Part shown: positions 1 to 64,000 of the stretch, one piece after another | Layout: each line of letters opens with the position of its first letter | How positions within the stretch are numbered: position 1 is the stretch's first letter | From: Escherichia coli | GTDB taxonomy: Bacteria > Pseudomonadota > Gammaproteobacteria > Enterobacterales > Enterobacteriaceae | Assembly (NCBI RefSeq): GCF_003334335.1 | Contig: NZ_QOWQ01000019.1 | DNA: 64,000 nucleotides | Reading direction: 5' to 3' (one strand) | Program-made: the position numbers and the translations under genes | Notes under the pieces: generated by a model | Told to the model about the DNA's origin: nothing | Databases searched by the model: none | The model's input: only the letters and a program-made list of their open reading frames with translations

Positions 1-2116
1 GAGCGAACAGCCGATTCGTTCCGCTTATCTCATTTCCCAGGCTGATTTTGTTGGCTGCCACCAGTTGCAGTTTATCGATAAATATCAGATGGCTGAGCGT
101 TTAAAACCTGGCGGCATTTTCCTGCTCAACACGCCGTACAGCGCAGATGAAGTGTGGTCGCGCTTGCCGCAAGAAGTTCAGGCCGTGTTAAACCAGAAAA
201 AAGCGCGCTTCTATGTGATTAACGCGGCGAAAATCGCCCGCGAATGTGGCCTGGCGGCCCGTATTAATACCGTCATGCAGATGGCTTTTTTCCATCTGAC
301 GCAAATTCTGCCTGGCGATAGCGCCCTCGCAGAATTGCAGGGTGCGATTGCCAAAAGTTACAGTAGCAAAGGCCAGGATCTGGTGGAACGCAACTGGCAG
401 GCTCTGGCGCTGGCGCGTGAATCCGTAGAAGAAGTTCCGTTGCAACCGGTAAATCCGCACAGCGCCAATCGACCGCCAGTGGTTTCCGATGCCGCCCCTG
501 ATTTCGTGAAAACCGTAACCGCTGCGATGCTCGCCGGGCTTGGTGACGCCCTCCCCGTTTCGGCGCTGCCGCCAGACGGCACCTGGCCGATGGGCACTAC
601 GCGCTGGGAAAAACGCAATATCGCCGAAGAGATCCCCATCTTGAAAGAGGAACTCTGTACCCAATGTAACCACTGCGTTGCCGCTTGCCCACACTCAGCT
701 ATTCGCGCAAAAGTGGTGCCGCCTGAAGCGATGGAAAACGCCCCTGCCAGCCTGCATTCGCTGGATGTGAAATCGCGTGATATGCGCGGGCAGAAATATG
801 TCTTGCAGGTGGCACCGGAAGATTGCACCGGTTGTAACCTGTGCGTCGAAGTTTGCCCGGCGAAAGACCGTCAGAATCCAGAGATTAAAGCCATCAATAT
901 GATGTCTCGCCTGGAACATGTCGAAGAAGAGAAAATCAATTACGATTTCTTCCTCAACCTGCCAGAAATCGACCGTAGCAAACTGGAACGTATTGATATT
1001 CGTACATCGCAGCTGATTACACCGCTGTTTGAATATTCAGGTGCTTGCTCCGGTTGTGGCGAGACGCCGTATATTAAATTACTGACTCAGCTCTATGGCG
1101 ACCGGATGTTGATCGCTAACGCCACTGGCTGTTCTTCAATTTATGGCGGTAACCTGCCCTCTACACCGTATACCACCGATGCCAACGGTCGTGGGCCGGC
1201 ATGGGCGAACTCTCTATTTGAAGATAATGCCGAATTTGGCCTTGGTTTCCGCCTGACGGTCGATCAACACCGTGTCCGCGTGCTGCGTCTGCTGGATCAA
1301 TTTGCCGATAAAATCCCGGCGGAATTACTGACGGCGTTGAAATCAGACGCCACGCCAGAGGTTCGTCGTGAACAGGTTGCAGCTTTACGCCAGCAACTCA
1401 ACGATGTTGCCGAAGCACATGAACTGCTACGTGATGCAGATGCACTGGTGGAAAAATCAATCTGGCTGATTGGTGGTGATGGCTGGGCTTACGATATCGG
1501 CTTTGGCGGTCTGGATCATGTATTGAGTTTGACGGAAAACGTCAACATTCTGGTGCTGGATACGCAATGCTATTCCAACACCGGTGGTCAGGCGTCGAAA
1601 GCGACACCGCTGGGTGCAGTAACTAAATTTGGCGAGCACGGCAAACGTAAAGCGCGTAAAGATCTTGGCGTCAGTATGATGATGTACGGTCATGTTTATG
1701 TGGCGCAGATTTCTCTCGGCGCGCAGCTGAACCAGACGGTGAAAGCGATTCAGGAAGCGGAAGCGTATCCGGGGCCATCGCTGATCATTGCTTATAGCCC
1801 GTGTGAAGAGCATGGTTACGATCTGGCACTCAGCCACGACCAGATGCGCCAACTCACAGCTACCGGCTTCTGGCCGCTATATCGCTTTGATCCGCGTCGT
1901 GCCGATGAAGGCAAACTGCCGCTGGCCTTGGATTCACGCCCGCCGTCAGAAGCACTGGAAGAAACGTTACTTCACGAGCAACGTTTCCGTCGGCTGAATT
2001 CGCAGCAGCCAGAAGTGGCAGAACAGTTATGGAAAGATGCTGCAGCTGATTTGCAAAAACGCTATGACTTCCTGGCACAAATGGCCGGAAAAGCGGAAAA
2101 AAGCAACACCGATTAA
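1..2116 (+). CDS. ydbK: pyruvate:flavodoxin oxidoreductase (PFOR), C-terminal part; 5' end lies outside the window
   Basis: Frame is open from position 2 to the stop at 2116; the translation carries two Cys-rich 4Fe-4S ferredoxin motifs (CTQCNHCVAACP, CTGCNLCVEVCP) and a TPP-binding GDGW region typical of PFOR/NifJ; matches recalled E. coli YdbK C-terminus. Confidence 0.9.
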   Translation, partial: SEQPIRSAYLISQADFVGCHQLQFIDKYQMAERLKPGGIFLLNTPYSADEVWSRLPQEVQAVLNQKKARFYVINAAKIARECGLAARINTVMQMAFFHLTQILPGDSALAELQGAIAKSYSSKGQDLVERNWQALALARESVEEVPLQPVNPHSANRPPVVSDAAPDFVKTVTAAMLAGLGDALPVSALPPDGTWPMGTTRWEKRNIAEEIPILKEELCTQCNHCVAACPHSAIRAKVVPPEAMENAPASLHSLDVKSRDMRGQKYVLQVAPEDCTGCNLCVEVCPAKDRQNPEIKAINMMSRLEHVEEEKINYDFFLNLPEIDRSKLERIDIRTSQLITPLFEYSGACSGCGETPYIKLLTQLYGDRMLIANATGCSSIYGGNLPSTPYTTDANGRGPAWANSLFEDNAEFGLGFRLTVDQHRVRVLRLLDQFADKIPAELLTALKSDATPEVRREQVAALRQQLNDVAEAHELLRDADALVEKSIWLIGGDGWAYDIGFGGLDHVLSLTENVNILVLDTQCYSNTGGQASKATPLGAVTKFGEHGKRKARKDLGVSMMMYGHVYVAQISLGAQLNQTVKAIQEAEAYPGPSLIIAYSPCEEHGYDLALSHDQMRQLTATGFWPLYRFDPRRADEGKLPLALDSRPPSEALEETLLHEQRFRRLNSQQPEVAEQLWKDAAADLQKRYDFLAQMAGKAEKSNTD

Positions 2117-2145
2117 ATGCTCTGGATAAGGATTATCCAATTCTA

Positions 2146-2178
2146 AAAAAAAAGCCCGGACGACTGTTCGGGCTTGTC
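2146..2178. terminator. bidirectional rho-independent terminator shared by ydbK and micC
   Basis: A-run, hairpin GCCCGGACGACTGTTCGGGC, then T-rich tract; reads as a terminator on both strands. Confidence 0.7.
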
Positions 2179-2255
2179 TTTTTATATGTTGGAAAATCAG
2201 TGGCAATGCAATGGCCCAACAGAAAATAAAATCTGTGACAATAAAGGCATATAAC
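2146..2255 (-). ncRNA. micC: MicC small regulatory RNA (Hfq-dependent, ompC-targeting)
   Basis: Reverse complement reads GTTATATGCCTTTATTGTCACAGATTTTATTTTCTGTTGGGCCATTGCATTGCCACTGATTTTCCAACATATAAAAAGACAAGCCCGAACAGTCGTCCGGGCTTTTTTT, matching the recalled MicC sequence; sits divergent from ompN as in K-12. Confidence 0.85.
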
Positions 2256-2482
2256 CCGCGCAGAATAACGTATAGCAAATTAAAAGTATAATTTTTATTT
2301 TGTATGTATTATCTTCGATACATTCACCAGACTTATTATCATTTCAGAGGAATTATTTGATTAAGGTTTTACTTAAGGCGTAACAAATGATATTTATCGG
2401 CTAACTGAACTTCTCCTTTAGGATGTTTTCACTCCCCGAAATGGGGATAAAAGGCAAATAAAATAACTAAAGGATTTATTCA

Positions 2483-3616
2483 ATGAAAAGCAAAGTACTG
2501 GCACTTTTAATTCCTGCCCTGCTCGCCGCAGGTGCTGCACATGCAGCCGAAGTTTATAATAAAGACGGCAACAAATTAGATCTGTATGGCAAAGTTGATG
2601 GCCTGCATTATTTTTCTGATAATTCAGCGAAAGATGGCGACCAGAGCTATGCGCGTCTGGGTTTTAAAGGCGAAACCCAAATTAACGATCAACTCACTGG
2701 CTACGGTCAATGGGAATACAATATTCAGGCAAACAACACTGAATCTTCAAAAAACCAGTCATGGACCCGTCTGGCATTTGCCGGGCTGAAATTTGCAGAT
2801 TACGGTTCTTTCGATTACGGACGTAATTATGGCGTAATGTACGACATCGAAGGCTGGACCGATATGCTGCCTGAATTTGGCGGTGACTCTTATACCAATG
2901 CAGACAACTTTATGACTGGTCGAGCCAATGGCGTCGCGACTTATCGTAATACTGATTTCTTCGGTCTGGTAAATGGTCTGAACTTCGCGGTGCAGTATCA
3001 AGGTAACAACGAAGGAGCCAGTAATGGTCAGGAAGGCACCAACAACGGACGTGATGTTCGCCATGAAAACGGTGACGGCTGGGGTCTTTCCACAACATAT
3101 GATTTAGGCATGGGCTTTAGCGCTGGTGCGGCATACACCTCTTCTGACCGCACCAATGACCAGGTTAACCATACTGCGGCGGGTGGTGATAAAGCAGACG
3201 CGTGGACTGCTGGGCTAAAATACGATGCTAACAATATTTACCTGGCAACCATGTATTCAGAAACGCGTAATATGACCCCGTTTGGCGACAGCGATTATGC
3301 TGTGGCAAACAAAACCCAGAATTTTGAAGTCACTGCACAGTACCAGTTTGATTTTGGTCTGCGTCCGGCAGTCTCTTTCCTGATGTCTAAAGGCCGTGAC
3401 CTGCACGCTGCGGGTGGTGCAGACAACCCGGCAGGTGTTGATGATAAAGATCTGGTTAAATACGCCGATATTGGCGCGACTTACTATTTCAATAAAAACA
3501 TGTCCACCTACGTTGACTATAAAATCAACCTGTTGGATGAAGATGACAGCTTCTACGCTGCCAATGGCATCTCTACCGATGATATTGTCGCTTTAGGTCT
3601 GGTTTATCAGTTCTAA
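2483..3616 (+). CDS. ompN: outer membrane porin N (OmpC/OmpF family)
   Basis: 377 aa; signal peptide [21 protein letters not shown]; C-terminal ...LVYQF porin signature; matches recalled OmpN. Confidence 0.92.
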
Positions 3617-3624
3617 ATCCTCCT

Positions 3625-3650
3625 GCCCGCTGTTATGGCGGGCTTTTTCT
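3625..3650 (+). terminator. rho-independent terminator after ompN
   Basis: Hairpin GCCCGC-tgttatg-GCGGGC followed by TTTTT. Confidence 0.6.
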
Positions 3651-3675
3651 GCTTATTCTTCCTCCTTTGATCTAA

Positions 3676-4191
<516 letters not shown>

Positions 4192-4198
4192 CACTAAC

Positions 4199-4224
4199 GC
4201 CCGCACATTGCTGCGGGCTTTTTG
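4199..4224 (+). terminator. rho-independent terminator after uspF
   Basis: Hairpin GCCCGCA-cattgc-TGCGGGC followed by TTTTT. Confidence 0.6.
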
Positions 4225-4367
4225 ATTCATTTCGCAAATGTGCTGACATTTTCCCCTCTAATCCGTACCATACACGCCACAGTTTTTTATATCAGATTTC
4301 TTATGCTGGGCGTTCCGGCATGACGCATACTCTTCTGATGCCATATAACGAATTGAGTCGCTTTTAA

Positions 4368-5303
4368 ATGTCGCAAAATCAAGAAATTAGTAAGAAAGAA
4401 CAATACAACCTGAACAAATTACAAAAACGTCTGCGTCGTAACGTGGGCGAAGCCATTGCTGACTTCAATATGATTGAAGAAGGCGATCGCATCATGGTTT
4501 GCCTCTCCGGGGGTAAAGACAGCTATACCATGCTGGAGATTCTGCGCAATTTGCAGCAAAGCGCGCCAATCAATTTTTCGCTGGTGGCTGTTAACCTCGA
4601 TCAAAAGCAACCGGGCTTCCCGGAACACGTTCTGCCCGAGTATCTTGAAAAGCTGGGCGTTGAGTACAAGATTGTTGAAGAGAATACTTACGGTATCGTG
4701 AAAGAGAAGATTCCAGAGGGCAAAACCACTTGCTCACTGTGTTCTCGCCTTCGTCGCGGTATCCTTTATCGTACCGCAACGGAACTGGGGGCGACGAAGA
4801 TCGCGTTGGGTCACCATCGTGACGATATCCTGCAAACGTTGTTCTTAAATATGTTCTACGGCGGTAAGATGAAAGGTATGCCTCCGAAACTGATGAGCGA
4901 TGATGGCAAACATATCGTTATTCGTCCGCTGGCCTACTGCCGCGAGAAAGATATTCAGCGATTTGCCGATGCAAAAGCGTTCCCGATTATTCCGTGCAAC
5001 CTGTGCGGTTCACAGCCTAACCTGCAACGTCAGGTGATTGCTGACATGTTGCGTGACTGGGATAAACGTTATCCAGGGCGTATCGAGACGATGTTCAGCG
5101 CGATGCAGAATGTGGTGCCGTCGCATCTGTGCGATACCAACCTGTTCGATTTCAAAGGCATCACCCACGGTTCTGAAGTGGTTAACGGGGGTGATCTGGC
5201 GTTTGATCGCGAAGAGATCCCACTACAACCGGCGTGCTGGCAGCCAGAAGAAGATGAAAATCAGTTGGATGAGTTACGGCTGAATGTGGTTGAAGTGAAA
5301 TAA
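4368..5303 (+). CDS. ttcA: tRNA 2-thiocytidine(32) synthetase
   Basis: 311 aa; PP-loop SGGKDS motif and CxxC pairs; N-terminus [56 protein letters not shown] matches recalled TtcA. Confidence 0.92.
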
Positions 5304-5312
5304 CCAGGATAG

Positions 5313-5383
5313 CGCCCGATGCGCAAGCGTATCGGGCTACTCTTATGGAGGCCGGATAAGACGCGGCCAGCGTCGCATCCGGC
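5313..5383. repeat. REP (repetitive extragenic palindromic) pair between ttcA and dbpA
   Basis: GCCCGATGCGCAAGCGTATCGGGC and GCCGGATAAGACGCGGCCAGCGTCGCATCCGGC, typical REP palindromes. Confidence 0.6.
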
Positions 5384-5431
5384 AATCCCGAATAAGATGT
5401 TTACTCTTGCACCCGGCAATTCAACATTTCA

Positions 5432-6805
5432 TTATTTTAATAACCGCACCCGGCACGTTTTTCCTTTAATCTTCCCGCCCTGTAACTGTTTCCATGCTTT
5501 ATGAGCAACAGCCTGACGGACCGCGACATAGACATGCGCCGGATGCACGGCGATTTTGCCAATATCTGCGCCATCAAGCCCGATATCTCCTGTCAGTGCA
5601 CCTAATACATCACCCGGGCGCATTTTGGCTTTTTTCCCGCCATCGATACACAACGTTGCCATTTCTGCTTCCAGCGTCGCAATGGAACTATTAGCTGGCG
5701 GCGTTTGCCAGTTAAGTTTTATCTGCAACATGTCAGAAATGATATTGGCCCGCTGTGCTTCTTCCGGAGCACAGAAACTGATCGCCAGACCGCTATTTCC
5801 TGCACGAGCTGTACGACCGATGCGATGTACATGAACTTCAGGGTCCCACGCCAGCTCAAAGTTCACCACCAGCTCAAGCGATTTAATATCCAGACCACGC
5901 GCAGCAACATCAGTCGCGACCAGTACACGGGCGCTACCGTTAGCAAAACGTACCAGGGTCTGATCGCGATCGCGTTGCTCCAAATCGCCGTGTAATGACA
6001 ATGCACTTTGCCCTACTTCATTCAGCGCGTCGCAGACAGCCTGGCAATCTTTTTTGGTATTGCAAAACACCACGCAAGAGGATGGCTGATGCAAGCTTAA
6101 TAACCGTTGCAACAGAGGAATTTTGCCTTTGCTGGATGTCTCATAAAATTGTTGTTCAATGGGTGGCAAAGCATCTGTTGAGTCAATTTCAATCGCCAAA
6201 GGATCGCGTTGCACTCGTCCGCTGATTGCAGCGATGGCTTCCGGCCAGGTTGCCGAAAACAGAAGCGTCTGTCGAGATGCAGGCGCAAAACGGATGACAT
6301 CATCAATGGCATCGCTAAATCCCATATCCAGCATGCGGTCGGCCTCATCCATCACCAGCGTATTCAACGCATCCAGTGATACCGTGCCTTTTTGCAGGTG
6401 ATCCAGCAAACGCCCCGGCGTTGCCACGATAATATGCGGCGCATGTTGCAACGAATCACGCTGCATACCGAACGGTTGACCACCGCACAACGTCAAAATT
6501 TTGGTATTTGGCAGAAAACGCGCCAGCCGACGCAATTCACCTGCCACCTGATCCGCCAGTTCACGCGTAGGACACAGCACTAAAGCCTGGGTTTGAAATA
6601 GCGACGCATCAATTTGCTGTAACAAGCCGAGGCCAAAAGCCGCCGTTTTGCCGCTGCCGGTTTTCGCCTGCACGCGAACATCTTTTCCGGCAAGGATCGC
6701 CGGAAGCGCGGCGGCCTGCACCGGCGTCATGGTTAAATAACCCAACTCATTAAGGTTCGTGAGTTGGGCGGGAGGCAAAACATTCAGGGTAGAAAAAGCG
6801 GTCAC
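5432..6805 (-). CDS. dbpA: ATP-dependent RNA helicase DbpA (DEAD-box, 23S rRNA-specific)
   Basis: 457 aa; GTG start at 6805; Walker A AKTGSGKT, DEAD box, SAT motif; matches recalled DbpA N-terminus (M)TAFSTLNVLPPAQLTNLNELGY. Confidence 0.93.
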   Translation of the reverse strand: MTAFSTLNVLPPAQLTNLNELGYLTMTPVQAAALPAILAGKDVRVQAKTGSGKTAAFGLGLLQQIDASLFQTQALVLCPTRELADQVAGELRRLARFLPNTKILTLCGGQPFGMQRDSLQHAPHIIVATPGRLLDHLQKGTVSLDALNTLVMDEADRMLDMGFSDAIDDVIRFAPASRQTLLFSATWPEAIAAISGRVQRDPLAIEIDSTDALPPIEQQFYETSSKGKIPLLQRLLSLHQPSSCVVFCNTKKDCQAVCDALNEVGQSALSLHGDLEQRDRDQTLVRFANGSARVLVATDVAARGLDIKSLELVVNFELAWDPEVHVHRIGRTARAGNSGLAISFCAPEEAQRANIISDMLQIKLNWQTPPANSSIATLEAEMATLCIDGGKKAKMRPGDVLGALTGDIGLDGADIGKIAVHPAHVYVAVRQAVAHKAWKQLQGGKIKGKTCRVRLLK

Positions 6806-6834
6806 AATCTATTCTCGTGGTCATCGACGCAAAG

Positions 6835-7008
6835 TTAGCAGGCGCGTATCCTCGCAGATCTACGCTCACGATGCGACAATTTAATCGGTTCTTCATCGGG
6901 TGGTGGGTCAGGCATGGGTTGCGGGCGAGGGATCGGATCGGGCACTGGAACAGGATCGCCAGGAATCGGTTCAGGGACAGGAATTTGCAAATAAATAAGT
7001 GTCGTCAT
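6835..7008 (-). CDS. candidate small proline-rich protein (57 aa), not in the supplied ORF track
   Basis: ATG at 7008 preceded by GAGGGA; translation MTTLIYLQIPVPEPIPGDPVPVPDPIPRPQPMPDPPPDEEPIKLSHRERRSARIRAC; alternating Pro codons with varied third positions; stop 29 bp upstream of dbpA on the same strand. Confidence 0.3.
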   Translation of the reverse strand: MTTLIYLQIPVPEPIPGDPVPVPDPIPRPQPMPDPPPDEEPIKLSHRERRSARIRAC

Positions 7009-7065
7009 ATTTCCCTCTGGTCATTGGGTGGACTCTTAAAGGGTAGACGCTGATAAATAACAGGC

Positions 7066-7187
7066 AAAAAAAAGCCGACTCATCAAAGTCGGCGTCGTAC
7101 GAATCAATTGTGCTATGCAGTAATTCAAAAAAGGAAGTAAGACAATATGGAGCGCAACGCCCATCGCTTGACGTTGCATTCACCTGC
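7066..7187 (-). ncRNA. fnrS: FnrS small RNA (FNR-activated, Hfq-dependent)
   Basis: Reverse complement reads GCAGGTGAATGCAACGTCAAGCGATGGGCGTTGCGCTCCATATTGTCTTACTTCCTTTTTTGAATTACTGCATAGCACAATTGATTCGTACGACGCCGACTTTGATGAGTCGGCTTTTTTTT, matching recalled FnrS; intrinsic terminator at the 3' end. Confidence 0.85.
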
Positions 7188-7222
7188 AAGAGAGATATTG
7201 CCCTGAATGGGTAGAGAGTTTA

Positions 7223-7236
7223 TTGACTTCGCTCAA
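7223..7236 (-). promoter_or_regulatory. FNR-box-like site upstream of fnrS
   Basis: Minus strand TTGAGCGAAGTCAA resembles the FNR consensus TTGAT-N4-ATCAA, about 40 bp upstream of the fnrS 5' end. Confidence 0.55.
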
Positions 7237-7282
7237 ACTTTGCGGCGTTTTTGTATACAGACAGCCGGAAAAATTGCTTTTG

Positions 7283-8287
<1,005 letters not shown>

Positions 8288-8520
8288 TTATTTTGTAGTC
8301 TAGCCTTCTGGCCCTGTTACGCAACATCTCATCACCCCATTACCCTGAAATGATTAATAAAATTCTGTCTAAATTGAATACAAAAAGCAAAATGCTTTTC
8401 CGTATACAAACCGTGTGAAGTGTTAAATAGCGTCTATCATTATCAGAATTATCTGATCATATGACGTGGCTTTTTTGCGATCGGATAGCAACAAAAATTG
8501 ATAAAAATAACGGGATCTCA

Positions 8521-9753
8521 ATGATTACGCACAACTTCAATACCCTGGACTTACTCACCAGTCCTGTCTGGATCGTTTCGCCCTTTGAGGAACAGTTAAT
8601 TTATGCCAATAGCGCGGCGAAACTGTTGATGCAAGACCTCACGTTTAGTCAGCTACGAACCGGACCCTATTCCGTCTCCTCACAAAAAGAACTGCCGAAA
8701 TACCTCTCCGATCTGCAAAACCAACACGATATTATCGAAATCCTCACTGTTCAGCGTAAAGAAGAGGAAACAGCATTGAGCTGTCGGCTTGTTTTGCGAA
8801 AGCTGACAGAAACAGAACCGGTGATTATTTTCGAAGGTATCGAAGCGCCGGCAACGCTGGGTTTAAAAGCCAGTCGCTCGGCAAATTATCAGCGCAAAAA
8901 ACAAGGTTTTTATGCGCGCTTTTTTCTGACTAACTCTGCACCAATGTTGTTGATTGACCCGTCACGAGATGGACAAATCGTCGATGCTAACCTCGCCGCG
9001 CTCAATTTCTATGGTTATAACCATGAAACGATGTGCCAGAAACATACCTGGGAAATAAATATGCTCGGGCGTCGCGTCATGCCTATCATGCATGAAATCT
9101 CGCATTTACCCGGTGGTCATAAACCTTTGAATTTTGTTCATAAACTGGCGGATGGTTCGACTCGTCATGTGCAGACCTATGCCGGACCGATTGAAATTTA
9201 TGGCGACAAGCTCATGTTATGTATTGTGCATGATATTACTGAGCAAAAACGGCTGGAGGAGCAGCTGGAACATGCTGCTCACCATGACGCGATGACCGGA
9301 TTACTGAATCGGCGACAGTTTTATCACATTACGGAACCAGGCCAAATGCAGCATCTCGCCATCGCTCAGGATTACAGCTTGTTGCTCATCGACACCGATC
9401 GTTTTAAACACATTAACGATCTCTATGGGCATTCTAAAGGTGATGAGGTGTTATGCGCCCTCGCCCGCACCCTCGAAAGTTGCGCTCGCAAAGGCGATTT
9501 GGTGTTTCGTTGGGGAGGCGAAGAGTTTGTCTTATTGCTACCAAGAACCCCACTGGATACCGCGCTTTCGCTGGCTGAAACTATCCGCGTAAGCGTGGCA
9601 AAAGTGAGTATTTCGGGCTTACCACGCTTTACCGTCAGCATTGGTGTGGCGCATCACGAAGGAAATGAAAGCATCGATGAACTGTTTAAACGCGTTGATG
9701 ATGCTTTGTATCGGGCGAAAAATGATGGACGCAACCGCGTGCTGGCGGCATAA
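8521..9753 (+). CDS. dgcM: diguanylate cyclase DgcM (PAS + GGDEF)
   Basis: 410 aa from ATG 8521; N-terminus MITHNFNTLDLL matches recalled DgcM (YdaM); GGEEF active-site motif in RWGGEEFVLL; the track ORF from 8461 is an upstream extension. Confidence 0.88.
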   Translation: MITHNFNTLDLLTSPVWIVSPFEEQLIYANSAAKLLMQDLTFSQLRTGPYSVSSQKELPKYLSDLQNQHDIIEILTVQRKEEETALSCRLVLRKLTETEPVIIFEGIEAPATLGLKASRSANYQRKKQGFYARFFLTNSAPMLLIDPSRDGQIVDANLAALNFYGYNHETMCQKHTWEINMLGRRVMPIMHEISHLPGGHKPLNFVHKLADGSTRHVQTYAGPIEIYGDKLMLCIVHDITEQKRLEEQLEHAAHHDAMTGLLNRRQFYHITEPGQMQHLAIAQDYSLLLIDTDRFKHINDLYGHSKGDEVLCALARTLESCARKGDLVFRWGGEEFVLLLPRTPLDTALSLAETIRVSVAKVSISGLPRFTVSIGVAHHEGNESIDELFKRVDDALYRAKNDGRNRVLAA

Positions 9754-9773
9754 GCCGCGGATGCGTCTCGAGA

Positions 9774-10337
9774 TCAACGACTGCGCTTAGCGTGGCGCTC
9801 CCAGTTTTCTTGCTTCGCCTGCGCCGTTTTACGTAGTGCGACGTAACACGCCCCGCTGCCGCCATGATGCGGTAGCGCGGTGCAATATGCCTGAACATCA
9901 TCAAATTCGGTCAGCCAGCGCGCCACATAGCTGCGGACAATATTGGCATGCGATTTATCATCCCGCCCTTTACCATGAATAATCAGCACGTTACGCAAAC
10001 CATCCGCCAGGGCTTGTTGAATAAAACTGAACACCATTTTGCGGCACTCTTCCACCGGCTGGCGCAAAAGATTCAGGCTCGCCTGTTGCGGATATTTACC
10101 ACTGCGCAGCTTATCCAGCACCCCATGTTGCAACCCTTCCCGCCGAAACTCCAGCGGCTGACTTAGTGGGATGATGTCGAGAAATCCGGTGGTGAGGAAA
10201 TTATCAAGCTGCAGCGTGTCGATACGCTGCGGCGCACGTTGGTTACGCGTTGGATGCCAGTGGACATCGGTAGCACGTTTCAGCGGCTGGACATCTTCCA
10301 TGGCGTCAAGAAACAGCGATTTGTCGTCAAGGTTCAT
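9774..10337 (-). CDS. smrA: Smr-domain DNA endonuclease SmrA
   Basis: 187 aa; N-terminus MNLDDKSLFLDAMEDVQPLKRA matches recalled YdaL/SmrA; Smr-like LIIHGKGRDDKS segment. Confidence 0.85.
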   Translation of the reverse strand: MNLDDKSLFLDAMEDVQPLKRATDVHWHPTRNQRAPQRIDTLQLDNFLTTGFLDIIPLSQPLEFRREGLQHGVLDKLRSGKYPQQASLNLLRQPVEECRKMVFSFIQQALADGLRNVLIIHGKGRDDKSHANIVRSYVARWLTEFDDVQAYCTALPHHGGSGACYVALRKTAQAKQENWERHAKRSR

Positions 10338-10564
10338 GTTACATCCTCCCGCAATTAAGAGCGCGATATGATAACCAGACCGGGTCGGTCCAACAACGTA
10401 TTACCCAAATTTCCAGTAATAAGTTCCAAATATTGCCGATATTTTAAGCAAAATACTTATGCATGATTATTCATTCACGATATTAATAATGTAACTTATA
10501 TTTTCGTGAAATCTGTCACTGAAGAAAATTGGCAACTAAAGGTTAAAACCGTTATAACACAGTC

Positions 10565-10659
10565 ACCGGCGCAGAGGAGACAATGCCGGATTTAAGACGC
10601 GGATGCACTGCTGTGTGTACTGTAGAGTCTGGCGGATGTCGACAGACTCTATTTTTTTA
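10565..10659 (+). ncRNA. mcaS: McaS (IsrA) small RNA
   Basis: ACCGGCGCAGAGGAGACAATGCCGGATTTAAGACGCGGATGCACTGCTGTGTGTACTGTAGAGTCTGGCGGATGTCGACAGACTCTATTTTTTT matches recalled McaS; ends in a hairpin plus T-run abutting the abgR stop. Confidence 0.8.
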
Positions 10660-10666
10660 TGCAGTT

Positions 10667-11575
10667 TTAACTTTGCAGATAGCCGCATTCTCGCCGGAAT
10701 TGCGTGATTAATGACGCGGTCAGTGGTGTCTGGCGACTATCACGCCGCTGAATCAAATAATAGGCCGCTTTCGGTAAAATTTCGCTAACCGGCAACATCA
10801 CCAGCCCCTGTCCGTGCAAGGGATCGCAGCCCATTTCTTCAGGCAGTATGCTGAGAAAATCGCTTTTTGCCACCAGACTGATACAGGCTGAGAACGTCTC
10901 GCAGACTACACCGACCTGTGGCGTTTGCGCCTGATCGTCAAGCAATTCACTCAACTGTTTGTAGTAGCTGCCGTGTGGCGTCGGCATTGTCCAGCTGTAA
11001 TCCAGTAACTGTTTGATCGAACGGGCACCAATGGCGGGGTGTCCCGGGCGGCAAAAGATCGCGAATTGCTTTTCCAGTAATTTCTCAAAAGTAAATTCGT
11101 GGTCGTACGGTCCCTGATAATAGGTATTGATGGTGAAATCCAATTCTCCCTGACGCAATTCATTAATCATCGACACCAGTTGCCCTTCCATAATGCGTAC
11201 TTTTACCTGCGGATGCTGCTGATGAAAACGAGATATGACAGCTGGCATCAGACTGCGGGAAATACTGGCCCCCATGCCGATATTAATCTGCCCTGCCAGT
11301 TGCCCTTGTCGTTGGCGAATATCCTCTTGGGCTGCGCGCAGCTCTTCAAGAATTAGACTGGCGTGCTGATAAAAACTTTCACCGGCATCAGTTAACGTCA
11401 CGCCTTTACTACGGCGAAAAAAGAGTTGCGCCGCTAACCCTTCTTCTAGCTCCTGAATAGATTTACTCAGTGCCGGTTGCGACATATTCAACATTCGGCT
11501 CGCTCCGCGAATGCTGCCCTGACGAGCCACTTCAACAAAAGCCCGAATTTGATGAATTTTTACCTGAAAAGCCAT
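10667..11575 (-). CDS. abgR: LysR-family transcriptional regulator AbgR
   Basis: 302 aa; N-terminal HTH (QIRAFVEVARQGSIRGASRMLNMSQPALSKSIQELE); divergent from abgABT. Confidence 0.88.
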   Translation of the reverse strand: MAFQVKIHQIRAFVEVARQGSIRGASRMLNMSQPALSKSIQELEEGLAAQLFFRRSKGVTLTDAGESFYQHASLILEELRAAQEDIRQRQGQLAGQINIGMGASISRSLMPAVISRFHQQHPQVKVRIMEGQLVSMINELRQGELDFTINTYYQGPYDHEFTFEKLLEKQFAIFCRPGHPAIGARSIKQLLDYSWTMPTPHGSYYKQLSELLDDQAQTPQVGVVCETFSACISLVAKSDFLSILPEEMGCDPLHGQGLVMLPVSEILPKAAYYLIQRRDSRQTPLTASLITQFRRECGYLQS

Positions 11576-11750
11576 GACGCCACCGATAACCGTTATTTAT
11601 CAGACCAAAGAAACTGGCATCTACTTTAATGCAGATGATTGTGTCAGGGTAATTTATGAACGGTTAAAACTGTGAAAAATCAGTTAGTGATAAGTAAAAA
11701 CTATCGCTACGTGAACCGGGTCACACTTTTTACTGATGACGGGAAAGGTT

Positions 11751-13061
11751 ATGGAGTCTTTGAATCAATTTGTTAATTCGCTTGCCCCAAAATTATCGCA
11801 CTGGCGACGTGATTTTCATCACTATGCAGAGTCTGGCTGGGTGGAATTCCGCACTGCCACCCTTGTTGCGGAAGAATTGCACCAGCTCGGCTATTCACTG
11901 GCGCTGGGTCGCGAAGTAGTTAATGAAAGTAGCCGGATGGGATTACCTGATGAATTCACTCTACAACGCGAATTCGAGCGCGCTCGTCAACAGGGTGCGC
12001 TAGCACAATGGATTGCGGCTTTTGAAGGTGGTTTCACTGGTATCGTCGCCACCCTGGATACCGGTCGCCCCGGTCCGGTGATGGCTTTCCGTGTCGATAT
12101 GGACGCGCTGGATCTCAGTGAAGAGCAGGATGTCAGCCATCGCCCCTACCGCGACGGTTTTGCGTCATGTAACGCCGGAATGATGCATGCCTGTGGTCAT
12201 GATGGACATACCGCCATTGGGCTTGGGCTGGCGCATACCCTTAAACAGTTCGAGTCCGGACTACATGGCGTCATCAAACTGATTTTTCAGCCTGCAGAGG
12301 AAGGTACGCGTGGCGCGCGGGCGATGGTCGATGCAGGTGTCGTAGATGATGTTGATTATTTTACTGCCGTGCACATTGGCACTGGCGTACCTGCGGGCAC
12401 CGTGGTGTGCGGCAGTGATAATTTTATGGCAACCACCAAATTTGACGCGCACTTCACCGGTACCGCCGCTCACGCAGGCGCAAAACCAGAAGACGGTCAC
12501 AATGCCTTGTTGGCGGCAGCACAAGCCACTCTTGCACTGCATGCAATCGCCCCGCACAGCGAAGGAGCTTCCAGAGTAAACGTGGGCGTTATGCAGGCAG
12601 GAAGCGGTCGTAACGTTGTTCCTGCCTCGGCGTTGCTGAAAGTGGAAACACGCGGGGCCAGCGACGTCATTAATCAATATGTTTTTGACCGTGCACAACA
12701 AGCGATTCAGGGCGCAGCAACCATGTATGGTGTCGGCGTTGAAACTCGTCTGATGGGTGCAGCTACCGCCAGTTCTCCTTCGCCGCAATGGGTCGCATGG
12801 TTGCAAAGTCAGGCGGCTCAGGTCGCGGGGGTCAATCAGGCCATTGAACGTGTTGAAGCGCCTGCGGGTTCCGAAGATGCCACATTAATGATGGCCCGCG
12901 TGCAGCAACATCAAGGGCAAGCCTCCTACGTGGTGTTTGGCACACAGCTGGCGGCAGGTCATCACAACGAAAAATTCGATTTTGACGAGCAGGTTCTCGC
13001 TATTGCCGTCGAAACGCTGGCGCGCACCGCGCTCAATTTTCCCTGGACGCGAGGTATCTGA
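11751..13061 (+). CDS. abgA: p-aminobenzoyl-glutamate hydrolase subunit A (M20 peptidase)
   Basis: 436 aa from ATG 11751 (MESLNQFVNSL matches recalled AbgA); the track ORF begins 5 codons upstream. Confidence 0.88.
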   Translation: MESLNQFVNSLAPKLSHWRRDFHHYAESGWVEFRTATLVAEELHQLGYSLALGREVVNESSRMGLPDEFTLQREFERARQQGALAQWIAAFEGGFTGIVATLDTGRPGPVMAFRVDMDALDLSEEQDVSHRPYRDGFASCNAGMMHACGHDGHTAIGLGLAHTLKQFESGLHGVIKLIFQPAEEGTRGARAMVDAGVVDDVDYFTAVHIGTGVPAGTVVCGSDNFMATTKFDAHFTGTAAHAGAKPEDGHNALLAAAQATLALHAIAPHSEGASRVNVGVMQAGSGRNVVPASALLKVETRGASDVINQYVFDRAQQAIQGAATMYGVGVETRLMGAATASSPSPQWVAWLQSQAAQVAGVNQAIERVEAPAGSEDATLMMARVQQHQGQASYVVFGTQLAAGHHNEKFDFDEQVLAIAVETLARTALNFPWTRGI

Positions 13062-14506
13062 TGCAGGAAATCTATCGTTTTATCGACGATGCGATTGAAG
13101 CCGATCGCCAACGTTATACCGATATTGCCGATCAAATCTGGGATCATCCAGAAACACGTTTTGAAGAGTTCTGGTCAGCGGAGCATCTGGCTTCGGCGCT
13201 GGAATCTGCAGGCTTCACCGTTACCCGCAACGTAGGCAATATCCCAAATGCCTTTATTGCTTCGTTTGGTCAAGGCAAACCGGTTATCGCCCTGCTGGGA
13301 GAATATGACGCCCTGGCAGGTTTAAGTCAGCAAGCAGGTTGCGCGCAACCTACATCCGTGACGCCCGGTGAAAATGGTCACGGTTGCGGACACAATTTGC
13401 TGGGAACCGCCGCCTTTGCCGCTGCAATAGCCGTCAAGAAATGGCTGGAACAATATGGGCAAGGCGGCACGGTGCGCTTTTATGGTTGTCCTGGCGAAGA
13501 AGGCGGCTCGGGTAAAACGTTCATGGTTCGCGAGGGGGTATTTGATGATGTGGATGCGGCACTCACCTGGCACCCGGAAGCCTTTGCCGGTATGTTCAAT
13601 ACCCGCACGCTGGCAAACATTCAGGCATCATGGCGCTTTAAAGGGATCGCAGCACATGCCGCGAATTCCCCTCATTTGGGACGCAGCGCCCTTGATGCCG
13701 TAACGTTGATGACCACTGGCACCAACTTCCTCAACGAACATATTATTGAAAAAGCGCGCGTACACTATGCCATCACAAATAGCGGCGGGATCTCGCCCAA
13801 CGTGGTCCAGGCGCAGGCAGAAGTGCTTTATCTTATCCGCGCCCCCGAAATGACCGACGTGCAGCATATTTATGATCGGGTCGCCAAAATCGCCGAAGGT
13901 GCGGCATTGATGACCGAAACCACGGTTGAATGCCGCTTCGACAAAGCCTGTTCCAGTTATCTCCCGAATCGCACCTTAGAAAATGCCATGTACCAGGCCC
14001 TATCCCATTTTGGTACCCCGGAATGGAACTCCGAAGAACTGGCTTTTGCGAAACAAATTCAGGCTACGCTCACCTCCAACGATCGGCAAAACAGTCTGAA
14101 TAATATCGCCGCAACCGGTGGCGAAAACGGCAAGGTTTTTGCACTACGTCATCGTGAAACGGTACTGGCGAATGAAGTCGCTCCATATGCCGCCACCGAT
14201 AACGTGCTTGCGGCATCGACTGATGTCGGCGACGTCAGTTGGAAACTGCCTGTTGCCCAGTGTTTCAGCCCCTGTTTTGCCGTCGGTACACCGCTACATA
14301 CGTGGCAACTGGTTAGCCAGGGGCGAACATCTATTGCTCATAAAGGAATGCTGCTGGCGGCGAAAACTATGGCAGCAACCACAGTCAATCTCTTCCTTGA
14401 TTCAGGGCTATTGCAAGAATGCCAACAAGAGCATCAGCAAGTAACGGACACGCAACCGTATCACTGCCCTATCCCGAAAAACGTGACACCGTCACCTTTA
14501 AAATAA
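13061..14506 (+). CDS. abgB: p-aminobenzoyl-glutamate hydrolase subunit B (M20 peptidase)
   Basis: 481 aa; start overlaps the abgA stop (TGATG); N-terminus MQEIYRFIDDAIEADRQRYTDIADQIWDHPE. Confidence 0.9.
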   Translation: MQEIYRFIDDAIEADRQRYTDIADQIWDHPETRFEEFWSAEHLASALESAGFTVTRNVGNIPNAFIASFGQGKPVIALLGEYDALAGLSQQAGCAQPTSVTPGENGHGCGHNLLGTAAFAAAIAVKKWLEQYGQGGTVRFYGCPGEEGGSGKTFMVREGVFDDVDAALTWHPEAFAGMFNTRTLANIQASWRFKGIAAHAANSPHLGRSALDAVTLMTTGTNFLNEHIIEKARVHYAITNSGGISPNVVQAQAEVLYLIRAPEMTDVQHIYDRVAKIAEGAALMTETTVECRFDKACSSYLPNRTLENAMYQALSHFGTPEWNSEELAFAKQIQATLTSNDRQNSLNNIAATGGENGKVFALRHRETVLANEVAPYAATDNVLAASTDVGDVSWKLPVAQCFSPCFAVGTPLHTWQLVSQGRTSIAHKGMLLAAKTMAATTVNLFLDSGLLQECQQEHQQVTDTQPYHCPIPKNVTPSPLK

Positions 14507-14542
14507 CAACAACAACGCAAACACAACAACCGAGGAATGCCC

Positions 14543-16069
14543 ATGAGTATGTCATCCATACCGTCGTCCTCCCAATCCGGGAAGCTCTATGGCTGGGTCG
14601 AAAGAATTGGTAACAAGGTTCCCCATCCTTTTCTGCTCTTTATCTATTTGATTATCGTACTCATGGTGACGACGGCAATTTTGTCGGCCTTTGGCGTCAG
14701 TGCGAAAAACCCGACCGATGGTACGCCGGTCGTGGTGAAAAACCTGCTCAGTGTGGAAGGATTACACTGGTTTTTACCCAATGTTATTAAAAACTTTAGC
14801 GGTTTTGCTCCACTTGGTGCGATCCTGGCGCTGGTTTTAGGTGCCGGTCTGGCGGAGCGCGTCGGCTTACTGCCAGCACTAATGGTTAAAATGGCATCGC
14901 ATGTTAATGCCCGCTACGCCAGTTATATGGTGCTGTTTATTGCTTTTTTCAGCCACATTTCTTCCGATGCGGCGTTAGTGATCATGCCACCGATGGGTGC
15001 GCTGATTTTTCTGGCGGTGGGCAGGCATCCAGTTGCAGGTTTACTGGCTGCCATTGCAGGCGTAGGTTGCGGCTTTACGGCTAATTTACTGATTGTCACA
15101 ACCGACGTGTTGCTGTCGGGGATCAGCACGGAAGCGGCAGCTGCGTTCAATCCGCAAATGCACGTCAGTGTAATTGATAACTGGTATTTTATGGCCAGCT
15201 CCGTAGTCGTACTGACGATTGTTGGCGGCCTGATAACCGACAAAATCATCGAGCCACGGTTAGGTCAATGGCAGGGAAACAGCGATGAGAAACTGCAGAC
15301 ATTGACCGAAAGTCAGCGTTTTGGTTTACGCATAGCAGGTGTCGTATCGCTACTTTTTATTGCTGCGATTGCGCTGATGGTGATCCCGCAAAACGGGATA
15401 TTGCGCGATCCGATTAATCACACCGTGATGCCATCACCCTTTATTAAAGGTATCGTGCCACTGATCATTCTTTTTTTCTTTGTTGTCTCGCTGGCTTATG
15501 GCATCGCTACCCGCACAATTCGACGTCAGGCGGATTTACCGCATTTAATGATTGAACCGATGAAAGAGATGGCGGGATTTATCGTGATGGTTTTTCCCCT
15601 CGCCCAATTTGTCGCCATGTTTAACTGGAGCAACATGGGGAAATTCATCGCCGTGGGGCTGACCGATATACTGGAAAGTTCAGGGCTTAGCGGCATCCCG
15701 GCGTTTGTCGGTCTGGCGTTGCTTTCCTCTTTCTTATGCATGTTTATTGCCAGCGGTTCCGCAATCTGGTCGATTCTTGCCCCCATTTTCGTACCAATGT
15801 TTATGCTACTTGGCTTTCACCCGGCATTTGCGCAAATCCTCTTTCGTATTGCCGACTCATCCGTATTGCCTTTAGCGCCGGTATCTCCTTTTGTTCCACT
15901 GTTTCTTGGATTCCTGCAACGCTACAAACCAGACGCGAAACTGGGTACTTACTATTCGTTAGTCTTGCCCTATCCACTTATCTTTTTGGTGGTATGGCTG
16001 CTGATGTTGCTGGCGTGGTATCTTGTCGGTCTGCCGATAGGTCCGGGTATTTACCCACGTTTGTCTTAA
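14543..16069 (+). CDS. abgT: p-aminobenzoyl-glutamate transporter (AbgT family)
   Basis: 508 aa from ATG 14543 ([23 protein letters not shown] matches recalled AbgT); multi-pass membrane protein. Confidence 0.88.
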
Positions 16070-16079
16070 GAGAGAACGG

Positions 16080-16595
16080 ATGCTGAGATTACTTGAAGAA
16101 AAAATTGCCACGCCACTGGGTCCACTGTGGGTGATTTGCGATGAGCAATTTCGCCTGCGGGCGGTTGAATGGGAAGAGTACAGCGAACGCATGGTGCAGC
16201 TGCTGGACATCCATTATCGCAAAGAAGGCTATGAGCGCATTTCTGCCACCAATCCAGGCGGTTTAAGCGACAAGCTTCGTGAATATTTTGCCGGTAATCT
16301 TAGCATTATTGATACGCTTCCCACTGCTACGGGGGGGACGCCATTTCAGCGCGAAGTCTGGAAAACACTACGCACTATCCCCTGCGGGCAGGTAATGCAT
16401 TACGGCCAACTGGCTGAGCAATTGGGCCGTCCTGGCGCGGCGCGTGCCGTTGGTGCGGCAAACGGATCGAATCCCATCAGCATCGTCGTACCTTGCCATC
16501 GGGTTATTGGCCGAAACGGCACCATGACCGGATATGCAGGCGGAGTTCAGCGAAAAGAGTGGTTATTGCGCCATGAAGGTTATCTTTTGCTGTAA
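16080..16595 (+). CDS. ogt: O6-methylguanine-DNA methyltransferase
   Basis: 171 aa; active-site PCHRV motif; N-terminus [26 protein letters not shown] matches recalled Ogt. Confidence 0.9.
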
Positions 16596-16756
16596 ACATT
16601 AAACAATTTGTGCCAGCTTGTTCACACTTTTATGTAAAGTTACCCTTAACAACTTAAGGGTTTTCAAATAGATAGACATATATTTACATCTAATATCGGA
16701 ATTCTCTGCTGTTAAGGTTTGCTTAGACTTACTTGCTCCCTAAAAAGATGTTAAAA

Positions 16757-16770
16757 TTGACAAATATCAA
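16757..16770 (+). promoter_or_regulatory. FNR box in the fnr promoter (autoregulatory site)
   Basis: TTGACAAATATCAA is a near-perfect match to TTGAT-N4-ATCAA, about 20 bp upstream of the fnr ATG. Confidence 0.55.
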
Positions 16771-16789
16771 TTACGGCTTGAGCAGACCT

Positions 16790-17542
16790 ATGATCCCGGA
16801 AAAGCGAATTATACGGCGCATTCAGTCTGGCGGTTGTGCTATCCATTGCCAGGATTGCAGCATCAGCCAGCTTTGCATCCCGTTCACACTCAACGAACAT
16901 GAGCTTGATCAGCTTGATAATATCATTGAGCGGAAGAAGCCTATTCAGAAAGGCCAGACGCTGTTTAAGGCTGGTGATGAACTTAAATCGCTTTATGCCA
17001 TCCGCTCCGGTACGATTAAAAGTTATACCATCACTGAGCAAGGCGACGAGCAAATCACTGGTTTCCATTTAGCAGGCGACCTGGTGGGATTTGACGCCAT
17101 CGGCAGCGGCCATCACCCGAGCTTCGCGCAGGCGCTGGAAACCTCGATGGTATGTGAAATCCCGTTCGAAACGCTGGACGATTTGTCCGGTAAAATGCCG
17201 AATCTGCGTCAGCAGATGATGCGTCTGATGAGCGGTGAAATCAAAGGCGATCAGGACATGATCCTGCTGTTGTCGAAGAAAAATGCCGAGGAACGTCTGG
17301 CTGCATTCATCTACAACCTGTCCCGTCGTTTTGCCCAACGCGGCTTCTCCCCTCGTGAATTCCGCCTGACGATGACTCGTGGCGATATCGGTAACTATCT
17401 GGGCCTGACGGTAGAAACCATCAGCCGTCTGCTGGGTCGCTTCCAGAAAAGCGGCATGCTGGCAGTCAAAGGTAAATACATCACCATCGAAAATAACGAT
17501 GCGCTGGCCCAGCTTGCTGGTCATACGCGTAACGTTGCCTGA
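16790..17542 (+). CDS. fnr: fumarate/nitrate reduction global regulator FNR (CRP/FNR family)
   Basis: 250 aa from ATG 16790; N-terminus [43 protein letters not shown] with the Cys cluster of the Fe-S sensor; the track ORF from 16733 is an upstream extension. Confidence 0.95.
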
Positions 17543-17693
17543 TTTTTCCGCATAACTCACTATCCTTCTGTCATATCATTAAATTTTTCTGATTTATTGA
17601 TCTGGCAGAAGGTTCATCACTGTTTCATTCACCAGATATGGGTTAATCTTTTAATTACAAACTGCGTTGACAGTTGTTGTAAGGAGACCCTGT

Positions 17694-18644
17694 ATGGCTA
17701 TGTATCAGAACATGCTCGTTGTTATCGATCCTAACCAGGACGACCAACCAGCATTGCGGCGAGCTGTTTATTTACATCAACGGATTGGTGGCAAAATTAA
17801 AGCCTTTTTGCCGATCTATGACTTCTCATACGAAATGACCACCCTGCTCTCCCCGGACGAACGTACCGCTATGCGTCAGGGCGTCATCAGCCAGCGTACA
17901 GCCTGGATCCACGAGCAGGCAAAATATTATCTCAATGCTGGCGTTCCCATTGAAATTAAAGTGGTCTGGCATAACCGTCCTTTCGAAGCCATCATTCAGG
18001 AAGTGATCAGCGGCGGACACGATTTGGTGCTAAAAATGGCGCACCAACATGACCGTCTGGAAGCGGTGATTTTTACGCCAACGGACTGGCATCTGTTACG
18101 CAAATGCCCAAGCCCGGTGTGGATGGTGAAAGACCAGCCGTGGCCGGAAGGAGGCAAGGCGCTGGTGGCGGTGAATCTCGCCAGTGAAGAGCCGTATCAT
18201 AATGCGCTCAATGAAAAACTGGTCAAAGAGACGATCGAACTGGCAGAACAAGTCAACCATACCGAAGTTCATCTGGTTGGCGCTTATCCGGTAACGCCAA
18301 TTAATATCGCGATTGAACTGCCGGAATTTGACCCGAGCGTTTATAACGATGCCATTCGTGGGCAACATTTGCTGGCAATGAAAGCCCTGCGGCAGAAATT
18401 CGGCATTAATGAAAACATGACGCACGTAGAAAAAGGTCTGCCAGAAGAGGTGATTCCTGATTTGGCGGAGCACTTACAGGCGGGGATTGTGGTTCTGGGC
18501 ACGGTAGGACGCACCGGTATTTCAGCAGCATTCCTCGGCAACACGGCGGAACAGGTGATTGATCATCTTCGCTGCGACCTGCTGGTCATTAAACCTGACC
18601 AGTATCAGACACCCGTTGAACTGGATGACGAAGAAGACGATTAA
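17694..18644 (+). CDS. uspE: universal stress protein E (tandem Usp domains)
   Basis: 316 aa from ATG 17694 preceded by AAGGAG; [17 protein letters not shown] matches recalled UspE. Confidence 0.9.
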
Positions 18645-18664
18645 CGACTCTTCAATAACTGACA

Positions 18665-18691
18665 AGGCCCGAGTTATCGGGCCTATTTTTT
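18665..18691. terminator. hairpin terminator between convergent uspE and ynaJ
   Basis: AGGCCCGA-gtta-TCGGGCCT followed by ATTTTTT. Confidence 0.5.
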
Positions 18692-18693
18692 AC

Positions 18694-18951
18694 TTACTGC
18701 TCTTCGCCGCCAAGGAAATAAATTCCCAACGGGATTGCCAGCAACACAGTAAAGACCAGGCTATAAACAAAAATCATCGATGACTGAATCACATACATTG
18801 ATGTCGTCCACTCAGACAGCGGAATATTGTACTGTTCTATAACGCCGCCGATGGTCGCGCGAGTCACAACCGACGCCGCAATAATGAAAACCGCCAACAA
18901 ACCAAAGAGAAATTTCTTCCCTTTCGCTGACTTCAGTTTCGCCATAATCAT
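18694..18951 (-). CDS. ynaJ: small inner-membrane protein YnaJ (DUF2534)
   Basis: 85 aa; two predicted transmembrane segments; N-terminus MIMAKLKSAKGKKFLFGLLAVFIIAASV matches recalled YnaJ. Confidence 0.8.
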   Translation of the reverse strand: MIMAKLKSAKGKKFLFGLLAVFIIAASVVTRATIGGVIEQYNIPLSEWTTSMYVIQSSMIFVYSLVFTVLLAIPLGIYFLGGEEQ

Positions 18952-19194
18952 GATGTAATCCTTGTGCAGACAAATTTCTTGTTACCTAAACGTAACAATA
19001 CCATGACATTTCACCGTTGTCTGCTCTGAAAACCTCACCTCTTAGCTGGATTTACAATCAACGCATTGATTAGTTAGCTAATGTTGCTACTTCCTTCCCT
19101 GACTATTGATGATCTGAATGAATTGTCGCGGTAAAATAGCCCCGCCAGGGGTTTCCGGCATGACGACAATTATCTGGAGGAGCCTGATAAAACA

Positions 19195-20226
19195 ATGATC
19201 GCTGAACTGTTTACAAATAATGCGCTTAATCTGGTCATTATTTTCGGTAGCTGCGCAGCATTGATTCTGATGAGCTTTTGGTTTCGCCGTGGAAATCGTA
19301 AAAGAAAAGGATTTTTATTCCATGCGGTGCAATTTTTAATCTACACCATAATTATCAGTGCTGTTGGTAGCATTATTAATTATGTTATAGAAAACTATAA
19401 ACTCAAATTTATCACCCCAGGCGTTATCGATTTTATCTGTACGTCCCTGATTGCGGTTATTCTGACGATTAAGCTATTTCTGCTGATTAATCAGTTTGAA
19501 AAACAGCAGATTAAAAAAGGTCGCGATATCACCAGTGCGCGGATTATGTCGCGTATCATCAAAATCACCATTATTGTGGTGCTTGTTCTGCTTTATGGCG
19601 AACATTTCGGCATGAGCCTTTCTGGCTTGCTGACCTTTGGTGGTATTGGTGGTCTGGCTGTCGGTATGGCCGGTAAAGATATTCTGAGTAACTTCTTTTC
19701 CGGGATTATGCTCTATTTCGACCGTCCTTTCAGTATTGGCGACTGGATCCGTTCACCGGACAGAAATATCGAAGGTACAGTAGCGGAAATTGGCTGGCGA
19801 ATTACCAAAATTACGACCTTTGATAATCGTCCATTGTACGTACCGAACTCGCTGTTTTCGTCGATCAGCGTAGAAAACCCAGGACGAATGACCAACCGCC
19901 GCATTACCACGACCATTGGTTTACGTTATGAGGATGCGGCAAAAGTGGGCGTTATTGTCGAAGCTGTACGTGAGATGCTGAAAAATCACCCGGCCATCGA
20001 CCAGCGACAAACCTTACTGGTTTATTTCAACCAGTTTGCTGACTCTTCATTGAATATTATGGTTTATTGCTTTACCAAAACCACGGTATGGGCTGAATGG
20101 CTTGCTGCACAGCAAGACGTTTATTTGAAGATTATCGATATTGTACAGTCACACGGCGCGGACTTTGCCTTCCCCAGCCAGACGCTGTATATGGATAACA
20201 TTACACCGCCGGAACAGGGTCGCTAA
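19195..20226 (+). CDS. ynaI: MscS-family mechanosensitive channel YnaI
   Basis: 343 aa; N-terminal transmembrane helices followed by an MscS-like beta domain; position next to ynaJ as in K-12. Confidence 0.88.
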
Positions 20227-20237
20227 ATCAGACATCA

Positions 20238-20265
20238 CTGGCGTTATGCACAAGGGTAACGCCAG
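20238..20265. terminator. hairpin between convergent ynaI and mppA
   Basis: CTGGCGTTA-tgcacaaggg-TAACGCCAG, a 9-bp stem. Confidence 0.5.
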
Positions 20266-20276
20266 TTCCCATCACA

Positions 20277-21890
20277 TCAATGCTTCACAATATACATAGT
20301 CCGACTGTACGCCACATCTTCAGGATTATTAATGGGATAACCTTTCAGCCACGGCTTGATTAATCGTCCATTGGTATATTGATAAATTGGTGCAATCGGT
20401 GCTTGCTCCATGAGGATTTTTTCTGCCGCGTTGTAATCGGCATTACGCGCTTTAACGGTATTTTCCGTCGATGCCTGGGCCAGAACTTTGTCATATGCCG
20501 GATTGTTAAAGCGTGAAATATTTCCTGAATGCGTTGACGTTAATAATGTCAGGAAAGTGGAGGGTTCATTATAATCCCCCACCCACGAGGCGCGGATAAC
20601 ATCAAAATTGCCGGTGTTACGGCTATCGATATAGGTTTTCCATTCCTGATTTTGCAATTTAACATCTACGCCAAGGTTCTTTTTCCACATCGATGCTACA
20701 GCAATCGCAATTTTTTGATGGTTTTCTGAAGTGTTATACAAAAGCGTCAGCTTCAGCGGTTTTTGCGGACCATAACCAGCTGCGCTCAACAAAGTTTTTG
20801 CCTGCGCATTCAGTTCTTCCTGACTCATTTGTTCAAACGGCGAAGGTTCCGGCGTAAATCCCGCGGTAACATCTGGTGTAAAATGCCACGCTGGCTTTTC
20901 GCCCGTCCCTAATACTTTTTCGGTCATCAGGCGGCGATCTATCGTCATACTTAATGCCAGACGAACGCGCTGATCTGCCGTCGGCCCTTTTTGCGTGTTA
21001 AACGCATAATAATAGGTCCCGAGCTGCGGCGGCGTATAAACCTGCCCCGGAATATCCTTCAACAGCTTCTGATACATATTTTTCGGGAAGGATTCGGTGA
21101 TATCAATATCCCCCGCGAGGTAACGCTTAGTGGCTGCGGATTCCTGATTAATTGGCAGGAAGGTCACTTTTTGCAGTACCGTTTTGGCGTTATCCCAATA
21201 ATGGGTATTCGGTACCACGACCAGTTTTTCATTGACTACGCGCTCTTTAAGAACATAAGCGCCATTGCCGATCAGATTTCCGGGTTTCGTCCACTCTTTA
21301 CCGCTTTCTACGTTGGCTTTTTGCACCGGGAAGAAGGCAAAGTTAGCGGTTAAATTCACAAACCACGGCAACGGTTTATCAAGCTGAATTTTCAAAGTAT
21401 GGGCATCAACTGCGGTGACGCCAAGCTGGTCAGGCGTAGCTTTACCATCAATAATCGCCTGTGCGTTGTTGATTCCCGCCAGCGCGGCAAACCATGCAAA
21501 TGGCGACAATGTTTTTGGGTCCACCAGACGTTGCCAGCTGTAGACAAAATCTTGCGCCGTTACCGGTGTGCCATCCGCCCATTTTGCGTTATCGCGCAGG
21601 GTAAAAGTCCAGATACGGTTGTCATTACTTTTCCACTGAGTCGCAACGCCGGGGACAATCTCCCCTTTTTCGTTCTGATTCACCAGACCTTCAAACAGAT
21701 CGCGAATGACCTGAATCTCTGGCAGGCCCACGGCTTTAGCGGGATCCAGCGACGCAGGCTCATCTTTAATGTGGCGCACCAGCTCCTGCTTCTCTGCCAG
21801 TACTGTGCCGCTCGGAACTTCTGCAGCATACGAAAGAGAAATGCTGCTGACCAACAGCGCACAACACGTGACTGAAACAGAGTGCTTCAT
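20277..21890 (-). CDS. mppA: periplasmic murein tripeptide-binding protein (OppA paralogue)
   Basis: About 537 aa from ATG 21890 (MKHSVSVTCCALLVSSISLSYA signal peptide, matching recalled MppA); the track ORF extends 7 codons upstream. Confidence 0.88.
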   Translation of the reverse strand: MKHSVSVTCCALLVSSISLSYAAEVPSGTVLAEKQELVRHIKDEPASLDPAKAVGLPEIQVIRDLFEGLVNQNEKGEIVPGVATQWKSNDNRIWTFTLRDNAKWADGTPVTAQDFVYSWQRLVDPKTLSPFAWFAALAGINNAQAIIDGKATPDQLGVTAVDAHTLKIQLDKPLPWFVNLTANFAFFPVQKANVESGKEWTKPGNLIGNGAYVLKERVVNEKLVVVPNTHYWDNAKTVLQKVTFLPINQESAATKRYLAGDIDITESFPKNMYQKLLKDIPGQVYTPPQLGTYYYAFNTQKGPTADQRVRLALSMTIDRRLMTEKVLGTGEKPAWHFTPDVTAGFTPEPSPFEQMSQEELNAQAKTLLSAAGYGPQKPLKLTLLYNTSENHQKIAIAVASMWKKNLGVDVKLQNQEWKTYIDSRNTGNFDVIRASWVGDYNEPSTFLTLLTSTHSGNISRFNNPAYDKVLAQASTENTVKARNADYNAAEKILMEQAPIAPIYQYTNGRLIKPWLKGYPINNPEDVAYSRTMYIVKH

Positions 21891-22226
21891 AAGTTTCCCT
21901 CTAACCGACATTAAAATTGATGCGTAATTATTTGTTTCGCCTTAAAGAAATGCAAACAACTTCCATCAAAAAAGTGACAAAGGAAGCATCAAATGTTTTA
22001 AGTATCAATATATCAAATCAGATTTAGTGTAAATAATAGTCTCCAAAATGCGGTAAAGCACATAGAACTCCGAACACTACGTTCGGGCTTCGCACGTTCA
22101 AACCCGTTTTCGGTATCATAATCAGCATCTGTCGCCATTGTACGAAGAATAAAAAATGACCAAAACGTTGAAAGGAACTGAGAATACGTTAAGAGAAGAA
22201 TTAAATTAATGTATCAGCAAGTAGTG

Positions 22227-33214: not shown

Positions 33215-34297
33215 TTAGCGAATTGCTATTTCCGTTTCTGCATCAAAGAAATGACATTTCGTCATATCAAAATGAATAGTGATATTTTCTCCTGCATGAT
33301 AATCATTTAACGCACCAGCACGGACCACTAACTCGTGCCCCCCAACCGTGGTGTAGAGCATAAATTCCGCACCGGTTAATTCTGCCACGCTAATTTTGGC
33401 GGAAATGTTATTTTCCTCTTGCGCGTCCGGATGAATATCTTCCGGTCGTATTCCCATCACGATGGGCTTATGCAAACTTTCCTGTGTTTTCAGAACCGCT
33501 AATTTCTCTTCGGGAATGGTTAATTTAAGCGTTTCCGTAACGAATTTATCGCCATCGATCGTGCCGCGAATAAAATTCATCGCTGGTGATCCAATAAATC
33601 CGGAAACAAACATATTCGCGGGTTGGTTATAAACGGTTTTCGGCGCACCTACTTGCTGAACAATCCCGTCTTTCATAATCACAATCCGCGTCGCCATGGT
33701 CATCGCTTCGGTCTGATCGTGGGTCACGTAGATCATGGTGGTGTTCAGTTTCTGATGCAGCTTGCTGATCTCTGCGCGCATTTGCACGCGCAGCTTGGCA
33801 TCAAGGTTAGAGAGCGGTTCATCCATTAAAAACACGCCCGCTTCGCGTACAATCGCCCGCCCAAGCGCCACTCGCTGACGTTGCCCGCCGGAAAGCGCCT
33901 CCGGCTTACGTTTCAGGTACTCACGCAGGCCGAGAATTTGCGCCGCCCAGTTCACCCGCTCATCAATCACCTCTTTGGCGATTTTTTGCATCTTCAGACC
34001 AAACGCCATGTTGTCGTAAACCGTCATATGCGGATACAACGCGTAGTTCTGGAACACCATCGCTATATTGCGTGCTTTGGCTGGAACGTCATTCATTCGT
34101 TTGCCGTCGATCAACAGATCGCCGCCGCTGATCTCCTCAAGCCCGGCAATCATGCGCAGGGTGGTCGACTTACCGCAGCCCGACGGGCCGACAAACACGA
34201 TGAACTCTTTATCGGCAATTTCCAGGTTGAAGTCCTTCACCACATGCACCTGGTTATCGTAGATTTTTTGAATATGTTGTAACGAAAGCTGAGCCAT
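33215..34297 (-). CDS. ycjV: ABC transporter ATP-binding protein (MalK/UgpC-like), intact
   Basis: 360 aa; Walker A GPSGCGKST, ABC signature LSGGQRQR, Walker B LMDEPLSNLD; MalK-like C-terminal domain. Confidence 0.85.
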   Translation of the reverse strand: MAQLSLQHIQKIYDNQVHVVKDFNLEIADKEFIVFVGPSGCGKSTTLRMIAGLEEISGGDLLIDGKRMNDVPAKARNIAMVFQNYALYPHMTVYDNMAFGLKMQKIAKEVIDERVNWAAQILGLREYLKRKPEALSGGQRQRVALGRAIVREAGVFLMDEPLSNLDAKLRVQMRAEISKLHQKLNTTMIYVTHDQTEAMTMATRIVIMKDGIVQQVGAPKTVYNQPANMFVSGFIGSPAMNFIRGTIDGDKFVTETLKLTIPEEKLAVLKTQESLHKPIVMGIRPEDIHPDAQEENNISAKISVAELTGAEFMLYTTVGGHELVVRAGALNDYHAGENITIHFDMTKCHFFDAETEIAIR

Positions 34298-34310
34298 GTT
34301 GATTCCTTTG

Positions 34311-34970
34311 CTATACGTTTTGCCAGAAGGCCGATAACCGCGGCCAGGTGAGTGATTCCGTTGAAGGCAACAGTAATTGCGCCCCGGTTAAGCCCGCGCC
34401 GATCCCCACCGAGCGCATACCGCTGGCGTTAATGGCGTCAATGCCCGCCTGCGCATCTTCAATGCCGATACATGCCTGCGGCGGCACGCCCAGCCCTGCA
34501 CAGGCGGCGAGAAAGATTTCCGGGTCCGGTTTCGAGTTTTTAAGTTGGGAAGCATCCGCGCAGAAGGTGAAAAACTCGCGCAGCTCCAGCGCCGCTAAAA
34601 TCGTCGGCGCATTCAGGGAGACAGAAGCCAGCCCAACCGAGATCTGCTGTGCACGGAGATCTGCCAGCAAAGAGCGAATGCCGGGTAGAACAGCGTTGAC
34701 CGTCAACTCGCGTAGTGAGTGGACATAGAGCAGATTTTTGCGATACGCCAGTTGCGCCCTCTCCTGCGAGTTAAAGTCGCCCTCTTTGCCCCCGTGTTGC
34801 AGAATGCGCCGCAGAGACTCATCGCGGCTGATCCCTTTTAGGGATTCGTTAAACTGCGCATCAATGCTGATGCCAATTTCAGCGGCAATCTGCTGCCACG
34901 CCTGGAAATGCAGATGCGCGGTATCGGTGATTACACCATCCAGATCGAAAATTACCCCTTGCAGTTTCAT
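34311..34970 (-). CDS. ycjU: beta-phosphoglucomutase (HAD superfamily)
   Basis: 219 aa; HAD motif I DLDGV near the N-terminus; overlaps the ycjT stop. Confidence 0.88.
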
Positions 34971-37234
34971 TCATCCTCCTGATGTTTGGTAGCGGTCCCA
35001 TTGAAGGGCAAAATAAAATCACCCAAACAGAAAACAGATTCTTCAGCCACGGTTATAAGCTGACCGTTCAAACGCAGTGAAACGGGCGCAGAAGTTCGAA
35101 TCGCAATACGCTGCGCGTCAAGAGTGACCTGTAATTCGCAGCCCTGCCAGAACAGAGGGAAAGACAACTGTTGCCACTGCTCAGGTAACGCCGGATTGAG
35201 ATGCAATTCACCGTCACGCACGCTCACCCCGGCAAAACCCTGAATCGCCCCCAGCCAGATAGCGCCAGTTGCGGCAGCATGGATACCATCATCACAACTA
35301 TGCGGATCAGCACCAAGATCGATTTCAGTCCCCTCGCGCCAGAACTGATAACTTTGGGTCAGCAGGCCACAGCGTGCGGCAACAATGCCGTGGATTGCTT
35401 TACTTAATGACGAGTCGTGAATAGTGCGCGGTTCATAAAATTGCAGATTGGCAAGACACGATGCCGCTGAGAACTGCTCCGGCAGCATGTAATTGAGCAT
35501 CACCACATCAGCTTGTTTGAGGATCTGCATCTCGTTCACTTCTGCGCGTGAATAATCCAGCAGTATGGTTTGCTTCCCCGCCGCCGCTTTGTATTTCGCC
35601 AGATTAATCGCCGGCTTAGCCATAAACGAATCATCCTGCGGCAAAACGCCGTCGGGCTGAATTTCTGGCATCCATAGCTCTTTGAGGAACATTTCGGCGC
35701 GATGGATAAACGCATCGTCGCTACAGCCGAACTGGCGGGCAATATTCAGCGCCTGTTGAACGTTGTAGCGGGCCATATAGCTGGTGTATGCATTATTATT
35801 GACATGTTCGGTATATTCGTCTGGCCCAATAACATCATGAATTTCCAGACGATCGTTAACTCTCACCGCGCGGCTAATCCAGAACTTTGCCGTCTCCAGA
35901 AGTAGCGCCATGCCTTCATGCGCAATGAAACTTTCATCCCCCGTGGTCTGCCAGTATTGAATAACCGCCCAGGCGATATCGGCCACCAGATGATGTTCCG
36001 CCTGCGCCGAGGCCACTTTTTGCCGCAGCCCGGTGCGAATGTTAATGGCGGCAAATTCCGGCGTCTCTTCTTCGCCGCTGCGCGCGCTTTCCCACGGAAA
36101 TAGCGCGCCCTGCCAGCCGTTGCGTCGCGCTTTCTCCTGCGCGCCTGGCAAGTTGTGCCAGCGATAACGCAGTAAACTTCGGGCAACCGTCGGATCGCTA
36201 AACAGATGAAACGGTAACAAAAATACTTCTGTATCCCAGAAAACGTGGCCTTTGTAGCCTTCGCCGGTTAAGCCTTTTGCCGCAATGCTGCTGCGCTCGT
36301 CGTGGGCAGGCGTCATGATGCGCAGATGATAAAGCGCATAATCTAACGCTTGCTGATCGTGCGCTTCGCCGCCATTTACCGTGATACGACGTTTCTGCCA
36401 CCATTGACGCCAGTTTTCTGTTGATGCTGCAAGAAGTTGGTCGTAACTCTGCTGCGCGCACATTTCAAGCTGGCGAAGCGACGCGCTGCCCCACTCGTCT
36501 AAAGCAGCTTGCCTGTCATCCCGCCAGTCGATCCACACCAGTTTTTGCAACGTCATTGTCTCGCCTGCATGAAGCTGCGCACTGGTATGTTGCAGTAAAC
36601 GGCGCTCTTTGGCGGTATAGCATTGCTGCACATCACCGCTCACCTTACAGCAACAGCTGATGGCCACATCACTGCGTCCATCCTGGGTGGTGTAGCTCCC
36701 CTGCATCAGATGCTGACCAAACACCCGCACCTGGGTTTCGTCGAGATGTTGGCGACCGTGATTGGTTTGCGTGGCGTCAATGCCTGTTGAAATCAGCACT
36801 GACGCGTCGGCGTCCAGTGGCGTAATAGTGATTTCCAGCGCAATGAGCGGCAGTTGGTCTGCCGAAACAAAGCGACGGCTGGCGATGGTGTAACCTGAGC
36901 CGTTGCTGGTACGCCAGACAACATTGCGGCGTAATTCGCCACTGGCAAAGTCAAGCTCACGCTGCCAGGCTTCGTGGGATAACGAGAAAACCTCACCATT
37001 TATGGCAATCTCCATCCCCACGACATCAGGCAGGTTCACCAGTTCGTTGATTTCACCTTTTCCCGCCCGATGATACAGCCCCGCCAGATACATCCCTCGC
37101 GTCTGGCGCGTGTAATCTTCTTCATGGCTGGCGCGAAGCCCAAGATAGCCGTTCCCCTGCGCCATCAGCGATGCATACTTGTTCAGGGTATGCTGGCTGA
37201 AATGGGGTTCTGATAACGTTACTGGCCTGGTCAT
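34967..37234 (-). CDS. ycjT: glycoside hydrolase family 65 disaccharide phosphorylase (kojibiose phosphorylase)
   Basis: 755 aa; GH65 size and architecture; matches recalled YcjT. Confidence 0.88.
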
Positions 37235-38286
37235 AATTCCACACGCGTCCCTGTTTCTGCGGATTGATACAACGCCGCCACCAGTTGCTGGATGATGTAC
37301 CCCTGCTCGGCGTCGGCTATCATCACGGGCTTGCCCTGTACGTGATTGATAAAGGCTTCCATGCTGCGCAAATGGCGGTTGTCGTCTGCCATTTCCCGTT
37401 GCATCAGCGTCATTAATTCACCGTTGTTATCGGTGTAGATATGTGCTGGAAACAGCGTCGCACCAGCTTTATCACCACAAAAGCTGACGTTCATAATCGA
37501 CTGTTCGCGGATGTTGAGTGCAAATGACGTTTCCAGCCACAGAATGCCGCCGTTATGAAATTCAATGGTGCCAAACAGCGAATCTTCGACGCTGTAAGTT
37601 GCCGGATCCCACTCACCAAATTGACCACAGCTCTTTTGCGTGCCGATCTTTTGAAAGCTATGCGCATTCACGCTTTTCACCGCCGGAAAGCCCAGCACAT
37701 ACATCGCAGCATCCAGCATATGAATGCCGATGTCGATCAGCGGGCCACCACCCTGCAGTTCTTTATTGGTAAAGACACCCCAGCCGGGAACGCCGCAGCG
37801 ACGCAGGGCGCGGGCGGTGGTAACGTAAATCTCTCCCAAAACGCCGTTGGTCACCTGTTCACGCAGCTGTTGCGTATCGAGCGCAAAACGATGGTGAAAG
37901 TCGTAGGCCAGCACCTTGCCCAGTTTGCGCGCGGTATCGCACATTTCCCGCGCCTGTTCTGGCGTCATGGCGGGCGGTTTTTCGCACATCACATGGCAGC
38001 CCGCTTCCAGTGCCATCAGGGTATGTTCGTAATGAAAACGGTTAGGTGAGCAGACGCTAACCACATCAGGTTTCACCGCCAGCAGCATGGCCTGCGGATC
38101 GTCCCACACGGATGCATTCCCGTATTTTTCTGCCAGCGCCTGCGCCTGGGAAAGGCGGCTGTCACAGACAGCCACCAGTTCCAGATCGTTGCGGGTGCAG
38201 TAGTACGAAGCATGAACCTTATCCGCCACCTGGCCTGCGCCTATTATCGCGACCCGCAGCGGAGAGCTTGTCATTGCACTTTTCAC
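37231..38286 (-). CDS. ycjS: Gfo/Idh/MocA-family NAD-dependent sugar oxidoreductase
   Basis: 351 aa; N-terminal Rossmann motif (IIGAGQVADKVH); overlaps the ycjT start. Confidence 0.88.
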   Translation of the reverse strand: MKSAMTSSPLRVAIIGAGQVADKVHASYYCTRNDLELVAVCDSRLSQAQALAEKYGNASVWDDPQAMLLAVKPDVVSVCSPNRFHYEHTLMALEAGCHVMCEKPPAMTPEQAREMCDTARKLGKVLAYDFHHRFALDTQQLREQVTNGVLGEIYVTTARALRRCGVPGWGVFTNKELQGGGPLIDIGIHMLDAAMYVLGFPAVKSVNAHSFQKIGTQKSCGQFGEWDPATYSVEDSLFGTIEFHNGGILWLETSFALNIREQSIMNVSFCGDKAGATLFPAHIYTDNNGELMTLMQREMADDNRHLRSMEAFINHVQGKPVMIADAEQGYIIQQLVAALYQSAETGTRVEL

Positions 38287-38295
38287 AAAGACCTC

Positions 38296-39084
38296 TTAGC
38301 AGGTACGCAACCAGGCCAACGAATCACGGTACGCCTGGGCAGGATCTTCCGCCCGGATACGCCCTTCGTACACTACATAGCCCTGATAGTTATCCGCGCG
38401 CAGCTGTTCAAACAGCGCGTGGAAATCCAGGGTGCCGCTGCCCGGCTGGTAGCGATGGTTATCCGCAATATGCACATGACCGAGCAGGTCGCGGTTGTCA
38501 TGCAGCGCCTGCGCCAGGTTATCTTCTTCGATATTCATGTGATAGAAATCGCCGATAATCTGTACATGTTTAAGATCGTTTTCGACGATGTAACGGCGGG
38601 CATCGGCGAGGGTGTTGATCATATGATCCTGATAGCGGTTTAACGGTTCGAGATACACCACGGTTCCGGTACGCGCGGCGACCTGTTCCAGTACGCGCAG
38701 GGAATCACTCACCATTTTGCGGTCGCCGTCCAGGCTACGCGGCGAGGTCATCGGCGGTAAGCGGAAGGTAAACATGCCCCACGCAGCCGGAACGACGATG
38801 CCTTTACCGCCCACTTCTGCCAGCGCTTCGAGAATGCGCTCGATCTGCTTTAAGCCATTAAGACGACGCTCTTCGATAAAGTCGCCAATCCATCCGTCAT
38901 AGCCACCGCAGGCGGTGGTCACCGGTAAACCGGTTTCTTTGATCGCCGCTTTGACTTCTTCGATGTTGTTAACCAGCAGTTTGCCGTCAATCTCAAAACC
39001 ATCGAAGCCCATCTCTTTGATATAACGAAATTTCTCCAGAATGTTTTCCGGAAAGAACGCCTGATTCTGTGTGCCGATTTTCAT
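38296..39084 (-). CDS. ycjR: sugar-phosphate isomerase/epimerase (xylose-isomerase-like TIM barrel)
   Basis: 262 aa from ATG 39084 (MKIGTQNQAFFPEN); an alternative ATG lies 3 codons upstream at 39093. Confidence 0.85.
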   Translation of the reverse strand: MKIGTQNQAFFPENILEKFRYIKEMGFDGFEIDGKLLVNNIEEVKAAIKETGLPVTTACGGYDGWIGDFIEERRLNGLKQIERILEALAEVGGKGIVVPAAWGMFTFRLPPMTSPRSLDGDRKMVSDSLRVLEQVAARTGTVVYLEPLNRYQDHMINTLADARRYIVENDLKHVQIIGDFYHMNIEEDNLAQALHDNRDLLGHVHIADNHRYQPGSGTLDFHALFEQLRADNYQGYVVYEGRIRAEDPAQAYRDSLAWLRTC

Positions 39085-39102
39085 TTTTTTCATTCCTTTG
39101 AA

Positions 39103-40155
39103 TTAAAACGTAACGCCCATTTTGATGCTCTGTTCCGGATGCTGGTCGACATACTGCATATAGCTTTCCGGGCTATTGGCAAAGGTCACCACCGGGTCGA
39201 TTAAATCTTCGCAATTGAGATAACCGTTCATCAGCAGTTCCCAACAGGTTTCTTCAATACGCTTGCGGCTCCAGCGCGGATAATCCGGGTTCGGTTCGCT
39301 GCACGCGCGAGAGAAGACAATTTTGGCGTTATTGAAATGCGCTTCGCGTCCGAGGTTAAAACCTTCGGCAAACGGCTTGGCAAACGCGACATAGGAGATG
39401 GTGCCGCCATAAGCCAGACCGCGGAGCGCCGATTGCAGCGCGTCGGCGTAGCCGCTGGTTTCGATAATCACATCGGCACCCTGCTTGCCGGTCAGCGTTT
39501 TGATCTCTTTACCTACATCAGTGCCGATGGGGTTAAGGCAGAAATCCGCGCCGTGGCGACGGGCAATATCACAGCGATGGGCGATAGGATCGACGCCAAT
39601 CACCACAGAAGCGCCAGCGCGTTTAGCCAGTTGGATGGCAATTTGACCGATTGCGCCAAGCCCTACCACCACCACAAAATCCCCTACGCGCACGTTGGCA
39701 TCGCGCACGCCGCTCATGGCAAACTGCGCCGGGTCGTAGCAGACGGCGTTTTTCCAGGAGCTGCCTTGCGGCATTTTGCGCAGCTTGTAGTTATTCACTG
39801 CGTTAATGATGACCGTCTCGGAGAGCGGGCCGTAGCCGCATACGCTGTCGCCCACCGCGTAGTCGGTAACGTCGCTGCCGCACTCGATAATGTCGCCAAC
39901 CACCATGTTGCCAAGCTGGAATTTGCCAAACTCAATGCCGCGCGGCGCATCTGCCGGACGCGGAGTGAACATCTGCCATTCGCCGTTAAAGTCTTCATCA
40001 ATAAACGGGCTGGCGGCGCGGAAGTCGACCACTTCCGTTCCGTGTTTCGGTGCGCCGAAACGCACGCGGATCTTCACTTCATTAGCTAAAATCGCCCGAT
40101 CTTCATACTCAACCAGCGCAGCAACACGCGGTGCTGTGGCTACTAACTTTTTCAT
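39103..40155 (-). CDS. ycjQ: zinc-dependent medium-chain alcohol/sugar dehydrogenase
   Basis: 350 aa; MDR-family GxGxxG (VVVGLGAIGQIA). Confidence 0.88.
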   Translation of the reverse strand: MKKLVATAPRVAALVEYEDRAILANEVKIRVRFGAPKHGTEVVDFRAASPFIDEDFNGEWQMFTPRPADAPRGIEFGKFQLGNMVVGDIIECGSDVTDYAVGDSVCGYGPLSETVIINAVNNYKLRKMPQGSSWKNAVCYDPAQFAMSGVRDANVRVGDFVVVVGLGAIGQIAIQLAKRAGASVVIGVDPIAHRCDIARRHGADFCLNPIGTDVGKEIKTLTGKQGADVIIETSGYADALQSALRGLAYGGTISYVAFAKPFAEGFNLGREAHFNNAKIVFSRACSEPNPDYPRWSRKRIEETCWELLMNGYLNCEDLIDPVVTFANSPESYMQYVDQHPEQSIKMGVTF

Positions 40156-40185
40156 TTAAAACTCCTTGTAAAGAAACTGGCCGCT

Positions 40186-41028
40186 TTAGCCCTTCACGCC
40201 ACCGGCGGTCAAACCACTCTTAATAAAACGTTCCGAAAGCGCATACATAATCACCACCGGCAATGCGGTCACCAGTGAGGCCGCCATCATCCGTCCCCAG
40301 ATGTAATCTGGCGTACTGAACAGCGCGTTCAGGCCCACAGGTAAGGTGAAATTGCTGGCGCTGGAGAGGAAAATCGACGCAAACAGATAGTCGTTCCACG
40401 CCACCATAAAGCAGTAGACGAACACGGATATCAGCCCGGACATCGCCAACGGCACGGTGATGCGGAAGATAATTTGCAGACGGTTGAGGCCATCCATCAT
40501 CGCCGCTTCTTCGATCTCATCGGGGATGGTGTCGAAGTAGCTTTTCAGCATAAACACGGCGGTGGGCAGAGTTTGCGTCACCATGGTGATGATCAGCGCC
40601 ATCTCAGTGTCGTAAATGCCAAGCGCGGTGATGATTTTGAAAAGCGGCACCACCAGCAAAATGCCAGAGAACATATACACCGTGTAAAAGCTGGCGTTGA
40701 TGGTCATCCGACCTTTAAAGCGCAGGCGGGAAAGCGCGTAAGCCCCAAGAATGCCGAGGAATACCGCCACCACGGATGAAACCACAGACACCACCAGACT
40801 GTTACGGAAGTAGTCGACAAACGGGAAAATCATCGGGTTAAAAATGTCGACGTAATGCTCCAGCGTCCACTGCTGCGGCAGCAGCGTAGGATGCAGTGAG
40901 ATCGCCTCTTTCGCGCCCTTGAACGAGGTCATCAGCATCACAAAAAATGGAAACAGCGTGATGATGAGAAACAGCGCCAGCTCGCAGTAAAAACCGATGC
41001 GACTGAGTGTGCGTTTATTTGTTGCCAT
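40186..41028 (-). CDS. ycjP: ABC sugar transporter permease
   Basis: 280 aa; multi-pass membrane protein with binding-protein-dependent-transport EAA-like loop (EEAAMMDGLNRLQIFFRITVP). Confidence 0.88.
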   Translation of the reverse strand: MATNKRTLSRIGFYCELALFLIITLFPFFVMLMTSFKGAKEAISLHPTLLPQQWTLEHYVDIFNPMIFPFVDYFRNSLVVSVVSSVVAVFLGILGAYALSRLRFKGRMTINASFYTVYMFSGILLVVPLFKIITALGIYDTEMALIITMVTQTLPTAVFMLKSYFDTIPDEIEEAAMMDGLNRLQIIFRITVPLAMSGLISVFVYCFMVAWNDYLFASIFLSSASNFTLPVGLNALFSTPDYIWGRMMAASLVTALPVVIMYALSERFIKSGLTAGGVKG

Positions 41029-41896
41029 TGAGGTTCACCCGTTTCCTGGTCAGCAGAATGACAGCGAAAATAATGATGAAGAGCACCACCGAGATCGCCG
41101 CCGCTTTTCCTAAATCATTAAAGGCAAAGGCGGTTTTGTAGAGATATACACCGAGAATATCGACCTTGGTCGTCAGCAAATAAACATCCGCGAACATGTA
41201 GAACATCCAGATGGTGCGCAGTGTCACCACCGTCGCCAGGACCGGCATAATTGCGGGCAGCGTGACGATACGAAACCGTTGCCAGGCATTAGCGCCATCC
41301 ATCTCTGCCGCTTCGTACAGCGATTTGTCGATGGTCTGCAAAATCGCCAGAAACGAGATAAAGGCATACGGGAAGTAGCGCCAGATGGCGAACAGCACCA
41401 CCAGCACAAAGCTACTGCCCGGATTATCGAACCACAGCGGTGCCTGCTCATAGAGATGCAGAAGATCGACGCCGAGGTAGTTAACAATGCCGTAGCCGTT
41501 GTTGAACATGTATTTCCAGGCGAACACCAGCGAAATGGACGGCGTTACGTAGGAGAGGATCACCAGCGAACGCGCGGTTTTGCGCAGGCGGAACTCGCGG
41601 TTGAAAAACATCGCCACCGCCAGCCCGAGCACGGTGCTGCCCGCCACCACCAGCGCGGTATACCAGACCGTCATCCACAGCGAATGCCAGAAGCCGGGAT
41701 CGGAGAGGATACGCACATAGTTGCTCACCCCAACAAACGTTGACTCGATGTTGGGATTGAGCGGCAGACGTAAAAAACTGATTTCGATATTCGACACCAT
41801 CGGCCACGCCACCAGACCGCCCAGCAGTAATAAGCTGGGCGCGAGAAGCAGCAGCGCAAAGGGCATATCGGAACGACCTGAAAAAAGCCTGTTCAT
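41015..41896 (-). CDS. ycjO: ABC sugar transporter permease
   Basis: 293 aa; EAA loop (YEAAEMDGANAWQRFRIVTLP); overlaps the ycjP start. Confidence 0.88.
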   Translation of the reverse strand: MNRLFSGRSDMPFALLLLAPSLLLLGGLVAWPMVSNIEISFLRLPLNPNIESTFVGVSNYVRILSDPGFWHSLWMTVWYTALVVAGSTVLGLAVAMFFNREFRLRKTARSLVILSYVTPSISLVFAWKYMFNNGYGIVNYLGVDLLHLYEQAPLWFDNPGSSFVLVVLFAIWRYFPYAFISFLAILQTIDKSLYEAAEMDGANAWQRFRIVTLPAIMPVLATVVTLRTIWMFYMFADVYLLTTKVDILGVYLYKTAFAFNDLGKAAAISVVLFIIIFAVILLTRKRVNLNGNK

Positions 41897-41916
41897 TGCG
41901 GATTCCTGTCCTGGGT

Positions 41917-43209
41917 TTAGTGCTGTTCGATCAGTTCATCCAGTTTTTTCTGGCTCGCTTGCAGCGTAGTAGAGAGATCGGCTTTACCCACGGTGACGTT
42001 ATGCACCATTGAACTCACCACGCCAGAACCCGTCACATCACCCATGCGGGTAAAGTTTTTATCCCCTACTGCGCCAAAAACCTGAATATTTGGCAGTTCA
42101 CCGATTAGCTGATTCGGTAGTTCACCCAGCGCCTTAATAACGTCGTTGTCTTTCCAGGTGGCGGTAGTCACCACCGCTTTATTCACCGGCAGCGCAGCAC
42201 CTGGCGACATCATCACCCAGTCGGCAATGTTGTCTGCCTGCTCCATAAAGGTGACAAATTTTTCTGCTGCTTCCGTCTCTTCGGTCTTTTGCCCGGCGGT
42301 AATGGTCAGCGAGGTCAACATGCCGTAGACCGCAGAGTTTTTCTCGGTTGGCACCACGAAACCGACGTTTTTCGGGTCGCCTTCTTTAATCACAGCCGGA
42401 AGGATATAGGTGGAGTAAATCGCCATCGGCGCGGTGCCGTTCATAAAGGCGTCTTTCACTTCCATGATGTCGTTAGAACCCGGCATAGTGTTGGCAGCAA
42501 GGTCGCGGTAATAGGTCAGTGCCTGCATCATCTCTGGTGTATCAAGGGTGATTTTGCCTTCGGCGTTAAAGACGTTAGCCTGGTTGGATAACGCAAACTG
42601 GGAGAAGGATTGTTCCGTCAACACGCTTTCTGCTGTAGGCAGCGCAATGCCGTATTTTTTATTCGCCGGGTCATTCAGTTTCTGTGCAACGTCCAGCAGC
42701 TGTTGCCAGTTTTTCGGCTCCTCAAGCCCCGCTTTTGCCAGCACATCTTTGCGATACCAGATACCGCCAATCCAGGCGCTGACAGGAACACCGGTCCATG
42801 CGCTACCATCTTCGGTACGCACAATACGCAGTACGCCATCGTAAAACGCGCCTTCACCAACGTTGCTGATGACTGTGGCAACCGCTTTGCGATCGATAAG
42901 CTGCTCTTTGTCCATCACTTTGGCGTAGTCATGGCTGGTTTCGATCACTTCCGGCAGCGAACCGCTACGTGAAAGAGTAATGACTTTAGTGTTATAGGCA
43001 TCTTCTTCCACGGGCACTTGCTTAACGGTGATGCCAGGGTTTTCTTTTTCAAAACGGGCAATCAATTTACTGATAACGGCCTGGCGCTCCTGCTCCACCG
43101 AAGAATGCATAAATTCGATGGATACATTCGTTTTATTTTCTTCTTTACAGCCTGAAATCAGGGCGCATGAAACCAGTGCTGATAACAGCACGATTTTTGA
43201 TTTAATCAT
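41917..43209 (-). CDS. ycjN: periplasmic sugar-binding protein of the ABC transporter
   Basis: 430 aa; lipoprotein-like signal peptide ending LISGC. Confidence 0.88.
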   Translation of the reverse strand: MIKSKIVLLSALVSCALISGCKEENKTNVSIEFMHSSVEQERQAVISKLIARFEKENPGITVKQVPVEEDAYNTKVITLSRSGSLPEVIETSHDYAKVMDKEQLIDRKAVATVISNVGEGAFYDGVLRIVRTEDGSAWTGVPVSAWIGGIWYRKDVLAKAGLEEPKNWQQLLDVAQKLNDPANKKYGIALPTAESVLTEQSFSQFALSNQANVFNAEGKITLDTPEMMQALTYYRDLAANTMPGSNDIMEVKDAFMNGTAPMAIYSTYILPAVIKEGDPKNVGFVVPTEKNSAVYGMLTSLTITAGQKTEETEAAEKFVTFMEQADNIADWVMMSPGAALPVNKAVVTTATWKDNDVIKALGELPNQLIGELPNIQVFGAVGDKNFTRMGDVTGSGVVSSMVHNVTVGKADLSTTLQASQKKLDELIEQH

Positions 43210-43222
43210 GAGATGTTCCTTT

Positions 43223-44902
43223 TTATTTAATCCACATAACCTGCCAGGGGCGCAGCGTTATTTCATTACCCAATATATCAACTTCACTAATCAGATCCCG
43301 ACCATGCAGATTAGTAATATTTACATGCTGAATATTTTTACTGACATTAAACAATCCAGTCAGACAATTACCATCAGCGTTACTTCTTTGAATACGCATT
43401 ACGGATGAATTAATCGTATCAATGGTAAAATTATTATCCGGATGAAACTCGTTATGGCTGCGACGAAGTGTAATTAAACGCGACAACTCATGATATACCG
43501 CATGCCTTAATGTAGCTTCATCGTTCAGTTCTCGGGTTATCTCTTTACTGTGATATTTTTTACGGTTAATCGCACGGTTATATCCGATTTTTTCGACACC
43601 TGCGTAATCATTACGCGAGCCAAGAATACTTTGAATATATATCGCTGGCACACCGGGGAAACTTAACAAAATCGCATGGGCAAGGATAAACCTGGCGCAA
43701 CGTTCTTCATCGCTACTCTCACGGCGGCTTAACGCATCCATATAGGTCACATTTATTTCATACGGACTGCGTGTACCGTCGGGATTATTTTTCCAGTTTA
43801 CTAATGCACCTTCCTGCTGTAACGCCTCGACCAGCTCTAATATTTCGCTTTCAGGCAACAAGCCCCGTAGCGGGTTTAGCCCGATGCCATCGTGAGAGGC
43901 GAGGAAGTTAAACCAGGTGGTGTTGCTGGAAGGTAGTGTCAGGTTTTGCGCCCACGCACAAAGCGCCTCAACGTTCTGTTTTTGCACCGCATGCAGCACC
44001 AGTGGCGGCAGCGAGAACTGGTACACCATATGTGCTTCGTCATCGCCTGCGCCAAAGTAAGCAATGTTGTCTTTATGCGGAACATTGGTCTCGGTAATGA
44101 TCACTGTACCTGGCGCAACGTTATCAATAATCGACCGTAACAGTTTGATAATCAGATGTGTTTTTTCCAGATGGATGCAGCTTGTTCCCGGCTCTTTCCA
44201 CATAAAGCCAACGGCATCCAGGCGGACATACTCAGCACCTTTCGCAAGGTAACAGAGTAAAACATCCACCATCGCCAGCAACACTTCAGGGCTACGGTAA
44301 TTCAGGTCAATTTGATCGTCACTAAAGGTGGTCCATAAATGGCGCGTTGAATGATCGCGCATCTGGAATGGCGTTAATAACGGTAACGCACGCGGGCGAG
44401 TGACGGCGCTGAGATCGGTTTGCGGGTCAACGGCAATAAAAAAATCTTCAAAACCTGGATGCTGTTGTAAATAGTTTTTAAACCATTCACTTTTTGCCGA
44501 CATATGGTTGCAGACAAAATCAAACATTAAATGACTGCATTCACCGAGTTGCTGAATATCCTGCCACTCCCCCGCTTCACTGGCGACCTGATGATAATCA
44601 ATTACCGAAAAGCCATCATCAGATGACCATGGATAAAACGGCAACAAATGAACATGTGAAAAAATGCTTTGCAGCCATTGATGGTAAAACTGATTAAATG
44701 TGGGTAATGGTTTTAAATCATTGCTGTGAAATTGATCGGCATAGGTAATTAACACGACATCACTTTCATCCCAGTGTTTTTTACGTCGCTGTGTAATTAA
44801 TCGTTTCGCACTCTCAAGACGCGTTACAAGTTTCTGTAAATGAGTTGCGGTAAATGTTCCACCGTAGATTTCGTCCAGGTAATCCGTAATTTTCTGTTTC
44901 AT
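43223..44902 (-). CDS. ycjM: GH13_18 sucrose-phosphorylase-like enzyme (glucosylglycerate phosphorylase)
   Basis: 559 aa from ATG 44902 (MKQKITDYLDEIYGG matches recalled YcjM); the track ORF extends 9 codons upstream. Confidence 0.88.
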   Translation of the reverse strand: MKQKITDYLDEIYGGTFTATHLQKLVTRLESAKRLITQRRKKHWDESDVVLITYADQFHSNDLKPLPTFNQFYHQWLQSIFSHVHLLPFYPWSSDDGFSVIDYHQVASEAGEWQDIQQLGECSHLMFDFVCNHMSAKSEWFKNYLQQHPGFEDFFIAVDPQTDLSAVTRPRALPLLTPFQMRDHSTRHLWTTFSDDQIDLNYRSPEVLLAMVDVLLCYLAKGAEYVRLDAVGFMWKEPGTSCIHLEKTHLIIKLLRSIIDNVAPGTVIITETNVPHKDNIAYFGAGDDEAHMVYQFSLPPLVLHAVQKQNVEALCAWAQNLTLPSSNTTWFNFLASHDGIGLNPLRGLLPESEILELVEALQQEGALVNWKNNPDGTRSPYEINVTYMDALSRRESSDEERCARFILAHAILLSFPGVPAIYIQSILGSRNDYAGVEKIGYNRAINRKKYHSKEITRELNDEATLRHAVYHELSRLITLRRSHNEFHPDNNFTIDTINSSVMRIQRSNADGNCLTGLFNVSKNIQHVNITNLHGRDLISEVDILGNEITLRPWQVMWIK

Positions 44903-45072
44903 GTTGCCTTTCCGTGGTAGCGGTCCCATGAAACGAGAGACTACTCCGCAGAAAATAAACTGTCAATTGAGCACAAGGGTTTTAGTCACGCAGGAAATCA
45001 TTTTTTACCAGGGAAAAAGCGTATTTGTGAGCTGACGCAAATAATCTATGGGGATGTAAATAAGGTGTGACA

Positions 45073-45098
45073 GAAAAAAAAACGGCGCATAAGCGCCG
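45073..45098 (-). terminator. rho-independent terminator after pspE
   Basis: Minus strand CGGCGC-ttat-GCGCCG followed by a run of about 9 T. Confidence 0.6.
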
Positions 45099-45114
45099 CT
45101 CATGGTGAATTCTT

Positions 45115-45429
45115 TTAACCTTTGACCTTCGGCATTGCGATGTCTTTCAGGCCACCGGCGTTCTCAACGTGGGTATATCCCATCTCGCTAAGGATCTCTT
45201 TTGCTTGCCCTGACTGGCGTCCGGCATTGCAATACACTTTCACGGTGTCGTTTTTATCCGGAACGGCGGTGGCAATGCGCTCTTTCACTTCCTTCAGGGG
45301 AATATTGATGGCCCCCTGAACGTGCTCTTGCTGATACTGCTCTGGAACACGAACATCGATCCAGTGTTCAGCGGCGAAAACGGGCAGTGAAAACACCAGT
45401 GCCAGAGCAAGTAAGCCTTTTTTAAACAT
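45115..45429 (-). CDS. pspE: periplasmic rhodanese (thiosulfate sulfurtransferase) PspE
   Basis: 104 aa; signal peptide; active-site CNAGRQS; matches recalled PspE. Confidence 0.92.
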   Translation of the reverse strand: MFKKGLLALALVFSLPVFAAEHWIDVRVPEQYQQEHVQGAINIPLKEVKERIATAVPDKNDTVKVYCNAGRQSGQAKEILSEMGYTHVENAGGLKDIAMPKVKG

Positions 45430-45503
45430 GTAAGCGTCCTTCTATGGATGAAAATTGCCATCCATTATACGCCTGAGATTTAACAATTTTTGCGAAACTC
45501 CCC

Positions 45504-45725
45504 TCACCTTTTATAACGCTGTGCCAGTTTATTAGCAGCCCGACTTAACAGCGGTTCCAGCGCCACAGCCAGCAACATTTTCAGCGGTCGGCGAGCAACT
45601 GATTTTATCGCCCAGCCCGCCACACCCGCCGGGCCATAGCGCAGTGCGGTAAGAAGTACCAGCTTGCCTGCTAATTTGAAACCAGGCTTTACCTTTTGCC
45701 CGGCCTGTTGCCAGCGAGTATTCAT
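45504..45725 (-). CDS. pspD: phage shock protein D
   Basis: 73 aa from ATG 45725 ([21 protein letters not shown] matches recalled PspD); the track ORF starts 4 codons upstream. Confidence 0.88.
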
Positions 45726-45733
45726 AACTTTCC

Positions 45734-46093
45734 TCACAGTTGACGGAAACGGCTACGTAACGTGAAAGTATCGGAAGTGACATAACGTTCCATCTCGCGT
45801 AAACGCGTTTCACTTGCCGCCAGTTCACGGTCGACTTCATCCAGCAATTCGCTGCTGGAAGGTAGCTGCTCACCAAAGGCCATGTTGTCCGGCATTGGAT
45901 CAAGCGCAAATGACAAAATGATGTAAGCAACCAGGGTAAACAGCGCCAGACCGAAGAAAATCGACAGCACCACCAGGATACGCACCAGTTTTACCGGTAC
46001 ATCAAAATAGTTGGCAATCCCGGCGCAGACGCCGCGGACCATGCCCTGCTGTGGAATACGCCATAATTTTTTATTGAGATTAATGCCCGCCAT
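45734..46093 (-). CDS. pspC: phage shock protein C
   Basis: 119 aa; [38 protein letters not shown] matches recalled PspC. Confidence 0.92.
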
Positions 46094-46317
46094 TAGCGAT
46101 CCCTCCAGTTCGGATGTTCTGCATCAAGAATAGATTCCAGCGCCTGAATACGTTCGCGCATCCGTTTTGCTTCATCAGCCAGTTGCGCTAATCGCTGCTG
46201 CTCACTTTGCGACAATTCACTGCGACCAGAACGATTGCTGTAATGCAGCCATAACCAGATCGGTAAAACAAACAGCACAAAAATGGTTAACGGAATAGCC
46301 AGAAATAGCGCGCTCAT
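46093..46317 (-). CDS. pspB: phage shock protein B
   Basis: 74 aa; MSALFLAIPLTIFVLFVLPIWLWLHYSN; overlaps the pspC start by 1 nt. Confidence 0.92.
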   Translation of the reverse strand: MSALFLAIPLTIFVLFVLPIWLWLHYSNRSGRSELSQSEQQRLAQLADEAKRMRERIQALESILDAEHPNWRDR

Positions 46318-46370
46318 AAGTACTCCTTAGACGATGAGCGGCGGCGCGTTCGGACGCCGCCTGGATGTTA

Positions 46371-47111
<741 letters not shown>

Positions 47112-47205
47112 TTATCTTTTTGATTTATAAAGATCTGATTGAAGAATCAACAGCAACATGCCAGGATGAGTTAGCGAATTACACTAACAAGTGGCGAATT
47201 TCATC

Positions 47206-48183
47206 ATGGCAGAATACAAAGATAATTTACTTGGTGAGGCGAACAGCTTTCTCGAAGTGCTGGAACAGGTTTCGCATCTCGCACCGCTGGACAAACCGGT
47301 GCTCATCATCGGCGAACGCGGCACCGGTAAAGAGCTGATTGCCAGCCGCCTGCATTATCTCTCCTCCCGTTGGCAAGGGCCGTTTATTTCCCTTAACTGC
47401 GCGGCGTTAAATGAAAATCTGCTGGATTCCGAACTGTTTGGTCACGAAGCGGGGGCGTTTACCGGTGCGCAAAAACGTCATCCAGGGAGATTTGAACGTG
47501 CCGACGGCGGTACGCTATTTCTTGATGAACTCGCTACGGCACCGATGATGGTGCAGGAGAAATTATTGCGCGTGATTGAGTACGGTGAACTGGAGCGCGT
47601 TGGCGGCAGCCAGCCATTGCAGGTGAATGTGCGGTTGGTATGCGCGACGAATGCCGATCTCCCGGCGATGGTCAATGAAGGCACTTTTCGCGCTGACCTG
47701 CTCGACCGACTGGCTTTTGATGTTGTACAACTGCCACCACTGCGCGAGCGCGAAAGCGACATAATGTTGATGGCAGAATACTTTGCCATCCAGATGTGTC
47801 GGGAAATCAAGCTGCCTCTGTTCCCGGGGTTTACGGAGCGCGCCAGAGAAACATTGCTGAATTATCGTTGGCCGGGAAATATTCGTGAATTGAAAAACGT
47901 GGTGGAACGTTCAGTGTATCGCCACGGCACCAGCGATTATCCGCTTGATGACATCATTATTGATCCCTTTAAACGGCGTCCGCCTGAAGACGCTATCGCC
48001 GTTTCAGAAACCACCTCGCTTCCAACACTGCCGCTGGATTTACGTGAGTTTCAGATGCAGCAGGAAAAAGAGTTGCTGCAACTCAGTTTGCAACAAGGGA
48101 AATATAACCAGAAGCGCGCGGCTGAATTACTGGGGTTAACTTATCATCAGTTCCGCGCGTTGTTGAAAAAGCACCAGATTTAG
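47206..48183 (+). CDS. pspF: sigma54-dependent transcriptional activator PspF (AAA+ enhancer-binding protein)
   Basis: 325 aa from ATG 47206 (MAEYKDNLLGEANSFLEVLEQV matches recalled PspF); GAFTGA loop, Walker A GERGTGKE; the track ORF starts at an upstream GTG. Confidence 0.93.
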   Translation: MAEYKDNLLGEANSFLEVLEQVSHLAPLDKPVLIIGERGTGKELIASRLHYLSSRWQGPFISLNCAALNENLLDSELFGHEAGAFTGAQKRHPGRFERADGGTLFLDELATAPMMVQEKLLRVIEYGELERVGGSQPLQVNVRLVCATNADLPAMVNEGTFRADLLDRLAFDVVQLPPLRERESDIMLMAEYFAIQMCREIKLPLFPGFTERARETLLNYRWPGNIRELKNVVERSVYRHGTSDYPLDDIIIDPFKRRPPEDAIAVSETTSLPTLPLDLREFQMQQEKELLQLSLQQGKYNQKRAAELLGLTYHQFRALLKKHQI

Positions 48184-48204
48184 CGAAGTTGAGCAATACA
48201 ACTT

Positions 48205-48284
48205 GCCGGATGCGGCGTGAATGCTTTATTCGGCATACATAATCAATACGTCGTTTGCAGGCCTGATAAGCGCAGCGCATCAGA
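48205..48284. repeat. REP element pair between pspF and puuE
   Basis: GCCGGATGCGGCGTGAATGCTTTATTCGGCATACA and CAGGCCTGATAAGCGCAGCGCATCAG. Confidence 0.6.
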
Positions 48285-48302
48285 CATTATTGCCTTGGGC
48301 TA

Positions 48303-49568
48303 TTAATCGCTCAGCGCATCCTGCAAAATTTTCATTGCCGCATCGAATTGCGCATCCGGGATGGTCAGCGGATACAGGAAGCGAATCACGTTGCCGTATG
48401 CGCCACAGGTCAGCAGGAGCAGCCCCTGCGCCAGCGCGCGTTGCTGGATTTTCTGTGCAATCGCCGCTGACGGCTCGCCCGTTTGCGGATCGTTAAACTC
48501 TACCGCAATCATCGACCCCAGGCCGCGTACCGCAGCAATGGCCGGAACGCTTTCTTTGGCATCAATCAACGTGTTTTTGAGACGCTGGCCCAGTTGATTC
48601 GCGCGTTCGCAGAGTGATTCTTTGTCGATAATGTTGAGCACCGCGTGCGCGGCAGCCACCGCCAGCGGGTTACCGGCGTAGGTGCCGCCAAGCCCGCCCG
48701 GCGCGGGTGCGTCCATAATATTCGCGTTACCGACCACGCCCGAAAGCGGCATCCCGCCCGCGAGGCTTTTCGCCATCGTCATTAAATCCGGCTTATCGGC
48801 GTAATGATCCATGGCAAACAGCTTACCGGTACGCGCAAAGCCGCTTTGCACTTCATCAGCAATCATCACAATACCGTGCTCGTCGCACAGGCGGCGAATA
48901 GCGGCAACCAGCTCTTTTGGCGCAACGTTGAAACCGCCCTCGCCCTGCACCGGTTCGAAAATAATCGCCGCCACCTGCTTCGCTTCGATGTCTGATTTAA
49001 ACAAGCGTTCGATGGCGTCGAGGGAGTCCTGTGTTGAAATGCCGTGTAAATCTGACGGATAAGGTACGTGATACACCGAACCAGGGAACGGGCCGAAGCC
49101 GATTTTGTACGGCGCAACTTTTCCGGTCAGCGCCATGGTCATATACGTACGACCGTGAAAGCCGCCGCTAAACGCAATCACGCCAGGGCGTCCGGTATGG
49201 GCGCGAGCAATTTTCACCGCGTTTTCCACCGCTTCCGCACCGGTGGTGAAGAACGCGGTTTTGGCCTGCCCGCTCACCGGGGCAAGGGCGTTGATTTTCT
49301 CCGCCAGGGTGACGTAGCTTTCATACGGCACAATCTGATACGCGGTGTGGGTAAACTGTTGCAGTTGCTGCTCCACCGCCGCGACCAGATCAGGGTGGCG
49401 ATGTCCGGTATTCAGCACCGCAATGCCTGCGGCGAAATCGATGTACTCGTTGCCCTCAACATCCTTCAGCGTGGCGTTTTCAGCCGACTGGGCGAAGAAG
49501 TTACACATCACGCCAACCCCGCGCGGAGTGGCAGAAAGACGACGCTGATGGAATTCATTGTTGCTCAT
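48303..49568 (-). CDS. puuE: 4-aminobutyrate aminotransferase (PLP-dependent, class III)
   Basis: 421 aa; MSNNEFHQRRLSATPRGVGVMCNFFAQSAENATLKD matches recalled PuuE. Confidence 0.9.
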   Translation of the reverse strand: MSNNEFHQRRLSATPRGVGVMCNFFAQSAENATLKDVEGNEYIDFAAGIAVLNTGHRHPDLVAAVEQQLQQFTHTAYQIVPYESYVTLAEKINALAPVSGQAKTAFFTTGAEAVENAVKIARAHTGRPGVIAFSGGFHGRTYMTMALTGKVAPYKIGFGPFPGSVYHVPYPSDLHGISTQDSLDAIERLFKSDIEAKQVAAIIFEPVQGEGGFNVAPKELVAAIRRLCDEHGIVMIADEVQSGFARTGKLFAMDHYADKPDLMTMAKSLAGGMPLSGVVGNANIMDAPAPGGLGGTYAGNPLAVAAAHAVLNIIDKESLCERANQLGQRLKNTLIDAKESVPAIAAVRGLGSMIAVEFNDPQTGEPSAAIAQKIQQRALAQGLLLLTCGAYGNVIRFLYPLTIPDAQFDAAMKILQDALSD

Positions 49569-49605
49569 GTTTCACACCTTTTGACTCTTCACGGTTAATC
49601 GGAAA

Positions 49606-50886
49606 TTAAACGCCCAGACGATCGCGCAGGCTGTAATACGCCGCGCCCATCGCGGTAAACGGCACACGCAGCGTGCGCCCGCCGGGGAACGGGTAATGCG
49701 GCAGATTGGCGAAGGCATCGAAACGTTCGGCGTCGCCGCGCAGCAGTTCGGCAATCAAACGTCCGGCTAGATGAGTACAGGTCACGCCGTGGCCGCTGTA
49801 GCCCTGCATGTAATAGATGTTGGTATCGAGGCGACCAAACTGCGGCATACGCGACAGGGTCAGCAGGAAGTTGCCCGTCCAGCGGTAATCAATTTTCACG
49901 CCCTTCAGCTGCGGGAAGGTTTTCAGCAGTTTCGGCACCACAAGGCGCTCAACGTCATCCGGGTCGCGCGCGCCGTAGACCACGCCGCCGCCGTACAGCA
50001 GGCGGTTGTCGGCGGTAAGACGGTAGTAATCAAGCAGATAGTTACAGTCTTCCACACAGTAGTTTTTCGGGATCAGCGAACGGGCTAAATCTTCCGACAG
50101 CCGTTCGGTGGTGATCACCTGCGTGCCGCACGGCATGCTGCGTTTCGCCAGTTCCGGCTCTACTTTATCGCCCAGATACGCATTCCCGGCGACAAACACA
50201 TACTTCGCCGTCACCTGACCTTTGGCAGTTCGCACAACGGCTGGCGTGGTGTGCTGGATCTGCGTCACGGCAGAAAGTTCATACACGCGCCCGCCGTTGA
50301 GGCGGATGGCGTCCGCTTCGCCAATGGCAAGGTTTAGCGGATGAATATGCCCACCGCTGTGATCCAGCAGCGCACCGGTATAGCGATCGCTGGCTACTTC
50401 ACGGCGAATGGCGTTGGCGTCCAGCAATTCCAGCTGTTTATTGCCGTAGCGTTCCCAGTTCTCTTTCTGCTCTTCAAGTGTGGCGAGCTGTTTATCATTC
50501 ATCGCCACAAACAGGCCGCCGGGGCGGTAGTCGCAGTCAATCTGATAACGTTTGATACGTTCGCGGATGATCTCACCACCTTCGAACATCATGCTGCCGA
50601 GCATACGGGCGGTGTCCATGCCGTAGCTTTTTTCGATCACGTCGATGTCGCGGCTGTAGGAGTTCACAAGCTGTCCGCCATTGCGCCCGCTTGCGCCAAA
50701 GCCGATGCGTGAGGCTTCGAGAACCACTACGTCAAAGCCCGCTTCCGCCAGATGCAGCGCGGAGGAGAGCCCGGTATAGCCGCCGCCAACCACGCAAACG
50801 TCGCAGGTGATTGACTCATTCAGCGTGTCGAATGGTGCATATTTATTCGCACTGGCGGCGTAGTAACTGCTGGTATGTTCGGTCAT
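49606..50886 (-). CDS. puuB: gamma-glutamylputrescine oxidase (FAD-dependent)
   Basis: 426 aa; N-terminal FAD dinucleotide-binding motif VCVVGGGYTG. Confidence 0.9.
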   Translation of the reverse strand: MTEHTSSYYAASANKYAPFDTLNESITCDVCVVGGGYTGLSSALHLAEAGFDVVVLEASRIGFGASGRNGGQLVNSYSRDIDVIEKSYGMDTARMLGSMMFEGGEIIRERIKRYQIDCDYRPGGLFVAMNDKQLATLEEQKENWERYGNKQLELLDANAIRREVASDRYTGALLDHSGGHIHPLNLAIGEADAIRLNGGRVYELSAVTQIQHTTPAVVRTAKGQVTAKYVFVAGNAYLGDKVEPELAKRSMPCGTQVITTERLSEDLARSLIPKNYCVEDCNYLLDYYRLTADNRLLYGGGVVYGARDPDDVERLVVPKLLKTFPQLKGVKIDYRWTGNFLLTLSRMPQFGRLDTNIYYMQGYSGHGVTCTHLAGRLIAELLRGDAERFDAFANLPHYPFPGGRTLRVPFTAMGAAYYSLRDRLGV

Positions 50887-50887
50887 T

Positions 50888-52375
50888 TCAGGCCTCCAGG
50901 CTTATCCAGATGGTTTTCAGTTCAGTGAATTTTTCAAGGGCATGCAGGGATTTGTCGCGACCGTTGCCGCTCTGCTTATAGCCGCCAAACGGCACGGTCA
51001 TATCGCCGTCGTTGTAGTTATTGACGAAGACGGAACCGGCTTTCAGGCGTCGGCTCATGCGGTGCGCGCGGGAGAGGTCGCGCGTCCATACCGCCGCGCC
51101 AAGGCCGTACTGGCTGTCGTTGGCAAGCTGTAGCGCCTGTTCTTCTGATGTGAAACGCGTGACCACCAGCACCGGACCGAAAATCTCTTCGCGACTTAAG
51201 GACGCATTCGGGTCCACATCCACAAAGATGGTCGGGCCGATGGCGGCAGCCAGCCCGGCGTTACGGCCATCCAACAACAGTTGCCCTTTGCTTTCGCCTT
51301 CCCGAATAAAGCTATGGACCGAGTCGGCGTGGGCGCAGTCGATTAAGGTGCCCATGGTGGTTGCGGGATCAAGTGGATGGCCCGGCTGCCAGTTTTGCGC
51401 CTGCTGTTTTAACAGGGCTAAGAATTCATCGGCGATGCTCTCTTCCAGCAACAGGCGCGTTCCGGCGATGCACACCTGTCCCTGGTTGTAGAAAATGCCT
51501 GCTGCGGTGGCGCTTGCCGCCTGTTGCAAATCCGGGCAGTCAGCGAAAACGATGTTGGCGCTTTTGCCGCCCGCTTCCAGCCAGACGCGTTTCATGTTGC
51601 TGTCGCCCGCATCTTTCAGCAGCTGTTTCCCGGTACGGGTTGAACCGGTAAAGGCAATGGCGTCGATATCGTTATGACGCGACAGCGCCTGCCCGGCTTC
51701 ATGACCAAAACCCGTCACCACGTTCAACACACCATCCGGCAAGCCTGCTTCTTTCGCCAGCCCCGCGAGACGAATCGCACTGAGCGGTGATTTTTCAGAC
51801 GGTTTTAGAATCACGCTGTTTCCCGCCGCCAGCGCCGGGCCGAGTTTCCAGCAAGTCAGCAACAGCGGGAAGTTCCACGGCACGATGGCGGCAATCACGC
51901 CGACCGGTTCACGCACGATCATCGCCAGCTCATGGCTACTGGTGGTCGCCACTTCGCCATACACTTTGTCGATCGCTTCGGCGTACCAGCGAATGGCGCG
52001 CGCCGCGCCGGGAATATCATCACGCAGACTGTGACGAATCGGTTTGCCGGTGTCGAGAGTTTCCAGCAGTGCCAGCTCTTCGGCGTGGGCTTCCATTAAA
52101 TCGGCGAGTTTATTCAGTACCGCTTTACGTTTAGCCGGAGAAGAGAGTGACCAGTCGCCGCGTTCAAATACGCCGCGTGCTGCGCTCATCGCACGGTCGA
52201 TATCGACGCTCTTGCCGCGGGCAATTTTCGCCAGCGGTGCCTGGGTGACCGGATCAACGGTTTCAAAGGTTTCATTTTCCGCAGCAGCAGTATATTCACC
52301 GTTAATAAATAAGCGGTTTTCAATGGCGAGACTTAACGCTTTATCCTGCCAGTAAGCCAGATGATGAAAATTCAT
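50888..52375 (-). CDS. puuC: gamma-glutamyl-gamma-aminobutyraldehyde dehydrogenase (aldehyde dehydrogenase family)
   Basis: 495 aa from ATG 52375 (MNFHHLAYWQDKALSLAIENRLFINGEY matches recalled PuuC); the track ORF carries a 32-codon upstream extension. Confidence 0.88.
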   Translation of the reverse strand: MNFHHLAYWQDKALSLAIENRLFINGEYTAAAENETFETVDPVTQAPLAKIARGKSVDIDRAMSAARGVFERGDWSLSSPAKRKAVLNKLADLMEAHAEELALLETLDTGKPIRHSLRDDIPGAARAIRWYAEAIDKVYGEVATTSSHELAMIVREPVGVIAAIVPWNFPLLLTCWKLGPALAAGNSVILKPSEKSPLSAIRLAGLAKEAGLPDGVLNVVTGFGHEAGQALSRHNDIDAIAFTGSTRTGKQLLKDAGDSNMKRVWLEAGGKSANIVFADCPDLQQAASATAAGIFYNQGQVCIAGTRLLLEESIADEFLALLKQQAQNWQPGHPLDPATTMGTLIDCAHADSVHSFIREGESKGQLLLDGRNAGLAAAIGPTIFVDVDPNASLSREEIFGPVLVVTRFTSEEQALQLANDSQYGLGAAVWTRDLSRAHRMSRRLKAGSVFVNNYNDGDMTVPFGGYKQSGNGRDKSLHALEKFTELKTIWISLEA

Positions 52376-52649
52376 TATGACTCCTGTTTCACGTCTATCA
52401 GATATATGCAGTTTGTGAACGTCAGGGCGCAGAGATCCCCGGGCCGTATGCCCGTTTATTTCTGGCGACATTCTTTATATACACTTCATCCTTCAAGCCG
52501 CCTCTGCCTTGGCTGCGTTCGCTCCCCCGAATCACTTACCTGAGTAAGCTCATCGGGATTCGCTCACTTGCCGCCTTGATGCAACTTGAATGATTTTGTG
52601 TATAGATTGCCGGGCGCATTGCGCTTACCCGGCTTACAGAACAAAAAGA

Positions 52650-53207
52650 TTAAAACGTGGTGGGCGTATGGGCGCTGATAATTCGGCAAATACCTGCCGA
52701 CGTATTACTGAAACTGTGCGGGATGCCGGTATTAATGGCATAACTTTGCCCCGCGACGAGGTGGTAATCCTGACCATTAATCGTCAGAACAATTTCACCT
52801 TCCAGTACAGTGCCTATTTCCTCACCCTGATGCTTAATTCTTTCCCCAGTGGTTGTGCCCGGCTGGTACGTTTCAAAGATCATCGCCAGCGTGCGATTCG
52901 GGTTACCGTTATGAACCAGCTTCATTGACACACCCTGACTACCCATCTCAATTAAGTCGTCCTGATTAATGACGACCTGCGGCTCATCAGGTTTTTCCGG
53001 CTCGGAAAAGAATTCCGAGAGTGACAGACCATACACCTTCAGCAGCTTTTGCAGCGTACTGATGGCAGGGCTGACTTTATCTTGTTCTATCGTACTGATA
53101 GCACTGTGAGTCAGCCCGGAGAGTTCGGCGGCACGACGTTGTGAAAGCCCCTGCTGCTGGCGGATTTCCGACAAGCGTTTTCCTGGCGCCAGTCCCTCAT
53201 CACTCAT
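52650..53207 (-). CDS. puuR: HTH-cupin transcriptional repressor PuuR
   Basis: 185 aa; N-terminal XRE-type HTH (LSEIRQQQGLSQRRAAELSGLTHSAISTIEQDK) plus C-terminal cupin. Confidence 0.9.
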   Translation of the reverse strand: MSDEGLAPGKRLSEIRQQQGLSQRRAAELSGLTHSAISTIEQDKVSPAISTLQKLLKVYGLSLSEFFSEPEKPDEPQVVINQDDLIEMGSQGVSMKLVHNGNPNRTLAMIFETYQPGTTTGERIKHQGEEIGTVLEGEIVLTINGQDYHLVAGQSYAINTGIPHSFSNTSAGICRIISAHTPTTF

Positions 53208-53233
53208 ATTTGCATTTCCTTAAACTGTAGTGG

Positions 53234-53998
53234 TCAGAGTCGCTGTTTTTCAGCGATATGGTGCTGACAAGCGGTGATAAAGCCCTCGAACAATATACGC
53301 GAAAGCGCGTACTCGCTACTGTTCCATTCCGGGTGCCACTGTACGCCCAGCGCAAAAGGATGATTGATGACGCTAACCGCCTCAACTAAGCCATCCGGCG
53401 AGCGAGCTTCAACACGCAACCGTGGGCTAACGACCTTCGCCCCTTGTCCATGTAGAGAGTTTACCCAAAAGTTGCTACATTCAGGTAACAACGCAGACAG
53501 TAATCCCCCCTCTTCAACCTGAACTTCATGCGACGGTGCATATTGCTGTTCCACCGGCAGTTCGGGATCTTCCCGATGTTCCAGCAATTCAGGCTGTTCG
53601 CACAGCTTGCGATGCAACGAACCACCGGTTGCCACCACCAGTTCTTGTAAACCCCGGCAGATGGCGAAAATGGGGATGCGCCTTTCGAGTGCGGCATTAA
53701 TTATCGCCATGCTCAGAAGATCACGCCCGGGATCGGCGTCAGGCTCATCGCCGTTTTCACCATATAGGTGCGGCTGCACATTGCTGGGACTACCAGGAAG
53801 ATAAATGCCATCGAGTTTCGGCAAAAGTTGTTCAAGTAATGACGGTTCCGCCAGCGCATGTGGTAGCGCAATAGGCAAGCCGCCTGCATGGATGATGGCA
53901 TTCAGGTACTTTTCTTGCAGAGTCTGGGTCGCATGACCCTTAAGCCTGTTCCTGCACATTACGACACCGATAACCGGATTGTTCATTATATTTTCCAT
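53234..53998 (-). CDS. puuD: gamma-glutamyl-GABA hydrolase (class I glutamine amidotransferase-like)
   Basis: 254 aa from ATG 53998 (MENIMNNPVIGVVMCRNRLKGHAT matches recalled PuuD); catalytic Cys in AICRG. Confidence 0.88.
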   Translation of the reverse strand: MENIMNNPVIGVVMCRNRLKGHATQTLQEKYLNAIIHAGGLPIALPHALAEPSLLEQLLPKLDGIYLPGSPSNVQPHLYGENGDEPDADPGRDLLSMAIINAALERRIPIFAICRGLQELVVATGGSLHRKLCEQPELLEHREDPELPVEQQYAPSHEVQVEEGGLLSALLPECSNFWVNSLHGQGAKVVSPRLRVEARSPDGLVEAVSVINHPFALGVQWHPEWNSSEYALSRILFEGFITACQHHIAEKQRL

Positions 53999-54055
53999 GC
54001 TCAATCTCACAAAGTGGACTAAATTATCGCCATTACTGCGCTTTAAATGACCTTT

Positions 54056-54070
54056 ATGTTCAATATTTTT
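54056..54070. promoter_or_regulatory. candidate PuuR operator in the puuD-puuA divergent region (site 1)
   Basis: TATGTTCAATATTTT; reverse complement AAAATATTGAACATA resembles the recalled PuuR recognition sequence AAAATATAATGAACA. Confidence 0.35.
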
Positions 54071-54151
54071 TCAATCTAGCAGTGGGTTTTCATTTTTGCA
54101 AACTCAATTTAACATTTGACAAACATTTAGTTTGCATACAGATTCGAATGG

Positions 54152-54166
54152 TGGTCATTATATTTT
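54152..54166. promoter_or_regulatory. candidate PuuR operator in the puuD-puuA divergent region (site 2)
   Basis: TGGTCATTATATTTT; reverse complement AAAATATAATGACCA is one mismatch from the recalled PuuR box. Confidence 0.4.
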
Positions 54167-54209
54167 ACGCTTTGATAACGAGCGGAAAACAAACCAAAGG
54201 CGAAGAATC

Positions 54210-64000: not shown

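Follow-up and report, generated by a model that had tools for sequence, protein, structure and literature searches.

An empty Rac-family attachment site in the 5' coding region of ttcA in a natural Escherichia coli strain

Genes and intergenic features of the uspF-ttcA-dbpA locus

The window, as we call the whole 64,000-nucleotide stretch of E. coli DNA analysed here, carries ttcA, the gene for tRNA 2-thiocytidine(32) synthetase, at positions 4368-5303 of the plus strand, where the list of open reading frames gives 311 codons with an ATG start. A preliminary description of this DNA had reported a full 311-codon ttcA, and this was confirmed by comparison with the NCBIfam equivalog NF007972, which the product matched over its full length with 513.5 bits (cut-off 272). 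Residues 47-52 of the protein form the PP-loop SGGKDS, and the CxxC motif occurs twice, as CSLC at residues 122-125 and as CNLC at residues 210-213. The CxxC cysteines of TtcA bind an Fe-S cluster. The open reading frame 4368-5303 is thus identified as TtcA, with s2C32-forming activity as its predicted function.

On the left of ttcA lies uspF (3757-4191, plus strand), which encodes the universal stress protein F of 144 amino acids (NCBIfam NF011581, 302 bits, cut-off 166, full length). This gene is collinear with uspF of K-12 and is the host gene to the left of the empty attachment site described below. A terminator-like stem-loop with a T-run after it, GCCCGCACATTGCTGCGGGC then TTTTTG, was found 3' of uspF at 4199-4224 (plus strand) on the basis of a consensus match only. 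The intergenic spacer between uspF and ttcA (4192-4367, plus strand) comprises 176 bp and is 100% identical to the K-12 spacer between uspF and the pseudogene ttcC, and comparison with K-12 revealed no phage remnant within it. The stretch 4192-4367 is the native upstream region of ttcA and presumably holds its promoter, from which ttcA is probably transcribed in this strain; a promoter scan of the spacer returned nothing above chance, with one weak sigma-70-like match at 4243-4271.

On the other side, ttcA is followed by the convergent gene dbpA (5432-6805, minus strand), which encodes an ATP-dependent RNA helicase of 457 amino acids (NCBIfam NF008744, 770.6 bits, cut-off 524) and is likewise collinear with K-12. 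The preliminary description had noted about 130 bp of REP-containing spacer and then dbpA, in agreement with the 128-bp intergenic spacer observed at 5304-5431, which shows zero mismatches to K-12. A canonical REP element, GCCGGATGCGACGCTGGCCGCGTCTTATCCGGCC, occupies 5350-5383 on the minus strand and coincides with inverted repeat I1. The REP consensus was taken as GCCKGATGCGRCGY...RCGYCTTATCMGGCC, an imperfect palindrome with a variable loop and at most one substitution per half-site. A search with a fixed-gap form of this consensus gave no match, and the variable-loop regular expression found the element at 5350-5383, with 0 matches in 50 shuffles and with an intergenic position between convergent genes. 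A shorter imperfect palindrome, GCCCGATGCGC / GCGTATCGGGC, corresponding to inverted repeat I2, lies at 5314-5337 (no strand assigned); its 11-nt arms are 91% complementary and it fails the strict REP consensus. In its fit to the consensus and its location between convergent genes, 5350-5383 resembles the REP/BIME repeats of E. coli, a class of repeats unconnected to Rac, whereas 5314-5337 is REP-like only.

Rfam searches returned nothing in 4368-5431 and, elsewhere in the window, only the expected small RNAs MicC, FnrS and McaS, all of them above the Rfam gathering scores. The genes of these RNAs are at their expected K-12 positions, namely 2138-2258 (minus strand), 7070-7187 (minus strand) and 10565-10660 (plus strand), respectively. 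An apparent in-frame stop in ydbK/pfo, suggested by a listed start at position 65, was rejected as an artefact of the listing of open reading frames, given that translation yields an open frame from the start of the window.

Comparison with K-12 and position of the attachment core

In a megablast comparison in which the K-12 side consisted of three fetched pieces of MG1655, the window corresponded to the reverse complement of K-12 from about 1,439,375 down to 1,351,194, with approximately 99.95% identity. Between window 1-63921 and MG1655 we found two structural differences, the absence of Rac and the absence of IS5F, together with about 20 SNPs and one 1-nt indel in 60 kb. IS5F lies between ynaI and ynaJ in MG1655, and its empty TTAG target is at 19074-19077 in the window. 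The ycjV gene is intact in the window as an open reading frame of 360 codons (33215-34297, minus strand); in MG1655, which is without one C (window 33343), it is broken up into two pseudogenes, ycjV and ymjB. At its right-hand end (63922-64000) the window matches the opening 79 nt of IS186 (IS186A of K-12, 15388-15466) with 100% identity. This IS186 end is a third structural difference from MG1655 and the only additional mobile-element DNA in the window, and it sits in the fabI-ycjD intergenic region right after a G/C-rich run, where MG1655 has no insertion sequence.

According to the annotation of MG1655, the gene order is dbpA (plus strand), ttcA (minus strand), intR (minus strand) and then xisR onward, so that the 23-kb Rac prophage stands between ttcA and uspF. 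The annotated Rac feature (1411899-1434958; 23,060 bp) overlaps the first 50 nt of ttcA, and the 51-nt pseudogene ttcC is found at the far end of Rac, adjoining uspF. Because the annotated prophage overlaps the ttcA start and ttcC stands next to uspF, Rac is integrated in the 5' part of ttcA, on the side that faces uspF and away from dbpA, and ttcC represents the native gene start that was displaced. The preliminary description, which had placed Rac at the opposite, 3' end of the gene beside dbpA, was mistaken on this point.

In order to bound the attachment core, window 4280-4520 was aligned with both K-12 junctions and identity was walked in from each side. Up to 4417 the window followed the uspF/ttcC junction (attR side) without a difference, and from 4392 on it did the same with the intR/ttcA junction (attL side). 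The overlap defines a 26-bp block, AAGAAAGAACAATACAACCTGAACAA, at 4392-4417 (plus strand), which is the core of the unoccupied Rac attachment site (attB), corresponds to nt 25-50 of the ttcA coding sequence (codons 9-17) and is identical among K-12 attL, K-12 attR and the window. Over the longer alignment of window 1-4417 with K-12 1439375-1434959, 2 mismatches only were observed, at 642 and 1956. The core has one match in the 64 kb even when up to 3 mismatches are allowed, with 0 expected by chance, and 2 copies in K-12, which coincide with the two annotated ends of Rac. In the window, the left arm (uspF, spacer and codons 1-8) is contiguous across the core with the right arm, the body of ttcA. 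The alignment against the K-12 Rac junctions, which had been proposed as a check, thus gave a divided answer: the core lies elsewhere than in the 3' spacer, and 4392-4417 is nonetheless still inside the interval 4368-5431 that had been singled out.

The statement that the locus holds no integrase, phage genes or att duplication withstood this comparison. Window 1-63921 aligns collinearly to K-12 DNA from outside prophages, which leaves no gene for an integrase or excisionase and no other prophage sequence beside the site, and the single copy of the Rac att core means that no att duplication exists within the 64-kb window. The claimed prophage-free state of the Rac locus was likewise borne out by the position of uspF 176 bp upstream, by the native first 8 codons of ttcA and by the presence of one core.

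Both K-12 junctions also allowed us to delimit the native 5' arm of ttcA, codons 1-8 (MSQNQEIS), at 4368-4391 of the plus strand. The window and K-12 ttcA genes differ by 7 nt, all located in nt 4-24 of the coding sequence, and the resulting protein changes from the window to K-12 are S2Q, Q3E, E6Q and S8T, the rest of TtcA being identical. The window N-terminus MSQNQEIS is of the ttcC/TtcA' type; K-12 ttcA has MQENQQIT, and in K-12 the native codons 1-8 remain solely as the start of the ttcC pseudogene. As judged from these alignments, the K-12 MQENQQIT segment is a phage-supplied mimic of the native ttcA 5' end, and the gene in the window probably encodes the ancestral TtcA' isoform.

Occupied and empty sites in other genomes and phages

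The region 3600-5500 of the window was uninterrupted in 2,488 of 5,426 complete E. coli genomes (about 46%). In the remaining genomes the match breaks off at window position 4375, shortly after the ttcA start, as the phage-supplied mimic is too divergent there. The full K-12-type intR-ttcA junction was present in 1,879 of the 5,426 genomes, and others keep just a truncated integrase. The occupied genomes examined singly have intR or an intR fragment directly 5' of ttcA. In strain O111:H8 08-4455, for example, recE, recT, ralR, xisR and intR are found directly 5' of ttcA. In LF82 (NZ_CP082771.1, locus 1756-3942), the gap between uspF and ttcA holds a prophage remnant only, in which a sit permease gene with a frameshift is accompanied by fragments of a DUF1627 gene and, over 231 nt, of an integrase gene. 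The 26-bp core was found just once at the LF82 locus, and the remnant is therefore no longer able to excise site-specifically.

The natural isolate BA92 (NZ_CP176406.1, 2652000-2700000, locus 5300-31300) carries a Rac-like prophage of about 26 kb with sitABCD next to uspF, and over the host flanks it shares 100% (left) and 99.96% (right) identity with the window. When K-12 and BA92 were compared, the int-proximal 11.3 kb of prophage that they share differed by 0.53%, whereas the adjacent host DNA differed by 0.03%; prophage divergence is thus about 18 times flank divergence, and the distal halves of the two prophages are different. Occupancy of the site is thus polymorphic, and these divergence values suggest a turnover of prophages at the ttcA site among strains with near-identical flanks.

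With regard to the 3' side of ttcA, the match between the window and each of the occupied genomes sampled runs without a break from 4375, across the 3' spacer and into dbpA. The spacer is 100% identical and of equal length in Rac-bearing K-12, and it also measures 128 bp in occupied O111:H8, LF82 and BA92. Because it is unchanged in occupied genomes, the ttcA-dbpA spacer is uninformative on occupancy, and its shortness, which had been offered as evidence of emptiness, loses that value. The 3' spacer is outside the Rac attachment site and has no part in Rac integration; that it is free of any phage remnant, as the preliminary description required, agrees with the alignment of 5304-5431 without mismatch to a K-12 counterpart lying outside the Rac junctions. 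The placement of the Rac site at the ttcA 3' end, within or close to the REP spacer that separates it from dbpA, had in its favour the preliminary description and the fact that the flagged interval spans the true core, and it is refuted by both K-12 junctions mapping to the ttcA 5' end by annotation and alignment, the spacer unaltered in sequence in K-12 and in length in the other three occupied genomes, and the unbroken match of the sampled occupied genomes.

Free phages of the Rac family provided a second view of the core. In Rac-SA53 (KU052037) and vB_EcoS-683R6 (ON470595), intR is followed by the ttcA 5' mimic and then by the core. The KU052037 record bears a 26-bp attP annotated by its depositors at the same ttcA position. 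This attP (KU052037.1, 1601-1626), AAGAAAGAGATATACAACCTGAACAA, has 3 internal differences from the core of K-12 and the window, and because of these differences the true crossover segment may be the right-hand approximately 15 bp of the core, ATACAACCTGAACAA. A search with a reconstructed K-12 attP returned no phage record contiguous over both K-12 Rac arms, and phage similarity to it ended exactly at the end of the core. As no phage match extends past the core, the right-hand Rac arm of K-12 differs from that of its sequenced inducible relatives.

These results can be set against previous work. Liu et al. (2015, Sci Rep 5:16074; PMC4632033) have shown that Rac lies between ttcA and ttcC', with attL inside the ttcA coding region, and that its excision from K-12 alters four N-terminal residues to give TtcA'. 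The same study reported that E. coli and Shigella strains in which Rac is naturally absent have the N-terminus of TtcA', regarded by the authors as the ancient form, that CP-933R and Sp10 use the ttcA site of Rac, and that TtcA and TtcA' differ phenotypically (PMC4632033). With the attB of delta-rac K-12 (PMC4632033), the window shares the gene, the N-terminal coding position, residues 2, 3, 6 and 8, and the flanking uspF and dbpA. Unlike delta-rac K-12, in which Rac was excised experimentally, the window is known from sequence alone and represents a natural non-K-12 background without IS5F, with an intact ycjV and with an extra IS186. CP-933R of EDL933, Sp10 of Sakai, Rac-SA53 and vB_EcoS-683R6 share with the window the same ttcA 5' site, and they have in common an IntR-type tyrosine integrase and a mimic next to intR; they represent the occupied or free-phage state, whereas the window is an empty bacterial site without their DNA.

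History and meaning of the empty site

Taken together, the region 4368-5431 is, with a confidence close to certainty, an ordinary ttcA with its 3' REP spacer, in which a Rac-family attB lies empty in the 5' coding region of the gene, and nothing in the sequence speaks against this reading. Recombination by the phage tyrosine integrase IntR is the known mechanism of Rac integration, and 4392-4417 is the likely IntR integration target, for which the 1,879 genomes with an intR-ttcA junction at this position give indirect support. Upon integration of a Rac-like phage, the crossover takes place somewhere inside the 26-bp block, and the phage brings a near-copy of ttcA codons 1-8, located just upstream of its core and next to intR. 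Because the phage carries this near-copy, ttcA keeps its whole length in the lysogen and differs at four N-terminal residues, and the native first 17 codons end up about 23 kb away as the ttcC pseudogene beside uspF. A comparable arrangement is known from icd, inside which lambdoid elements such as phage 21 and e14 integrate: the att core is within the coding sequence, the element brings a near-duplicate of the displaced gene end that keeps the gene functional, and the opposite junction retains a pseudogene fragment. The two systems differ in that the 3' end is replaced in icd, whereas in ttcA the 5' end and the upstream region are replaced by Rac. In the window, where uspF, the native spacer, the native codons 1-8, a single core and the ttcA body are contiguous, integration has either never happened or been exactly reversed. 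The diagnostic features of the empty site are uspF 176 bp upstream of ttcA, one core and the native N-terminus MSQNQEIS.

Three origins for this empty state were weighed. The very high identity to MG1655 and the clean absence of both Rac and IS5F are what an engineered or cured laboratory K-12 derivative (e.g., a delta-rac or reduced-genome strain) would present, and such an origin is nevertheless very improbable in view of the about 20 SNPs and single 1-nt indel in 60 kb, of an intact ycjV where K-12 is frameshifted, of an IS186 at a position that is empty in MG1655 and of the 100% identity between window 1-20000 and many natural isolates, which are of pig, human, dog and seawater origin. The window comes from a natural strain with a near-K-12 sequence at the ttcA locus, and not from K-12 itself.

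According to a second explanation, the site is secondarily empty, an ancestral Rac-like prophage having been lost by precise IntR/XisR excision that restored attB and TtcA'. K-12 and BA92 have flanks 99.95-100% identical to the window and yet both carry Rac-like prophages, and excision of Rac from K-12 leaves exactly the sequence of the window (PMC4632033), both of which would fit such a loss. Precise excision is scarless, however, so that its sequence is the same as that of a never-occupied site, and the divergence between the K-12 and BA92 prophages over their shared 11.3 kb, set against that of their host DNA and combined with their different distal halves, points to turnover or independent acquisition and not to one ancestral prophage. 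We regard a secondary loss as a genuine possibility, though not as the probable course of events.

The third explanation holds that the site was never occupied, that the window preserves the ancestral empty state and that K-12 and BA92 acquired their prophages separately. It is consistent with the native N-terminus, which is that of the ancient TtcA of Liu et al. (PMC4632033), with the 46% of complete E. coli genomes that are uninterrupted here and with the roughly 18-fold excess of prophage over flank divergence between K-12 and BA92. Against it, the K-12 Rac prophage is heavily decayed, is without most structural genes and contains an IS5 insertion, all of which point to a long residence, and yet in their host flanks K-12 and the window are separated by just the few SNPs and the one indel given above. 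On balance, the chances that the site was never occupied are about even.

A further and more far-reaching proposal is that site occupancy works as a switch on tRNA thiolation that is reversible and operated by the phage, the site in the window having been emptied by recent excision in a K-12-like lineage. We consider this proposal rather doubtful. If it were true, integration and excision would swap the upstream region and four TtcA residues back and forth, and near-identical strains, such as the window compared with K-12 and BA92, would differ in TtcA expression or activity by prophage state alone. The novelty would then be confined to recurrent switching at the population level, since the TtcA/TtcA' phenotype has already been described (PMC4632033).

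Whatever its origin, the empty Rac site with an ancestral TtcA N-terminus is a real, ordinary, common and already published state of a well-studied locus, and its biological importance is accordingly small. For the study of Rac-like prophages in E. coli genomes, it means that screens should examine the interval from uspF to ttcA together with ttcA codons 1-17, and not the ttcA-dbpA spacer. The TtcA N-terminus can serve there as a quick marker, in which MSQNQEIS indicates an empty site, and MQENQQIT or a similar phage-supplied N-terminus indicates an occupied site or a remnant.

Follow-up and report, generated by a model that had tools for sequence, protein, structure and literature searches.

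The interval between fnrS and dbpA of Escherichia coli holds, on the minus strand, a short open reading frame (ORF) rich in proline, and the question that it raises is whether this frame is a gene selected for its peptide, a leader that regulates dbpA, or a chance frame whose conservation belongs to neighboring non-coding signals. In the window analyzed here (the whole stretch of 64,000 nucleotides), the frame runs from an ATG at 7008..7006 through 57 codons to a TAA at 6837..6835 and encodes MTTLIYLQIPVPEPIPGDPVPVPDPIPRPQPMPDPPPDEEPIKLSHRERRSARIRAC. A gap of exactly 29 nt (6834..6806) separates the stop from the GTG start of dbpA (6805..6803). An earlier sequence-only reading had described this arrangement (57 codons, a GAGGGA ahead of the ATG at 7008, 29 bp to dbpA) and was exact in every detail. 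Sixteen of the 57 residues are prolines, encoded by CCT (six), CCG (four), CCA (three), and CCC (three); they stand at alternate positions from residue 10 to residue 37, with a PPP run at residues 35-37, and this codon count bears out what had been said of proline at every second position, the use of all four CCN codons, and the PPP run. The proline density is far beyond chance. Among 43,362 windows of 33 residues, taken from the stop-free stretches of at least 40 aa in the six frames of the 64 kb, the 33-residue core with its 16 prolines was the maximum, and only 8 carried at least 15. The tail of the frame contains the rare codons AGA, AGG, and ATA. The features of the locus are collected in Table 1.

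Table 1. Features of the fnrS-ynaL-dbpA interval (window coordinates).
Feature	Coordinates	Strand	Basis or remark
fnrS sRNA and intrinsic terminator	7066..7187	-	Rfam RF01796, 134.8 bits, 7187..7070
Candidate sigma-70 promoter of ynaL: TTGCCT (7067..7062), 16-nt spacer, TACCCT (7045..7040)	7040..7067	-	Sequence pattern
Shine-Dalgarno (SD) sequence of ynaL, GAGGGA	7012..7017	-	Strongest anti-SD match in the leader, -6.3 kcal/mol
ynaL coding sequence, 57 codons and TAA	6835..7008	-	ORF, RefSeq annotation, Pfam PF23677, published SPA-tag detection
Variable N-terminal segment, codons 2-17	6958..7005	-	No conserved columns before residue 16 and variable length in a 30-sequence alignment
Pro-rich core DPVPVPDPIPRPQPMPDPPPD, codons 18-38	6895..6957	-	Conserved as peptide
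PPP, codons 35-37, inside D-PPP-D	6898..6906	-	Present in 103/109 intact family clusters
B1 GAAGAACCGATTAAATTGTCGCAT, codons 39-46, EEPIKLSH	6871..6894	-	Codons near-invariant in 28 unique orthologues of several genera
Variable 9-nt linker, codons 47-49	6862..6870	-	Varies as nucleotides and amino acids, length constant
B2 AGATCTGCGAGGATACGCGCCTGC, codons 50-57, RSARIRAC, including SD-like GAGGA	6838..6861	-	Codons invariant, including the rare AGA, AGG, and ATA
ynaL-dbpA spacer with weak SD-like ACGAGA (6818..6813)	6806..6834	-	CGAGA and TTGTGACCGCTTTTTC conserved, remainder varies
dbpA, GTG start, downstream cistron	5432..6805	-	Control for substitution rates

The frame is an already known and named gene, ynaL, and its recognition here is a rediscovery. 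The sequence-only reading had raised the question of a match to a newly named yna small-protein gene, and this proved correct. A 601-nt query around the ORF found matches in 5393 of 5426 complete E. coli genomes, where the feature is annotated as ynaL, "proline-rich small protein YnaL," and the ORF is 100% identical at the DNA level to loci annotated ynaL in RefSeq genomes. The K-12 MG1655 counterpart, b4743 (1409308-1409481; RefSeq protein WP_001296046.1), occupies the same interval between fnrS and dbpA, which settles the comparison with the K-12 small-protein annotation, and the peptide matches Pfam PF23677 (PF23677.1, "Protein YnaL-like") over its whole length (residues 1-57 on model positions 1-57 of 57; E = 2.2e-40). 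With ynaL already in RefSeq, Pfam, and the literature, the gene call itself adds nothing; what is new with respect to the papers on ynaL consulted is the division between a core selected as peptide and a 3' third selected as nucleotides, together with the family members that lack dbpA.

Translation of ynaL has been reported previously. VanOrsdel 2018 (PMC6001520) described the same protein sequence, listed ynaL among the positives of a tetracycline ribosome-profiling screen, detected a chromosomal SPA-tag fusion by immunoblot, and remarked on the adjacency to dbpA. In Table S4 of a 2024 survey of enterobacterial small ORFs (PMC11188072), ynaL has 6 retapamulin reads at its translation initiation site (TIS) and 20 footprint reads that cover 32% of the gene, a low ribosome-profiling signal; the same table gives a dN of 0.0054, a dS of 0.091, and a dN/dS of 0.059 within Escherichia, as well as a disorder prediction. 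Our literature search on YnaL found no reported function. Rare frameshifted alleles occur in E. coli, which implies that ynaL is dispensable in some strains.

To examine selection across genera, we collected 29 orthologous loci from one-genome-per-species contigs of Escherichia, Citrobacter, Salmonella, Enterobacter, Lelliottia, Silvania, and Pseudocitrobacter, and the sample was extended with loci from Klebsiella, Raoultella, Kosakonia, and Leclercia. In every one of these loci the frame is open; for C. amalonaticus this was read from the nucleotide alignment. A GGAGGG or GAGGG with the ATG is kept in most Enterobacteriaceae orthologues, and all indels are in frame, such as the loss of 11 codons in E. 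coli E69 and a duplicated stretch of 10 residues in a Salmonella protein. In the per-codon table, the amino acids of codons ~18/19-38 are constant and their third positions vary over all CCN, GAY, and CAR alternatives; at the invariant prolines all four CCN codons interchange. The consensus of this acidic segment of roughly 21 residues is DPxPxPDPIPxPQPxPDPPP. Substitution rates (Nei-Gojobori, 13 lineages) were calculated for three segments. The Pro core gave a dN of 0.121 and a saturated dS of 1.45 (dN/dS 0.08), the dbpA control a dN of 0.074 and a dS of 1.80 (dN/dS 0.04), and the codons of the two blocks in the last third of the gene, B1 and B2, a dN of 0.052 and a dS of 0.047 (dN/dS 1.1). 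On this substitution pattern, the Pro-rich core is under selection at the peptide level.

The proposal that selection had acted on a peptide rather than on a DNA repeat therefore stands for the Pro core, with its dN/dS of 0.08 and its interchange of CCN codons; the last third has a dN/dS of about 1.1, which points to the nucleotide level. Alignment of the interval across genera, the check that had been suggested for it, divides the gene in the same way: the frame and the core prolines are kept, and the last third is invariant as nucleotides. The reservation that the rare codons of the tail weaken the coding case was well placed, given this ratio and a tail that is not translated at all in Kosakonia cowanii. 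The nucleotide-level conservation of the last third, the rare codons, and the low ribosome-profiling expression are also what one would expect if the frame had no function, arose by chance, and owed its conservation solely to the fnrS terminator, the dbpA promoter, or other non-coding signals. However, this explanation is already refuted for the core, in which synonymous change is saturated and the amino acids are invariant. It is also at odds with a frame that remains intact across the species collected, with an SD and ATG in most of them and indels in multiples of three, with the same core in Erwiniaceae homologues in a different context, and with the detection of YnaL by immunoblot. We consider its probability to be close to nil.

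The last third of the gene raises a different problem. The B1 codons (GAA GAA CCG ATT AAA TTG TCG CAT) and the B2 codons (AGA TCT GCG AGG ATA CGC GCC TGC) are essentially invariant in the per-codon table. The dbpA genes of these genomes behave otherwise: of 308 columns whose amino acid is invariant, just 7 (2.3%) keep a single codon, and no stretch of invariant nucleotides exceeds 5 nt. K. cowanii provides a natural dissection of the two blocks. Its 49-aa YnaL is an established form (more than 200 contigs) whose ORF stops right after B1, 62 nt before dbpA; in the genome of L037 the ORF likewise ends there. In both cases B2 (AGATCTGAGAGGATACGCGCCTGC) is intact though non-coding, within flanks that have diverged from those of other Kosakonia. 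Judged from these patterns, B1 and B2 are conserved as DNA or RNA and bear no peptide signature. Within B2, the only variable position of TCTGnGAGGAT is the "n," and its GAGGA is the second-strongest anti-SD match in the leader; the motif would fit either an extended -10 element (TGn) or an SD-like site.

A series of candidate sources of this constraint was tried and rejected. B1 and B2 each occur just once in the window and once per genome in the 5393 E. coli genomes, which rules out a dispersed motif. Mimicry of rRNA or pairing with it found no backing, as sense and antisense local alignments to E. coli 23S rRNA were no better than those of shuffled sequences, and pairing with FnrS was equally good in 65 of 300 shuffles. 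A structured RNA is not indicated either: the RNAfold z score was -0.8, the RNAalifold consensus of -10.5 kcal/mol came with no real covariation, a TCGCA/TGCGA hairpin spotted by eye is broken by the Kosakonia variant, and an Rfam scan of positions 6700-7080 gave no match over B1/B2 up to E = 10. For a CsrA site at GCG-AGGAUA-CGC, the supplement of Potts 2017 lists dbpA with neither a CLIP peak nor an expression change in a csrA mutant. A sigma-70 promoter within the blocks had no consensus match, with only a weak extended -10 (TGcGAGGAT) and a poor -35 recognizable by hand, and the likeness to the extended -10 promoter of Erwinia dbpA was equaled by 569 of 1000 shuffles. Inspection by eye against the consensus sequences of alternative sigma factors and of several transcription factors likewise gave no convincing match. 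Two overlapping frames were also discarded: an antisense 78-aa ORF (6817..7053, plus strand) mirrors the CCN codons and so cannot be conserved wherever their third positions vary, and a 48-aa ORF in the +1 frame (6896..6750, minus strand) lacks its ATG in Salmonella, Silvania, Raoultella, and Pseudocitrobacter.

The gene neighborhood separates the core from the blocks. The collected orthologous loci all have the order zntB, fnrS, ynaL, dbpA, followed by an oppositely oriented ttcA. When 1.84 billion representative proteins were searched with a profile, only 38 clusters came back, and ynaL is a taxonomically narrow small-protein gene of Enterobacteriaceae and some Erwiniaceae; the divergent clusters keep the core DPxPxDPVPIPDPIPxPQPxPDPPP and differ at both ends. 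Phytobacter, Mixta, and an Enterobacter sp. carry zntB-fnrS-ynaL followed by a stem-loop and a convergent ttcA, with no dbpA at that place. Their YnaL tails are altered (DPPPHR in Phytobacter and Mixta, ...EEVPYKLSRV in the Enterobacter sp.), B2 is lacking, and B1 is absent or degenerate. In Erwinia, ttcA separates ynaL from dbpA, which has a conserved extended -10 region of its own. A stem-loop stands directly 3' of ynaL there as well; in Erwinia sp. it is a canonical terminator, and the corresponding stem-loops of Phytobacter and Mixta are clear terminators too, but E. psidii has a weaker hairpin that lacks a T-tract. Erwinia, Mixta, and Phytobacter all keep the Pro core and are missing B1/B2 and the RSARIRAC tail. 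Since the core is kept beside fnrS, which is immediately upstream of ynaL in every lineage examined, and dbpA is absent or displaced in some of these lineages, ynaL is not obligatorily a dbpA leader. The Pro-rich gene thus accompanies fnrS and persists without a neighboring dbpA, and B1/B2 are tied to a directly adjacent dbpA, being absent or degenerate elsewhere.

Upstream of ynaL, fnrS was the only Rfam match in a scan of positions 5000-9000. The stem of its terminator occupies 7093..7074, and the T-tract extends to 7066, ending 57 nt upstream of the ynaL ATG. At this distance the terminator lies outside any ribosome footprint, and the suggestion that translation of the ORF could influence fnrS 3'-end formation is implausible. 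The TTGCCT of the candidate ynaL promoter is built from the end of the terminator T-tract. The hexamers and the spacer length are kept in 18 of 21 lineages, with a variable spacer sequence; Erwinia sp. has the counterpart TTGCCA-17-TATGCT, and the candidate scores under the threshold of the consensus promoter scan. Because a terminator scan found no terminator-like site between ynaL and dbpA, a single transcription unit with both genes would be the simplest reading for E. coli.

The sequence-only reading had pointed to EF-P-dependent stalling at PPP as a possible influence on dbpA. On this model, ynaL is primarily a regulatory leader ORF in which stalling at D-PPP-D, dependent on EF-P, would control the flow of ribosomes or polymerases into dbpA. 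Three routes are conceivable: translational coupling, unmasking of the dbpA start, or Rho polarity once transcription and translation have become uncoupled. An Asp before and an Asp after a diprolyl motif each promote stalling (PMC4176338), which makes D-PPP-D a strong stalling context, and poly-Pro stalling uncouples transcription from translation and provokes termination downstream (PMC5021804). By analogy, EF-P-dependent stalling at this motif of YnaL is chemically plausible. The PPP is kept in 103 of 109 intact family clusters (the remainder have PSP, PPQ, or PPL), and Erwiniaceae members have a second PPP just before the stop, which would agree with a regulatory role. However, E. albertii and a large Citrobacter lineage (185 contigs) have lost the motif to PSP and contain no PP anywhere in YnaL. 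The junction can likewise be read in two ways: the dbpA GTG start follows the ynaL stop by 29 nt with only a weak SD-like CGAGA and no intervening terminator, as a coupled cistron might, but the K. cowanii ORF ends 62 nt before dbpA, and ynaL persists as a free-standing gene with a stem-loop directly 3' and no downstream dbpA.

Folding models bear on the unmasking route. When a ribosome footprint was masked over PPP, AGG-AUA, or the stop, the dbpA start region kept its predicted accessibility in 9 species; a SecM-like unmasking of that start by a stalled ribosome, which had no predicted effect in any of them, was rejected, and a parked ribosome with no such effect counts against the leader explanation. 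In the supplements examined from an EF-P/EfpL profiling study, ynaL is absent. A variable N-terminus followed by a conserved C-proximal stretch of 40 residues does resemble regulatory nascent peptides, but the conservation of the core peptide goes well beyond the needs of a stall motif, and SPA-tagged YnaL accumulates. Taking these points together, we regard a primarily regulatory leader as unlikely, though far from negligible.

A more specific form of regulation would place the sensor in the nascent chain. DbpA is a 23S-rRNA helicase, specific for hairpin 92, that acts on the peptidyl-transferase region during 50S assembly. The Pro-rich segment, whose IPRPQP can be compared with the apidaecin-type IPQPRP, might sense large-subunit function at the exit tunnel or the peptidyl-transferase center and thereby control DbpA. 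The geometry is suggestive, as the conserved residues ~17-57 have about the length held in the tunnel at termination, the N-terminus that would have emerged is free to vary, and B1/B2 lie exactly where a paused ribosome would sit; the hairpin-92 specificity of DbpA would also give such a circuit a functional logic. However, proline-rich antimicrobial peptides are cationic whereas the YnaL core is acidic, the tail shows no selection as a peptide, and B1/B2 have neither similarity nor complementarity to rRNA. No family or structural match for such a peptide was found, and ynaL occurs without dbpA. We judge this explanation to be very improbable.

The reading that we prefer, and hold with considerable confidence, is that ynaL is a translated gene with a variable N-terminus, a core selected as peptide, and nucleotide blocks in its last third, B1 and B2, that are linked to dbpA. 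The gene thus has three layers. The N-terminus varies, and the acidic Pro-rich core is the selected peptide, kept beside fnrS and also in the lineages where the gene is free-standing. In lineages with an immediately adjacent dbpA, the last third of the frame runs through B1/B2. These blocks would belong functionally to the upstream region of dbpA and act in cis on its expression, whether as a promoter/operator or, in the mRNA, as a leader or ribosome-contact site. In E. coli, transcription of the ynaL-dbpA unit would start from a weak promoter that lies within the fnrS terminator. As ribosomes must translate D-PPP-D on their way to B1/B2, EF-P activity probably affects the yield of YnaL and, in E. 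coli, possibly polarity on dbpA. We would see this effect as a secondary property and not as the reason for the existence of ynaL.

A bolder extension is offered only as speculation, and we think it improbable. The 57 nt at the ynaL 3' end (B1, the 9-nt spacer, and B2; 6894..6838), conserved as tightly as FnrS, could be a hitherto unrecognized cis-regulatory element of dbpA that was grafted onto an older, free-standing proline-rich gene and couples dbpA to the capacity for Pro-Pro bond formation. If this were true, dbpA expression in Enterobacteriaceae would be coupled to EF-P and to the status of the peptidyl-transferase center, as ribosomes pass D-PPP-D first.

For experimental work, the comparative dissection pinpoints the 21 core residues as mutation targets for YnaL function. 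As the conserved-looking C-terminal tail is a nucleotide signal by its substitution rates, tail mutants and C-terminal tags would disturb dbpA regulation and not probe the peptide. B1/B2 and the candidate promoter in the fnrS terminator offer concrete handles on dbpA expression.

With regard to the peptide itself, AlphaFold2 with the family alignment predicted an extended, non-globular YnaL with no secondary structure (pLDDT ~90 over residues 21-40, pTM 0.22), and a search for relatives in the PDB found none. The core is thus predicted to be an extended, polyproline-II-like, non-globular segment, and YnaL most likely would act in trans as a short proline-rich binding peptide of the polyproline-II type.

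Compared with known systems, the locus is indistinguishable from the annotated ynaL/YnaL (b4743, PF23677) in sequence, length, and position (fnrS > ynaL > dbpA). The proline-rich spacer of TonB (NF008084, PF16031) resembles YnaL in having an acidic segment of alternating X-Pro, similar in composition, and probably in its extended conformation as well. However, YnaL is not a member of the TonB family, since NF008084 scored 20.8 bits against a cut-off of 315, over the Pro-rich spacer only, and Pfam TonB_N gave E = 0.75; unlike TonB, YnaL has neither a membrane anchor nor a C-terminal domain, and the resemblance is one of low complexity only. The mgtCBR and mgtA leaders of Salmonella (the subject of PMC5299641 and PMC6460261) are similar in that a short ORF with consecutive Pro codons precedes a larger gene, and an EF-P input is plausible. 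Unlike those leaders, which use alternative RNA structures, ynaL has no such structures that we could detect, and it differs further in its long peptide-selected core, its detectable protein, and its occurrence without the downstream gene. SecM-secA and TnaC-tnaA are the familiar cases of ribosome arrest peptides that control a downstream gene. In contrast to them, ynaL has no predicted stall-dependent unmasking and exists in free-standing versions with a stem-loop or terminator, and arrest in YnaL is putative; what it has in common with them is a conserved C-proximal peptide behind a variable N-terminus, the Pro-rich chemistry at the peptidyl-transferase center, and a downstream gene close by.

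The 3′ third of ynaL, the proline-rich small-protein gene between fnrS and dbpA, holds two nucleotide blocks, B1 and B2, which do not vary between enterobacterial genera that are saturated at synonymous sites. In Kosakonia cowanii, B2 is kept as non-coding DNA, and loci that lack an adjacent dbpA, the helicase gene, carry neither block.

Sequence features in and around ynaL
Feature	Position	Strand	Description
B1 (GAAGAACCGATTAAATTGTCGCAT) and B2 (AGATCTGCGAGGATACGCGCCTGC)	6838-6894	-	Two nucleotide blocks within the 3′ third of ynaL
Promoter-like TTGCCT-N16-TACCCT	7040-7067	-	Partly coincides with the end of the T-tract in the fnrS terminator
78-codon antisense ORF	6817-7053	+	Exact mirror of ynaL codons
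ynaN, 15-codon ORF	about 8280-8327	-	RefSeq annotation; directly upstream of zntB (8266..7283)

Judged from its sequence, the promoter-like element may serve ynaL (and dbpA): both hexamers and the spacer length are conserved in 18 of 21 lineages, with a variable spacer sequence. Published CLIP-seq data place a CsrA peak (1409142-1409250) on the adjoining sRNA FnrS (fnrS, window 7070-7187, minus strand). This peak reaches only as far as the terminator, leaving ynaL uncovered; according to the authors of that study, CsrA alone showed no high-affinity FnrS binding in vitro. Another known micro-ORF of the window, ynaN, is also shorter than the usual length cut-offs for ORFs, and 112 retapamulin initiation reads are listed for it in a published table.

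The Pro-repeat region of ynaL is prone to indels, as seen in E. coli E69 (L009), in a Salmonella enterica protein variant (P0053) and in several E. coli variants (P0041, P0058, P0065, P0106, P0110 and P0137); among the in-frame changes are a deletion of 11 codons and a duplication of 10 residues. A frameshift in a few rare E. coli alleles leads into the +1 frame, which continues across the dbpA start, and ynaL is therefore dispensable in some strains. On the opposite strand, where CCN is read as NGG, the antisense ORF encodes a Trp/Arg/Gly-rich run. This frame was rejected as a by-product of the ynaL Pro codons, its conservation being impossible where CCN third positions vary.

The ynaL homologues of Phytobacter, Erwinia and Mixta (L038, L039, L043 and L044) carry, just ahead of the stop codon, a second run of prolines, giving the C-terminal ends DPPPHR*, DPPPHM* and DPPPYR*. 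Directly 3′ of these homologues lies a stem-loop rather than dbpA, and in three of the four it is a canonical terminator. The two Erwinia species share the motif CGCTTTTCTG(C/T)TACACTCAG about 60 nt upstream of dbpA (L039:3140-3360 and L043:3700-3925). It contains an extended −10-like TGnTACACT and is probably an independent dbpA promoter in that family.

Follow-up and report, generated by a model that had tools for sequence, protein, structure and literature searches.

The 243-bp spacer between ynaJ and ynaI in the Escherichia coli DNA analysed here (a stretch of 64 kb, referred to as the window) is almost certainly the native, never-IS5-occupied ancestral allele of the K-12 IS5F locus, working as a divergent promoter region. 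The difference from K-12 is already documented and ordinary: IS5F is present in K-12 and absent from most E. coli. The spacer (G+C 42%) and its two flanking genes, both found in the open reading frame (ORF) listing and annotated in an identical genome and in K-12, are:

18694–18951, minus strand: ynaJ coding sequence, an 85-aa DUF2534 inner-membrane protein
18952–19194: ynaJ-ynaI intergenic spacer, 243 bp, IS-free divergent promoter region, in all likelihood the K-12 IS5F locus in its state before insertion
19195–20226, plus strand: ynaI coding sequence, a 343-aa MscS-family low-conductance mechanosensitive channel (channel function, PMC3508906)

The locus and the K-12 insertion point

Several finished E. 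coli genomes match positions 1–25000 of the window at 100% identity, among them CP8-3_Sichuan, in which RefSeq annotates ynaJ and ynaI at exactly the window coordinates within the gene order nifJ-ompN-uspF-ttcA-dbpA-...-ogt-fnr-uspE-ynaJ-ynaI-mppA-pgrR. The same genome carries an annotated partial ‘NAD-dependent dehydratase’ pseudogene fragment in the ycjY-mpaA interval (window 24255–24392), the corresponding place in K-12 being annotated with the small ORFs ymjC and ymjD. By both ORF listing and annotation, ynaJ (minus strand) and ynaI (plus strand) are transcribed divergently, away from one spacer; divergent transcription of the pair is likewise stated in the literature (PMC11677980). ORFs contained entirely in 18952–19194 do not exceed 31 aa, the inverted repeats of the spacer are 8-nt pairs at chance level with IS-like termini absent, and the IS5 terminal repeat GGAAGGTGCGAA is absent from both strands of the 64-kb window. 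The original prediction of a 243-bp gap without a transposase ORF or terminal inverted repeats is thus borne out, the gap by the ORF coordinates and the annotation of the identical genome, and its contents by the ORF, repeat and IS5-end searches.

The prediction had further held that K-12 carries an IS5 between the two genes. We checked whether K-12 might have no IS here, and NC_000913.3 annotates ‘insertion sequence:IS5F’ at 1396044–1397238 (insH4/b1331), between ynaI (b1330) and ynaJ (b1332). This element is 1195 bp long with 16-bp terminal repeats; insH4 is oriented towards ynaJ, and the left IS5 end adjoins the ynaI side. A copy 100% identical to wild-type IS5 is also described in the ynaI/ynaJ intergenic region of BW25113, from which it was removed in experiments on IS5 transposition (PMC11677980).

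Alignment of the window to the K-12 ynaI-insH-ynaJ region placed the insertion at 19074–19077, with duplication of CTAA/TTAG. The K-12 flanks, 121 bp on the ynaI side and 126 bp on the ynaJ side, match the two ends of the spacer in the window at 247/247 bases (compared by script), and they overlap by exactly CTAA (121 + 126 − 4 = 243). The features at the insertion point are:

19074–19077: TTAG (CTAA on the minus strand), the 4-bp target duplicated by K-12 IS5F and, independently, by ISKpn26 in strain Eco_23-3571
19074–19081: TTAGCTAA motif, the first half of which is the TTAG target
19070–19081: run of three YTAR tetramers, TTAGTTAGCTAA, which contains TTAGCTAA

The K-12 junctions (a slash marking each boundary) read ...TTAGCTAA/GGAAGGTGCGAACAAG...CTTATTCGCACCTTCC/CTAACTAATC in short form, and ...ACATTAGCTAA/GGAAGGTGCGAACAAG...(IS5, 1195 bp)...CTTATTCGCACCTTCC/CTAACTAATCAATG... 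at greater length. The empty site is TTAGTTAGCTAA, and the K-12 junctions place the duplication unambiguously at 19074–19077. The window, by comparison with K-12 IS5F/insH4, has the same locus and flanks, lacks the 1195-bp IS5, and contains the 4-bp target once, against twice in K-12.

The prediction had singled out TTAGCTAA as fitting the YTAR preference of IS5, and its TTAG half is indeed the K-12 insertion point. The spacer holds 5 YTAR tetramers, with about 1.9 expected from the window-wide density, YTAR being the broader rule for IS5 targets. The self-complementary 8-mer TTAGCTAA occurs 2 times in the 64-kb window and is, taken alone, statistically unremarkable; it is the K-12 comparison, and not chance statistics, that gives it significance. 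CTAA and CTAG are given as typical IS5 targets (PMC11677980).

Promoters and conserved elements in the spacer

For ynaI, an experimentally validated transcription start site (MG1655 1395973, reverse strand) is given in the Reg-Seq supplement, citing Mendoza-Vargas 2009 (PMC7567609), and was mapped onto the window with the ynaI ATG as anchor (1395922 in K-12, 19195 in the window). Reg-Seq reports only RNAP footprints for ynaI, at −48 to −6, with no regulator sites reported (PMC7567609). No published ynaJ start site was found in the literature searched. Conservation was scored in an alignment of 28 spacers, that of the window and those of 27 Escherichia, Citrobacter and Salmonella loci, with conserved blocks defined at a threshold of at least 85%. 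The blocks (letters given for the plus strand) and the candidate elements are:

18947–18951: ATCAT, at least 85% conserved, first ynaJ codons, outside the spacer
18959–18963: TCCTT, at least 85% conserved, ynaJ Shine-Dalgarno on the minus strand
18965–18968: TGCA, at least 85% conserved
18979–18998: palindrome TTGTTAC-N6-GTAACAA, read from the sequence, overlapping the predicted ynaJ −10 and start region
18980–18985: TGTTAC, at least 85% conserved, left arm of the palindrome
18994–19008: AACAATACCATGACA, at least 85% conserved, holding the predicted ynaJ extended −10
18995–19003, minus strand: predicted ynaJ extended −10, TGgTATTGT, within the conserved block 18994–19008
19018–19023, minus strand: predicted ynaJ −35, CAGACA, 17 bp upstream of the −10
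19018–19024: TGTCTGC, at least 85% conserved, at the predicted ynaJ −35
19109–19112: ATGA, at least 85% conserved, ynaI −35 region
19132–19137, plus strand: ynaI −10 hexamer TAAAAT, at −12 to −7 of the published start site
19132–19138: TAAAATA, at least 85% conserved across the three genera, at the ynaI −10
19144, plus strand: ynaI start site, with a 51-nt 5′ UTR, the literature position mapped via the identical flank
19160–19143, minus strand: terminator-like hairpin, TGCCGGAAACCCCTGGCG then GGGCTATTTT, inside the ynaI leader and on the opposite strand to ynaI

The putative ynaJ promoter would comprise CAGACA, 17 bp and TGgTATTGT (19023–18995), with a start near 18988. A sigma-70 consensus scan of 18600–19300 returned 0 promoters at the 9-of-12 threshold; both promoters are therefore weak matches to the consensus, from which each deviates in its −35 element, and it is conservation that points to the one assigned to ynaJ. 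The two promoters would stand back to back, that of ynaI reading rightwards and the predicted ynaJ promoter leftwards, with the IS5 target in the poorly conserved middle. Mean conservation is lowest, at 0.36–0.51 per 10 nt, over 19040–19079, which contains the IS5 target, and, counted from the ynaI start and the predicted ynaJ start, the target lies at about −70 and roughly −86, respectively. Since it falls between the cores, the K-12 insertion would separate the two core promoters and destroy neither, and this sparing of both cores may be why it was tolerated.

On the ynaJ side, the palindrome at 18979–18998 is a speculative candidate for a ynaJ operator. Across Escherichia, Citrobacter and Salmonella, its arm TGTTAC and the block AACAATACCATGACA hardly vary while its centre does, a pattern that would be typical of a regulator binding site. 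Genomic SELEX lists ynaJ among the predicted CRP targets (PMC3105977); inspection by eye of the ynaJ side revealed no correctly spaced TGTGA-N6-TCACA.

The palindrome, with its cross-genus conserved arm, and the hairpin flagged on the minus strand at 19160–19143 could be taken as signs that the spacer also holds an unannotated functional element, be it a small RNA, a small protein or a structured leader. We consider this improbable in view of the evidence against each form of it: an Rfam scan of 18000–20500 gave zero matches at E ≤ 1, the predicted folding of the ynaI 5′ UTR is no stronger than that of shuffled sequence (z = 0.02), the ORFs of the spacer reach at most 31 aa with 0 in conserved blocks, conservation in the hairpin region (19140–19169) is only 0.36–0.56, and the K-12 annotation is empty in either flank. 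The hairpin was dismissed as a terminator, given its poorly conserved segment and the lack of an upstream gene on the minus strand, and is probably fortuitous.

Ancestry of the uninterrupted state

An 851-bp query around the spacer matched 5423 of 5426 complete E. coli genomes, and was found in one place in 5056 of these 5423 (about 93%); at most this many spacers are truly uninterrupted, since the count takes in short insertions joined by BLAST, e.g. the IS1 in strain WEM25. The exact K-12 ynaI-side junction (240-bp query) is present at full length in 353 genomes. Sixty of these full-length matches were taken at even steps, and all 60 proved to be laboratory K-12 strains, derivatives or transconjugants, including MG1655, W3110, DH5alpha, DH1, J53, C600/EC600, JM109, MC4100 and O16:H48. 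About 13 genomes are neither contiguous nor of the K-12 or ISKpn26 type (367 non-contiguous − 353 − 1).

Outgroup loci were recovered by scanning one genome per species with a back-translated YnaI motif, ynaJ and ynaI then being located by tblastn. In all 27 loci with both genes (E. albertii, E. whittamii, two other Escherichia species, divergent E. coli, about 20 Citrobacter, and S. enterica arizonae and diarizonae) ynaJ and ynaI are divergent, with IS-free spacers of 234–249 bp; the TTAG target itself is conserved only within part of E. coli. These 27 IS-free outgroup and divergent loci imply that the uninterrupted state is ancestral and that IS5 is a derived insertion of the K-12 lineage. 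The prediction that the window shows the ancestral arrangement is accordingly supported, by the majority state in E. coli, the IS5 junction confined to laboratory K-12 derivatives in every case sampled, and the IS-free outgroups. In the K-12 lineage, IS5F (insH4) would have split the locus at TTAG 19074–19077, duplicating 4 bp.

The same YnaI motif (10 residues, back-translated) also matches MscS-family genes in distant bacteria, including Brucella/Ochrobactrum (about 59% identical to YnaI), Chlamydiae, Planctomycetes, Desulfurellales and Clostridium (loci L012, L015, L018, L020, L021, L023, L025, L027, L029, L036, L038, L040, L042, L044 and L045). No ynaJ neighbour was detectable by tblastn in the distant MscS-family loci, so that, among the loci recovered, only the enterobacterial ones show the ynaJ-ynaI pairing.

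A precise excision would have restored this very sequence, with one scarless TTAG, and ‘never occupied’ is for this reason reached by parsimony rather than read directly from the DNA. A history in which the lineage once had IS5 here and lost it by precise excision, the uninterrupted state being secondarily restored, is nevertheless very improbable, as it needs a gain and an exact loss where zero events otherwise suffice. It also sits poorly with an IS5 junction seen only in laboratory K-12 derivatives among the 60 sampled, with the roughly 93% of E. coli that have the query in one place, and with the 27/27 IS-free outgroup and divergent loci. The many natural isolates that are 100% identical to the window over 25 kb are IS-free, which suggests that the window strain is nested among IS5-free relatives. 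Precise excision was rejected on parsimony. An assembly artefact, with the repeat collapsed or skipped, is more improbable still: IS copies are well known for causing assembly errors, but assemblers usually break contigs at an IS rather than splice seamlessly with a single target copy, and the same seamless 25 kb recurs at 100% identity in many independently finished genomes. The ancestral, never-occupied spacer is thus the reading we retain.

Recurrent insertions and the K-12 context

The insertion point has been used by other elements. In Eco_23-3571 (NZ_CM176496.1, African green monkey), ISKpn26, an IS5-family element, occupies the identical TTAG at 19074–19077, with its own TTAG duplication and in the orientation opposite to that of K-12 IS5; its junctions read ...GATTAGTTAG/GGAAGGTGCGAACAAG...CGCACCTTCC/TTAGCTAATG and were found in 1 genome only in a junction search of genomes. 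A further independent insertion, of IS1A, is present in strain WEM25 (NZ_CP061530.1), with junctions ...GCTACTTCC/GGTAATGACTCC...(IS1)...GCATCACC/GCTACTTCCTTCCC, and lies 9 bp beyond TTAG in the one genome examined. Both are the same spacer as in the window with different elements. The IS1A target is:

19086–19094: GCTACTTCC, the 9-bp target duplication of IS1A in WEM25

The three independent insertions (IS5, ISKpn26 and IS1A) fall within 21 bp (19074–19094 in the window), a clustering of three events only that was noticed after the fact. YTAR sites occur at a density of about 0.008 per bp, i.e. about 38,000 candidate targets in a 4.75-Mb genome, and the chance that one of about 9 ISKpn26 copies re-uses a given tetranucleotide is of the order of 1e-4 to 1e-3, a post hoc estimate that takes no account of selection against disruptive insertions. 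In a simple nearest-neighbour calculation, the 25-mer spanning the site, which is locally AT-rich, falls within the least stable 4.6% of the window and the least stable 10.6% of the spacer; as a pointer to low duplex stability as a possible cause of targeting, this is suggestive without being decisive. That 19074–19094 is a genuine recurrent IS landing pad, midway between the ynaJ and ynaI core promoters, is a tentative proposal that we regard as rather doubtful; if it is one, the cause could be local DNA melting or bending, or that this is the sole insertion-tolerant part of the spacer. The re-use of a small stretch by three IS elements is mildly new, as are the conservation-based ynaJ promoter and palindrome predictions.

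The finding means little beyond bookkeeping, in respect of strain identity, fnr stability and K-12 promoter studies. As to identity, the window represents a non-K-12 E. coli without two K-12-specific mobile elements, IS5F and Rac, and the isolates identical to it over 25 kb come from pig, dog, cattle, human and water sources, among others. In K-12, the 23-kb Rac cryptic prophage (1411899–1434958) lies between ttcA and uspF and carries IS5Y in lomR; in the window, uspF (3757–4191) and ttcA (4368–5303) are adjacent, Rac being missing from 4192–4367, and this is probably the other uninterrupted place that the original prediction counted when it called the spacer a second one.

With respect to fnr, a W3110 stock (CGSC) lost ynaJ, uspE and fnr when b1331 recombined with another IS5 lying beside ogt, beyond fnr, and fnr deletions had been noted earlier in CGSC MG1655 stocks (PMC2072959). 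Sawers 2005, cited in PMC3149613 (reference 42), concerns an IS5 upstream of fnr. The window has the same ogt-fnr-uspE-ynaJ-ynaI neighbourhood as the W3110 deletion stock (16080–20226) without either IS5: its ogt-fnr spacer (16596–16789) is intact, 194 bp as in MG1655, and IS5-free. Because both copies are absent, loss of ynaJ, uspE and fnr by IS5-IS5 recombination is impossible here.

IS5 copies upstream of bglGFB, glpFK, flhDC and fucAO activate neighbouring genes. The K-12 copy is similarly placed upstream of promoters, about 70–90 bp from two start sites (that of ynaJ being predicted), its target CTAA falling where the DNA is AT-rich and melts easily. The literature searched yielded no report that this copy affects the expression of ynaI or ynaJ; any such effect would be absent from the window strain, which has no IS at the site. 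Since IS5 begins 71 bp upstream of the start site at 1395973, K-12 studies of the ynaI promoter include IS5 sequence upstream of −70, and the wild-type ynaI promoter context is that of the window. If the landing pad were genuine, the K-12 IS5 may measurably alter ynaI or ynaJ expression relative to wild strains, and the K-12 data on the low-abundance YnaI channel would come from a perturbed promoter context.

Follow-up and report, generated by a model that had tools for sequence, protein, structure and literature searches.

The ycjV gene of the window, by which we mean the whole 64,000-nucleotide stretch of Escherichia coli DNA that was analysed (GCF_003334335.1, NZ_QOWQ01000019.1), is very probably an ancestral, intact gene, the tenth of the YcjW-repressed ycjMNOPQRSTUV-ompG operon, encoding the NBD of a CUT1 importer of the MalK/UgpC/MsmX type. 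The allele is an ordinary wild-type one that is already known, with nothing new in the gene itself, and in thousands of RefSeq genomes the intact gene bears the annotation "ABC transporter ATP-binding protein". What sets it apart is the comparison with K-12, in which ycjV is a derived form produced by a -1 slip in a run of six G residues, the form found in the window being ancestral.

Table 1. Features of the window, with positions counted from its first nucleotide
Feature	Position	Strand	Remarks
nifJ/ydbK, 3' part	65-2116		
MicC sRNA	2138-2258		Rfam, 125 bits
ompN	2483-3616		
uspF	3685-4191		
ttcA	4368-5303		Directly beside uspF
FnrS sRNA	7070-7187		134.8 bits; K-12 position
McaS sRNA	10565-10660		118.4 bits; K-12 position
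ycjW	31156-32154	plus	LacI-family operon repressor (PMC6599011); 100% identical to K-12
ompG	32265-33170	minus	Monomeric outer-membrane porin; 100% identical to K-12
ycjV-ompG spacer	33171-33214	minus	44 bp; hairpin GGGGGAAGGCATTCCCCC and ompG ribosome-binding site
ycjV CDS	33215-34297	minus	360 codons plus stop; ATG start; single uninterrupted ORF
ycjV codons 321-360	33218-33337	minus	Last 40 YcjV residues (TOBE/OB); out of the ycjV frame in K-12, where annotated as ymjB
G6 homopolymer (C6 on plus)	33338-33343	minus	Gene positions 955-960, codons 319-320 (GGG GGG); G5 in K-12
Walker B VFLMDE	33818-33835	minus	YcjV residues 155-160; D-loop next; script motif scan
ABC signature LSGGQ	33881-33895	minus	YcjV residues 135-139; script motif scan
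ycjV codon 133, GAG (Glu)	33899-33901	minus	A at gene position 398; G in K-12, giving Gly133
Walker A (P-loop) GPSGCGKS	34166-34189	minus	YcjV residues 37-44; script motif scan
Q-loop			YcjV Q83; script motif scan
D-loop SNLD			YcjV residues 163-166; script motif scan
H-loop			YcjV H193; script motif scan
ycjU (pgmB)	34311-34970	minus	Beta-phosphoglucomutase; 100% identical to K-12
ycjT	34967-37234	minus	Kojibiose phosphorylase; 100% identical to K-12
Candidate YcjW operator, second identical copy	34987-35000	minus	TGGGACCGCTACCA; inside the ycjT 3' end, 17-30 nt upstream of the ycjU start
ycjS, ycjR, ycjQ	37231-40155	minus	D-glucoside/D-guloside 3-dehydrogenases and 4-epimerase; intact; YcjS I299M
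ycjP, ycjO, ycjN	40186-43209	minus	Permease subunits (YcjP, YcjO) and lipoprotein substrate-binding protein (YcjN); intact
ycjM	43223-44902	minus	Glucosylglycerate phosphorylase; intact; L439I, P505Q
Candidate YcjW operator	44915-44928	minus	TGGGACCGCTACCA; 13-26 nt upstream of the ycjM start codon

The ycjV reading frame and its product

A search of the ycjV ORF of the window for an internal stop codon or an overlooked frameshift, based on the ORF listing and on alignment to the K-12 allele, found none. The ATG start lies 13 nt beyond the stop codon of ycjU, and inspection of this spacer revealed an AAGGA ribosome-binding site. The encoded protein is an ABC NBD (PF00005) that carries the full set of motifs, including the catalytic Glu of Walker B, in canonical order (Table 1). 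Pfam assigned an ABC_tran domain to residues 21-162 (2.3e-31), followed by OB_MalK at residues 236-288 (6.5e-14) and TOBE_2 at residues 282-351 (9.8e-10), so that YcjV possesses, after the NBD, the C-terminal OB/TOBE regulatory domain of about 125 residues by which CUT1 ATPases of the MalK/UgpC/MsmX type are recognized. The ORF, the motif scan and the Pfam assignments thus agree with the sequence-only reading that had prompted the analysis, which described an uninterrupted gene of this length with Walker A, signature and Walker B motifs and a MalK-type C-terminus.

Regarding its place within the family, YcjV scored 483.9 bits against the NCBIfam model NF008653 (UgpC subfamily), above the cut-off of 432, and 430.1 bits against the MalK equivalog model NF008233, below the cut-off of 568. 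By these profile scores YcjV is a paralogue of MalK and not MalK itself. The best match among solved structures was MsmX (6yir), which aligned from residue 1 to 365 with YcjV residues 1-360 (E = 5.5e-149). AlgS, archaeal MalK, E. coli MalK and SugC ranked next and also aligned end to end. Since the alignment with MsmX reaches the last residue, 360 amino acids correspond to the native full length of YcjV.

The K-12 lesion

The sequence-only reading had stated that ycjV is annotated as disrupted in K-12, and both the MG1655 annotation and our alignments bear this out. In MG1655 the region is annotated as two pseudogenes, ycjV (b1318, 1380821-1381789) and ymjB (b4524, 1381789-1381902), which together span 1082 bp, and RefSeq labels K-12-type copies of ycjV as "frameshifted". 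We aligned the gene of the window to the K-12-type allele of an O16:H48 strain (PG20180060) and, by blastn, to MG1655. The comparison with MG1655 gave 99.8% nucleotide identity, with one mismatch and one gap, the same count of differences as against the PG20180060 allele; the two genes are therefore not identical, the window having one SNP and one extra G, and the alignment places the lesion, a 1-bp deletion in K-12, in the G-run at codons 319-320.

In the G5 allele of K-12, Gly319 and Gly320 are followed by Thr, Ser and a stop codon, giving a product of 322 amino acids. The truncated protein is identical to that of the window over residues 1-320 except at position 133, and the gene occupies the same locus, between ycjU and ompG. 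The 40 residues that K-12 lacks line up with the C-terminal strands of MsmX through to the end of that protein and make up approximately the final third of the regulatory barrel at the C-terminus, a barrel formed by residues 236-365 in MsmX (PMC7658222). Because the product stops at residue 322, part-way through the regulatory domain, ycjV has the status of a pseudogene in K-12, and we infer that the truncation inactivates the importer. Restoration of the K-12 frame by programmed frameshifting or transcriptional slippage was considered and rejected, as it appears unlikely at a run of five G residues and is irrelevant to the window.

Apart from this site the two sequences are very similar. The 21-kb ycj locus of the window is colinear with that of MG1655 (99.95% identity, nine mismatches and one gap), and the G-run is the sole indel across the 59.5 kb of the window that can be aligned to K-12 (99.97% identity).

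Distribution of the G6 and G5 alleles in E. coli

To place the two alleles within the species, we surveyed 5426 complete E. coli genomes. The gene was found in 5002 of them, at least 80% of it being covered in 4981. A 49-mer with the G5 run of K-12 had an exact match in 370 genomes. A further 4461 genomes matched it at 95-99% identity; nearly all of the sampled matches in this band were 98.0% identical, and those at 98.0% spanned 50 bases, which is the G6 form.

We characterized the G5 genomes from 60 of the 370, sampled across the set. Most were K-12 derivatives, including MG1655, W3110-type, C600, J53, HB101, MC4100, DH-type and Keio-type strains and transconjugant recipients. G5 is thus mostly, but not strictly, confined to K-12: the alleles of 95-3192 (15 SNPs from the K-12 allele) and of OkiPb01701/01709 (5 SNPs) are not of K-12 type, and represent either independent slips or homopolymer sequencing errors. 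In two further genomes, EcN_Sk and PJ-T13, the G5 allele is identical to that of K-12, which suggests K-12-derived DNA or a mix-up. It should be noted that EcN_Sk is named as a Nissle derivative, yet its ycjV is unlike that of the reference Nissle genome.

An alternative reading of the window is that its sixth G arose through an error of sequencing or assembly at the homopolymer and that the strain really carries the K-12 allele. Long-read assemblies are indeed error-prone at homopolymer runs, and the few G5 assemblies from outside K-12 could be such errors in the opposite direction. Nevertheless, about 4600 independent complete genomes have the 50-base form, as judged from the 95-99% (4461 genomes) and 90-95% (130 genomes) identity bands of the G5 49-mer, which SNP-bearing G5 genomes could share; at least four assemblies made independently match the window at 100% identity across 24.5 kb, G6 site included; and the G6 frame matches MsmX to its last residue. 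Such an error is very improbable, and we retain G6 as the true sequence.

The more divergent alleles of O157:H7, Nissle 1917, S10EC and 98218 (95.7-98.1% nucleotide identity) all have the G6 run and an open frame. Pairwise dN/dS among these four intact alleles was 0.02-0.10, which indicates that ycjV is under strong purifying selection. In addition, the exact YcjV protein of the window was present on at least 1000 contigs in a collection of 15 billion proteins. Taken together, the population counts and the purifying selection imply that intact ycjV is the ancestral and selected state and that K-12 is the outlier. The idea, implicit in the sequence-only reading, that this strain is special in having an intact gene is therefore not borne out, as the census of 5426 genomes makes intact ycjV the norm of the species.

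The minority codon at position 133

The single mismatch with MG1655 changes codon 133, two residues before the LSGGQ signature. Most E. coli carry GGG or GGC (Gly) at this codon, and an exact 49-mer with the Glu133 codon was found in 108 of the 5426 complete genomes, making it a minority allele.

It could be argued from this residue that the ORF is open but that YcjV is impaired by a lineage-specific G133E substitution that damages ATP-dependent dimer closure, or else that the operon is cryptic, so that speaking of a complete system would be an overstatement. The rarity of Glu133, the presence of Gly133 in the five other E. coli alleles examined (K-12, O157:H7, Nissle, S10EC and 98218), the lack of an acidic residue at the equivalent position of solved homologues, and the tight repression of the operon by YcjW in K-12 (PMC6599011) would fit such a reading. 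Against it, position 133 is variable (Gly in E. coli; Lys, Arg or Ser in the solved homologues), lies outside the invariant LSGGQ and is evidently tolerant; the abundance of the exact protein in the contig collection points to a successful and widespread lineage; and the remainder of YcjV is conserved under strong purifying selection. We consider an impaired protein or a cryptic operon improbable, and favor a functional, ancestral YcjV.

The ycj locus and its surroundings

In the window, ycjV lies between ycjU (pgmB) and ompG, near ycjW, in the same gene order as in K-12, the position expected of an orthologue. All 12 genes (ycjM to ycjV, ompG and ycjW) are intact. The genes from pspF through pspE, ycjM to ycjU, ompG, ycjW and ycjX have their K-12 lengths, show no internal stop codons and share 99.76-100% nucleotide identity with K-12; the substitutions in the importer proteins YcjN, YcjO and YcjP are YcjP G16E and YcjN T238A. 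The product names in Table 1 are those of the MG1655 annotation, and the underlying biochemistry has been summarized previously (PMC6599011). The proposal of a complete uptake and catabolic system consequently stands with regard to the integrity of its genes; it holds at the level of the sequence, at which the regulatory components are present as well, and with the minority Glu133 residue in YcjV.

Two further features of the operon deserve mention. The ycjM gene has a G+C content of 0.43-0.44 (window 43000-44999), compared with 0.51-0.56 in the other genes of the operon, which hints at a separate origin. The GGGGGAAGGCATTCCCCC hairpin in the spacer between ycjV and ompG is G+C-rich and has no T-tract behind it; it does not resemble an intrinsic terminator and may instead act before ompG in the processing or stability of the mRNA.

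Outside the locus, the window differs from K-12 at several sites. The IS5F element of K-12 (insH4, ynaI/ynaJ) is absent at 19074-19077, where the flanking K-12 blocks abut with a 4-bp overlap that is consistent with an empty IS5F target site. The cryptic prophage Rac is also absent (window 1-5303), while K-12 has the 23-kb Rac between these same neighbors. The last 76 bases (63925-64000) depart from the K-12 sequence and correspond to the end of IS421 (IS4-like), inserted in a C-run of the ycjD-fabI spacer approximately 155 bp upstream of fabI. This insertion is absent from K-12 and from WP5-S17-ESBL-10, the latter being 100% identical to the window over 21000-45500. That the window is K-12 itself was ruled out by the ycjV G-run, the absence of IS5F and Rac, and the IS421 end at its right edge.

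Candidate YcjW operators

YcjW represses ycjM-V-ompG, and kojibiose frees YcjW from DNA in vitro (PMC6599011). Luhachack et al. mapped YcjW by ChIP to peaks that share a conserved 14-bp motif, including one "between ycjT and ycjU" (PMC6599011). A generic inverted-repeat search for a YcjW operator returned nothing. Restricting the search to 14-mers centered on CG identified TGGGACCGCTACCA, an imperfect palindrome, in exactly two copies in the 64 kb, and no further copies with up to two mismatches were found in the same 64 kb. Both copies fit the places of the ChIP peaks (PMC6599011), one before ycjM (peak 1) and the other at ycjT/ycjU, and their position and form suggest that they are probably YcjW operators. 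The internal candidate operator implies a separate control of ycjU-ycjV-ompG.

Proposed role of YcjV

In the mechanism that we propose, a glucoside would cross the outer membrane via OmpG, a porin that admits oligosaccharides, be captured by the lipoprotein YcjN and be passed to the YcjO/YcjP permease pair. By analogy with MalFGK2, a YcjV dimer would dock on YcjO/YcjP, hydrolyze ATP and drive import. Each subunit is predicted to consist of a RecA-like and helical ATPase core followed by the OB/TOBE regulatory domain, and the dimer would close on two ATP molecules, with the Walker A of one subunit set against the LSGGQ of the other, giving rise to alternating access. This is the mechanism of type I ABC importers, for which MalFGK2 is the template, and both the context of the operon and published biochemistry support it. 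We infer, on the strength of this analogy, that YcjV would energize YcjNOP.

Once in the cytoplasm, imported glucosides would be turned into glucose phosphates by YcjT, YcjU, YcjM and YcjQRS. The enzyme activities have been shown by others: YcjT phosphorolyzes kojibiose to glucose and beta-glucose-1-phosphate, the latter being converted to glucose-6-phosphate by YcjU; YcjM phosphorolyzes glucosylglycerate; and YcjQRS interconvert gulosides and glucosides.

Regarding the ATPase itself, full-length E. coli YcjV (WP_000057985.1, whose allele may differ from the Glu133 protein of the window) has been purified, is stable and hydrolyzes ATP (Leisico et al. 2020, PMC7658222, Supplementary Fig. 2). 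As for substrate capture, YcjN did not bind any sugar of a screen in which kojibiose was among those tried (PMC11543891).

Implications for work on the Ycj pathway in K-12

On minimal medium with kojibiose MG1655 fails to grow, whether or not ycjW is deleted (PMC6599011, citing Mukherjee 2018). The lack of rescue by the ycjW deletion is what would be expected if uptake, and not expression, were blocked. It is conceivable, although we consider it rather unlikely, that the ycjV frameshift is the reason why MG1655 fails on kojibiose even without ycjW, and the same frameshift may lie behind the elusive physiological substrate of the pathway. That YcjN did not bind kojibiose, and that MalK or UgpC might cross-energize the importer, both argue against an uptake block as the simple answer. 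If the proposal were true, K-12 would be a natural null for YcjNOP-V uptake, and strains like that of the window, or K-12 repaired by one G, would take up the true substrate and grow on it; possible candidates for this substrate are kojibiose, glucosylglycerate, a guloside or some similar glucoside from plants.

Studies of YcjN, of YcjW and of growth with kojibiose have relied on K-12 or on material from it, and the missing C-terminus of the ATPase goes unmentioned in them. A text search for "pseudogene" in PMC6599011, in PMC11543891 and its preprint, and in PMC13053599 found no occurrence, nor did a search for "frameshift" in PMC6599011 and PMC11543891; at least one of PMC6599011, PMC11543891 and PMC13053599 used genetics in K-12. 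K-12 would be the wrong background in which to study the Ycj uptake system, and natural isolates or a one-base repair could help to find the substrate of this orphan pathway.

Other reports also touch on the gene. In metabolic engineering, K-12 ycjV serves as a neutral site for integration (PMC10380740, PMC11731478). K-12-like oral isolates have already been noted to have an intact ycjV, unlike MG1655 (PMC8009128), and ycjV of EHEC has been reported as a bovine gut colonization factor (according to PMC8009128). Furthermore, the Keio ycjV deletion strain is reported to separate its nucleoids and to constrict its cells early (PMC6018989), a phenotype that possibly arises through a polar or cassette effect on ompG; the same paper refers to YcjV as a predicted ABC ATPase, though the gene is a pseudogene in K-12.

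Comparison with MsmX and MalK

The closest relative of solved structure is MsmX of Bacillus subtilis (6yir), which has, like YcjV, a RecA-like domain, a helical domain and a C-terminal regulatory barrel. The two proteins share 69.7% identity over the ungapped residues 1-290, and an overall identity of 64% has been reported (PMC7658222). They differ in genetic context: MsmX is encoded by an orphan gene and serves several CUT1 oligosaccharide importers, whereas ycjV belongs to a single importer's operon and has been described as the NBD encoded within the ycj importer cluster (PMC7658222).

Given this similarity, it might be proposed that YcjV is a shared multitask ATPase that energizes several CUT1 importers, its nearest solved relative being a multitask protein. 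This is highly improbable in view of several observations. Genes of the multitask type (MsmX/MsmK/MsiK) are orphans, and ycjV is borne by the operon of a single importer. To our knowledge, K-12 lost ycjV without losing any known sugar uptake system, which likewise counts against a shared role. A multitask signature of charged residues has been proposed (D77, R104, E110 and K154 in MsmX numbering; PMC7658222), and YcjV has N77, Q104, V110 and G154 instead, so that all four are replaced. Finally, YcjV failed to replace MsmX in a B. subtilis msmX null strain (PMC7658222), an assay of replacement of MsmX in B. subtilis and not of the native pairing with YcjNOP. We therefore keep to YcjV as the probable dedicated NBD of the importer encoded alongside it.

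MalK of E. coli (1q12, 2r6g, 3puv and others) resembles YcjV in family, in domain order and in the presence of OB_MalK and TOBE domains, but the identity between them is moderate only, in line with the equivalog score of 430 against the 568 bits required; MalK is 45% identical to MsmX (PMC7658222). MalK also contacts MalT and EIIAGlc for regulation, contacts that YcjV is not known to make. Within MalFGK2, MalK is the template for the tweezers-like closure of the NBDs coupled to the EAA loops of the permease.
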